A stretch of 64,000 bases of DNA, from assembly GCA_951406725.2 (NCBI GenBank), contig OX597820.1, positions 94,674,001 through 94,738,000 on the forward strand. Reading direction: 5' to 3'. A program made the translations under genes and the position numbers. Below, one piece after another: positions 1 to 64,000 of the stretch (positions are counted from its first letter, which is position 1; each line of letters begins with the position of its first letter). The notes under the pieces were generated by a model that saw only the letters and a program-made list of their open reading frames with translations, made no database searches and was not told the origin of the DNA. The DNA comes from Octopus vulgaris (taxonomy: Eukaryota).

Positions 1-2647
1 TTTATTTAAAAACAACTTTACTTTATATAATTGACATGGAGGACTATATATTAAGATGAAAAGATATGTGCTTTCCAATGAAAATCGTTTAATGCATTAG
101 CACTACCAACACCAATGGAAATGCAATGACATAACTATGATAAGTCTATTTCCCCCGTCTTAAACATCGAGGAAAGGAACATGACATATAATATTGGCAT
201 TTAATATCAAATGAATATTATTCGTTTCGTTGATTACATATTTTGAATTATGTGAAAAACACGACCTCCACATTGTTCAGAACGTACCCTCAGTTATTTA
301 CTTTAGAGACCAAGGAAGGCTTGATATTGGAATATACAGTAACGATAACAGTTTACTTTATACAGAATTACAATGTAATGCTTTTATCAGATATTTCTAG
401 ATATCCATTACCATTTTGTGTGCTATTTATCATACAAAAGTTATTAATAATCCAACATTAGCGCACCCAGATATAAAGACCGTTGTTTTTCATAGCGTTC
501 ATGTTGACACTGAATGATACATTTCTTTAACTGTTTCATATTCCTCCAAACCAAACATAACTATATCTATTTCTTTTACATTACGAATCTATATACTAAA
601 ACTATGTTTCCTACTGTAATTTATAAACACTTAAATTTCAATACTATTTAAATATGTCCAACAATATGCCGAATCTACAGGTATGTGCGTGCAACTTTCT
701 AATTACTTAAAATTCATACTTTCTAACATCGTAATTTTCATTATTACCAAATCTCCTAAAAATGATATCATTGATGATTACGGTAACTTATACTTTAGTG
801 TTTGACCAATGCTACAGGTAAAGTAAATAACAGATATGTATCAATATACAGCAACATACATCAATACTTATTGTTTCACGTAATTTTATAATATTTACAA
901 CGTTTCAAAACATAAATATATTCGTATCTTTTTAATAGTTCGTAATGAAAATATAAAGTGCTTCAAATATGGGCAGTGCTCGTGCAATTTTGTAGGAGAT
1001 CAATTCAATCTTTTACATTAGGCCAAATTGTTGAGCGTGACTATATTTTTCCGCCTGGCACAGGAGCTAATGCATTGATAATCTTGCCGGCATTTCAACG
1101 CATTCTAAAAAGGGACAGATGATGCTCAACTCAGTATTTTGGCCACACGTTAAATATTCTGTCAGTTGCTTACCTCAAGAATCTATCAAAAAACGATGAA
1201 TATTTTAATTGTAAAATTCATTGAAAATTAACTTATTTATATATGAGCATCACTTACATATAAAATACATATTATTATACAAACAAATCTAATTGCAAAT
1301 TCATATTCCGTAATAAATATTTGGAATATACTATATATCTTTTTATGATTACTCTAATAATTTCTGCAATCACTTCCTATCGTTTATTTAAAAACAACTT
1401 TACTTAATATAATTGACATGGAGGACTATATATTAAGATGAAAAGATATGTGCTTTCCAATGAAAATCGTTTAATGCATTAGCACTACCAACACCAATGG
1501 AAATGCAATGACATAACTATGATAAGTCTATTTCCCCCGTCTTAAACATCGAGGAAAGGAACATGACATATAATATTGGCATTTAATATCAAATGAATAT
1601 TATTCGTTTCGTTGATTACATATTTTGAATTATGTGAAAAACACGACCTCCACATTGTTCAGAACGTACCCTCAGTTATTTACTTTAGAGACCAAGGAAG
1701 GCTTGATATTGGAATATACAGTAACGATAACAGTTTACTTTATACAGAATTACAATGTAATGCTTTTATCAGATATTTCTAGATATCCATTACCATTTTG
1801 TGTGCTATTTATCATACAAAAGTTATTAATAATCCAACATTAGAGCACCCAGATATAAAGACCGTTGTTTTTCATAGCGTTCATGTTGACACTGAATGAT
1901 ACATTTCTTTAACTGTTTCATATTCCTCCAAACCAAACATAACTATATCTATTTCTTTTACATTACGAATCTATATACTAAAACTATGTTTCCTACTGTA
2001 ATTTATAAACACTTAAATTTCAATACTATTTAAATATGTCCAACAATATGCCGAATCTACAGGTATGTGCGTGCAACTTTCTAATTACTTCAAAAATTCA
2101 TACTTTCTAACATCGTAATTTTCATTATTACCAAATCTCCTATCTTCGTAAAAATGATATCATTGATGATTACGGTAACTTATACTTTAGTGTTTGACCA
2201 ATGCTACAGGTAAAGTAAATAACAGATATGTATCAATATACAGCAACATACATCAATACTTATTGTTTCACATAATTTTATAATATTTACAACGTTTCAA
2301 AACATAAATATATTCGTATCTTTATAATAGTTCGTAATGAAAATATAAAGTGCTTCAAATATGGGCAGTGCTCGTGCAATTTTGTAGGAGATCAATTCAA
2401 TCTTTTACATTAGGCCAAATTGTTGAGCGTGACTATATTTTTCCGCCTGGCACAGGAGCTAATGCATTGATAATCTTGCCGGCATTTCAACGCATTCGAA
2501 AGGGACAGATGATGCTCAACTCAGTATTTTGGCCACACGTTAAATATTCTGTCAGTTGCTTACCTCAAGAATCTATCAAAAAACGATGAATATTTTAATT
2601 GTAAAATTCATTGAAAATTAACTTATTTATATATGAGCATCACTTAC

Positions 2648-2668
2648 CTTTAATGTTGGTGGCAGTGG
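2648..2668 (-). CDS. Micro-exon copy (21 nt): (A)TATNIK; acceptor reads GG rather than AG (inactive or base error)
   Basis: aatatttccGG|CCACTGCCACCAACATTAAAG|GTAAGT. Confidence 0.5.
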
Positions 2669-4075
2669 CCGGAAATATTTAAAATACGTATTATTATACA
2701 AACAAATCTAATTGCAAATTCATATTCCGTAATAAATATTTGGAATATACTATATATCTTTTTATGATTACTCTAATAATTTCTGCAATCACTTCCTATC
2801 GTTTATTTACAAACAATTTACTTAATATAATTGACATGGAGGACTATATATTAAGATGAAAAGATATGTGCTTTCCAATGAAAATCGTTTAATGCATTAG
2901 CACTACCAACACCAATGGAAATGCAATGACATAACTATGATAAGTCTATTTACCTCACCGTCTTAAACATCGAGGAAAGGAACACGACATATAATATTGG
3001 CATTTAATATCAAATGAATATTATTCGTTTCGTTGATTACATATTTTCGAATTATGTGAAAAACACGACCTCCACATTGTTGCAGAACGTACCCTCAGTT
3101 ATTTACTTTAGAGACCATGGAAGGATTGATATTGCAATATACAGTAACGATAACATGCAGTTTACTTTATACAGAATTACAATGTAATGCTTTTATCAGA
3201 TATTTCTAGATATCCATTACCATTTTGTGTGCTATTTATCATACAAAAGTTATTAATAATCCAACATTAGAGCACCCAGATATAAAGACCGTTGTTTTCA
3301 TAGCGTTCATGTTGACACTGAATGATACATTTCTTTAACTGTTTCATATTCCTCCAAACCAAACATAACTATATCTATTTCTTTTACATTACGAATCTAT
3401 ATACTAAAACTATGTTTCCTACTGTAATTTATAAACACTTAAATTTCAATACTATTTAAATATGTCCAACAATATGCCGAATCTACAGGTATGTGCGTGC
3501 AACTTTCACAAACTCTAATTACTTAAAATTCATACTTTCTAACATCGTAATTTTCATTATTACCAAATCTTCCTAAAAATGATATCATTGATGATTACGG
3601 TAACTTATACTTTAGTGTTTGACCAATGCAACAGGTAAAGTAAATAACAGATATGTATCAATATACAGCAACATACATCAATACTTATTGTTTCACATAA
3701 TTTTATAATATTTACAACGTTTCAAAACATAAATATATTCGTATCTTTATAATAGTTCGTAATGAAAATATAAAGTGCTTCAAATATGGGCAGAGCTCGT
3801 GCAATTTTGTAGGAGATCAATTCAATCTTTTACATTAGGCCAAATTGTTGAGCGTGACTATATTTTTCCGCCTGGCACATGAGCTAATGCATTGATAAAC
3901 TTGCCGGCATTTCAACGCATACCGAAAAGAGACAGATGATGCTCAACTCAGTATTTTGGCCACACGTTAAATATTCTGTCAGTTGCTTACCTCAGGAATC
4001 TATCAATAAAGCGATGAATATTTTAATTGTAAAATTCATTGAAAATTAACTTATTTATATAAGAGCATCACTTAC

Positions 4076-4096
4076 CTGTAGCGTTGGTGCCAGTGG
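4076..4096 (-). CDS. Micro-exon (21 nt, phase 1-1): (A)TGTNAT, with N-glycosylation sequon
   Basis: aatattttcAG|CCACTGGCACCAACGCTACAG|GTAAGT; consensus splice sites. Confidence 0.82.
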
Positions 4097-5868
4097 CTGA
4101 AAATATTTAAAATACATATTATTATACAAACAAATCTAATTGCAAATTCATATTCCGTAATAAATATTTGGAATATACTATATATCTTTTTATGATTACT
4201 CTAATAATTTCTGCAATCACTTCCTATCGTTTATTTACAAACTACTTTACATAATATAATTGACATGGACGACTATGTATTAAGATGAAAAGATATGTGC
4301 TTTCCAATGAAAATCGTTTAATGCATTAGCACTACCAACACCAATGGAAATGCAATGACATAACTATGATAAGTCTATTTACCCCGCCTTAAACATCGAG
4401 GAAAGGAACATGGCATATAATATTGGCATTTAATATCAAATAGATATTATTCGTTTCGTTGATTACATATTTTGAATTATGTGAAAAACACGACCTCCTC
4501 ATTGTTCAGAATGTTACCTCAGTTATTTAATTAAGAGACCAATGAAGGCTTGATATTGGAATATACAGTAACAATAACAGTTTACTTTATACAGAATTAC
4601 AATGTAATGCGTTTATCAGATATTTCTAGATATTCATTTCCATATTGTCCCACATTGCTATTTATCATACATGTTGTCACTGAATGTTATCAACCGTTTA
4701 ATCCTCCAAGCCGAGCATTACCACATTCGAGCACCCAGATATAAAGAATGTTGTGATTCATAGCGTTCATGTTGTCACTGAATGATACATTACTTCAACC
4801 GTTTCTTATTCCTCCACGCCAAGCATAACTATAACTATTTCTTTTACATTATGAAACTATATACTAAAACTATATTTGCTAACAGTAATTCATAAACACT
4901 TAAACTTCAATACAATTTCAAAATGTACGACGATATGCAAAAACCTGCACGTATGTGCGTGCAACTTTCTAAGTACTTAAAATTCATACTTTCTAACATT
5001 GTAATATTCATTATTATCACATCTCCTAAAAATGATATTATTGATGATTACGGTAAGAGCTCTCGATAAAATATATTTTTCACAAACTCGGTCAGATTTC
5101 ATCACTCACAAAGTTTCTGGAAATTTCTATATTTCATGTCATTCATATAACCGTATATACTGCATCATTTCCTGAATCCTTTTTACATCCTACACATTTT
5201 CAGATCCAAATCGGATTAATTGTCTAAAATCTATTATTATTGCTGTCATCATCTTCCGTTCATTATACTAACCACATTCGAAACTGTGACATCATTTCCA
5301 TGTCAGTAGTAAATATTTATTAGAGATAATATTTGTAATGCATGTCATCTTTTGTTCCATAAAGTTTTACCAAAGTTCAAGCATTGTCACACAATAACTT
5401 ATACTTCAGTGTTTGACCAATGCAACAGGTAAAGTAAATTACAGATATGTATCAATATACAGCAACATACATCAATACTTATTCTTTCACGTAATTTTAT
5501 AATATTTACAACGTTTCAAAACATAAATATTTTCGTATCTTTATAATAGTTCGTAAGGAAAATATGAAGTGCTTCAAATATGGGCAGAGCTCGTGCAATT
5601 TTGTGGAAGATCAATTCAATCTTTTACATTAGGCCAAATTGTTGAGCGTGACTATATTTTTCCGCCTGGCACAGGAGCTAATGCATTGATAAACTTGCCG
5701 GCATTTCAACGCATACCGAAAAGGGACACATGACTGTCAACTCAGCATTTTGGCCACACGTTAAATATTCTGTCAGTTGCTTACCTCAAGAATCTATCAA
5801 AAAACGATGAATATTTTAATTGTAAAATTCATTGAAAATTAACTTATTTATATATGAGCATCATTTAC

Positions 5869-5889
5869 CTTGAATGTTGTTGGCAGGGG
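5869..5889 (-). CDS. Micro-exon (21 nt, phase 1-1): (A)PANNIQ
   Basis: aatatatccAG|CCCCTGCCAACAACATTCAAG|GTAAAT. Confidence 0.78.
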
Positions 5890-8114
5890 CTGGATATATT
5901 TAAAATACATATTATTATACAAACAAATCTAATTGCAAATTCATGTTCCGTAATAAATATTTGGAATATACTATATATCTTTTTATGATTACTCTTATAA
6001 TTTCTGCAATCACTTCCTATCGTTTATTTAAAAACTACTTTACTTAATATAATTGTCATGGAGGACTATATATTAAGATGAAAAGATATGTGCTTTCCAA
6101 TGAAAATCGTTTAATGCATTAGCACTACCAACACCAATGGAAATGCAATGACATAACTATGATAAGTCTATTTACCCCGCCGTAAACATCGAGGAAAGGA
6201 ACATGGAATATAATATTGGCATTTAATATCAAATAGATATTATTCGTTTCGTTGATTACATATTTTGAATTATGTGAAAAACACGACCTCCACATTGTTC
6301 AGAAAGTTACTACTTTATACAGAACTACAATGTAATGCTTTTATCAGATATTTCTAGATATCCATTACCATTTTGTGTGCTATTTATCGTACAAAAGTTA
6401 TTAATAATCCCTCATTAGAACACCCAGATATAAAGACTGTTGTGATTCATAGCGTTCATGTTGTCACTGAATGATACATTACTTCAACCGTTTCATATTC
6501 CTCCCAGCCGAGCATTACTATAAAAATTTCTTTTACATTATGAAACTATATACTAAAACTATGTTTTCTAACTGTAATTTATAAACACTTAAATGTCAAT
6601 ACTACTTCAAAATGGGCGACGATATGCACAATCTACACGTATGTGCGTGCAAGTTTCTAATTACTTAAAATTCATACTTTCTAACATTCTAATTTTCATT
6701 AATTTCACATCACCTAAAAATTATATCATTGATGATTACGGTTAGAGCTCTCGATAGAATATATCTTTCACAAACTCGATCAGATTTCATCATTCACAAT
6801 GTTTCTGGAAATTTCTATATCTCATGTCATTCATATAACCGCAAATACTGCATCATTACCTGAATCCTTTTCACATCCTACACATTTTCAAATCCTGCTC
6901 GGTTTAATTGACTAAACTCTATTGTTATTTCTGGCATTATCTTCTGTTCATAATACTAACCACATTCGAAACTGTGACAACATATCCATGTCAGTAGTAA
7001 ATATTTATTAGAGGAAGTATTTGTAATGCATGTCATCTTTTTTTCAGTGTTGTTTTGCCAAAGTTCAAATATTGATTTACAATAACTTATACTTCAGTGT
7101 TTGATCAAAGTAACAGGTAAAGTAAATTACAGTTATTTATCAATATATAGCAACTTACTTCAATACTATTTCAAAATGTGCGACGATATGCACAATCTAC
7201 ACGTATGTGCGTACAACTTTCTAATTACTTAAAATACATACTTTCTAACATTGTAATTTTCATTAATTTCACATCACCTAAAAATGATATTATTGATGAT
7301 TACGGTAAGAGCTCTCGATAAAACATACCTTTCACAAACTCGATCAGATTTCAACACTGAGAAAGTTTCTGGAAATTTCTACATCTCATGTCATTCATAT
7401 AACCGCAAATACTGCATCATTACCTGAATACTTTTTACATCCTACACCTTTTCAGTTCCAGCTCGGCTTAATTGACTAAACTCTATTATTATTTCTGGTT
7501 TTCTCTTCTGTTCATTATACTAACCACATTCGAAACTGTGACATTATATTCATGTCAGAAGCAAATATTTATTAGAGGTAATATTTGTAATGCATGTCAT
7601 CTTTTGTTCCATAAAGTTTTACCAAAGTTCAAATATTGATTTACAATGCCTCATTCTTCAGTGTTTCACCAAAGCAACAGGTAAAGTAAATTATAGATAT
7701 GTATCAATATATAGCAACATACATCAATACTTATTGTTTCACGTAATTTTATTATATTTACAACGTTTCAAAACATAAATATTTTCGTATCTTTATAATA
7801 GTTCGTAACGAAAATATGAAGTGCTTCAAATATGGGCAGAGCTCGTGCAGAGATCAATTCAATCTTTTACATTAGCCCAAATTGTTGAGCGTGGCTATAT
7901 TTTTCCGCCTGGCACAGGAGCTAATACATTGATAACCTTGCCGGCATTTTAACGCATACCGAAAAGGGACAGATGATGCTGAACTCAGTATTTTGGCCAC
8001 ACGTTAAATATTCTGTCAGTTGCTTACCTCAAGAATCTATCTATAAAGCGATGAATATTTTAATTTAAAAATTCTTTGAAAATTAACTTTAATTTATATA
8101 TGACCAACATTTAC

Positions 8115-8144
8115 CTTTTGCACTTCCAGGAAGTGGGCCAGTGT
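8115..8144 (-). CDS. Micro-exon (30 nt, phase 1-1): (D)TGPLPGSAK
   Basis: aatatttccAG|ACACTGGCCCACTTCCTGGAAGTGCAAAAG|GTAAAT; GC-rich island in AT-rich repeat. Confidence 0.8.
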
Positions 8145-9331
8145 CTGGAAATATTTAAAATATTTATTATTTTGTAAACATATCTGATTGCAAATTGATA
8201 TTCCGTAATAAAAATTTGGAATATACTATATATCTTTTTATGATTGCTCTAATAAGTTCTTCAATCGATTGCTATCCCTTATTTCCGTACTACTTTATAT
8301 ATTATAATTGACATGGACGATATATATTAAGATGAAAAGATATGTGGTTTCCAATGAAAATCGTTTAATGCAATAGCAATATCAACACCAAACTGGATGA
8401 GATTTCTTCACTTAAATCCATACTTTGTAACTTTGTAATTTTTATTATTATCTCCTCTCTTGAAAATAAATTCATTGATGATTACAATAAGAGTTCTTGA
8501 TGAAATATATCTTTCACATACTGGATGAGATTACTTCACTTACAATCTTTCTGGAAAACTCTATATTTCATGCCATTCGCATGACCGTAAATACTTTATC
8601 ATCAGCATTTCAATCAATCATTCACCTGAATATTATTACTCTTTACACAATTTCAGTTCTCGCTCTGCTTAATTATCTTAAATCTATTATTATTATTATT
8701 GGCTTTCTATTCTATTCGTTACACCGACCAATTCCGAAACTGGGAAATCATGAGGATTCTGATGTCAGTAATAAATATTCATTAGAGACAATATTTGTGA
8801 TATATGTCATCGTTTCCACATAGTTTTCCCAAAGCTCAAAAAATTGTTTTACAATAATTTATTCTTCAGTGTTTTACCAAATCAACACGTAACATTTTTT
8901 GTAGTTAATTTCATATCTGTATCAATATATAGCAACATACATCAATACTTATTGTTTGACTCCATTTTATAATATTTAAAACATTTCAAAACATAAATAT
9001 TTTCGTATTTTTATAATAGGTCTTAATGAAAATATGAATTGCTTCAAATATGTGCACAGGTCCAACAATTTTGTGGAAGATACTGTTCAGTCGTTTACAT
9101 TAGCCCATATATTTAAGTGTAACTTTATTTTACCCCCTGGGACATGAGTTATTGCAATGATAATCTCGGCGGCATACAGAAAAGTGACAGAACACGAACT
9201 GCTAAGTATTTTGTTCGACGCGTTCAATATTCCGTCAGGTAGTTACCTCAAGAATTTATCAATTAAACGATGAAGATTTTAATTATAAATTTCTTTGATT
9301 ATTAACATATTTATATAAGAACATAATTTAT

Positions 9332-9360
9332 CTTTTGCAGAGGTTTTATTAGCAGCAATG
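9332..9360 (-). pseudogene. Dead micro-exon (29 nt, donor GT>AT); restored frame (G)IAANKTSAK
   Basis: atatttctAG|CATTGCTGCTAATAAAACCTCTGCAAAAG|ATAAAT at the homologous repeat position. One base short of 30, donor mutated. Confidence 0.6.
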
Positions 9361-11166
9361 CTAGAAATATATAAAATACATATTATCATAGAAAGAAAAT
9401 ATGATAGCAAAGACATATTTGATAACGTATATTATAATATACAATATATCATTTTATGTTTACTGTAATAATATGTTCAATGACATGCTATCATTTCATT
9501 CAATACGAATTTATATAATATCATTGTCATGGAAGGCTATCTCTCAAGATGAGAAAATATGGAATTCCCAATGAAAATCGTTATAATGAACGAGTGATTT
9601 TATAAGCAATATTTCCATGGCAATCTCTTAGGTATGGTAATGTTATTTACGTTATCTTAATTGTGTAGTTTCCTATGAAAATTGTTCTTATGTGCAATTG
9701 ATTCTATAAGCACTAAGGAATGTATATGATTGTTATTTTATATAGAAGAAATTTTGTTAGTTTTTTTAATTATTTATTTCTGTTTAAATGAAAGTTAGTT
9801 TTTTAATTACATATTTCGCATTATAAGAAAACACGACATCCGGTTTTATCATGAAGCTTTCTCAGTAATTTACCATATAAAACAAGACAGATCGGTATTG
9901 GGACATACCAGTAACACTAACATCCAGTTTACTTTATACGGAATTATCATTTAATGACTTTATCAGATATATCTCGGAATTCATTGCCAGTTTGGTTACT
10001 ATTCATCATATAATAGCTATTAATAATGCAACATTAGAGCTCTGACATATAACAATACTGTGAGGCATAGCTTTAATCTTGTCACAGAATGGTATGATTT
10101 GTTCAACTGCTCCATATTCTCCAAAACCATGCATAACTATAATTATTTGCTTTTCAATTATAAACCAATATAATAAAACTAGGTTTGCTAAAAGCAATCT
10201 ATAAACACAAGTTTCAATATTATTTTAATATTTGCGACAATGTGCAAAATCTACACTTACGTGCGTGAAATTTTGTAACTACTTAAATTCATACTTTGTA
10301 ACTTTGTAATTTTTATTATTATTTACTCTCTTGAAAATAATTTCATTGATGATTACAATAAGAGTTCTTGATGAAATAAATCTTTCACAAACTGGATGAG
10401 ATTACTTCACTTACAATCTTTCTGGAAAACTCTATATTTCATGCCATTCGCATGACCGTAAATGCTTTATCATCAGCATTTCAATCAATCATTCACCTGA
10501 ATCTTACTTCTTCCACAATTTTCAGTTCTCCCTCTGCTTAATTACCGTAAATATATTATCATTATCGGGTTTCTGTTCTATTTATTATACTAACCACTTC
10601 TGAAACTAAGACAGTATATCCATGCCAGTTATAAATATTTTTTGAAGGCTATGTTTGTGATGCATGTAATCTTCTATAGCTCGAAGTTCAATCATTGATT
10701 TACAATAAATTATACATCAATATTTTCCCTAAAGTAACATATAACATTCTTTAAAATAACTTTCAGATATGTATCAATATATAGCAGCATAAATCAATAT
10801 TTATTGCCTGACAACATTTCATAATATTTACATTTTAAACCATAAATAATTTCGTATTTTATAATAGTTCGTAATGAAACTATAAATTGCTGCAAATATG
10901 GTCACAGCAATTTTGTGGGGGATCTACTCCATCGTTTACATGAACTCAGATATTTTAACGTCTACGACAGGAGGTAATGCAATGATAATCTCGGCAGCAT
11001 TTCAACGCATACCGAAGGGGGAGAGATGACGACCTGCTTAAGAATTTGATAGACCTGTTAAAGATTCTGCCAGGTTGTTAGCCCTAAGAACTATGAATAA
11101 AACGATGAATATTATAATTATAAGAATCTTTGAATATTAACATAATTATATATAAGCATTATTTAC

Positions 11167-11196
11167 CGTTTGGAAGTCCATTAGTACTGGTTACGC
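11167..11196 (-). CDS. Micro-exon (30 nt, phase 1-1): (C)VTSTNGLPN; completes the signal peptide
   Basis: tatatttctAG|GCGTAACCAGTACTAATGGACTTCCAAACG|GTAAAT. Joined to exon 1 gives TGC (Cys) and a T-N-G/L-P cleavage site. Confidence 0.8.
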
Positions 11197-12799
11197 CTAG
11201 AAATATATAAAATACATATTATTATAGAAAGTATATCGGATTGCAAAGTCATTTTTCATAATAGATATTATGAATATACAATATATCCTTTAATGCTTGC
11301 TCTAATAACATCTTCAATGGCATGCTTTCCTTTCATCTCGAGATGAGAAAATATCTGGTTTCCAATGAAAATCTTTTTAATGAATTAATGATCCTATCAG
11401 CACTATTTCAATGGCAAGGACATAGGTTTTTTAAGGTTATTTACCTTATCTTAAACATCGCAAAAAATACACACGCAATATATTATAGTTATTTAATATA
11501 GAATAAATATTATTAGATTTGTAATTACTTAATTTGGATTATATGGAAGACATGACATCAATACCTATTGGTTGGCAATATTTCATAATATTTACATTTT
11601 AAAACAAATATTTTCGTATTAGCATAATAGTTCGTAATGAAATTGAGAATTGCTTTAAATATCACAGCCCACCAGACTCAAGACACAAGAAATATTTTCT
11701 CAAATTGCTGCAGGATTTTCTTTCTTTCTTTTTTTTAAATATCATTGAGTGAATGACTGCTTCCCACACATTGTGCGACGCTAGATTCATGAGAAATATT
11801 TAAACCTTTCACCAAAATCCAATGAGTGTGAGAACACACCTTGCTGCCATGCTCCTGTACTAGAAATAGAAATGCTTGCATTCGTAAACGCCATTCTTAA
11901 TACCAAAGGATAGACAGTGTTTACAGAGTGCAGTTTTTCTTCCTTTCAGAGACATGATGTCAATGTAAATAATAGATATTATTAAAGACAACGTGTGTAA
12001 TGTACGTAATTTACTGTTCCACGTAGTTTTCCCTAATTTCAAATATTGATTTATAATAAATTGCACTTCAGTGCTCTAACCAAAACGCCAGTTAACTTTC
12101 TTTTAAAGTAATTTTCAGCTAGGTATTAATATATAGCAACATACATTGATACTAATTGTTTGGTATTGCTTAAAATAATTCCGTACAAGGCCAGGAAGAA
12201 TGAGAGGTAGCGACGTGAGACAGAGTACAGAGAAATAGAGCTCGTTTGAATGGATAATTTTAATGTTGTGAGAGAACGAACATTTTTTTCATTTTCCTGC
12301 AAGTTCTTTCTTCACAGATGCCACTGTGCGAATATCCGGTTCCAAATAGTACATTATGTCTTGTAGGAATCATTAGAATATTTTGAGATTTTATATTAGC
12401 AAGAGTATGCTATCTTAATCCTCATAATGTTTTAAGGAACACACCTTGCTACTGCGTTTCTGTACAAAGTTTTTTTCCATGGATTCATTCCCTTCCTAAC
12501 ACCATCGGGTATACTAATTCATTTTATCACAATTTTTCTTGGCACCAGTGAAATAGTTTGCCTCGTCTTAGTCATACCTCAAAAGTCCTCGCATCCCTGC
12601 ATGGTCTTTGCTCGAACTTTGAACATTTCGCAGCTGATACAGATTACACTTTTTACCTGTCACAAGCGCTTTGGAGTTTGTCTCACCTTCTGCAACACGA
12701 TTCTGGCGTGTGTACTGGGTGCTTTCTCCCGTTGTGTGTGTTTGCTGAAATTGCTGAGCGGAGTGACAATCATGTCATGAAAAACTGCAAAAACTATGG

Positions 12800-15600
12800 A
12801 AAGAAGCCACAAAGCGGGAAGAAGAAAAATCCATAAAAATGTGGGAAAAACAACAAGAGTGAGTCACTAACTATGAAGAAAACCATGGAGACAAATGCAT
12901 AATGAAAACGAAACCACAACAACACGAAGAAATCGAAAACAAACTTAGACACTAACCCCAGAAGAACCGAACTGAGGTAACGAACCTCTAATTACCCAAG
13001 AACATACGCGGAAATGACCCCTGTCTCACCCCAAGTACAGACCAGAAACCTATATTCTACAATGCATAACACTGCAAATAGCCAACACATGAAATATAGA
13101 AGACGACTATCAACCCATAAGTCCACACACCATAGATGGATAAATAAAAAGAAAAAAGGGCATGAAAGGCAAATAACATACAGACAACCACCAACCGGTA
13201 ATAAAAGATGGAAGAGAGAGACAAATAAAATACAGACAGCACGGGTATTATAATAGGAATAATAATCATCATCATAACTCAAGCAACCCACGATTTACGA
13301 CCAAAATTTCCATATATCCTGAATGGCGAAAAGAGCATGGAGGAAGGGAAGAAAACAAAACTTATAACCAGCGGAATTCATATAAAAGATATGAACCATC
13401 CTCCCACTTACATGGAAACCAGAACGCCGAGATCAGAAAACGGAGACATGGTGACACAATTCCTTTTTTAGGGAGGAAATACTAAAATAACACACCGGAC
13501 CCGATAATACACAAAATTTAAATGAACACACACACAACATATAGACCCGAAGATCATAAATTTGTCAAACGAGAATGAGATGATCCTCCTATTAAAAGGT
13601 TTCAAGTTTACCCCGACACCTACACCTAATCTCATAGAACTGGAATCTGATACTGAACACTTCAACCGCCACCTCCGACTTATAGAATTCTTCAACAACA
13701 AAGATTTAAATGATGAATAATAGTCAGAAATAAATCCCACTTCATCCGCTACAAGGGAAAGGATAAATATTTAGACTTATATATAGGCACGATTTAAAAA
13801 TTTCCCCTAAATACCCACAGATGCAAACAAAACCTTCGTGAAGAAGAAAAGGAAGCCTTACAAACACTGAAGAATGACATCTCAGTCATCCTAAAAGAAA
13901 AAAACAATAATGAATAAAATCAGGAGACTAATCAATGAATTCCAAGATTCCTTCACAGACAAGGAGAAATATTATATATGCAGCCCTGTAATCAAAGAGA
14001 GTAATTTCTACGGATTACCCAAAATCCACAAAAGCTCCGAAATACAAAGTGCCATAAAGAAGAAGAACCAATACGTAAAAATACTAAGGCCTTCTGACCT
14101 CAAACTAAGACCAATAGTTGCTGGAAATCAAGCACCAACACAACAACTAAGTCATTTTTTGGATATACTCCTAAAACCTTTGTAGCTTTTAATACCCAAT
14201 TATGTACATGATGGCATAGATTTCATCCAACACATCCCTTCCACTGTCGCAGAAGGTACTATACTCACAAGTTTTGATGGCACCAATCTCTATACTAATA
14301 TACCTCACACTTTAGGCCTAGAAGCAATCAAATACCGGGTAGAAGAACACAGAGAACGGATAAATGAACGTTTCAACACTGACTTCATCACCAAGGCCAC
14401 ACACCTAGTACTAGAGGAAAATACCTTTAGATTCGACAATGAAACATATCGACAAAAAAGGGCACGGCCATGGGTACGCGGTTTACGATCTCATATGCAA
14501 ACTTAGTAATGGGATACTTGGAAGAAAAACTTTATGAGGAAGTAGAAAAAACTTTTGATCAGGAGTACAAGAAATATATTAAAAAGTGGAAACGCTTCCT
14601 TGATGATTGCTTCATCTTCTGGGACAAATCGAATGAAGATCTAAATATATTTAACAATATACTGAACACACTTGACCCATTCATCTAATTCACGACAGAA
14701 TCCATTTGCAATGAACTACCATTCCAGGATATCCATATAAAAATACAGAACTCCACAGTCACAACAAACATATTTTATAAAACACCGACACCAACCAATA
14801 TTTAAATTTCTACTCTTGCCATAGACGCATCTGTGCTATAATGACTGACCCCAAAATACGTGAGATCCGACTCAACGAAATCAAAGGCTTCCCACAACAC
14901 AGAAATACCCCTAGGATTAATTAATGAGGGGATTAAAAAAGCGATGGAACTGAATATCACACATCTACGGATACCTAAGGAAAAAGTTAATGAAAACACG
15001 ATTCCGTTCATTAACACACACAGTCCTGGAATGACCATCTTCCACAAACTTACCTGTACTCCTACAAAGACCCAAAATGAAAAATCTGATTGAAAAAAAC
15101 ACCTTACGGAATAGCAGATGCCAACCAAAAAATCTTGAAAAACACCTCACAAGGGCAGAATTCAAATCAGAGAATGAATCTGAATTCTTAGTAAAAGAAT
15201 GTGGAGTTAGAAGATGTGGAACACGCAACATCAACAACTTCAAATACTTGGAAAGGGGTTCTTACATAAAATTCAAAAGCGGATCCCTTTTCAAAATGCA
15301 GACATGAACTGCAAAAGGCAAAACCTCATATACTGCATTACCTGCCCAAACTGCTAAGAAAATTACATTGGTGAAACAAATAATTCCCTCTGCCAACGTG
15401 CAAGAATCCACAGGCAACATATCCGACAAGAGGAATTACGCAAGATTCCATTAAGTAAGCATCTGGAAATATGCAGCCTCCAAAAGTTAAACATTTTTCC
15501 CTTTTACAAATGTGCACGGGACGATCTGCATTACTGAAAAGCAATGGAACTAGATTTCATCAAAAATTCTCTCCAAAATTGAATGTTTGAAGGTAAAGTC
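12800..15600 (+). mobile_element. Decayed Penelope-like retroelement (RT + GIY-YIG endonuclease) in intron 1 of the micro-exon gene
   Basis: Motifs NFYGLPKIHK, LRPIVAG, NLYTNIPH, AMGTRF..YANLVMG, WKRFLDDCF and C-terminal NLIYCITCPNC*ENYIGET. Many stops and frameshifts; 5' limit approximate. Confidence 0.9.
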
Positions 15601-15703
15601 GAGAATTTGAATACTTTATACCAAATGTGGTACATCTCTACAAATGTTCAGATATATGTGTGTAGCATTGGGATGTTTTAGATTTACGTATATATATACA
15701 TAC

Positions 15704-15772
<69 letters not shown>

Positions 15773-15773
15773 G

Positions 15774-16042
15774 AATACAAAAATGGGGCATCCAGACAGT
15801 TAGATGATACAAAAAGAGACAAGAAAAAACAAGGAGGAGTCATTCCTCAGTCGAGTTCCAGATTATTTTTGCAGTTTCGTCGAGTATAACCAGCCGAAAC
15901 TGAAAAGATAATCTGGAACTCGACTGACGAAAGAAAACTCCGAATGAACCGTTTTTGTTTTTCTCTTGTCCCTTTTTGTATCATCTAACTGTCTGGGTGT
16001 CTTGTTGTCGCCGGTTGCGTTCTTGTCCCATTTTTTTGTATT
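15774..16042. repeat. Inverted repeat (fold-back) between (TA)n tracts, pLTR-like
   Basis: CCAGACAGTTAGATGATACAAAAAGAGACAAG...CAGTCGAGTTCCAGATTAT is mirrored by ATAATCTGGAACTCGACTG...CTTGTCCCTTTTTGTATCATCTAACTGTCTGG. Confidence 0.8.
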
Positions 16043-16078
16043 TTTTATATAGCTATAGCGGCATGCGTACACTTTGGG

Positions 16079-16129
<51 letters not shown>

Positions 16130-16195
16130 CTTCGTGTGTACCGTTGGCGATTTTTTTCCTCTGTCTTCCCTTCTCTGGATCTTTCCTTCTCCTAT

Positions 16196-16230
16196 GTTTC
16201 CGACGAAGAGCTCCGCTCGAAACGTTAAAC
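16196..16230 (+). ncRNA. Minimal hammerhead ribozyme motif (Penelope type), core variant CCGACGA
   Basis: GTTT-CCGACGA-A-GAGC tcc GCTC-GAAA-CG-TT-AAAC; stem I GTTT/AAAC, palindromic ACGT stem III. Confidence 0.6.
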
Positions 16231-16331
16231 CCTCCTTCTTTCCTTCTTCCCTGAGCGTCCAATAATACTATATTTGTTCCACGTCCTCGCGTTGTTGTGT
16301 GTTTTTTTTGTGCTTTCTTGTTTGGATTAAC

Positions 16332-16362
<31 letters not shown>

Positions 16363-16727
16363 TTTTTTAGCATATTTTATTTGTTGATTGATTTTTTAAA
16401 TTGTTAATTTGCAAATATTATACTAATATTTTTTAATGCAGAACTACATTTCATCAAGAAATTCCCTCCAAAAATGAATGTTTGGAAGGGGTAACAGGAC
16501 ATTTTGTATTCTAAATATTAATTTTATTTGACAAGTTCGAGAATAATGAACAAGCTGTTTTTCCAAAATTCTAACGACTTTTTTCTCAAAACATATATAT
16601 ATATATAAGCAATAATAAATCTCTGAACGACACGACAATGTGAAGTATATTTGCCATTTAAATGTGGCTAACCACTAAGAGAGGATGCTACTGTAGCTTG
16701 TAGCCCCAGGAGAACATCTCCAGTTGG

Positions 16728-16828
<101 letters not shown>

Positions 16829-16829
16829 G

Positions 16830-17213
16830 AAGCAGATCATACTCAGTCCAACCAGGCACAAAAATGGCCAGGACCTCTGGACAGAACTGACAATGTATGG
16901 CCCGGAATTAACTAAAGATAAACTCCGCACAGATGGCGCTCAAACCCTATCAAGCCTAAATTTCTATAAGGCTGACTGGAAGTAAGTTGAAAAACAAATA
17001 CTCCAGCAAGACTGGACTAAAAGCCTCTCTATGCATGACATAGATGTGAAACTCAATAAATTCATGTCAATTATGCGAGTCATACGCATTAAATATGTCC
17101 CTGAGAAGGGAACCAATACACACAAAAACATCATTCCCCGAGACAGGAGAATACACCTGCGGCGGAGAATAAAGATCTCGAATCATTTAAACAAACACCT
17201 TAATATTGTGTGA
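16830..17213 (+). mobile_element. CR1/L2-type LINE ORF2 fragment (post-endonuclease linker)
   Basis: LNFYKADW...QQDWTKSLSMHDIDVKLNKFMSIMRVIRIKYVPEK. Confidence 0.55.
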
Positions 17214-18067
17214 CCAGGTTGGATTCCTGTGAACAATATATTTTGAAGCTATGGGTGCAGGAGCTGTACTTAGTTGTTTACAGTCGCTAACCAAGGATCA
17301 GTATTAAGGAATGAGAGTCTGTTGTTAGGGTACGCATATATGTATATTATTTATATTATATGAGTGAACGCCACGCATCCATTTCCATGTAAGTTTTATC
17401 TTAATAATCCTGATGCAACATTATTCTATCACTATCTCTATTTCTCTCTCTCTCTTCCTCTTTCTATATTCTTTTTATCTTTCCTTTTTTCTCTCTCATC
17501 CTTTCTCTAATTCTTCTCCTCCTCCTTCACCTTTCTCTATCTGCCCCTGTCTCTCCCTCACTCTTCCTCCTTGACTCTATCGTTGCTCACGCGTGACCAG
17601 CGGCCATCTTTCTTCTCCTAACTCGAATTTCTTTCTTTCTTCTCGTTCAGCTACAGGGATAGCATGAATTTTTGTCTGTCACTTGTCAAAGCTTGTTTCT
17701 CCAGCGTTCATCACTTTTCCTCATTATGGCTTAACAGCCCTTACCGTTTGTTTTTACTGTCCTGCTTTTGTTACCAATTTTGACCCTCCGCAAATCCCAA
17801 ATTTTATTAAATTTGCTTTGCGGGAGCAACTGTTTTGACGAAGACGCATCTTGTCCTAATGCTCGAAATGCGAAGTAGAAAAAGCAGTGAACAACTGATG
17901 AAGGGATTGTTCTTTATGTTGCCTGTCTTGTTTTTCTATTTGTTTCTTTCGTTGTTCGCAAAAAAGTTCGTTTTCCATGTTTTTGTTTTTCATATTCTAT
18001 CTCATGTTGTTTACGTTTTTTTTACGGCTTATGCATGTGTATATATATATATATATATAAGTATGTA

Positions 18068-18228
18068 CAGGAGTGGCTGTGTGGTAAGTAGCTTGCTAAC
18101 CAGCCACATGGTTCCGGGTTCAGTCCCACTGCGTGGCATCTTGGGCAAGTGTCTTCTGCTATAGCCCCGGGCCGACCAATGCCTTGTGAGTGGATTTGGT
18201 AGACGGAAACTGAAAGAAGCCTGTCGTA

Positions 18229-18268
<40 letters not shown>

Positions 18269-18500
18269 GCATGTGTGTGTGTGCTTGTGTGTCTGTTTGT
18301 CCCCTTATCATTGCTTGACAACCGATGCTGGTGTGTTTACGTCCCCGTCACTTAGCGGTTCGGCAAAAAAGACCGATAGAATAAGTACTGGGCTTACAAA
18401 GAATAAGTCACGAGGTCGATTTGCTCGACTAAACGCGGTGCTCCAGCATGGCCGCAGTCAAATGACTGAAACAAGTAAAAGAGTAAAAAAAGTAAAGAGT
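18068..18500 (+). mobile_element. tRNA-derived SINE (GGAGTGGCTGTGTGGTAAG family) with internal (TA)n
   Basis: A/B box-like head GTGGTAAG...GGTTCAGTCCC; shares body with copies at 27212, 28771 and 46187. Confidence 0.85.
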
Positions 18501-18611
18501 ATATGATTAAGCGCCCTGCATCCATTTCCAAGATACTTTGGTGAATGGAGCTAGCTATGTACTGGATGATGATTGGTGATATTCCCCGTTCAGATGTGGT
18601 GGGGCAGAATA

Positions 18612-19350
18612 TACAGTGTTCCGAAATTAAGACAACATAAGTTTCAGGCTTCAATAGCTATCTTTAAATGTGATAAGATATGAAAATTATACATCATTAT
18701 AAAAGCTTCGTGTGTTTTCTTTGTGTTTCAGTCAATATAAATTCACACTTTGGAGTGTATCTGGTTCCGTCGAACTTTGGAGTGTATCTATCTGGCTCGT
18801 AAATCGACGTCAAAATCAAGTTAGTTATGGTTTGGGCGACTGTGACAGCCACTGAAAGGTCTTCCTTCGTTTTTTGTGCCATCGTGAGTTAAAATTAACA
18901 ACTAGCGATTCATTAGTGATATTCTGGAAGCTGAACAGCTTCCATGGGTGAATGTACACTTTCAAGATGCACCTTGGCGCCTCCAATAGGACTCGGCACC
19001 ATCCCACAGCTTCAAACAGACAAAACAATATTCCGTCGTTCATAGGCAAGGATGTATGGCCCTCAAAAAGCCCCGATCTCAATCCGTTGGATTTTTCTGT
19101 CTGGTTCATGCTCGACACTGCGCTAGGAATGGATTTCGATTCTGCAAGAACAGTTGCTTACCATATGTGAACCATTTGCACTTCGATTTAAGGCCGTGAT
19201 TCGAAACAGAGGTGATCATATCGAATAAATGTGGTATTGTCATAATTGTGTTTCCTTTATGATTGTACTGCAATGCTAGATGCGAAATACAACAATATTT
19301 TACTTTGACAAAATTGAAAAAAATTGGTTGCCTTAATTTTGGGTCACCCT
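18612..19350 (+). mobile_element. Internally deleted Tc1/mariner-superfamily transposon
   Basis: Transposase motif WPSKSPDLNPLDFSVW; imperfect TIRs CAGTGTTCCGAAATTAAGACAAC and GTTGCCTTAATTTTGGGTCACCCT. Confidence 0.75.
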
Positions 19351-19732
19351 ATGCTTGTGTATAGTTTGACCCCAAAGTCTCAGGCAGAGAAGCACAGCAT
19401 CTGTAATGGACTAAGAAGAAAGATATTGAAAGGGTTCCAATCGGCAACGAAAGAACTTTGACAAACAAAAACAAAACCAATGTATCAATGTTTAACCAAA
19501 TCAATCAAACAATCGATTAGTTTGTTGGATATGCAACCAATTGACTAATAATAAATTGAACTAGTGGAATTGAACCAGTGAATGTGTTAATAGTATTAGC
19601 ATAATGACTCTTCCTAGATACAACAATATATACACACATACACACATACACACAAGCACACACACACACAAGCACACACACACACACAAGCACACACACA
19701 CAAGCACACACACACACAAGCACACACACACA

Positions 19733-19789
<57 letters not shown>

Positions 19790-19919
19790 GCACACATATA
19801 TACGCACACATGCATTCAAACATATATATCAAAACCTGGGAGAAGGTAGGCGTGGCTGGAACAAGGGACACTATGGAGGGTGTAATGGCGCTTCGGCATA
19901 GCGAAGCAGTTCCTTAACA

Positions 19920-20560
19920 ACTGTATGTGTAAGCTATGTCATGTTTCTGTGGAAGACATCACGCATGTGATTAGCAGCTGTCCTAAAATGTCATCACGAT
20001 ACTACCTCCCTATGCAGCACGATGTTGTTGCTAAAACAATTTACAATGCCATCCGCAAAAAAGAATGTCCTGAAATAAACTTAGAAAATCCCTCTGTTAT
20101 GGAATACATTCACAAACAACAACTTAAGGAAAACTGGTGGAATATTCCCATCAAAACTTCTGTCAAATGTAAACATTAACAGGTCAGATATTGTTGTTTG
20201 GGTATGTACCGTCATAGAAGTCAGATGCCCTGCAGATATAAATATTTCTCTGAAAATCAAAAGAAAAGAAGATATATATGGACATATATATCATCTAGCT
20301 CTATATTCATAATCATACCAATAATAATTGGAGCACTAGGAGAATCTGAATAAACAGGGATTTTCAGAAAGAGAAATCGACCGGCTAATTCGTACATTAC
20401 AAGTGCAACTTGTGACTGGAAGAGTAAAAATATGCAAGACTTTTCTCAAGTTCCAAATGTGAATTTATCTGTGTTAACTACATCCCAAAGATGGAGTCAT
20501 GTATCTTTGTTGGAAACCGGCTACCTCCCCAATGGAAGATTTATGATAATTCAGAAATAG
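19920..20560 (+). mobile_element. 3' fragment of RLE-type (R4/Dong-like) non-LTR element ending at (CATA)n
   Basis: CKLCHVSVEDITHVISSCPKMSSRYYLPMQHDVVAK CCHC motif, DIVV..EV..P nuclease remnant, IPIIIGALG. Confidence 0.8.
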
Positions 20561-20906
20561 AAGAGACAGACATACATACATGCATACATGCATACGTACA
20601 TACATTCTCAATATGGAAAATACTTAGCACTCAAATGATTTGAATTTACACTCCGAAATTTTTATCAGGGACGGAGTCCACGAAGTAATGGGTGGCTATG
20701 AGAGAAATTCAGGTGAGCAGATAAGGATACAATGATGTATGTATGCATGTATTTATGTATGTACGTACATATATAGATACATGTATATGCTAAACTGGTA
20801 ACACGATCTCTCTTTTTCCATCTCTCTCTCTCCCTATATATATAAATATATGTATGTATGTATGTTATGTATGTATGTATGTATGTATGTATATGTATGT
20901 GTGTAC

Positions 20907-20937
<31 letters not shown>

Positions 20938-21043
20938 TGTATGTATGTATGTATGTATGTATGTATGTATGTATCCATATCTGTAATAGAAAGTGCTAGT
21001 TTAGTGAAATAGTAAAAAAAATAGTATATCACACGATACTCAC

Positions 21044-21089
21044 ATGAAACTATGGCCACAACGACGATGAGAAGATATATAGTCTTCAT
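21044..21089 (-). CDS. First coding exon (signal peptide) of a putative secreted micro-exon gene: MKTIYLLIVVVAIVS + T (phase 1)
   Basis: Minus strand AAACATC ATG AAG ACT ATA TAT CTT CTC ATC GTC GTT GTG GCC ATA GTT TCA T|GTGAGT. A at -3, basic n-region, hydrophobic h-region, consensus donor. Confidence 0.85.
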
Positions 21090-21140
21090 GATGTTTACTT
21101 CAGAAAGTCAACGATCACAATAAAGCGGAGACTAATTTTT

Positions 21141-21155
21141 TTATTATATATATAT
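21141..21155 (-). promoter_or_regulatory. Candidate TATA box of the micro-exon gene
   Basis: ATATATATATAATAA about 52-66 nt upstream of the ATG. TA runs are very common here, so weak. Confidence 0.35.
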
Positions 21156-21278
21156 GTTCAGTGTTATCAAAGTGTTGATATAACTAAGATTATTGCTATT
21201 GGTTACGTAAGTTCTTCTGTACGAAATACTTTCCGGGGGATACAGAATTAGTTATAAACAAACAAATAAATAGTGTTT

Positions 21279-21318
<40 letters not shown>

Positions 21319-21360
21319 GACTACTACTACTACGACTACTACGACTACTACTACTACTAC

Positions 21361-21410
<50 letters not shown>

Positions 21411-21411
21411 T

Positions 21412-21659
21412 TAGTGCTCATGGGAACTGCTCATATCCTGCGCAAAATACTTTCTATGTAATCCCAAAGTTTAAAACAAACATAATTTTCGGTTTAAAAA
21501 GAAATTTTTTTTTAGACATTCATTAGAACAACACCAAAAACTCCCCCCCCCCAAAAAAAAAAATATATATGGCACACTAGGCATAACAACAACATGAACT
21601 TCCAACCTGTTGTCTCTTGAGGTCTGTGGGTGAGACTTGGAGCCAACTTGTCAAACATA

Positions 21660-21660
<1 letters not shown>
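21412..21660 (+). mobile_element. Short 3' end of R4/Dong-like LINE embedded in (TAA)n
   Basis: VLMGTAHILRKILSM* plus 3' UTR, with (TAA)n on both sides; second copy at 25190-25446. Confidence 0.75.
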
Positions 21661-21734
<74 letters not shown>

Positions 21735-22261
21735 TAATAATAATAATAATACTTTCTACTATAAGCATAAAGCCTGAAATTTTAGGGGAAGGGGCAGTCG
21801 ATTAGATCGATCCCAATACGTAACAGATACTTAATTTATCAACCCCGAGAGGCAAAGTCGACCTCGGCGAAATTTGAACTCAGAATGTAGCGGCAGACAA
21901 AATGCCGCTAAGTATTTCGCCAAGCGTGCTAACGATTCTACCAGCTCGCCGACTTTAATGATAATAATAATCCTTTCTACTAAAGGCACAGGGCCTGAAA
22001 TTTGGTGCATTAATGATAATAGTAATTATAATGATAATAATCCTTTCTACTATAGGCACAAGTCGGGGAAGGGGCTAGGCGATTACATCAATCCCGAAAC
22101 GATGAAAAGCAAAGTTGACCTCAACAGAATTTGAACTCAGACCGTAAGGACGGACAAAATGCCGTTAAGCATTTTCCCACCGTGCTGTTCTGCCAGCTCG
22201 CCAATTTTAATAACAACAACAAAATAATAATAATAATAATAATAATAATTATTATTATAAG

Positions 22262-22627
22262 AAGAAGAATATGGGGCGAGTAAAAGATAAGAGATGTTAC
22301 ATGTTACAGTATGACTGTAAGCTTGGTGGGGCGGTGAAGTAGTGAAACATTTTCAGGTAATGCAACAGAGACATTTAAATGCGTAGGGTTTTTCTAAGGA
22401 TGTGGGCAGTACTTGTCAGTACAATCTTATGGATTTCTCTGAGACATGGTTCTTCTGAGATCTTATCTAGATGTTTCTGACATCCCTTTTGTATCATACC
22501 TAGGGCACCTACAATAACAGGAACAGTTCTCGCTTTAAGATGCCGCTTCTTTCGTATTTCAATTTCCAAGTTCTTACATTAACTTAGTTGCCAAACACTT
22601 ACATCTCTTAGTCTATCAGTGGGAACA

Positions 22628-22630
<3 letters not shown>
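22262..22630 (-). mobile_element. 3' end of R4/Dong-like LINE in (TAA)n
   Basis: TVPVIVGALGMIQKG...IHKIVLTSTAHILRKTL*; flanked by TAA/TTA repeats. Confidence 0.75.
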
Positions 22631-22681
<51 letters not shown>

Positions 22682-22934
22682 CATCATCATCATCATCATC
22701 ATTGTTATTAATCCAGCGAGCTGCTACAATCGTTAGCATGCCATGCAAAATGATTAGCTGCATTTCGTTCGTCTAGAGTTCAAATACCGCCGAGGTCTAC
22801 CTTGCCCTTCATTCTTTCATGGTCCATGATATAGGTACCAGTTAAACCATGGGATCGATGTAATCGACTTTCCCCCTCCACCGAACTTGCTGGCCTTGTG
22901 CCAAAATTTGAAACCATTACTATTATTATCATCG

Positions 22935-23400
22935 TTCAACATTTGGTAGTTTCAAGCAAATTATACTGCATCACCTGCTACACTTTTGTGATGCTGGGCT
23001 GTGCAGCATTGTATGTTCTATTTTGTTGTTGTTGTTGTTGTTCGGAGTGTGCAAACTCTTCACAGTATTGTATTGCGTCAGTTCCTTTGTTATGGGATGT
23101 GGTGCAATCTTTTGTTGCATTAATGTCTGTATTGTATGTTGTGCGTGTAGTGCGTTGGTTAAATCGCCTATCGGTTGCAGTTTATTTCATTGGATATTTG
23201 CTGTGTCTTGTGTTTGTGAATTGTTTTGTTTAGGTTGTGTAATCGAATTGATAGTGTCTTGCGTAGGATGCAGGCTGTTCCTAGCAGTGCTCTATTTTGT
23301 ACAATGTGTAGTATTGAGGGTCCAGATATAGCTTCAACGTTTTTCTACGTAGGTTTTTTTATCATGCCCAATGCTCCAATTATCAATTATTTTTTATATT
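22935..23400 (-). mobile_element. 3' end of R4/Dong-like LINE (homologous to 25462-26010, opposite strand)
   Basis: IIGALGMIKK..ISGP....IALLGTACILRKTLS on the minus strand; 3' UTR shared with the 25.5-26.0 kb copy. Confidence 0.65.
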
Positions 23401-23409
23401 TATTTCATT

Positions 23410-25150
23410 AGGTGATTAATGAATAACTGGAATACAGACTTATGTGGACAATTTTTAGTGAAGGTTAACTTTAAAAGAGGCATATTTCAGGGAGAGACTA
23501 CCGTCATTGTTGTTTGCGATTTGCATAATACCCTTACACAGATACTACGGAAAGTGACATCGGAGTACACCTTGAAAAGTGGAGAAAAATTAAATCACCT
23601 GTTATATATGGATGATTTAAAGATTTTTGGAAAGAACGAACGTGAAATAAATGGTCTAATTTCAACATTGCAAATATTCAGTCAGGATATCGAGATGGAA
23701 TTTGGGATTAAAATGTGTGGTGTGCTTATCATAAAAAAGAGAAAAGTAGTGTCGTCCGATGGTGTAGGACTACCCAACGGTGAGAGAATCAAGGACGTTG
23801 AAATTGTAGGATATAAGTATCTGGGTATTTTGAAGTATGACAAAATCAAGGAGAATGGGATAGTGAAATAAAGGAAAGCTTTAGGCGAGAATATCTAAGA
23901 ACCAAATTAATTATGGGAAGTAGACTCAATGGAAAGTACAAGATAAGGGTAATGAATACATGGGCTATTTCCTTAATGCGATACGGTGCAGGTGTTGTTA
24001 GGTGGACGAAGAATGAGCTTGAAGAGTGATGACAATGAACAAGGAACTGCACCCAATAAGTGATATCGATAGATTTAATGTGCCTAGAAAGAAGGGAGGA
24101 AGAGGTCTCATAGGGTGCAAGATCTAGGTTGTCAACGAGAACAGTCTGGGGCGGTGCATCAAACAGCAGAGTAAATCCTTGCTTGCCGCAGCTAGAAATA
24201 GCAACATGATAACTACCAAAAATGTGACGCGCTGAAAATTATTTAAGAAACTAGATGAGGAAGGAAGAACAACTGGAAATGAATGTAGAGACATTACCTC
24301 AGAGAAATCTAAGATTAAGACAAGACTAACACATGAAGATGGATAAGGAAAAGTGATCTGAAAGGATGAACTGAGATATTGATATACAACACCCAGGAAC
24401 AAGCTCTGAGAACTAATAACACCAAGTTCCTAATAACTAACAGCAGTTAATCGCACCCTTGTAGGATGTGTGGCAGTAAAAATGAAACAATCACACTTTG
24501 TGAGTTAAGGTAGCAAACTGGCACAGATTCACTTCAAAAGGCTGCACGATAACTGGCTAAGTTTGTTCACTGAAGACTGTGTGAAAAGTATGGCCTAGGA
24601 AGAGCACGGAAATGGTACGAACATGAACTGGAGGGTGTCACTGAGAATAATAAGTATAAGATCTTGTGGAATTTTTAGTTCAATGTGATTCCCCAGCTGA
24701 TGCTCGGAAACCAGAAATTGTTGTGGTAGATAAAAGGAAAAAGGAAACTAAGATCATAGATATTGCCATACATGAGGATGCACGCGTAGTTGAGAAATAG
24801 TTGAAAAAGGTAGAGAAATACAAATTACTAAAAAAAAGGAGAATACAAAAATGTGAGCAATGAGGAAAGTAACCGTTATTCCAGTAGTTCGGAGCACTAA
24901 CAACCAGATTCGAGAAATATGTCGGAGAAATTGGAATTGACATGAGGGTAGAGCAGGCCCAAAACCAATTCTATTGGGGACAGCTAGGATTTTGAGATTG
25001 ATGCTTGAGTGTCTTCAATGATAAATTAACAACCAAGTGCCAAGTTTTATAATTTGCCGAAAGAGACCTTGTGAGGCCTCTGATAACAAGTTGCTGTATA
25101 CTTTCACATGATCAACCACAGAAAGCAAGACCGTGAGCTCCAAAGAGTAT
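23410..25150 (+). mobile_element. Decayed R4/Dong-like LINE (RT + CCHC + restriction-like endonuclease)
   Basis: RGIFQG, LNHLLYMDDLKIF, MEFGIKMC, YKYLGI, GGRGL, CRMC, KPEIVVVD..IIDIA; many stops. Confidence 0.88.
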
Positions 25151-25189
25151 TGTAATAATACCAGGAAACCCAAAAATGGCATAAATTCA

Positions 25190-26010
25190 AAAGATAGTGC
25201 TCATGGAAACTGCTCATGTCCTACGCAAAATACTTTCTATGTAATCTCAAGGTTTAAAACAAACATAATTTTCGGTTTACAAAAAAAAAAAACTTTTTAT
25301 AGACATTCATTAGTACAACCCCCCCCCAAATATATGGCACACTAGGCATAACAACAACATGAACTTCCAACCCTGTTGTCTCTTGAGGTCTCTGGGTGAG
25401 ACTTGGAGCCAACTTGTACAAATATAAAGCAAAAGTCAAACATAGAATAATAATAATAATATTTTCTCAAAAAGAAGTGGAGAAACTGTCAATGTACAAA
25501 GATTTCGAAACTGAAGTATTCAATATTTGGAGCATTAAGTCAAAAACAATACCAGTAATAGTTAGAGCATCTGGTATTATAAAAACATATCAAAAACGTA
25601 GACACCATATCTGGACCTTCAACAATGGACGCTATCAAAAGGAATAATACTGTTAGGAACAGCAAACATCCTACGCAAGACACTATCAAGTCAATAATGC
25701 AACCCAAACAAGACAATCCATGAGCACTAGACACTCTCTATAAAGTAAATGCCCAATAAAGCAAACATGTACTCTTCAAGTCGGATACCAAACAGGACAT
25801 AACTCGCATTACTCACGAAACACAAAATACAAATACTAATGCAACAAAAGATTCAAGCCAAACCCCATAAAAAATCAAATTGATGCAATAATGTGCTGGA
25901 AAGAGTCTGTTCTTCCCTAACTCCAACAAAACCAAGATAACCCCAAAATGCATACACTTCAAGTTGTTGAGCAGGTGATGCAGTAAAAGTTTAGTTGAAA
26001 TTATTGAATA
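25190..26010 (+). mobile_element. Two tandem 3' ends of R4/Dong-like LINEs joined by (TAA)n
   Basis: VLMETAHVLRKILSM* piece, then TAA repeat, then KEVEKLSMYKD...TIPVIVRASG...LLGTANILRKTLS piece. Confidence 0.7.
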
Positions 26011-26282
26011 TCTAAAATTAGTAATAATAATAGTAAATGGTTTTAAATTTTGGCACAAAACCAGAAATTTTGGGAAGGAGTTAAGTCAATTACATCGATT
26101 CCAGAACTTGACTGGTACTTAATTTATCGACCTCGAAAGGAGGAAAAACAAGGTTGACCTGAGCGGAATTTGAATTCTGGATATAAGAAAGGACGAAACA
26201 CTGCTAAGCCGGTAAGGCGTGCGAACGAATCTACTAGCTCCTAGCCTTACTGCTACTGCTTCTATTGCTGCTGCTGCTTCTG

Positions 26283-26323
<41 letters not shown>

Positions 26324-26324
26324 G

Positions 26325-27200
26325 CACCTCTCTACCGTCATCTTCACAAATCGCTAATGCAATTGAGCGATTTAGTGAAGGACGGTTTTGTCATCCTACA
26401 TACATCTCAGATACACTCAGCATCTAGCGCTTCCATGCCTGAAGAGGTTGTCCCGAACAGGTTGTCGCGAACCAAACATCATTCTAGATGCAAAATGCTC
26501 AGTCTTGGTCTACGCTTGGCCCATGACTGAAGCTCAACCAACGTGACGAGCAACAGAAAGACATCTTGCACAAAAGACATGCATACTAGTTTGCCCTCGT
26601 TTTCAGCGTCGTAATCTAGATATTTCTACAGGTGCATCAACCTCAGCACAGCCGGCACGTCATCAAGAACAGAAACCCGAGACCACCACAGAGTAAGTAC
26701 TGACGACAGCTAGATTTTATGACTATTGCAACTTGACTCTTCCATAAGAATCGGAAAAGTAAGTGTTCTAATCTGGTTCGAGTTTTATTGGGACAAGCTA
26801 CGACTGTCAAACGGAAGTACACCACCGAAGCAATATACGCATTCACTGCTTCAGCTCAGCCTTCAGATACAGTTTCCTCGCAGCCAATCTCTAAATGAGA
26901 CTAGCCACCCTACTTGTAGCCGCATCCAAGTTCCTATCCACCTAGAGGTCTGGTCAGGACCAGACTCTGAGTACCTTCACCGGAACCTCGGCCCAGCAAC
27001 GGAAATCGCTACTGGTCAACATGAACTTGCGTAATTGCAAACCCACCAACTTGTCCTAGTTTATGCATACTCCTGTACATAATTGGTATTCTCTGAGGAT
27101 AGTGTCGATTACTTCTCTATCCGAAGACATACTTGACATCCGAAGACATATCTGACAGTGATGTCTTTCGCGTATGTGGACAAGACTCTCCTGTAACCCA
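26325..27200 (-). mobile_element. Old L1/Tx1-clade RT remnant
   Basis: STYAKDITV and AYIASVVYFRLTVVACP..RLEHLLFRFLWK..GGLG; aligns with the 45360-46001 ORF. Confidence 0.75.
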
Positions 27201-27211
27201 AAAATGTATTA

Positions 27212-27510
27212 AGGCGCAGGCTGTGTGATAAGAAGCGTGTTTCCCAACTGCATGGTTTCGGGTTCAGTCCTACTGCGTGGCACCTTGGGCAAGTGTCAAC
27301 CTCGGGCTGACCAAAGGCTTGTAAGTGGATTTGGTAGACGAAAAGTGTGTTTACGTCCCCGAAATTTAGCGATTCAGTAAAAGACACCGATAAAATAAGT
27401 ACTAGATTTACAAAGAATAAGTCCTGGGATTGATTTGTTCGACTGAAGGCGGTGCTCTAGCATGGTCGCAGTCAAATGACTGAAACAAGTAAAAGAATAA
27501 AAGAATAAAT
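27212..27510 (+). mobile_element. tRNA-derived SINE
   Basis: Same family as the 18068 and 28771 copies. Confidence 0.8.
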
Positions 27511-27715
27511 GAGTTTAATATAAAATAAAATAAAACAAAAAATAAACAAATAGTCAATTTGTATTTTATGCTATTAAAAAAAAGACTTTTCAGTGCACGA
27601 GTCATGTATCTACTTGTTTATTAGGAAACATGACATTTTAAAATACAGCATTTGATTAAAAGTGTTAAAACATCCTGGAGATTGGTTTTATTAGTAAAAT
27701 CACAAACGCCCCGCC

Positions 27716-27746
<31 letters not shown>

Positions 27747-28770
27747 GCAACGACAACACTACAACTACCACCATAACCAGTAGCATCATCACTATCATCA
27801 TTATTATCGTCAACATCAGCTTCATCATCGGGTCATCGAGGTCATACTGAGACAGGGGTATTTCTCAGGTTAGCAGATAGACACAGTCGTATAAGGAATT
27901 GCCCGAACAAAATTGCAAAACTTTAAGAATTCTGGCGCAAAGCATCTATTAGATCAATGAAAAAAATAATGCATTAAATTATTCGCATAAAATTACGTGC
28001 ACTTTCTTGCCGCTTAATATACCGCGTTTAGTTCACTCTGTAAATGAATTACCTAAAAAAATATCTACCGTAAGTGGACTTTAAAGAACTCAAAGCATTC
28101 ACAGAAAATATTTCTCAATATTCTTCAACCTTGCTAAAACTAAGAAATTCCATGAAATTAGACCTTTCTAAGGATGAATATATTGCTTTTTATTTGCTAA
28201 CTACTGTGTCAATAATGTTTTCTGTGTTTCTTTTTTTTTTTTTGTATTACTGAATCAATATATTTTCCGTCAAAGGCGGCGAGCTGGCAGAGTCGTTAGC
28301 ATGCCGGGCGAAATGCGTAGCCGTATTTCGTCTGCCGTTACGTTCTGAGTTCAAATTCCGCCGAGGTCGACTTTGCCTGAAAGGAGTAAAACATATGCTA
28401 ATTTTTAACGTGGAACGTAGCTGATAGACTTCAATACTGCAAGCATTTCTGAAATATGAATCATACTAAGATTAGAATAGCTGTATGAAGGGCGTAAAGA
28501 CATAAATCCTGAAATCGCTCAGAACTTTCCAGTCCTCCATGTCACAACTACAACTTTGATCTTTATGAGCCCCAATGCTGTTCACTGTTCACCATTGCAT
28601 CAAGCTGTTCCCGACAAAAAAGGAGACATAAAATCCCCAATGTTAACCCCGAACGCCCTGAATATATGAAACGAAAATCATAATATGCACATTGAGTACT
28701 TTTCCAGTTAATGTTTTGGATCTCTTTATGTATCACTATACATAAAAACACGCATATACATACTCAAATA

Positions 28771-29192
28771 GGCGCAGGAGTGTCTATGTGGTAAGTAGCT
28801 TGTTTACCAACCACATGGTTCCGGGTTTAGTCCCACTGCGTGGCACCTTGGGCAAGTATCTTCTACTATAGCCTCGGGCCGACCAAAGCCTTGTGAGTGG
28901 ATTTGGTAGACGGAAACTGAAAGACACTCATCGTATATATGTATATATATATGTGTGTGTCTGTGTGTTTGTGTGTCTGTGTTTGTCCCCTAGCATTGCT
29001 TGACAACCGATGCTGGTGTGTTTGTGTCCCCGTTACTTAGCAGTTCGGCAAAAGAGACCGATAGAATAAGTACTGGGCTTACAAAGAATAAGTCCCGGGG
29101 TCGATTTGCTCGACTAAAGGCGGTGCTCCAGCATGGCCGCAGTCAAATGACTGAAACAAGTAAAAGAGTAAAAGAGTAAAGAGTAAAGAGTA
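28771..29192 (+). mobile_element. Near full-length tRNA-derived SINE
   Basis: GGCGCAGGAGTGTCTATGTGGTAAG head through GAAACAAGTAAAAGAG(TAAAGAG)n tail. Confidence 0.88.
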
Positions 29193-30994
29193 AATACATA
29201 TGCATACATATATTCCTACACACATATATATGCATACATACATGAATGTATGTATGTATGTATAATACAATGTTCCACATAAACACTGAACAGTTTGCTT
29301 AGCAACAAATATAAACTAAACACGGATATTCGAAACTAAAGGATATCTAAATATATGTTAATATAAAATGACACTTAAATACAACTGTTCAAATGAATAA
29401 ATATTTATTGTTGTTTTCCCCATGGTATTTTTGAGCTTAGCAAGTCAAGGAGTGCTTACTTCTCACACCTCACACGTATTTATTCCGTCATTTGCAATAA
29501 GTTTCAATTTCGTGTATAGATTTAACATCGATAAACACAGATTGCAATTGCTATTATCGCTTGATTTTTATTTGTGAGAAGAGAGCCTGGCTTATTGGAT
29601 TAAATTTTGATAAAGCAATTCAAAATATATGTACTGATTGAATCGTCTCCAATACCTACTCTAAAACCTTGTAATATTGTGTTACTGCTCCTTATATCAT
29701 ACTATGTTGTTGTTGGAATTTCTATTGAAAACTAGTTTAGTTTGTTGCAGCATTTAGATGTTTTTTATAAAATATATCGAGAAGTTTTGGCATTTTCTAT
29801 CACCTATTTGAAACGTTTCGTCAAACTTTGGGGGGTAACTTTAACAGAGTCCACCCTGTTGTAATCATTCAGAACTGGTCTCTGGCATAAAGAGCTCTCT
29901 TCCTTTCTTTACACCAGTCTCAGGGGTCTTGAAAACAATCTTGGCAATTGTACTTCTTCAGGAGAATAAACCAAAATAAAAGAAAACTTCAGAAAAAGTT
30001 TGTGATGGAGCGAGGAAGAGGGGAATTCTGACATTTAGAAACTTTAGAAAATATGAATTTTAGAAAGGTTAATAAATATTGATGGATGACTATTAATAGA
30101 CAATGAAAAGGAATAATATTATCAGAAGGAGGTGGGTTGTCGCTAAAAATAAATCAGTAAGAAAGGCAAAGCAAAAACAGTGGGAGACAATGAAAAAGGT
30201 AGATAGTTAAAATGATCAAGTAAATGTTCTCATATATGTTCGACCATATGTACACATATACACATGCACATAAGTGTGAATTTAAACACAGCAGAGTTCA
30301 AAGTGTTCGGTAAGTGAAAAGGGGAAAATTGCAATGAGCAGTAAGGAAACTGATGTTTCTGACCCTTGCCCAAACGTTTTAACAAAGGACACATTGAATA
30401 ATGATGTAGTTCTAGATATAATAATCTTTGAAATGATGGATGGTCATAGCTGGAATGACTTTTGATCAATCTGGGCTAACTTGGATCTGAACAACAACAG
30501 CTGTACGTTATTCTTCTACATCTGCTAAAAATAACGAACAAATTTTGCCCACATCACACAACCGTCTTAAAAATCGAAGAACACTCATTAGATGATTTAT
30601 TTCAAGATACAGAAACGAAAGATGGAATAGTCATGATTTGAATGTCTTTGAACAGAGGGCTGTTTGATTATGGCTGATCTGGTGTTAAACAATAACTATA
30701 TTGCTATGTGCAGTATATAATCAAAACAGCATGACCGAACCTGGTAAAACCTCTTTGATGCTTGAAATAGCACCTGGGGATTCTTCAAATACATGATCCA
30801 GCATCTCTATACTTCAAATTTTCCTGTGGACCAATTTTTGGTCAGTTGTATCGACTTACACCCCAGATCTTATGTGAAGCTATTAATCTCTATACTTGGT
30901 ACCACGATTATAAGAATAAGGTGCATTTAGTAGCAATGAAGGATTTTCTTTCTAATTCGAAATGATGTATGCCTAGATCTTTCTTTAATGTATT

Positions 30995-31943
30995 TTTAAA
31001 TTGGTTCCCTAAAATTCCTTGCTCTTTTCTTTAAATCTCTCTTTAATGCACTGCCTTTTCTCTACCTTACCTCAACTATTTCCTTGTCCAATCTTCTGTA
31101 TTGTGCACTTATACATATTTTTACTTGTTTCAGTTTTGGACTGCGATTATGCTGAAACATCGCCTTCTGGCTTTAAGTCGGTTTACGTTTATCAAATAGC
31201 TATTCGCCTTTAGTTTAAAGGGTCGCGACTGGACAAGGTAGATGACTTGCTACAAATGCGTATTGAGCACTTTGGCATTTTATAAAGAAGGATAGATAGA
31301 TAGATAGATAGATAGGTAGATAGATAGATAGATAGATAGATATATGCATGCATATATAAAGATCCCCTTCGGTCATAGATGACCATGGGTGTGCACTTAG
31401 AAAGTTCCCACCACCACCATCCGTGGCACAAGTCCAAGCAAGATTGTTTATGAAAGACCAACAGTCGCCCATGCATACCTGCCTCCCCTCTCCACGCCAC
31501 AGATGTTATCCAAGGGAAAGGCAAAGGCCGATACAGCTTGACACCTGTGACGTCGCAACTCATTTCTACAGCTCAGTGAACTGGTGCAACGTGAAAAAAA
31601 GTGTCAAGAACACAACTCACAGCCCAGACGAGATTCGAACTCACTACTTCTTGATTGTGAGCCCGCTGCTCTAACCACTAAGCCATGCGCTTTGCTTGAG
31701 TCTTTGCTTATAAGAAATAGGTTCTAACATGCTGTTTCAATTAATATCAGTTATCGTGATTCAGAAAGCCGTTTGTTTTCGTAGGATTAATATATGACTG
31801 GCTTTATTTATTTATTAATGTTTCTTGCTTAGCTACGTCACAATGTGTCGCAAGAAAATTATGTTACTAAAGGAATAAGAGAAGGATTTTCAGTAATGAA
31901 ACATATGTACGTATATATATGTATAATATACATATATATACAT

Positions 31944-31981
<38 letters not shown>

Positions 31982-32290
31982 TAGACATGGCCTGGACCAA
32001 TCTTTGGTCGAAACATATCTAAGTTTTATCTAAGTTTTATATATATATATATATATATACGTGTTTGTGTGTGAGAGAGAGTGTGTGTCTGTACATACAT
32101 GCATGTATACACATATTATTTATGCATGTATATATGTATATATGTGTGTATTTGTGTATGTATTTTTGACGGTCTGAGTGCACACGCGCGCGCGAACACA
32201 CACACGTGCGAGGATGTAGGTGCAAAACAAGTTGGAGAAAATTGTACTCGAATTACAAAAGCTGAGTGAAATGGTATTTTATTGAAGGTA
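30995..32290. repeat. Old duplicated block, copy A (paralog at 53715-55280)
   Basis: Collinear unique sequence (TTGGTTCCC..., GGACTGCGATT.TGCTGA.., TCAGAAAGCCG.TTGTTTTCGT.GGATTAA, GGAGAAAATTG.ACTCGAA) including the same SINE. Confidence 0.85.
31361..31690 (-). mobile_element. tRNA-derived SINE (second copy at 54320-54632 within the duplicate)
   Basis: Minus head GCGCATGGCTTAGTGGTTAGAG...GAGTTCGAATC. Confidence 0.75.
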
Positions 32291-32478
32291 GAAAGACTTT
32301 GCAAACTGTTACTCAGGGTTACACTTAACAGATTCTGCCCGAAAATTATTACGCTAAACATGCACTTGTCGGTGGAATACTCATCCACTTCATACGCTAC
32401 TTCATGAAGTAGGTGGGAGTAATAGATCAAATAGCTGGACAGTCAAATATCGAATTTAACATTGTATACGTGTGTGTT

Positions 32479-32557
<79 letters not shown>

Positions 32558-32614
32558 GGACAGATAGATAGATGGATGGATGGATGGATGGATGGATGGA
32601 TGGATGGATGGATG

Positions 32615-32693
<79 letters not shown>

Positions 32694-32754
32694 GGGTGGA
32701 TGGATGGATGGATGGATGGATGGATGGATGGATGGATGGATGGATGGATGGATG

Positions 32755-32837
<83 letters not shown>

Positions 32838-32838
<1 letters not shown>

Positions 32839-35238
32839 CTGCCAGTTGCAGTATACTGCTGCCAAGACGTCTCCAAACAAGTCTGGCATACAATTGCACA
32901 ACTCGTAGGGCAGACCATCCAAACCCGGCGATTTGTCTCTCGAGCATTCTGCCATCGCGTCCCGCACATCCGCCGCCGTGATGGCACCTTCGCAGCACTC
33001 TGCCTCTCTTGCCGAGAGTCGTGGTAGGCTGTGCAGGTAGGCTGTGCAGGTAGGCACTGAAGTCCACCCTGCGTTCACGCTCACCACTCGTCCCGTACAG
33101 TCGGGCAAAGTACCGCTGAAATGTCTCGCACATCTTGCTGAGCTCGAGCAATTCGTGCCCTTGTTCATCTACCAGAGACCGAATGGTGGCTTTGTTGCCC
33201 TGTTGCGCCTCCGCCACCCGGGCCTCCCTCGCGGCTCCAACACCTTCCATCCTTAGAGCACGCATCCTAGCCCTGACAGCAGACCCTTCGTGTTTGGCGT
33301 TGAAGTGTTGGTCAAGGGCCAACCTCCCTGCTAAAACGTCGGATGTGATGCCGCTTCTTATTGCCTCTTCTAACTTCTTAACTAACTCACCCTCTACTAT
33401 ATTTCTATCTACGGCTAGTGCCTTGCTATATCTAATTGCTTCCGCTTTTACTGCTCTCTTGAGGGCGAACCACCATTTGTTGTTGACAATGGCTCCCGTT
33501 AAAGCCCTTTTTACTAACGTGTTGATTCTGTCTCTGGACGGGAATGATGCGTTCAGTTTCCAGTAACCAGGACCCTGTCTATGTGCCTTATCTAAGTCTA
33601 GCGTACACGTCACGAATTTGTGATCCGTGTAGCTGACTGTGTGGAATTGTGGACATCCTAAGTTATCCCTGTCTACTGTCCTACACAGTATCCTATCTAG
33701 ATACGATCTCGACGACCCACTGCGGTTGCTCCATGTCCACGTTGGTGCATTTGGGTGGTCAAGTCGGTACCTGTCAGACAGTTGGAATCGTCTGAGCAGG
33801 TCTCTGAGGCATTTGCATCCCCTTCTGTTTTTGTCTCTCCCCACATAGTCTAGATGCGTGTCCAAGGTAGCATTCCAATCCCCCACTAAAAGTAAAGGAC
33901 GAGACGTTCCCAGGAATACTTCTAGACGTCGAAAGAAATCCGGCCGACCTGTTAAAGGCGGTGCGTAGACTGATACGAGTCGAAAAGCGCACCCATTGTT
34001 GCCGTCGACATCCAGAACGACCAGTCTACCCTCCGGGTCTACGAATATCGTCTTGACTTCGAGATCCAGGCTCTTGTGAAAAAGTACCGCGGTGCCACTA
34101 CCGCCCATCCTCGGCAGACAGGGAGCAAAATAAATGTTAAACTGTCCGCCAAACATGGACTTTAGGGCCCGTGAGTCTGGTCTCACTTATGGCTATGATT
34201 CCCAAATCGTGTGACTTGATGTCATTTAGGAGGTATCCTTGTTTCCAAGGAGACCCCAACCCATGCGCATTCACACAACCAATCTTGACCATGATTCTAT
34301 AGGGGTGTGTGCTTTAAAACACAAAAAGGAAAGTACAGAGAGTTACTTACTTGTGTCGAAAGTTTTGGCTTCCTCATTCTTTGATGTGTCTTGGAGGAGG
34401 TTTTTATCGAGTTTTTGTGACAGGTATTTTTGGAACCCCCCAACAGCATTTGGAAAGAGGGCTTTGAGTGTGTGGTGTTGTGTTTGTGTGGTGTGTAGTA
34501 TTTTGATGTGTTTGGGTGGTGTAGTGCGTGGATGGTTGTTAGTTTTGAAGTCATCTTCACAGATGTTTGTGTGGGCTGTGATGTACTCCATTAGTTTGGA
34601 GTCTTTTGTGTCTATCGCTGATAGCATTGTGTGTGTTTTTGTGGTGTTGGTGCTTGTTTGGTTGTGTATGGAGCTTTCAGGGTTCAGGTATCTCCCTGCT
34701 TAGGTTGTGTTTTCTTGTTTGTTTTTTTTTATCTTTTTCTTTTACCCCCGGTGGCTATTTGCCATTCTGTCGAACTTTCATCGTTAGATGAAAAGTCTGA
34801 CGAATCAGCAGGGGGTAAGGGTAAAGCATCTGGGTCTGTTTGTGCGGTTGTAGATATTGTTGTGGTGTGCGGGGGGGGCGGTTGCGGGAGGGTTTGGTGT
34901 GGTGATTGTCTCTCCTACATCCTTGGTGCTTGTCTTCTTCGTTGTTGTTCTCGGTGTTGGAATTGGTTTAGTTGGTGTTGGTGGTGATGGTTCTGTTCTT
35001 GGCACAGGTGCTGGTGTTGTTTGGTTGGGTTGGTCCGTTCTTTGTTGCTTTTCATGCATTTTTGCATATAGATTCTTGATTAGCCGTCCATACTGTGGTG
35101 TGGGCAATAATGCTGGCTTTTGTGGTTTTTCCTGTGGCTGTTGTTGTTGTTGTTTCGCGGCAGATTTACACTCCTTTTTGAGGTGAGTTTCACTGCCGCA
35201 TGTATAGCAGCGTGGCCTTCTGCCATCGACTACTACAT
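32838..35238 (-). mobile_element. L1/Tx1-clade LINE internal fragment (ORF1 zinc knuckle, APE endonuclease, start of RT) bracketed by (GATA)n
   Basis: ORF1 [14 protein letters not shown]; ORF2 [45 protein letters not shown]. Confidence 0.92.
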
Positions 35239-35258
35239 ACAGATAGATAGATAGATAA

Positions 35259-35472
<214 letters not shown>

Positions 35473-35512
35473 GATGGATGGATGGATGGATGGATGGATG
35501 GATGGATGGATG

Positions 35513-35571
<59 letters not shown>

Positions 35572-35794
35572 GGATGGATAGATAGATGACATACACACAA
35601 TCACACACGTACATATATATATATATACACACACACATATATATATATATATACATATATATATAGTTGAAATTTACTGAAAAACAAAAGACGAACAAGC
35701 AATGAGAAAGCCTTTTCGTTTCGAGCCTACGCTCTTCACTTCAACAGAAAGGAACAAACACGAGATAATAAACAGAGAATAAAAATCTTTTGGA

Positions 35795-35868
<74 letters not shown>

Positions 35869-36134
35869 ATATAAGTGTGTGTCTGTTTGTGTGTCTGTGT
35901 GTCTGTGTATGTGTGTGTGTGTGTGTGTGTATAGCAATAAGAAAATGGAGAGGGTCAATAGGTGGTTCATAAACTTTTAGACATTATATTATGTCAATTT
36001 ATTTATTTATTTACTAACATGACAATTACGAGAATATACATACATGAATAAGATATGCTTTACATATAAAATATATATATAAAGATACCAGTAATTATTA
36101 AAATATAACATGCAGGAATATAAATTGGGAAAAT

Positions 36135-36258
36135 ATCTTACAGCTGTTTCAGCCAAGAGGTAAAAATACCTCATTCTACCTTTATTCCTGCAGTAGACTG
36201 AAGTAATTAGTAGATGAAATTGAGGTACTTGGGTGTTTCTCTAGCCTTCGTCGGAGAT
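36135..36258 (-). ncRNA. Hammerhead ribozyme motif with ~97-nt stem II and palindromic stem III; core variant CCGACGA
   Basis: ATCT-CCGACGA-AGGCTAGAG...GTACCTCA...TGAGGTAT...CTCTTGGCT-GAAA-CAGCTG-TA-AGAT. Confidence 0.6.
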
Positions 36259-36420
36259 TTTAGAAAGTACATAAGGTTAATGCAATAAAAAACACTTGTG
36301 TATTAATAATTAGGTATTCTACCAACAGTATATTGGATAGATATTATCCCTTAGTTGGTTGGATTCACGACCTCTAACTTTCTTGGAATTAATATATGTG
36401 TGTGTGTGTATGTATATATA

Positions 36421-36469
<49 letters not shown>

Positions 36470-36544
36470 CATTTCAAAATGTAACCACATGTGAATCGTT
36501 GGCGATTTTCTTCCTCCGTCTTCCTTTCTATCGGACTTTCCTCT

Positions 36545-36579
36545 GTTTCTGAAGATGCGCGTTGCTCGAAACGTTAAAC
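36545..36579 (+). ncRNA. Minimal hammerhead ribozyme (Penelope pLTR type)
   Basis: GTTT-CTGAAGA-T-GCGC gtt GCTC-GAAA-CG-TT-AAAC; same repeat family as 16196. Confidence 0.65.
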
Positions 36580-36737
36580 TATCTTCCTTTCCTTCCCTGA
36601 GCGTCTGCCAATACTTTACATGTACCACGTCCTCGCGTTGTTGTTTTTTTTTTTTGCGTTTGTTCTTTTTTAGATGCTGAATGCGATTTTCTTTCGTTTG
36701 TCCACTGACTCATATGTTTGTGTATGTACTTATGCAC

Positions 36738-36771
<34 letters not shown>

Positions 36772-37530
36772 TACACACACACACACACACACACAAGAAA
36801 TAGCGGAAAGCAATGATGTAGAATAAAAACAGTTCAAATATGCTTGTGACATATTTATCATGTAAATTTCACTGAAGTTTACTGTGAAGAAAATATTCTT
36901 ATTTTTGGTAAAAGAGTAAATATACCATTATCATCTCAGCTACGCCCTCGCTTACACCCCTAGAAGCATTTCTGGCTCATTGAGACATTTTCAGTGGGAA
37001 ATGAGAGAGAAAGAGAGAGAACTCTCTTCTTAATAGAAATCCGTAGCTTTATAATAGTTAATCCTAGTGATTTAATTGTACTTGGTGTTATATCTCTTAG
37101 CTCCAATCCTTGGAAAGTGTGATAGGCAAAGTGTGTTGGACTTGATTTTGAATTTCCCATCTCAGGTCTCTATTGCCACGCAAATTTTCCTTAACTCTAA
37201 CAAGAGGTTTCTAGTATCCTTTCTTGTTTTGAGAGGTTCATCAGTGTCCGATGTGTTCCGGAACGTTTGTTGCACACATTCTAAACAGTTCCATCCGCTC
37301 CAAACTTACCTCTAATTCCAATGATGGTAAGTCGAATATGTGAATCTGTTCGAAACTCTTTGTAAACTGTCTCTACACTTCGACTACTTTTTCCAACTTC
37401 CGGTAGCACTTTAGGATAATTTTCCTTTGTTCAAAGCTTCGTCTAGTTCCCTTAGGTGTTTATAAAGGGTTATACCAAACACAAATTTAGTTATTATGTG
37501 TGCGTATATATACATACACACACACACATG

Positions 37531-37593
<63 letters not shown>

Positions 37594-37856
37594 GTATATT
37601 TATATGTATATATATATATATATATATAAGGATAAGATCGTTAATTCAAATATCGATCTTATCAAGTGGCCAGCATAGCAATAAAAACCTTCAAAGGTAA
37701 TAATTATTATTAAAATCATAATTAAGGGTATCTAAGAGATACCTCCACGCTGGAAATAGCAGCCAAAACTTGAATGTAAAACCAAATTAAATGTTCATAC
37801 AGCGCCAGGAGAGAAGACAAAAGGACAAAATAAACTAGCAAAAAAATTACTGGATA

Positions 37857-37914
37857 ATTCCAGATCCCGGATTTCTGGCTTTGCGTAAGAAATGCTTTGT
37901 CTCATCAGTGGAAT
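37857..37914 (-). ncRNA. Hammerhead-like motif with poorly paired stem II
   Basis: ATTCCA-CTGATGA-(26 nt)-GAAA-TCCGGGA-TC-TGGAAT; 6-bp stem I, AUC triplet. Confidence 0.5.
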
Positions 37915-38371
37915 ATACACAGACAGTAACATAAATACACATATATATATATATATACATATAACATACACAAAGCATATACACTTTCAGCTTCATACCA
38001 ACTATTACTGGAGTTACAAGATACATATCAGCCCATATGGATCAAAGTATAGCTGAATTTGAGTTCTTGAGGAAAGAACGCAAATCTTCGGGTCTATAGA
38101 AATCTGCAAGACCTTCTTAACTTTTAAAGGATCATGAACCAAACAAGATCTTTTATTTCGCAAGATTGCTACCAAATAGGTGACCAGTCAAAATTTACTC
38201 TAAACTAAAAGGAGAAAGAGAACATACATATATAACATACATATACCGAGCTACTAAACCTTCTTTGGACTATACAATGGAGGCTGAAACTTCGAAGACG
38301 CTTTCACCACTCTTCTAGTAAGCGTATAATTACTATGTACTCTACAAAAAGTACTGAGTAATTCTTTGGTT

Positions 38372-38675
38372 CAATACTTCTCAACTGGAGTCCGTATGGC
38401 CTCTGAGGGCCCATATATGATGTTTGTTGATACACACAAGGAAACAGTAAACTGAGGCGCCTGAAAAATTTTGGTTCAGGTATATGTATTGGTATATATT
38501 GCAAGAGTCAGCTAGGTTTCTTTCTCTAACATTTTACATAGTTCAACCTACAAAAGTTAATGTGTGAAAAAATAAATTTTGAAAGAAGCTTCAATCATCG
38601 AATGGCTAAGGGAGTCCACCAGAATAAAATAATAATCAAAGAGGTCCATATATAAAAAATGGTTGGGAAACCCTT
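38372..38675. mobile_element. Possible hAT-type MITE
   Basis: Ends CAATACTTCTCAAC.. and ..GGTTGGGAAACCCT with subterminal G.GTCC motifs; degraded. Confidence 0.4.
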
Positions 38676-38759
38676 CTCTTAAGTTCGATATAGAAACACA
38701 CACTTCGAAAATTACCTGTGGTGTTTCAGAAAAAAATTATATTTAAGGGCGAATTGATA

Positions 38760-41700
38760 AGTGACATATTTCGTGAAAAAAACCTTAAAAGTCAAATTTA
38801 TTTTGTGCTGAATGATACAACAAATTCATTAGGAACTGACTGGATGGAATTATTTAACTTATGGGACCTCCTCATAAATCTTCTGTAAAAATGTGAATGG
38901 TTCTTCGTCTGGTACAAAAAAGTCGTCAGACGAATCGAAAAATTTTTTAATATTTTTCCTGAGGTTCTGTCTGATAAATTAAGTTTGTGCACCAAAACAA
39001 CGGTTTCAGATAAAAGAAAACGCCATACCGACATTTAAACAAAAACGAACGGTACCCTTCGCAGTGTTAGAACAGATAAACTTAGAGAGACTAGAAAAAA
39101 TTGGAGTTATCCAGAAAGTGGAATATAGTCAACGGGCATCACCAACTGTGTACATTAATAATAAGAACGATAAAATCAGAGTGGGTGTTGATTTTTCCGC
39201 TGGTTTAAACATATGACTTAAAACGTGCACTATCCACTACCTACTCCGGAAGATATTTTTGCGAAATTAAACGGTGGCAGGATATCTTCTAAATTAGATC
39301 ACTCTGATACGTACCTACAAATTAGAGTAGACGATTGATGCTCTAAACACCTAACAATTAGCACATATAAAGAACTGTATAAATGCAACAGGTTAACATT
39401 TGGCTTAAAAGTCGCACCTCCGATTTTTCAACAGATTATGGATACAAGTTTAGTGGACTGTGAATTCAGAATTCCATATCTGGATGATATACTCATTAAA
39501 AGCGAATCCAGGGATCAACACGTAGAGCACGTAAAATATGTATTCGAAAAAGTTAGAGATTACGTCTTTACTTTGAGTGAAGAAAAGTCTGAAATTTTCT
39601 TACCAGATCCGTCGAGGGTAGATGTAATTAAAAATATGCCCACTCCGACAAATATAGCTATCTTAAAAGCATGTTTAAGACTGGAAAATTATTACCCAAA
39701 TTATATTCCAAATACGCATAAGGTGAGGGTTCCACTGAATAACCAGCTGAAAAAAGATAAGAAGTGGGATTGGTCTGAAAATTGTCAAAAGTCATTTGAC
39801 GAAATAAAACAAAATATTAATAATAACCGATTTGTCGTTAGCACACTTCTATCCTGCGGCGGAGATTGTTGTAGCTTCAGACACTTCTGAGTACGGTGTA
39901 GGAGTAGTAATGCTACATAAATATAAAGATGGTAGCATGAAGGCTATGGTTCATGCTCCATATTCTTTGGTATCAGCAGAGAAAAATTAAAGCCAAATCG
40001 AAAAAGAAACTCTAGCGATTATATTTGCTGTGGAAAAATTTCTCAGAAATTTTCCTCTACAGACTGATCATCGTCCGTTATTATATGTATTTGGGTAAAA
40101 GAAAGGAATCCCTACCCATACTGCTAACAGGTTGCAACGCTGGGGTACGATATATTTTGAACTATATTTTCAAGATAGAGTATATACCATCCAAGAAATC
40201 AGATCACGCTGATTGTTTATCAAGACTGATTTCAAAAAGTGCTGAACCATTTGAAGAGATAGTGTTTGCTGCTTTGAGAGCGGAAAATGAAATAAAAAAT
40301 GTTTTGTGTAACGTCATATGTGAACTGCCAAGACATGAAATTAAAATCGAAAACCGATAAATTCATTTTTAAAAGAGAGAAATACTGAAGGTTAAAAGAG
40401 ATAAAGATATGCGCAACACAAACGTGAACCATTTCTGAATGTGTGACAATGTACGCACAAAGAGTTGTAGTACGAGTCACACTACAAAAGCAATACTGCA
40501 TTTATTAAAGGAATTTCATATTGGTCACCCAGAGATTTCGAGAATGAAATCGTTAATGAGAAGTTATGTATATTGGCCGACGATGGACCATGACATTGAA
40601 GAATTAGTGGAAGCATGAAAAGGGTGTGCCTTAGTTGCGAAAGCACCTACCACTAAGTGGCAACAGTGGTTAAAATCATACGTTTCAAGGGCCAGGCTGC
40701 ATGTTAATTACGCAGGTCCTCCTAAGGGTTCATATTATCTTGTGATAGAGGGTTTTTCAAAGTGGACGGAAATGCATAAATGTAAAAAGCCGACATCTGT
40801 GGTTACAATAATTTTTTTACACGAATTGTTCGCCAGGTATGGTCTTCCTGATATCATTGTGTCTGATAAGGGAACTCGGTTTACGTCAAACGAGTTCAGA
40901 CGAGTTCGAAAATTCCTAGGTCAAATAGACAAGCGGAGCAATTTGTTGACACATTCAAGAGGGCGTTGAAAAAAGGTGAACAATAAAGTGATGGACGATT
41001 TTGTATTTCAACAATTTCTAAGGGTGTACCGAGTAACACCTAATACATCATCATCATCATCATCATTGTTCGACCGTAGTCGAGACAATGGAATTTACCA
41101 TGCTACGCCAGACTTCGCGGTCCATCATGGCATTACGGAGGTCCTGTTGCTGGATGCCTGTATCCCTGGAGATTACATCAGGGTAGGAGAGTGTGCGCCT
41201 TCTGGTATTGCGAGTAGATGGCTTCCAGAGGAGAAGAGTAGAAATTACCTCTTTTTCAGCTCTACAACAATGTCCAGCAAACTGGACTCTCCTACCTTTC
41301 ACAATACGAATACACCGTCGGGAATGTCACGTGCAGAATTGATGCTTGCAGAATTGATGCTTGCTAGAAAGGTCAGATCTGCCTTTGATAAGCTGATATC
41401 GAGTGGAAATTTATTAAAAAAAATAAGAGGCAAACAAAATTGCATCAAAAACTTTAAAGTTTGGTGACAAAGTTTTTTTTTAAAAAAAAACTATAGATAT
41501 GGTAAAGAAAGCTAGGAGGACGGTGTAATTATTAAACAAATTGGAAGAATGTTATTCCTGGTAAAAAGAAAACATGTCGAATATAAAAGACATATTAACC
41601 AGATAAAAAAAAAATTACGGACAAAGCAGTCAAGAGAAATGAAATCTCCAAGGAAGATTTTTGTAGGACATGTTTGAGGTACCAACATGCAAGGAATTTG

Positions 41701-41860
41701 AAACTATACGTTCTACCACCAGAAACTGGAAAAGAACGGAAAAACTGGAATTGAACCCTAAGCATAAGAGATATTAAAACTCTGAGCGCAGTTCAATTCT
41801 CAAAAGGTGACAAGTAAAGGGAGACTAATTCTAAAAAGGGGAGATGTTGTGGAATCCGAC
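38760..41860 (+). mobile_element. Decayed Gypsy/Ty3 (Mag-like) LTR retrotransposon pol, PPT and start of 3' LTR
   Basis: LGTDW, YPLPTPEDIFAKLNGG, PYLDDILI, SQIEKE, TDHRPL, HIGHP..YVYWP, IVSDKGTRFTS; PPT AAAAAGGGGAGA then TGTTG at 41845. Confidence 0.92.
41047..41302 (-). mobile_element. 3' end of RTE-clade LINE inserted in the Gypsy integrase
   Basis: FAGHCCR...LLWKP...AMMDREVWR; (TGA)n tail; AATAC on both sides; splits integrase YRVTPNT/NTPSG. Confidence 0.8.
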
Positions 41861-42134
41861 CACCATCATGGTAAGCAGTTCACTGTGAGCCGTCATTGAG
41901 AACGTTGAGTCACTTGTGACAGTAGTCTCCGGCAGGGAGGGGAGGGGCGACCCATGTTTCTCTCACTCTTTCTTCCTGTTTCTTCCGCCCCAAATTTCTC
42001 TCACTCTTTCTTCCTGTTTCTTGAGTAACGCTGCGATTGACTAGCGTCCCGTCCAGGTGGGGGGAACACATACGCCATAGAAAACCGGGCCCATGAGCCT
42101 GGCTAGGCTTGAAAAGGGCGCATAAATAATATAT

Positions 42135-45100
42135 ATAAGTTTCTTTATTGGCCACACAGGGCTGCACACAGATGGGACAAGTTACAAGGTAGAGCTTTTC
42201 TTTTGGGGGATGAAAAAAACAAAAAACAAAAGAAACTAAAAAAAAAGGGAGTGGCGTAGGTTTTCGATCAAGAGGGATCGTAAAATGGAAGAATAGAACA
42301 AAAAAAAATAAATAAAATTAAATTTTAAAAAAAGAAAAGGAAAAGGAACAAAAGAAAAGAGAAATGAAAAAAGAAGGAAAAAGGGGAAAAAAAGGGGAAG
42401 AGGAAAAAAAACGATCAATAGGGATCGTGTTTCACAGTGTTATGATATATGGTGTAAAGGGGAAAGCAAGTAAGGTTTATCCGTGGGAAGGAAAGCCTAC
42501 GAAAAAGACCACGGTAACCTTGGTCAATATTGTTATATGTTACCACATTTGTTTGCAAGTGGGTAACCCTCTGTTTTCAATTTCTGGGTTCATAGGATTA
42601 TGCTCAAGGTGGCTTCGTCATTCATACGTGCCATCCTTGCTACATTTACCCATATTTTTTTAAAACATTCGCTAGACAAAACTTGCCTCTCTACTCTCAC
42701 TTTCCTTTTCAAGTGGTACTTGAAGAAGTTGATGAGAGGTTGACCAGAGAGGAAAGTGTTTGTCTCCAATCCTTTCAGACGCGTCCACCAGATACATTCT
42801 TTCGCCATAGCCACAAGGATGATGAAAATAGCTCTTCCTTCCCGTTTGAAGGAAGGGGGCGTGACAATATTGACGATAGACTCAGTTGATAAACCGACTC
42901 GTCCCACACGTGACAGCAGTTGTTCGACATAAGGTGTACAAAACTCAACGAGACCGAGCCGTGAAAATCGAAAAGAAAGAACGCTTCAGTTATGAATACA
43001 AAATCGCTGCAAATGCCAGTAGCAATCCAAAAACCTTCTTTGCCCATGTCCAGCGGAATTCCCGCTTGAACAACCAGATTGTAACGTTGGTAGACTCAAC
43101 AGGCGTATCGATTGAGGACCCTTATCAACAGAGTCAATTATTTGCCGAGGCTTTTTCAACTATTTTCAAACAAGATGATGGTCGTGAACCCCCTCCATTT
43201 GATAGATCGGTACCTCCAATGCTTCGATTGGTCATCACGCGGGACGAAGTCAAACGTGTTATTCAAGGCCTCGATGTCAACAAGGGTCACGGCCCTGACG
43301 GCATACACCCACGGGTTATCAAAGCGTTGGCTCCGGTCATCTGCGAGCCCTTAACACGACTATTCAATATGTCATTGGCGACGGGTGTTATACCTGCACA
43401 CTGGAGAACAGCGATAATCTGCCCAATTTTCAAGAAAGGGAGCCGCGAAGACCCGCTTAACTACCGACCGGTTTCCCTTACATCAATAATTAGCAAGATG
43501 TTCGAAACCATCCTTAAGAAAAGTATGATGCTCCACCTCCTAAACACAGCCTCTATCTCTGATTCCCAACACGGCTTCGTGCCGAAGAGATCATGCTTGA
43601 CCAACTTACTAGTAGTGGAAGAATTGGTGACGCGCATCCTCGATGATAGTGATGCTGTTGACATCGTTTTACTGGACTTTGCCAAAGCTTTTGACTCGGT
43701 AAACCACCGCCTATTACTTGTCAAGCTTCAAGCATATAGTTTCCATCCGGATATTGTACGATGGGTTGGTGCCTTCCTCTCAGATCGCTCCTTCCAAGTC
43801 CAAGTTAATGGTTCGCGGTCCGACGTCTCCAGTGCGAGCAGTGGCGTGCCTCAAGGTTCAGTGCTTGGGCCCTTGTTGTTCTTAGTCTTCATAAATGACT
43901 TGCCCGACGACCTCACGCAACACACCCTTCTATTTGCCGACGATATCAAACTGGTCGCTCCTCGCGGTAATATAGAGGATCTTCGTCGATGCCTCCACCA
44001 AATTTGGAAGTGGTCTAACGATTGGGACCTGTGTCTGAACGTGTCAAAGTGCTGTCATCTGCCTGTCGGCTCTACTCCTGCAACTCAACTTGATTTCGAG
44101 CCGGATCGTCTGCTGCTGGAGAGGACCGATCAGGTAAAGGACCTAGGTATTTTGGTAGATTCCTCCTTTTCGCCTTCGGCCCAGTGCGTCCATGCTGCCA
44201 ACAAAGCACGCGGAATTCTGTTCTTGATTCGACGGTCATTCGGAATGCTCACAGCAGCCATATTCCTACCACTCTATGTCACGCTGGTGAGACCCATATT
44301 GGAGTATGGGATTCAAGCCTCTTCTCCTTATCTCCTCAAAGACATACAGCATCTCGAAAGAGTCCAGAAGCTGGCTACCCACATGGTTCATGGTCTCAAA
44401 AATTTGTCCTACGAAGAAAGGCTGAGGACGCTCGACCTTTATTCTCTTGAAAAACGCCGCCGCCGTAGTGATCTCATTCTCGCCCACAACATCATAAGCG
44501 GAAAGTGTAACCTCTCGAAAGAGCTGTTCTTCACTCCTGCTCCAGAGCGTCGGCTGCGGGGTCATTCCGAAAAGCTCTACCTGCGACGATTTCATCTCAA
44601 TCGAAGGAGACGAGCTTTCTCCGTCCGGGTTGCGGATCCGTGGAACAAGCTGCCAGACGAGATGGTGAAGATGCCGACGACCGCTTTGTTCAAAGCCTCC
44701 CTGGACCTCAAGTGGCCTGAACTCTTTACATGAACACCACCCTGTACTTAACTCCATGTCCCCCTACATGGCCTTGCTATTTGCTTTTGAGCCAAATTAA
44801 CTAACTAACTAACTAACTAACTAACATAAGCCCACAGGTCGGAAATTGTTGGACACTGCACGAGTGCGTGCAGAACGGTTTCGTCGCTCTGACCGCATCT
44901 CGGGCAGGTCGGCCCCGTGTTTCTCGAGCCGTGTCTGTAGAGCTTATCCCGAACGGGTAGCGCTTCTCGGTAGCACTGCCAGGTCAGGGATCTCTGGAAG
45001 TTGTCCATGGGCCCTGGCCCGAAAGTCGTCCGGAATAGGCGGGTCCGGTACTCCTCGTCGATGTCCAGGTTCGCCCCGAGCTCGTCGTCGTACCTCCCCT

Positions 45101-46090
45101 CCACTAATCCCCTATAGAATGCTTTGGTTGTGATGAAGTCACTCAAGGTCGACCCAGGACGGCAGAGTTGCTTGAGAGCAACGCGACACTCGCGGTGCCA
45201 TTCGCCCTTCCTCGGCCTCTTTTTGATCCACGACTGCAGTTCGGTCATGGAGACGAGCTGCGGGAAAGCGTGCCTCACAAACGGCGACCACACCTGTTCA
45301 CCGTCGTCTACGAAGAGCCTGAGATGTCGCAGTCTCAGCGCGTGTCTGTGCATCATCAATTACGGCATGCCCAGTCCTCCTTTTAACGGGTGTTGACAGC
45401 AAATGGATCGCCTGACCATCGGGACGCATCCTTTCCACAAGAAGCGAAAGAGAATGCGTTCTAGTTTGGTGATGGTAGGGTCGGGACAAGGTACGACGGT
45501 CAGGCGGTAGTAGATGACGGACGCGATGTACGTGTTCGCCACCTCCGCCCGACCTTTTAGGGACAGTTTCCTCTCGGCCCATTGCCGGGTGAGAGTGACC
45601 ACCCTACTCGTTATCTCGTTCCAGTTCTTCTCCACTTGGAGGTCCGGACCAAACCAGACCCCGAGCAACTCAACCGGGCCGTCGGTCCAGCGTCCCACGA
45701 CGGAGGCGCTGGTGGACGGCATGGGCTTGCTTCTCCAGGTGCCTAGTCGCAAGCCCACTGACTTTTCCCGGTTGATTTTCGCTCCTGTCACCGCTTCGTA
45801 GTTTTTCAGTGTCTCGCCGACCTGCTCGATGTGCTCGTGGCTAGACACTATGACGGTGACGTCGTCCGCGTATGCAGACACGCTCGTCCCGCATCCCAGT
45901 TCTCGCGGGATGCCCCTCAAAGTTGCCAGCTTCCGCAATAATGGCCCGAGAGTCAATACGTATAGACGCGACGATGTCGAAGGATCTCGATAGATGTCCA
46001 TTCATGCGAATTACCGAACGGATGCCTCTGTACAAAGCGGCTATCCAGCCGCGGAAGACGGGACCGAAGCTAGCCGCTCTGAGGACCGCC
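42135..46090 (-). mobile_element. 5'-truncated L1/Tx1-clade LINE (RT, CCHC, 3' UTR), split by a CR1 insertion
   Basis: AYADDVTV, GAKINREKS, GGLGMP, CPRCGQSDETVLHALVQC, IWWTR; AATAAA at the 3' end; 5' junction with (TATC)n. Confidence 0.92.
42934..44823 (+). mobile_element. Young 5'-truncated CR1-clade LINE with an uninterrupted RT frame
   Basis: About 600 aa open frame to 44733: GPDGIHP, NYRPVSLTS, QHGF, DFAKAFD, SGVPQGSVLGP, FADD, KDLG. (TAAC)n tail; TSD ACATAAG at 42927-42933 and 44824-44830. Confidence 0.95.
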
Positions 46091-46093
46091 TAA

Positions 46094-46184
<91 letters not shown>

Positions 46185-46334
46185 TAGGTGCAGCGTGCCT
46201 GTGTGGTAAGAATTTACTTCCCAGCCACATGGTCCCGGGTTCAGCCCTACTGCTTGGATCCTTGAGCAAGTGTCTTCCACTATAGCCCTGGGCAGACTAA
46301 AGTGACTTTGGTAGAGGAAAACTGAAAGACGCCC

Positions 46335-46374
<40 letters not shown>

Positions 46375-46385
46375 TATATAGAAGG

Positions 46386-46436
46386 AGCTTCTACAGGACT
46401 AGAACTGTTTCATTCAAGAGAAATCTTCAGGAAGCT
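46386..46436 (-). ncRNA. Hammerhead ribozyme (left arm)
   Basis: Reverse complement of 50395-50445. Confidence 0.75.
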
Positions 46437-46922
46437 AGTTAACAAGAATTGTATTGGCATTTATACATTTAGGCAGGTTTAAAGGGGTGTTGGTGGGGGA
46501 CTTTTTGGAGGTAGGCATAGCGCAAAATATCATACTTGGGGGAGTGGTCAAGGAGTCAGTGTTAAATTAGATAGAAGAATAAATAAAAAATTAAAAAAAT
46601 TAAAAAATATATATATATAAAAAAAGGGGGAATAGAGTTTTAGGTAAATAAGGAGATTCTCACTTATACCTATGCACATATGTATACATATATACACACG
46701 CATACAAACATATATACATATACATACACACATACATACACACACATATATATATACATATATATACACTTACATATACACACAGAAAAATATATATACA
46801 CATACACACACATACTCACATACACGCATACACACACAAATCCACACACACACATGCACACACAGCACTAGTCCCTATATACACATATATACACATACAC
46901 ACATATATACACACACATACAT

Positions 46923-46970
<48 letters not shown>

Positions 46971-47379
46971 GTGTACCTATGCATACCTACACATACACAC
47001 ATATATATATACACATACAAATACAGACCCATTCCCTAATTTTAATTTTATTATCTTCGTTTATTACTTTTGTTATCTTTGGCCGCTTGGTCACAAACAT
47101 CTTGGCTATGACAGCCAGTCCATTTATCTGTCTACTGGAAAACAAGCACTCATTCACTCACGCACACTCTTTAGCACGTACACTCACTCATTCGTACACT
47201 CATACACATACACGCACGCACGCGTTATATTCATACATACATACATCTACATACATTCACGTATATACACATACGTACGCGTACCTACAGATTCATGTCT
47301 ACACTCTTAGAAGGCTAGTCTATACATATACACCAATAAATATAAATACACACACATACACGTACACCTACATACAAAT

Positions 47380-47431
<52 letters not shown>

Positions 47432-48072
47432 TCACATATATATACACATATATACATACATATACAAACACACACATATATACACATATACACACATATA
47501 CACATATATACACACATACACATACATACATATACACACATACACATACATACGTATACATACATACATACATCCATACATCCATACATACATACATTTA
47601 TACACATACACACACCCACATACATACATATATATACGCGCATATATATATCTATATATATATATATACATATACATATATACATATATACATATATATT
47701 CATACACACACATACATATACATACATACATATACAAATATACGCACACACATACATACATACTCATATACTCATACACGCACATACACATGTACATCGT
47801 ACCCATACACACACACACACACACGCGCGCATCCATATATACACATAAGTACACCCATGCGTAAAAGTATACATATATCTATGCTTACACATACACACAC
47901 ACACACGCGCCTCCTTATATTCATACTTACATGCATACTCAAAAATAAGTAAATAGTAACATATATATACGCGCAGTTATTCATACATGCATACTCAAAA
48001 AATAAATAATAAATATTAAGTATATGTACGTGCAGTTACCTATTATATAGACGGATACATACATATAAACTT

Positions 48073-48123
<51 letters not shown>

Positions 48124-48582
48124 CATATATACACATATATATATACACATACACACATACATACATATATATATACACACACACACATACACATATATAT
48201 ATATATATATATACATACTTACACATGTACATATAAATACACACATAGATAACTCTACGTACCTACATATATATGTATATATGTATATATATGTGTTTGT
48301 GTGTGTGTGTGTATGCATGTGTGTATGTGTATGTATGTATGTATATATATGCGTGTGTATGTGTATGTGTATATGTACATATACGCGTACGCTCGTGTGT
48401 TTATGTATATGTAGGTACGTAGAGTTATCTATGTGTGTATTTATATGTACATGTGTAAGTATGTATATATATATACTTTGATACTTTGATACTATATATA
48501 TATATATATATATATGTGTATGTGTGTGTGTGTATATATATATGTATGTATGTGTGTATGTGTATATATATGTGTATATATG

Positions 48583-48641
<59 letters not shown>

Positions 48642-49029
48642 AAGTTTATATGTATGTATCCGTCTATATAATAGGTAACTGCACGTACATATACTTAATA
48701 TTTATTATTTATTTTTTGAGTATGCATGTATGAATAACTGCGCGTATATATATTTTACTATTTACTTATTTTTGAGTATGCATGTAAGTATGAATATAAG
48801 GAGGCGCGTGTGTGTGTGTGTATGTGTAAGCATAGATATATGTATACTTTTACGCATGGGTGTACTTATGTGTATATATGGATGCGCGCGTGTGTGTGTG
48901 TGTGTATGGGTACGCATGTACATGTGTATGTGCGTGTATGAGTATATGAGTATGTATGTATGTGTGCGTATATTTGTATATGTATGTATGTATATGTATG
49001 TGTGTGTATGAATATATATGTATATATGC

Positions 49030-49060
<31 letters not shown>

Positions 49061-49281
49061 GATATATGTATGCGCGTATATATATGTATGTATGTGGGTG
49101 TGTGTATGTGTATAAATGTATGTATGTATGGATGTATGGATGTATGTATGTATGTATACGTATGTATGTGTATGTGTGTATATGTATGTATGTGTATGTG
49201 TGTATATATGTGTATATGTGTGTATATGTGTATATATGTGTGTGTATGTATGTGTATGTATATATGTGTATATATATGTGA

Positions 49282-49331
<50 letters not shown>

Positions 49332-49740
49332 ATTTGTATGTAGGTGTACGTGTATGTGTGTGTATTTATATTTATTGGTGTATATGTATAGACTAGCCTT
49401 CTAAGAGTGTAGACATGAATCTGTAGGTACGCGTACGTATGTGTATATACGTGAATGTATGTAGATGTATGTATGTATGAATATAACGCGTGCGTGCGTG
49501 TATGTGTATGAGTGTACGAATGAGTGAGTGTACGTGCTAAAGAGTGTGCGTGAGTGAATGAGTGCTTGTTTTCCAGTAGACAGATAAATGGACTGGCTGC
49601 CATAGCCAAGATGTTTGTGACCAAGCGGCCAAAGATAACAAAAGTAATAAACGAAGATAATAAAATTAAAATTAGGGAATGGGTCTGTATTTGTATGTGT
49701 ATATATATATGTGTGTATGTGTAGGTATGCATAGGTACAC

Positions 49741-49802
<62 letters not shown>

Positions 49803-50394
49803 ATGTATGTGTGTGTATATATGTGTGTATGTGTATATATGTGTATATAGGGACTAGTGTGCTGTGTGTGCATGTGTGTGTGTGGATTTGTGTGTGTATG
49901 CGTGTATGTGAGTATGTGTGTGTATGTGTATATATATTTTTCTGTGTGTATATGTATGTGTGGTCGTGTGTGTATATATACATGTGTGTATACGTGTATG
50001 CATGTGAGTGTGTGTATGTATACATATATGTGTATGTGTAGATATGTATATGTATGTGTAAGTGTATATATATGTATATATATATGTGTGTGTATGTATG
50101 TGTGTATGTATATGTATATATGTTTGTATGCGTGTGTATATATGTATACATATGTGCATAGGTATAAGTGAGAATCTCCTTATTTACCTAAAACTCTATT
50201 CCCCCTTTTTTTATATATATATATTTTTTTATTTTTTTTATTTTTTATTTATTCTTCTATCTAATTTAACACTGACTCCTTGACCACTCCCCCAAGTATG
50301 ATATTTTGCGCTATGCCTACCCCCAAAAAGTCCCCCACCAACACCCCTTTAAACCTGCCTAAATGTATAAATGCCAATACAATTCTTGTTAACT

Positions 50395-50445
50395 AGCTTC
50401 CTGAAGATTTCTCTTGAATGAAACAGTTCTAGTCCTGTAGAAGCT
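50395..50445 (+). ncRNA. Hammerhead ribozyme (right arm), type I
   Basis: AGCTTC-CTGAAGA-TTTC tctt GAAT-GAAA-CAG ttctagtc CTG-TA-GAAGCT; 6-bp stem I, GUA cleavage after 50439. Confidence 0.75.
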
Positions 50446-50528
50446 CCTTCTATATAATAAATTAATTTTACTCTGCTATGTATTGAGTACCTTATTTACT
50501 GTGGTTAACCCCGAATCAACCCGGGACC

Positions 50529-50581
<53 letters not shown>

Positions 50582-50813
50582 GCACATGTGTTTGCGGGGA
50601 AAGGACGTGTGTGTGTTTCTTTGTATCTATGTTTGTCCTCCACTACTGCTTAACAACCGGTGTTGGTCTGTATGTCTCCTCGGCCAAAGAGACTGATGGG
50701 TTAAGTACCAGTTTTATAAGCGAGAAAATACTGAGGTCGATTCGTTCGACTAAATTTTCTGAACGCATGACCGCAGTCTAATAGCTGAAACAGATTTAAA
50801 AAATTTAAATGTA

Positions 50814-51325
50814 CCGTAAATCCTCGAATATAGTCCGCCCTTGAATATAATACGCAAGGGATTTTTAGGGGCTGTACGTCTGAAAAACCTAAACCTTGTG
50901 TATAATATGCACCCCTTCTCTAACTTGAATCAAGGAGGTCTATATAACATTCTTGGTTTGTAAAAATGTATACGGTAACGTCCTTTATAATTATTGTACA
51001 TATAACAGAATGCAAACGTGTAGCTTTTTTGTGCATTTTGTTTGCAGGAAATAAAGAAATAATAGTAATAGCGTTTAATAAATGTTGCTCACTGCAAGTT
51101 ATGAATGATGCTTTTGACTTCATTTCTTTCAGGCTTAGCTTAAGGTATTTTCACGCCCGACATCAGAAAATGCGCCTGAATAAACATTGCCGGACAGTAA
51201 ATAGAAACTCGGACATTGCTTAGAAAATAATTTTCATTTTTAACCTCGTATATAGTACGCACTAGGGATTTTGACCTTTAAATTTTTGGGGAAAAAAAAT
51301 GCGGTTTATACTCGAGGATTTACGG
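50814..51325. mobile_element. Tc1/pogo-type MITE with TA target duplication
   Basis: TA|CCGTAAATCCTCGAATATA ... TATACTCGAGGATTTACGG|TA; partial copy at ~53575-53660. Confidence 0.85.
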
Positions 51326-51627
51326 TATATACAGATTTGTTACATTTTGTATCCGACTCCGCCTAATGTAAACAACAATGCGATCGGAGATGGAAAAAAT
51401 AGATAATGGTTGTATATGACATAATTCAGGAGCTTTTGCTCCTTCCTCAGTAGCACCCATCCAACCCATTAACCATCCACGAGCTCATTGCTTAAATAGC
51501 CACAAGATATAACAGAGTAACGCTGTTGGATATACCAATTTACATATTAAACGCATTCCTGGCAGCCAGTACGCACGCATAAATGACTTGTAGGGACACC
51601 TACAAGTTATTTAGATGAATGAATGAA

Positions 51628-52176
51628 AGGATGGATGGATGGATGGATGGATGGATGGATGGATGGATGGATGGATGGAGGGATGGATGGATGGATGGAT
51701 GGATGGAGGGAGGGAGGGAGGGAGGGAGGGATGGACGGATGAATGAATGGATGGATGGATGGACGGACGGACGGACGGACGGACGGACGGACGGATGGAT
51801 GGATGGATGGATGGAGGGATGGAGGGAGGGAGAGATGGATGGATGGATGGACGGATGGACGGATGAATGGATGGATGGATGGATGGATGGATGGAGGGAT
51901 GGAGGGAGGGAGGGATGGATGGATGGATGGATGGATGGACGGATGGACGGATGAATGGATGGATGGATGGATGGATGGATGAATGGATGGATGGATGGAT
52001 GGAGGGAGGGAGGGAGGGAGGGAGGGAGGGATGGACGGATGGACGGATGAATGAATGGATGGATGGATGGATGCATGCATGGATGGATGGATGGATGGAC
52101 GGATGGATGGATGGATGGACGGATGAATGGATGGATGGATGGATGGACGGATGAATGGATGGACGGATGGATGGAT
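51628..52176. repeat. Compound (GGAT/GGAG/GGAC)n microsatellite
   Basis: Direct reading. Confidence 0.95.
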
Positions 52177-52557
52177 CAAGCGAGCAAACAGAGAGGTACT
52201 GGAATTTGATATCTTCCTATTAAATGGTCGATTACTTTGTTCTATATTTATAACTTTCTATTCATATTCCTGGCAGAAATATTTCATTTCTACTTTTCTT
52301 TACCTTCCTTTCTTTCTTTCTTCCTTTCTTTCTTTCTTTATTTCTTTTTTTCTATTTTTTTTCTTCTTTCCTTTCTTTAAGCATATATTTTTTATCGGAT
52401 GTTTGTGTCACTAGGGATTACAGCGATTATCTTTACAAGTTCTGTGGTACTGCACATTGACAAGTCGTGACACGAAACACTTGAAACTAGTTTTGCCGGC
52501 ACCAATGCTGGGTACTTAACAACGAGAATATATGCATTTATTTATAAGCGTTAGTGT

Positions 52558-52611
<54 letters not shown>

Positions 52612-53245
52612 ACATATGCACACATACATACACATGCACACGCATGTGTGTACATGTGTGTATGTATATGTATGTATGTTTGTGTGTACATATATATATA
52701 TATATACATACCTATGTCCATATATATATATACATACGTACATACATACTCTCATTCGAGAGTATGTGCATACATACATACCATATATTATACTCACACA
52801 TACACACACACAGATATATATATATATATATATAAATTTGTGTGTGCATGTGTGTGTGTGTGTGTGTGTGTGTGGTTAGAGTATTCGACACACAGTCGTA
52901 AGGTTGTGAGTTCGATTAATTCCAAGACGTTGTGTCCTTGAGCAAGACACTTTATTTCACGGTGCTCCAGCCCACTCCAAAGTTAAAGCAAAAAACAAAA
53001 ACTTCTTGAGAACCCAAATAGTCTTTCCTTCCTTGATGCCAAGTTTGAAGAAAATATCTTTTTTGCATTTTCCTTTTTTGTTCTCTTAAATATATTGCAT
53101 TTTGTGGCATTATTTCAAGCCAAGCGGCTTTTCTGTGCAAACTGCACGAGCATTTTTTATTGCGTATGCGTAGTATCGATCGTAACAGCTGATGTACTTG
53201 CGAGTACAAATACACATTCCACGGTTTTATCGATCGCATTCTCAC

Positions 53246-53350
53246 CTGGAATCGATTTTGGTAATTTTTTCAAGACTTATACACGCCCTGATACCGTTGG
53301 TATCTACATTATCAAATTTGAGTGCAAACGGATGGAGGATGTCCGAGATC
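53246..53350 (-). CDS. Candidate 105-nt internal exon of an unidentified gene (ISDILHPFALKFDNVDTNGIRACISLEKITKIDS)
   Basis: gtcttctAG|G ATC...TCC AG|GTGAGA; open in phase 2-2, unique sequence. No family recognised. Confidence 0.35.
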
Positions 53351-53386
53351 CTAGAAGACACACACACACACACAGAGAACGGATTT

Positions 53387-53458
<72 letters not shown>

Positions 53459-53714
53459 ATGTCTTCTACTAAAAACAAAAAGAATTTATAGCTTCATGTT
53501 TTCTTCGAAATCCACTATTCCAAAAAATGAATCATTTCATGTTCTCTCGAAAGTTTATAAAATTCTTGTGAAATCAAGAAAATAATTTTCATTTTTAACC
53601 TCGTATATAGCACGCACTAGGGATTTTGACATTTAAATTATACTCGAGGATTTACGGTATGCCTATATTTTTCTAGGAATACATCATTTCTGCGAGTCTT
53701 TTGTTTATTCACAA

Positions 53715-55280
53715 GTTGGTTCCCCAAAACATGTTGCTCTTTCTCTAAATCTCCTTTTGATGCACCGCCTTTTCTCTTTCTCTCATCAACTATTTCTTCG
53801 CCCAAGCTTTTGTATGCGTATTCATACTTCTACTTATTTTAGTTCTGGACTGCGATTTTGCTGACGCATCGCCTTCTGATTTTAAATCGGTTTGCGTCTT
53901 ATAGTTTACTGTTTATGAAGTAACTATTCAGCTTTAGTTAATTTGGGTCGCAACTGAACAAGATAGACGACTCATAACAAATGCGTGTTGAGTACTTTCG
54001 TATCTTACACAAGTCTTCATCTGAAAATGACCATATATTTTTAAAAACAACTTTTTCGGAGGCTTGTTCTGCAGTGGCTGTGAATTTAATAACTTTTTGG
54101 TTTAGTAAATGGCACTTATACAATGTACTTACTTCAGTTTTTAACACATGGTCTCAGACCCAGCCATTTGTTAGACAAAGACAACTTCGAAAAACTCTTA
54201 TGCTAAATTTTAACTCCTCAGCTTTGTGGTCACGTATGTATGTATGTATGTATGTATGTATGTATGTATGTATGTATGTATGTATGTATGTATGTATGTA
54301 TGTATGTATGTATAAAAGTCATCAATGACTATGGCGTTGCGCCTAGAGAGTTACCCCCATCCCCGAGACACAAGTACATGCAAGTTTGTTAATGGAAGAC
54401 CAGAAGTTTCCCATGCATACAAGCCACCCCTTTCCACGCTACCAATGTTGTCCAAGGGAAAGGCAAAGGCCGATACAGCTTGGCACCAGTGACATTGCAA
54501 CTCATTTCTACATCTCAGTGAACTGGAGCAACATCAAATAAAGTGTCTTGATCACAAACATAACACACAGCCCAGTCCGGGATTTGAACTCATTACCTCA
54601 TGATTGTGAACTTCACGCACTAACCACTGAAACTTGCTTGAGTCTTTGCTTATAGGAGATAGGCCCTAACATGCAGTTTCAATGACTATTAGTTATCGTA
54701 ACTCAGAAAGCCGCTTGTTTTCGTGGGATTAACGTATGACTGACTTTATTTATTAACATTTCTTGCTTGGTTACGTCATGTATCACAAGAAAGCTATATT
54801 GGCAGACACGTTAGCGCGCCGGGCGAAATGTTTAGCGGTATTTCGTCTGTCGTGACGTTCTGAGTTCAATTTCCGCCCAGGTCGACTTTGCCTTTCATCC
54901 TTTCAGGGTCGATAAATAAAGTGCCAGTTTCGCACTGGGGTCGATGTAATCGACTTAATCCCTTTGTCTGTCCTTGTTTGTCCCCTCTATGTTTAGCCCC
55001 TTGTGGGAAATAAAAGAAATATATATTATTAAAGGAGTAAGATTTTCAGAAACAAACATACATGCATATATATATACGTGTATATGAGTATGTGTGTGTG
55101 TGTGTGTGTATGTTTGTGTACATACATGCATATACACATATGTATATAAATGCATCTGTGTCAGTGCACACGCGAGCGCACACACACACATACTTGTGAG
55201 CACGTCGCTACAAAACAAGGTGGAGAAAATTGAACTCGAATACCAAAAGTTATGTGAAATGGTATTTTTTTAAGGTGAAA
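53715..55280. repeat. Old duplicated block, copy B (paralog of 30995-32290)
   Basis: Collinear with copy A; carries an extra SINE at ~54800-55020. Confidence 0.85.
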
Positions 55281-55286
55281 CTTACA

Positions 55287-55347
<61 letters not shown>

Positions 55348-55568
55348 TCAATATAGGGTGGCAAAAAAAATTTTGTAGAATTCTTTTGCCACCAGCGGCC
55401 TAGTGGGAAAAAATTAAATAGTCATAAACCATTTTTAAGTTCAACATCACAATCAAGGAACGGCCATAATAGGCCATTCACCCACTAGAAATAACAGCCA
55501 AAAGCTTTAACCGCAAAATAACATCAATTCCGTAAACCAGGAGAAAATTAAAAAACATTTACCCTGTA

Positions 55569-55675
55569 ATTTCTTAGACGATGCACCGTTTCATCTACCG
55601 TTTAATGGTAAACTAACCTGATTAAATTAAATCAAGCCAATCCACCATAGGCCCTTAGACTCATCAGTAAGAAAT
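55569..55675 (-). ncRNA. Hammerhead ribozyme, copy 1
   Basis: Reverse complement of 56236-56342. Confidence 0.8.
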
Positions 55676-56060
55676 AGCCAAGTCGGAACAGATATTTTTC
55701 ACGAGGCATTCCTCTTGCTACCTCGGCAATATCTGACCTAAAATTTTCAAATCGTCGCACTCGCGCCAAATTTATCGGCAGCAAATAAATATAAGCCACC
55801 GATTCCATTACGGAACTAACCAGAAAATTCATAATTAATCAATATAGGGTGGCAAAAAAAAATTTTGTAGAATTCTTTTGCCACCAGCGGCCTAGTGGGA
55901 AAAAATTAAATAGTCATAAACCATTTTTAAGTTCAACATCACAATCAAGGAACGGCCATAATAGGCCATTCACCCACTAGAAATAACAGCCAAAAGCTTT
56001 AACCGCAAAATAACATCAATTCCGTAAACCAGGAGAAAATTAAAAAACATTTACCCTGTA

Positions 56061-56167
56061 ATTTCTTAGACGATGCACCGTTTCATCTACCGTTTAATGG
56101 TAAACTAACCTGATTAAATTAAATCAAGCCAATCCACCATAGGCCCTTAGACTCATCAGTAAGAAAT
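56061..56167 (-). ncRNA. Hammerhead ribozyme, copy 2
   Basis: Reverse complement of 56236-56342. Confidence 0.8.
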
Positions 56168-56235
56168 AGCCAAGTCGGAACAGATATTTTTCACGATATT
56201 TATGCCTCGTGAAAAATATCTGTTCCGACTTGGCT

Positions 56236-56342
56236 ATTTCTTACTGATGAGTCTAAGGGCCTATGGTGGATTGGCTTGATTTAATTTAATCAGGTTAGTT
56301 TACCATTAAACGGTAGATGAAACGGTGCATCGTCTAAGAAAT
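56236..56342 (+). ncRNA. Hammerhead ribozyme, copy 3, with 58-nt loop II
   Basis: ATTTCTTA-CTGATGA-GTCTA-(58 nt)-TAGAT-GAAA-CGGTGCATCG-TC-TAAGAAAT; 8-bp stem I, GUC site. Confidence 0.8.
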
Positions 56343-56410
56343 TACAGGGTAAATATATATTTTGCGGTTAAAGCTTTTGGTTGTTATATATATATGCGTT
56401 CCTTGATTTG

Positions 56411-56476
<66 letters not shown>

Positions 56477-56495
56477 ACTTACGTACGCATGTATG

Positions 56496-56526
<31 letters not shown>

Positions 56527-56831
56527 GTATGTGTGTACGTGTATATGTATGTACGTACGTACGTATGTATGTACTTACGTACGTATGTATGTATGTATGC
56601 ATGTATGTATGCATGCATGTATGTATGTATGTACTTACGTACGCATGTATGTATGTATATGTATGTAAGTATGTGTGTACGTGTATATGTACGTACGTAC
56701 GTATGTACGTATCCTTATTCTATTGATTTCTTTTGCCGAGCAGCTAGCTTACGGGGACGTAAACTCATCAACACCGGTTGTCAAGCGGTGATGGGGGTAG
56801 AGACAAACACACGCACACAAACATACACACA

Positions 56832-56897
<66 letters not shown>

Positions 56898-57539
56898 TCT
56901 GTTTGTTTATATATATCACGGAGGAGGCACCGTTAATCAAAAAGTTAACATCGTTTATCGTTAATCCGTTAACCAAAAAGTTAATCGTTAATCCGTTAAT
57001 TCTTTGAAAATGTAACCGAAGTTAAGGTTAATCCGTTAACGCTAACGTTTATTGAAAAAGGCATATCTGCAGTTTAATACTCCACGGATTTTGTTGCCTC
57101 ATAACTTCCAAAAAAATACATACTTTTTAACGAAACTTTCACCAAATAATCGCTTACATCCTGCAGATTGAGTGTATGTAACGATTTGATGGACAAATGC
57201 TTTCCAAGAGGTTGGAGAGAGGAGTTTCAGAAAATTCACAGGACCCGACATTTCTCCCGGCCCCCTAACTTTCTAGAAAATAGGTATTTCTTTAAGGAAA
57301 TTTTATACAAATACCTTTCAAACGATGTAGACTACGATTACACAGAAATCTGTAGGCAAAATGTTTGGAAGAGGGCTGGGGGTAGAGTTTCTGGAAAATG
57401 GAGTTTCGGATCAGACGGCCCACATAAGTTCTCATTACGCCGTTTTGACGGTGATTTTTTTCCCATGTTTTTCACCAAACTCTTCGGAATGATAGGGGGA
57501 AGGGGCATCTTTTCACGCAAAAAAGAAAAAATTTGAACA

Positions 57540-57905
57540 TTTTGGGGGAGGGGGATAGTCGATTACATCAACCCCAGTACTCGAAGCTACTTTTTCCATC
57601 GACCTCGAAAGGGTGAAAGACAAAGTTGACCTCGGCGGAATTTGAACTCAGAGCGTAGCGAAGGGCAAAATACCTATTTCTTTACTACCCACAAGGGGCT
57701 AAACACAGAGAGGACAAACAAGGACAGACAAACGGATTAAGTCGATTACATCGAATCCAATGCATAACTGGTACTTAATTTATCGACCCCGAAAGGATGA
57801 AAAGCAAAGTCGACCTCGGCGGAATTTGAATTCAGAACGTAACGGTAGACGAAATGCGGCTACGCATTTCGCCCGGCGTGCTAACGTTTCTGCCAGCTCG
57901 CCTTT
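57540..57905 (-). mobile_element. Two adjacent SINEs of the GGCGAGCTGGCAGAA family (other copies near 21760-22205, 22715, 26035, 28274, 54800, 63860)
   Basis: Head GAGCTGGCAGAAACGTTAGCACGCC..TTCAAATTCCGCCGAGGTCGACTTTGC.TTTCATCCTTTCGGGGTCGATAAATTAAGTACC. Confidence 0.8.
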
Positions 57906-58369
57906 GCTTATGCTTTGTGTACGTCCGAATTTGCATTCGATGCTGCCGACGATTTGCAAACATTGCAATACAAGGGAAATAACCATTGTTATTATTATTA
58001 TACCCAACTAATTACGTCCCTTGAGTCAGTTGATGATTCTTTTCTCATTTTTCGTTTGTTTTTTTTTTTTGTATTCGGAATATCGTCTGCCATCTTTTTT
58101 TCACACAACGAATATAGCTGGTATATTAATACTATACTATATTCGATTGAATTATTTCTAAGATTCCTAACATTCAGTATGACACCATTTGGATGCCATT
58201 AATACAAATTATTCTATTAAAAGAAATATTTTGTCAGAGCCCAGTATAGCCACAGATTCCTAACCACATTGTTCCATGTTCAGATCCACAGCATGGCAGC
58301 TTTTACTATAGCACCAGAACGTATGTATGTATGTATCCATGCATACATGTATCTATGTATGTAATTGTT

Positions 58370-60067
58370 CAGTTTTATTTCAAAATTGCTTGGCAATAGA
58401 GAAAGAGTAGGTTTCTAACTTAGATCCAAAGCTCCTTCATTGGAATCACAACATCAACATGGTATTTTTGTTTGTTTGTATGTATGTATGTATGTATGTA
58501 TGTATGTATGTTAAACCTCTGCCACCTTGTTTACGTTTTAGGTAGAGGCGGTCTACATCGCTGTTTATTTTGTGAAAAAAAAAACGGAGGAGGCAGACGA
58601 AGTCCATGAAAGAAATCACTCAGGTCCTACAAAATGTAAAGAATATTTAATTCATCAGAGTTATGACCCTTGTATTTGGGATTTAGAGAAAAAAAAAGTC
58701 CACCCTAGTGACTCCATGATGTCCTTTTTTTTTTTTTGTTGTATTTTTCAAACCACATTGGTGTCCAGAGGGCAGCTGATATCCACAACAAAACATATGT
58801 GGCCCCACACAACAATATCTAGCCGGTTGTATTTTAAATTGGTGACTGTTTTAATTTTTAACTTCCACCAATATTCTTTCGATACGTTGGTGACAATAAA
58901 GTCAACTTTGTCTATGGTGTTTTCTTTTTTGTTATCTTGCACCAGATGGTTCTAACCACTGCATCATGCCTCACGAGAAAGTATCTGAAAGACATTCTGT
59001 CGTAAAGTATACTAGCCATCTCAATATGGCTAACCACTAAGGGTGGGTGTTACCGTAGCTTGTAGCCCCAGGGGATCATCGTCTCCAGCTGGCTTTAGGC
59101 ATACTTTCTGTGCCCTTATGGTATTTGCAAAGGGAGGTCATCCCTCTCTGGTAAACCTAAGTGATACGCACGGACTGCAGTTTCGAGGTATTTGCCTCTT
59201 GTCAACGTACGGCAATCACCGGTTTTCGTTGAGGGGGATCTGTTTGCAAATATTTATATAATGTTTTTCCCAGTAACTTCCGTCACTGATTTCGAAAAAC
59301 TGTCTGCAAGCAATAATAAATCTCTGAACGAGATGTAAACAGTAACCGCTCGACAACGTAAAGTATACTAGACATCTCAATATGGCTAACCACTAAGGGT
59401 GGGTGTTACTGTAGCTTTTAGCCCCAGGAGATCATCGTTATCAATAATGTGGTTGGTGTCTTCAGTTTTGGTTTTGCACAGCCTACATTTGCTGTCTGTC
59501 AATGTTTTCTGCCTTTTATAGTGCAGGCTCTTGGTGCGGATCTCTTGTTCATGAATTACATGAGTGGGATGTCATAAATTTGTCAGTATTTCATACCAAG
59601 TTTTTGACATGATCAATTCCTACTGTGATTTGTGTTTTTCGTGCCAAGTACCCGTGTACAATCTTCTCGCTGGTTTATTCTCCTGCGCGCGTAAGCGAAA
59701 GCAAGGCATTGTAATCACTCACTTTGTCTGTTTGTGTGTTTGCATAATTACAGGAAAACGGCTGAATGGATTTTCACCAAATTTGGCAGAAATACTCACT
59801 GGCTGAGCGGCTCGAAATGATGAACGATAGATTTGATTATCTTGAAAAAAAAAAATTTTTTTTAATAAATAAAAATTTCTTAAATCGAACTTATAAATTT
59901 CCCGATAAACAAGTGGTCATATTATTTTGTTCACTTTCTGTTTTGACCCTCGTCGGCATGTGCATAGATCATGGTCTACCTATGCGCATAGACACGTGTG
60001 GGTACATACGTACATATATAATACATACATACGTACCATACCATACCATACCATACATACATATACG

Positions 60068-60102
<35 letters not shown>

Positions 60103-60264
60103 ATGTACAGTGATGGATTCGAGGGTTTCATATCTATTATTTTGATACTTAAAAAAAAATGAATTCGGTTTATTTAAAAAGCAAGGGTAAGCAATTAATT
60201 GTAAACCACACTCTAATTTGCGAAAAAATTATCCGCGCGTAGGATGAGCATCACCCCTCTGAAG

Positions 60265-60328
<64 letters not shown>

Positions 60329-61232
60329 CTTCTGATAAATAGATTTTACCAGTGCTCCACAGGTGGGGGGGATCTGTATCAGCTCTTATTTCATATCACT
60401 CCTCAAATTTACTACTCGTCTCTCTCTTCTGTTGCAGATGTTATTTTGGTATTACAATACGTGCTTCATGTGACATCAATACAGATCTGAGACCATGGCT
60501 ACCATCATTGCGTGGGAAGTAAATCCTATCTACAACTCCACTGATGTTGATGTTTCCTCTAACACTGAGCAGATGGCAAGCTTAAACATCTATTTCACTG
60601 AGTTCTTGTGATGACCAGTTCAGAAAGCCAAACATAGGTGTAAAGACAGGACCTACAAAAGTGTGTGGGCAATATGCCTGTTGCAAGCTGTGGATTCTAA
60701 TGACCGTATTTATTTTCCTGCAGTATTCATTCCTGGTCCTTATTTATGGGTACGTCATATCTGACATTCCCATTTCGTCCAAGATACCTATGATTATCAC
60801 CTGACTGTATAGGTTGTATTTTCCGGCCGTTCGTTTTTAAGTTTCAGAGGAGGCACATCTTTTCCATCAAATTTGACATATTGTCCATGTTTGGACTCGT
60901 CAAATTTCAATCCAATATCTGTAGAAAATTAGGTAACGAGGTTATTTTTTTATGTCGTTGATATTTGGCTTATTCAGTTTCGAGTTGTCAACAAAGAAAA
61001 GATAGGACGTACTACTGGATCCATTTCTATGGCCACTATATTTTCTGAGAAAATATGATAGTGGGCTTAATGAGAAATAGAGAGCAAAACTAAGAAGATA
61101 TCACCTTGAAAGTTGTATGTTCAGTTTTATTTCAAGGTTTCTTGCCAATAGAAAAAGAGCCGGTTTCTAACCTTGATTCAAGGCTCCTTCATTGGAATTT
61201 CAACATCAGCAACAGGGTATTTTTGTTTGTTC

Positions 61233-61263
<31 letters not shown>

Positions 61264-62560
61264 TGTATGTATGTATGTATGTATGTATGTATGTATGCAT
61301 GCATGTATGTATATGAGCAGATTTGTATGTATGTACGTATGTATGTATTCTCATGCATATAAAGACATGCTCACATATGTGTATGTATGCTCATATATAT
61401 GTATGTATGTTTGCTCATATATATGTATGTATGTATGTATATATTCTCATGTATATATAGACATGTTCATGTATATTTAAATTATAAACTCCTGGAAAGT
61501 TTTACAGATTTTTACAGTTCCAGTGATGGATTGGATCTGTAGTCTTCGAATTAGCTTACTTGTTTCTGGTTTTGAGAAGCCTAATTTCTCAAGATTGATA
61601 TTTAGGCAGTGTGTTACATATCCCACAACCCCAATAATTACAGGTGTAAGTTTGAACTTGATTTCTCAATAGTTCAGTATAGGTGTTCTCTTTTTCACTG
61701 ACCTCCGGCTTTATGTTAACATCCGCTGGTCAGCAAATTTGCACAACAGTGCATAGTTTCTCTTCTCTATCCCAAATCATTATATCAGGTCTGTTGTGCT
61801 TACATAGTACACCTTTTCATTATGAGTGGCTTTGGCTTCTACCATATAGTGGGTTTTATTTCTTTATCCTTGGCGTTAATCTTCCCGAAGGATTTCCTTA
61901 TAGAATGTCCTAGCTACAGCATCATGTCTCATTGCTAGATTATACCATAATGACATTTTCGGACAACTACTTATGATGTGGGTGATATCTTCGATGTTAA
62001 CTCCACAAAGTCTGCATCGGCTGTCACATTTTACAGCTTTTCCTGCGTCTCTATCCCTTTTGTGCATCAGGTACTTGGTTGATATTTCCTGTTCCTGGAT
62101 TGCAAACGCATACCCTTCAAAGTGGGAGGTAGTAATCCGGCTATTCGTCCATAATCAACTGCTTTCATGATCGATGTTAGTATCATCCCGGAGCTTTCTA
62201 CTAACATATCCATGCGTAGTTTGCTCGTCCTTTCATCTGATGATATGTTGCAGTAGAGTCGTGCGACTTCTTTGGGCTTGTATTCTAGGTTATCAGACAA
62301 AGAATGTTGCTCAAGGAGCTGCCTTCCAAGTTTTATGATGTTATCAGCCTCATGTATGCAAACTTCGACACTTGGTAGTTAAATGATGTTGTCTAGGGAA
62401 TATGATATGACATTCAAAGGCATTTTGGATCGATGTTAAACCTCTACCGCCCTGTTTTCGCTTTAGGTAGAAGTGGCCTACAACACTGTTTAAGTAGAAT
62501 TTATGTATGCTTATTAGTATTTTTCAGGTTTTCACATCAATGACTCGGATCTCATCAAGC
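58370..62560 (-). mobile_element. Cluster of fragmented RLE-type (R4/Dong-like) LINEs associated with (CATA)n
   Basis: GGRGL, IQEQEISTKY, CRLCGVNIEDITHIISSCPKM..RHDAVA, NRLDIVVW..VDISCP, TPVIIGVVG; repeated 3' UTR next to (TATG)n. Confidence 0.78.
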
Positions 62561-64000
62561 AGGTCATGATGCATGATGAAGAAAAATTGCAGGCGATTTT
62601 CGATGTCCATTCTTTGCTTATAATGAAAGCTAACAGGGCAAGAAACATTGGAATGAGCGAGAGAATTTGAATAGGCGAGAGAAATTTTAAAAGGAGAGCG
62701 TTTAGTCGCTATGGGAGGGGCAAGGAAAAATTATATTAGAAATAGGCTGTACATGAAAAGTTCTGGAAAGGGATGAAATTGGCGGACCCCAAAAGCTTGG
62801 CTCCGAAACGGGATCAACTATATCCTGGTTGACAAATTTAGCATACTGCAAGACGTCTCAGTCGTAGCGCCATTCAACAACATCGATCACTATTTGCTAC
62901 AGACAACATTCGTCATCGATAGGAAGTCAGAGAAAGTAGCATTGCACATCTCTATGAAGAACCAATGAATCAAGATCTTCGACGTGACGCAATTACAGGA
63001 TACTTGATTGGTGCTTATTTTATTGACCCGAGAATTATGAAATTAAGAAGTTGACTTGGACAGGATTAGAACTTAGGTTAGAAAGAGCCGTGATAAATAT
63101 TAGTTACAAATTTTGCCAGCAAGTTTGAGGCAAGGAGCAAGTCAATGTAATTGACTTACTCCCTCTCATAAAATTGCTGGCAAAATTTGACTTTCTTTCG
63201 GAGTCAATAAGTATCAGCTGAGCACTGGTGTAATCGGCTTACCCACTCACCCTGTTCACTGGAGAATGTTTTGAGAACTTTGTACGTAGAATCAGAATAG
63301 GTTTGATGCAAGCTCTTTACTTTATAAAGAGTAAGAGTAACATCATCTGTGTAAAAGCGGTATTGAAGGTGATTAGAGTGCAAGGGACATAATCGGTTGT
63401 CAGGAAATGAAATTATGCGTCAGAAACTGTAGATTTCAGCTGTCGCTGTCGTGTGTGAGGATGTCAATCAATTTTATTCTATAATCTAATTCTATGTTAT
63501 TTTAATTAACACGAAAAATATTTTTATTGTTGTGGTTTATGGGTTTGTTTGTTCTTTTTTTTTTTGGTAGCGCTATTCTCCTACAACTTTTATCATTTTC
63601 TAAATTTGAATAAATATTATTACTTTTCCGATATATCACGATGGAGTACCAAAAAAGAAAAAAAAAGCAGGGAATTTATCTGACAACCTTATAGTAATTT
63701 TAAAACGTGATGCTATAAATATGAAATGTGTATTTAAAGTGTTTTGGAGAAGCTGCACGATTTGCAAGGGAGGTAATTCTGAACAATTGTCTGAAAATTT
63801 GAAAACGAATATAATTTGCAATAATAAAGTTTTCTGGTGTAACCATAAAGTTTACATGAATGGAGTGGGTTAGTCGATGCCCTCAACAAGTATTTCACAA
63901 GTAATTTATTTTACCGACCTCGAAAGGATGAAAATCAAAGCTGACCTCAGCAGGATTTGAGCACAACGTAAAGGGACAGAACAAATTTTGTCCGATTGCC

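Follow-up and report, generated by a model that had tools for sequence, protein, structure and literature searches.

A candidate micro-exon gene for a mucin-like surface protein in Octopus vulgaris, with exons that diverge faster than their homogenised introns

Introduction

The polymorphic mucins of Schistosoma mansoni (SmPoMuc) have been described as genes built of tandem units of about 1 kb, each with one 27-bp exon, whose introns are more than 93% identical; several gene copies exist, which differ in unit number and are partly truncated, and their introns are homogenised while differences between exons persist (PMC2576457). Schistosome micro-exon genes (MEGs) place up to 75% of their coding sequence in very small symmetric exons, and exon-skipping isoforms have been demonstrated for them (PMC4350168, PMC4015677); according to one of these accounts, the MEG families are apparently restricted to platyhelminths (PMC4350168). 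A third design is the CD24-type precursor of about 80 residues, which consists of a signal peptide, a short Ser/Thr-rich core and a GPI tail (PMC10740697). Finally, the repeated introns of Argiope MaSp2 are homogenised with a higher-order period, and the authors of that account were aware of no further gene in which two homogenised intron types alternate (PMC9779670).

The octopus locus described here combines features of all four. As in SmPoMuc, its units (1.35-1.8 kb) carry one 21-nt exon each within flanks that are 91-99.7% identical, multiple gene copies with homogenised introns are present, and the same two-part account has been given there (PMC2576457). In contrast to SmPoMuc as presented in that source, exon types are mixed within one array with a three-unit period, replacements exceed expectation where the SmPoMuc paper invokes purifying selection, the protein is predicted to end in a short GPI-type tail rather than a 234-residue C-terminal region, the units are not separated by microsatellites, and the carrier is a large-genome animal that is not a known parasite; furthermore, SmPoMuc introns hold a hammerhead ribozyme, whereas a search of 104 kb here gave no Rfam match, hammerhead included (PMC2576457). 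With MEGs the locus shares the location of most coding sequence in small symmetric exons (81% of the predicted 570-nt coding sequence of gene copy 1, and 55% in copy 2, lie in exons of at most 36 nt), a predicted signal peptide, a secreted or membrane-anchored plan, and a mature part that changes faster than the signal peptide; unlike those of the MEGs described, the octopus micro-exons all descend from one duplicated exon-plus-intron unit (PMC4350168, PMC4015677). It resembles CD24 in its small precursor (copy 2 predicts 82 residues), Ser/Thr-rich core, and predicted signal and GPI tail (PMC10740697). Similarly, it shares periodic homogenised introns with MaSp2, with three in rotation in the octopus array, but its exons are tiny and more divergent than the introns, whereas those of MaSp2 are large and homogenised together with the introns (PMC9779670). 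The likeness to all of these genes is one of design, and homology to none of them was detected. We know of no micro-exon array in CD24, unlike the locus studied here, whose glycosylation is putative.

Results

Structure of the predicted gene

The analysed window is a stretch of 64,000 nucleotides (C7:94674001-94738000), and coordinates below zero denote DNA to its left. The predicted gene lies on the minus strand, and its features are given below from its 5' end, with the array itself preceding the two exons to the left of the window.

21090..21161, minus strand: probable 5' untranslated part of exon 1, drawn tentatively from the extent of a single contig in one putative-RNA run
21044..21089, minus strand: first coding exon, 46 nt, an open reading frame with ATG, hydrophobic signal peptide and phase-1 donor GTGAGT
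11167..11196, minus strand: 30-nt phase-1 micro-exon, the putative second exon
9332..9360, minus strand: dead 29-nt micro-exon, with donor AT, not GT, in all three gene copies
8115..8144, minus strand: 30-nt phase-1 micro-exon, with 4 differences from gene copy 3, all amino-acid-changing
5869..5889, minus strand: 21-nt micro-exon that opens the array and forms a divergent island
4076..4096, minus strand: 21-nt micro-exon, one base off the commonest type
2648..2668, minus strand: 21-nt micro-exon with the broken acceptor GG, the acceptor AG being absent
1251..1265, minus strand: array unit that has lost its exon and acceptor (about 29-30 nt) and retains the donor
1..8400, minus strand: right-hand part of the exon-plus-intron array, units of 1.35-1.8 kb
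C7:94647544-94647579, minus strand: 36-nt exon with a Gly/Ser/Ala run
C7:94642096-94642160, minus strand: last exon, with hydrophobic tail and stop

The array continues for about 16 kb to the left of the window, where 11 more 21-nt exons are followed by three 30-nt exons, the 36-nt exon and the last exon. The 21-nt class thus comprises 15 units, of which 14 hold an exon (11 of these left of the window), and is flanked on both sides by older related units with 30-nt exons. An earlier note had described three 21-nt copies, which we confirm on the minus strand at 2648-2668, 4076-4096 and 5869-5889; it had missed the GG acceptor of the first, which is probably skipped, and the exon loss in the unit at about 1257. 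The single base that separates 4076..4096 from the commonest type creates an N-glycosylation sequon.

AG/GT ends and a length that is a multiple of three (21 or 30 nt) are kept in 18 of the 20 candidate micro-exons of copy 1. Phase 1 is the sole frame that is stop-free in all 18, stops being present in 8 of them in phase 0 and in 2 in phase 2. Since the exons are symmetric, duplication, loss or skipping of a whole exon-plus-intron unit leaves the reading frame intact. Exon 1, the 18 intact micro-exons, the 36-nt exon and the last exon together predict a stop-free protein of 189 residues, with a signal peptide, a Thr/Ala/Pro-rich stalk and a GPI-type tail. A hydrophobicity scan found hydrophobic windows only at the two ends of the protein, consistent with a plan of signal peptide and membrane anchor. 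The middle 139 residues contain 32% Ser+Thr (29% Thr), 17% Ala, 14% Pro and 11% Asn, and neither Cys nor aromatic residues.

A GPI signal combines an anchor site of small residues, a polar spacer and a terminal hydrophobic tail without a cytoplasmic part. The last two exons (33 residues) follow this order, with the Gly/Ser/Ala run in the 36-nt exon, a polar spacer and a 20-residue hydrophobic end, directly followed by the stop. From these features we infer the joining of the predicted exons, GPI addition and glycosylation.

Two 15-nt exon-like pieces (11840-11854 and 12445-12459, minus strand) form a duplicated pair with AG and GT ends that is kept in all three gene copies. Both were rejected as the second exon, as each leads to a stop when joined to exon 1; they could be dead or poison exons.

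Transcript and homology searches

One contig of a putative-RNA run (X2) spans 21043-21161 and leaves the genome sequence at the predicted exon-1 donor, with its last two letters mismatched. It carries the copy-2 base at window position 21101 and hence comes from copy 2 or an allele. The exon-1 stretch was searched in four runs, three of which gave no cover, and these searches yielded no splice joint and no transcript over any micro-exon. For the last exon and its 3' flank, 20 of the 24 sequencing-run rows hold part of the sequence, none of them recorded as RNA.

No internal exon exceeds 36 nt, and such genes therefore escape annotation and homology search. Single-exon queries of 32 and 40 residues, which are weak because only 16-20 residues of each are exon, matched none of 1.84 billion representative proteins. 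Similarly, single-exon frame queries gave none of 33 candidates at E <= 10 and no Pfam family, and flatworm MEG families were unmatched. In the open-access literature, no account of a comparable cephalopod gene was found.

Exon and intron change in the array

The three 21-nt copies in the window vary exactly at positions 3, 7, 10, 15, 16, 18 and 19, as had been claimed. Phase 1 is their only stop-free frame, which places all seven sites at first or second codon positions. Exon divergence above that of the intron, the central claim of the earlier note, is borne out, with variable columns at 7/21 exon against 31/576 flanking intron positions (Fisher p=1.5e-4; flank of 250+330 nt), and not one of the 546 intron windows of the same width contains as many as seven variable columns among the three copies. 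The contrast persists in the 11 units left of the window, where 8 changes in 21 exon nt face 66 in 576 intron nt (3.3-fold, p=0.012), so that the first refuting condition of the earlier note, exon divergence equal to that of introns once more units are counted, does not hold. For all 14 exons of copy 1 the counts are 14 changes in 21 nt against 75 in 573 (5.1-fold), and for 16 exons including those of copy 2 the minimum is 19 in 21 against 98 in 573 (5.3-fold, p=3e-7); the p values of these array-wide counts are those after a 1.24-fold composition correction for higher exon mutability. CpG decay was rejected as the main cause of exon change, since a CpG is involved at no more than 4 of the 15 variable positions.

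Other parts of the earlier description require adjustment. "Hypervariable" suits the three copies and overstates the array as a whole, as the 14 exons fall into 7 sequence types and nine of them belong to just two (six identical copies, and three others identical to each other). The third codon positions are invariant in the three copies, whereas 3 of the 7 vary among 14. The intron had been said to differ only at scattered bases, which does not hold, as units are 0.3-8.6% apart and contain mosaic blocks.

The evidence for an excess of replacements within the array is mixed. The absence of synonymous change in the three copies (0/7) has a chance probability of 0.05-0.11 and is not significant. 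When synonymous changes were sought among more units, as the earlier note had proposed, the 11 left copies gave 3 of 8 changes at third positions, as expected by chance and with no replacement excess, and this second refuting condition is thus partly borne out. By parsimony, 2 of 15 steps are synonymous among the 14 exons of copy 1 (p=0.07-0.19) and 3 of 23 among the 16 exons including copy 2 (p=0.02-0.10, borderline), against an expected share of 0.27-0.34 in both cases; these counts presuppose a tree, an assumption broken by recombination. Splicing signals may constrain the third positions. When the five 30-nt exons of copy 1 were compared with one another, differences occurred at 108/200 first and second positions (54%), at 29/100 third positions and at 366/1974 flank positions (19%), as summed by hand over 10 non-independent pairs.

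Recombination between units

Unequal crossover and conversion homogenise the introns and spread exon types in the array. The array contains a three-unit repeat of 4.51 kb with spacings of 1348, 1753 and 1412, which is seen as a 13.5-kb self-match at a shift of 4515 nt with 223 mismatches. Between the units at 5869 and -1501 there are 11 differences in 601 sites, and a 32-nt segment covering the exon together with its splice sites contains 10 of them. Conversely, the units at -3255 and -12281 are identical in the exon and downstream flank and have 18 upstream differences. Such exon islands and mosaic introns imply that the array exons in part predate their introns.

These observations raise the possibility, which we consider doubtful though real, that the contrast is a recombination patchwork without positive selection, in which exons predate their introns and the stalk is under relaxed constraint. 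Conversion tracts would begin in the long intron homology and end at the mismatch-rich exon, with third positions held by splicing enhancers or codon bias. Consistent with this, the exon islands include splice-site bases (5869 vs -1501), synonymous changes separate the two main 21-nt types, the exons at -16007 and -18037 differ at 3 of 10 third positions with flanks 3% apart, and the 11 left array copies lack a replacement excess. On the other hand, array neighbours apart, no donor of the variant exons within 3 mismatches was found in the 264 kb examined. The single-copy exons examined below, which have no known older donor, nevertheless show 15 changes that are all replacements and partly stepwise, and the dead 29-nt exon, located in the same kind of unit, shows no excess.

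Gene copies and their surroundings

Searches of the 2.8-Gb genome revealed three gene copies (three matches of the last exon and two of exon 1) and no array unit outside this cluster, apart from one chance-level match on C18 (E=0.29). The two further copies are located at distances of 150 kb and 100 kb. Copy 2 differs from copy 1 by 0.65% over 41 kb, has two 21-nt exons and an identical exon 1, and predicts 82 residues. Copy 3 is about 2% divergent and inverted, and has lost exon 1 by a deletion that ends in an ATAC microsatellite (L012:8890-8900). It retains five intact micro-exons, two of which are of types absent elsewhere (30 and 33 nt). In copy 2, a 30-nt exon at C7:94503430-94503459 has the donor CT instead of GT.

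The region C7:94458000-94742600 is a nested segmental duplication, in which copies 1 and 2 are direct (0.5-0.8% apart) and copy 3 is inverted between them. Sequence lying upstream of copy 1, at window 33-64 kb, recurs in inverted orientation at 94603-94623 kb. Within the duplication, the block of the 21-nt array (C7:94503229-94507591 vs window -16200 to 6300) is 6-9% divergent between copies 1 and 2, while its flanks differ by 0.5-0.8%; this block would be accounted for if the copies had lost different old unit types, or by a balanced polymorphism of long standing.

The window also contains an inverted repeat of about 3.8 kb (46369-50462), which is 90% identical including microsatellite tracts, and retroelement pieces at 32456-34186, 39339-41000, 42880-44733 and 45360-46001 with matches to endonuclease, reverse transcriptase and integrase, among which one reverse transcriptase open frame covers 617 residues. 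At 55340-56354, a 365-nt direct duplication (99.7% identity) adjoins a 153-nt perfect inverted copy.

A locus of this kind might be an array that is decaying or was never spliced, or its copy structure might partly be an assembly artefact, with copies 1 and 2 as serial haplotypes and the array length mis-assembled. We give this very little credence. The broken acceptor at 2648, the deleted exon at 1257, the dead exon at 9332, the lack of exon 1 in copy 3, the mere 0.65% between copies 1 and 2 over 41 kb and the lack of a protein match in any search would fit it; yet 18 of 20 micro-exons keep AG/GT ends, lengths of 3n and one open frame from signal peptide to tail, and the 328 kb spanning all three copies contain no N. 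If copies 1 and 2 were alleles, the exon contrast would survive as polymorphism.

Probable selection in comparisons of whole-gene copies

Selection is best supported by data from beyond the array, in single-copy exons compared between gene copies that are 0.65-2.1% apart. Four live stalk-side exons (126 nt) show 15 changes where 3.6 are expected from their flanks (p=6e-6), 11 of them resting on copy 3, which lacks exon 1 and is a possible pseudogene. None of the 15 is synonymous (p=0.010-0.014); for one of them, which falls in a split codon, the identity of the first codon base is an assumption. Copies 1 and 2 alone differ by 4 changes in 96 nt (p ~0.008, calculated by hand for a background of 0.65%). 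The exon at 11167..11196 has 3 amino-acid-changing differences among the three copies against 0-2 in its 400-nt flank, and one codon passes stepwise from P to Q to K across the copies. One pair was excluded from these counts, -18037 against the donor-broken, non-orthologous copy-2 exon, whose flanks are 8% apart and where 1 of 3 changes is synonymous.

The coding sequence of signal and tail has no change in 111 nt between gene copies, which differs from the stalk (Fisher p=5e-5) and is not significant when taken alone (p=0.16). The dead exon (9332..9360) serves as an internal neutral control, with 1 change against 0.7 expected. Taken together, these small counts statistically support positive selection on the stalk. 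The earlier note had proposed diversifying selection or homogenisation of introns as alternatives; both have left marks, with a borderline replacement bias in the array and stronger support for selection from the single-copy exons.

The same controls bear on the idea that local hypermutation or codon-sized slippage in the C/A-rich, internally repetitive exons produced the pattern with no need for selection. A/C changes account for 6 of 19 types in the 21-nt exons and for 8 of 98 in introns, several codons carry two differing bases, and exon lengths of 21, 30 and 33 nt indicate that codon-sized indels occur. However, composition predicts a mutability only 1.24-fold higher, none of the 18 live exons of copy 1 contains a stop, and such a process would be expected at third positions and in the dead exon as well, where it is not seen between gene copies; we regard it as highly improbable.

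Discussion

We favour, with reasonable though incomplete confidence, the reading that this locus is a micro-exon gene for a small O-glycosylated, GPI-anchored mucin-like protein, in which selection on the stalk acts together with homogenisation of the introns. Each stalk piece of 7 to 11 residues would be a frame-safe cassette encoded by one symmetric phase-1 exon. Unequal crossover and conversion would alter unit number, maintain the similarity of the introns and distribute exon types, and positive selection would favour residue change in the exposed stalk while the signal and anchor exons stay fixed. New stalk residues may alter charge and the sites of O- and N-glycosylation. Given selection, there is about an even chance that the driver is a pathogen whose adhesin, lectin or protease is evaded or decoyed at a blood cell or an epithelium. 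A role in gamete recognition is considerably less probable, some other cause is less probable again, and tagging of self and non-self is the least probable of the four.

A bolder reading, which we think unlikely, is that schistosome-style micro-exon diversification arose independently in a free-living mollusc, with positively selected exons on a GPI-anchored surface tag forming a recognition code. Unequal crossover would then reshuffle the exons from one individual to another, and combinatorial skipping would vary them inside cells, resulting in an individual- or cell-specific code for immune, gamete or self/non-self recognition. If this were true, the 6-9% divergent array block would be a long-kept balanced polymorphism.

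The whole gene is more interesting than the three exons alone. Exons that outrun homogenised introns are a known pattern, in which selection and recombination are hard to separate; the present locus carries its own controls, namely a dead exon, signal and anchor exons that stay fixed, unit classes both young and old, and three copies of the gene. If the favoured reading is correct, it would place a design of the MEG and SmPoMuc type outside parasitic flatworms, and its micro-exon architecture hints at an arms race played out on the cell surface. The gene would thus be a candidate fast-evolving surface molecule in cephalopods, a group with few such candidates.
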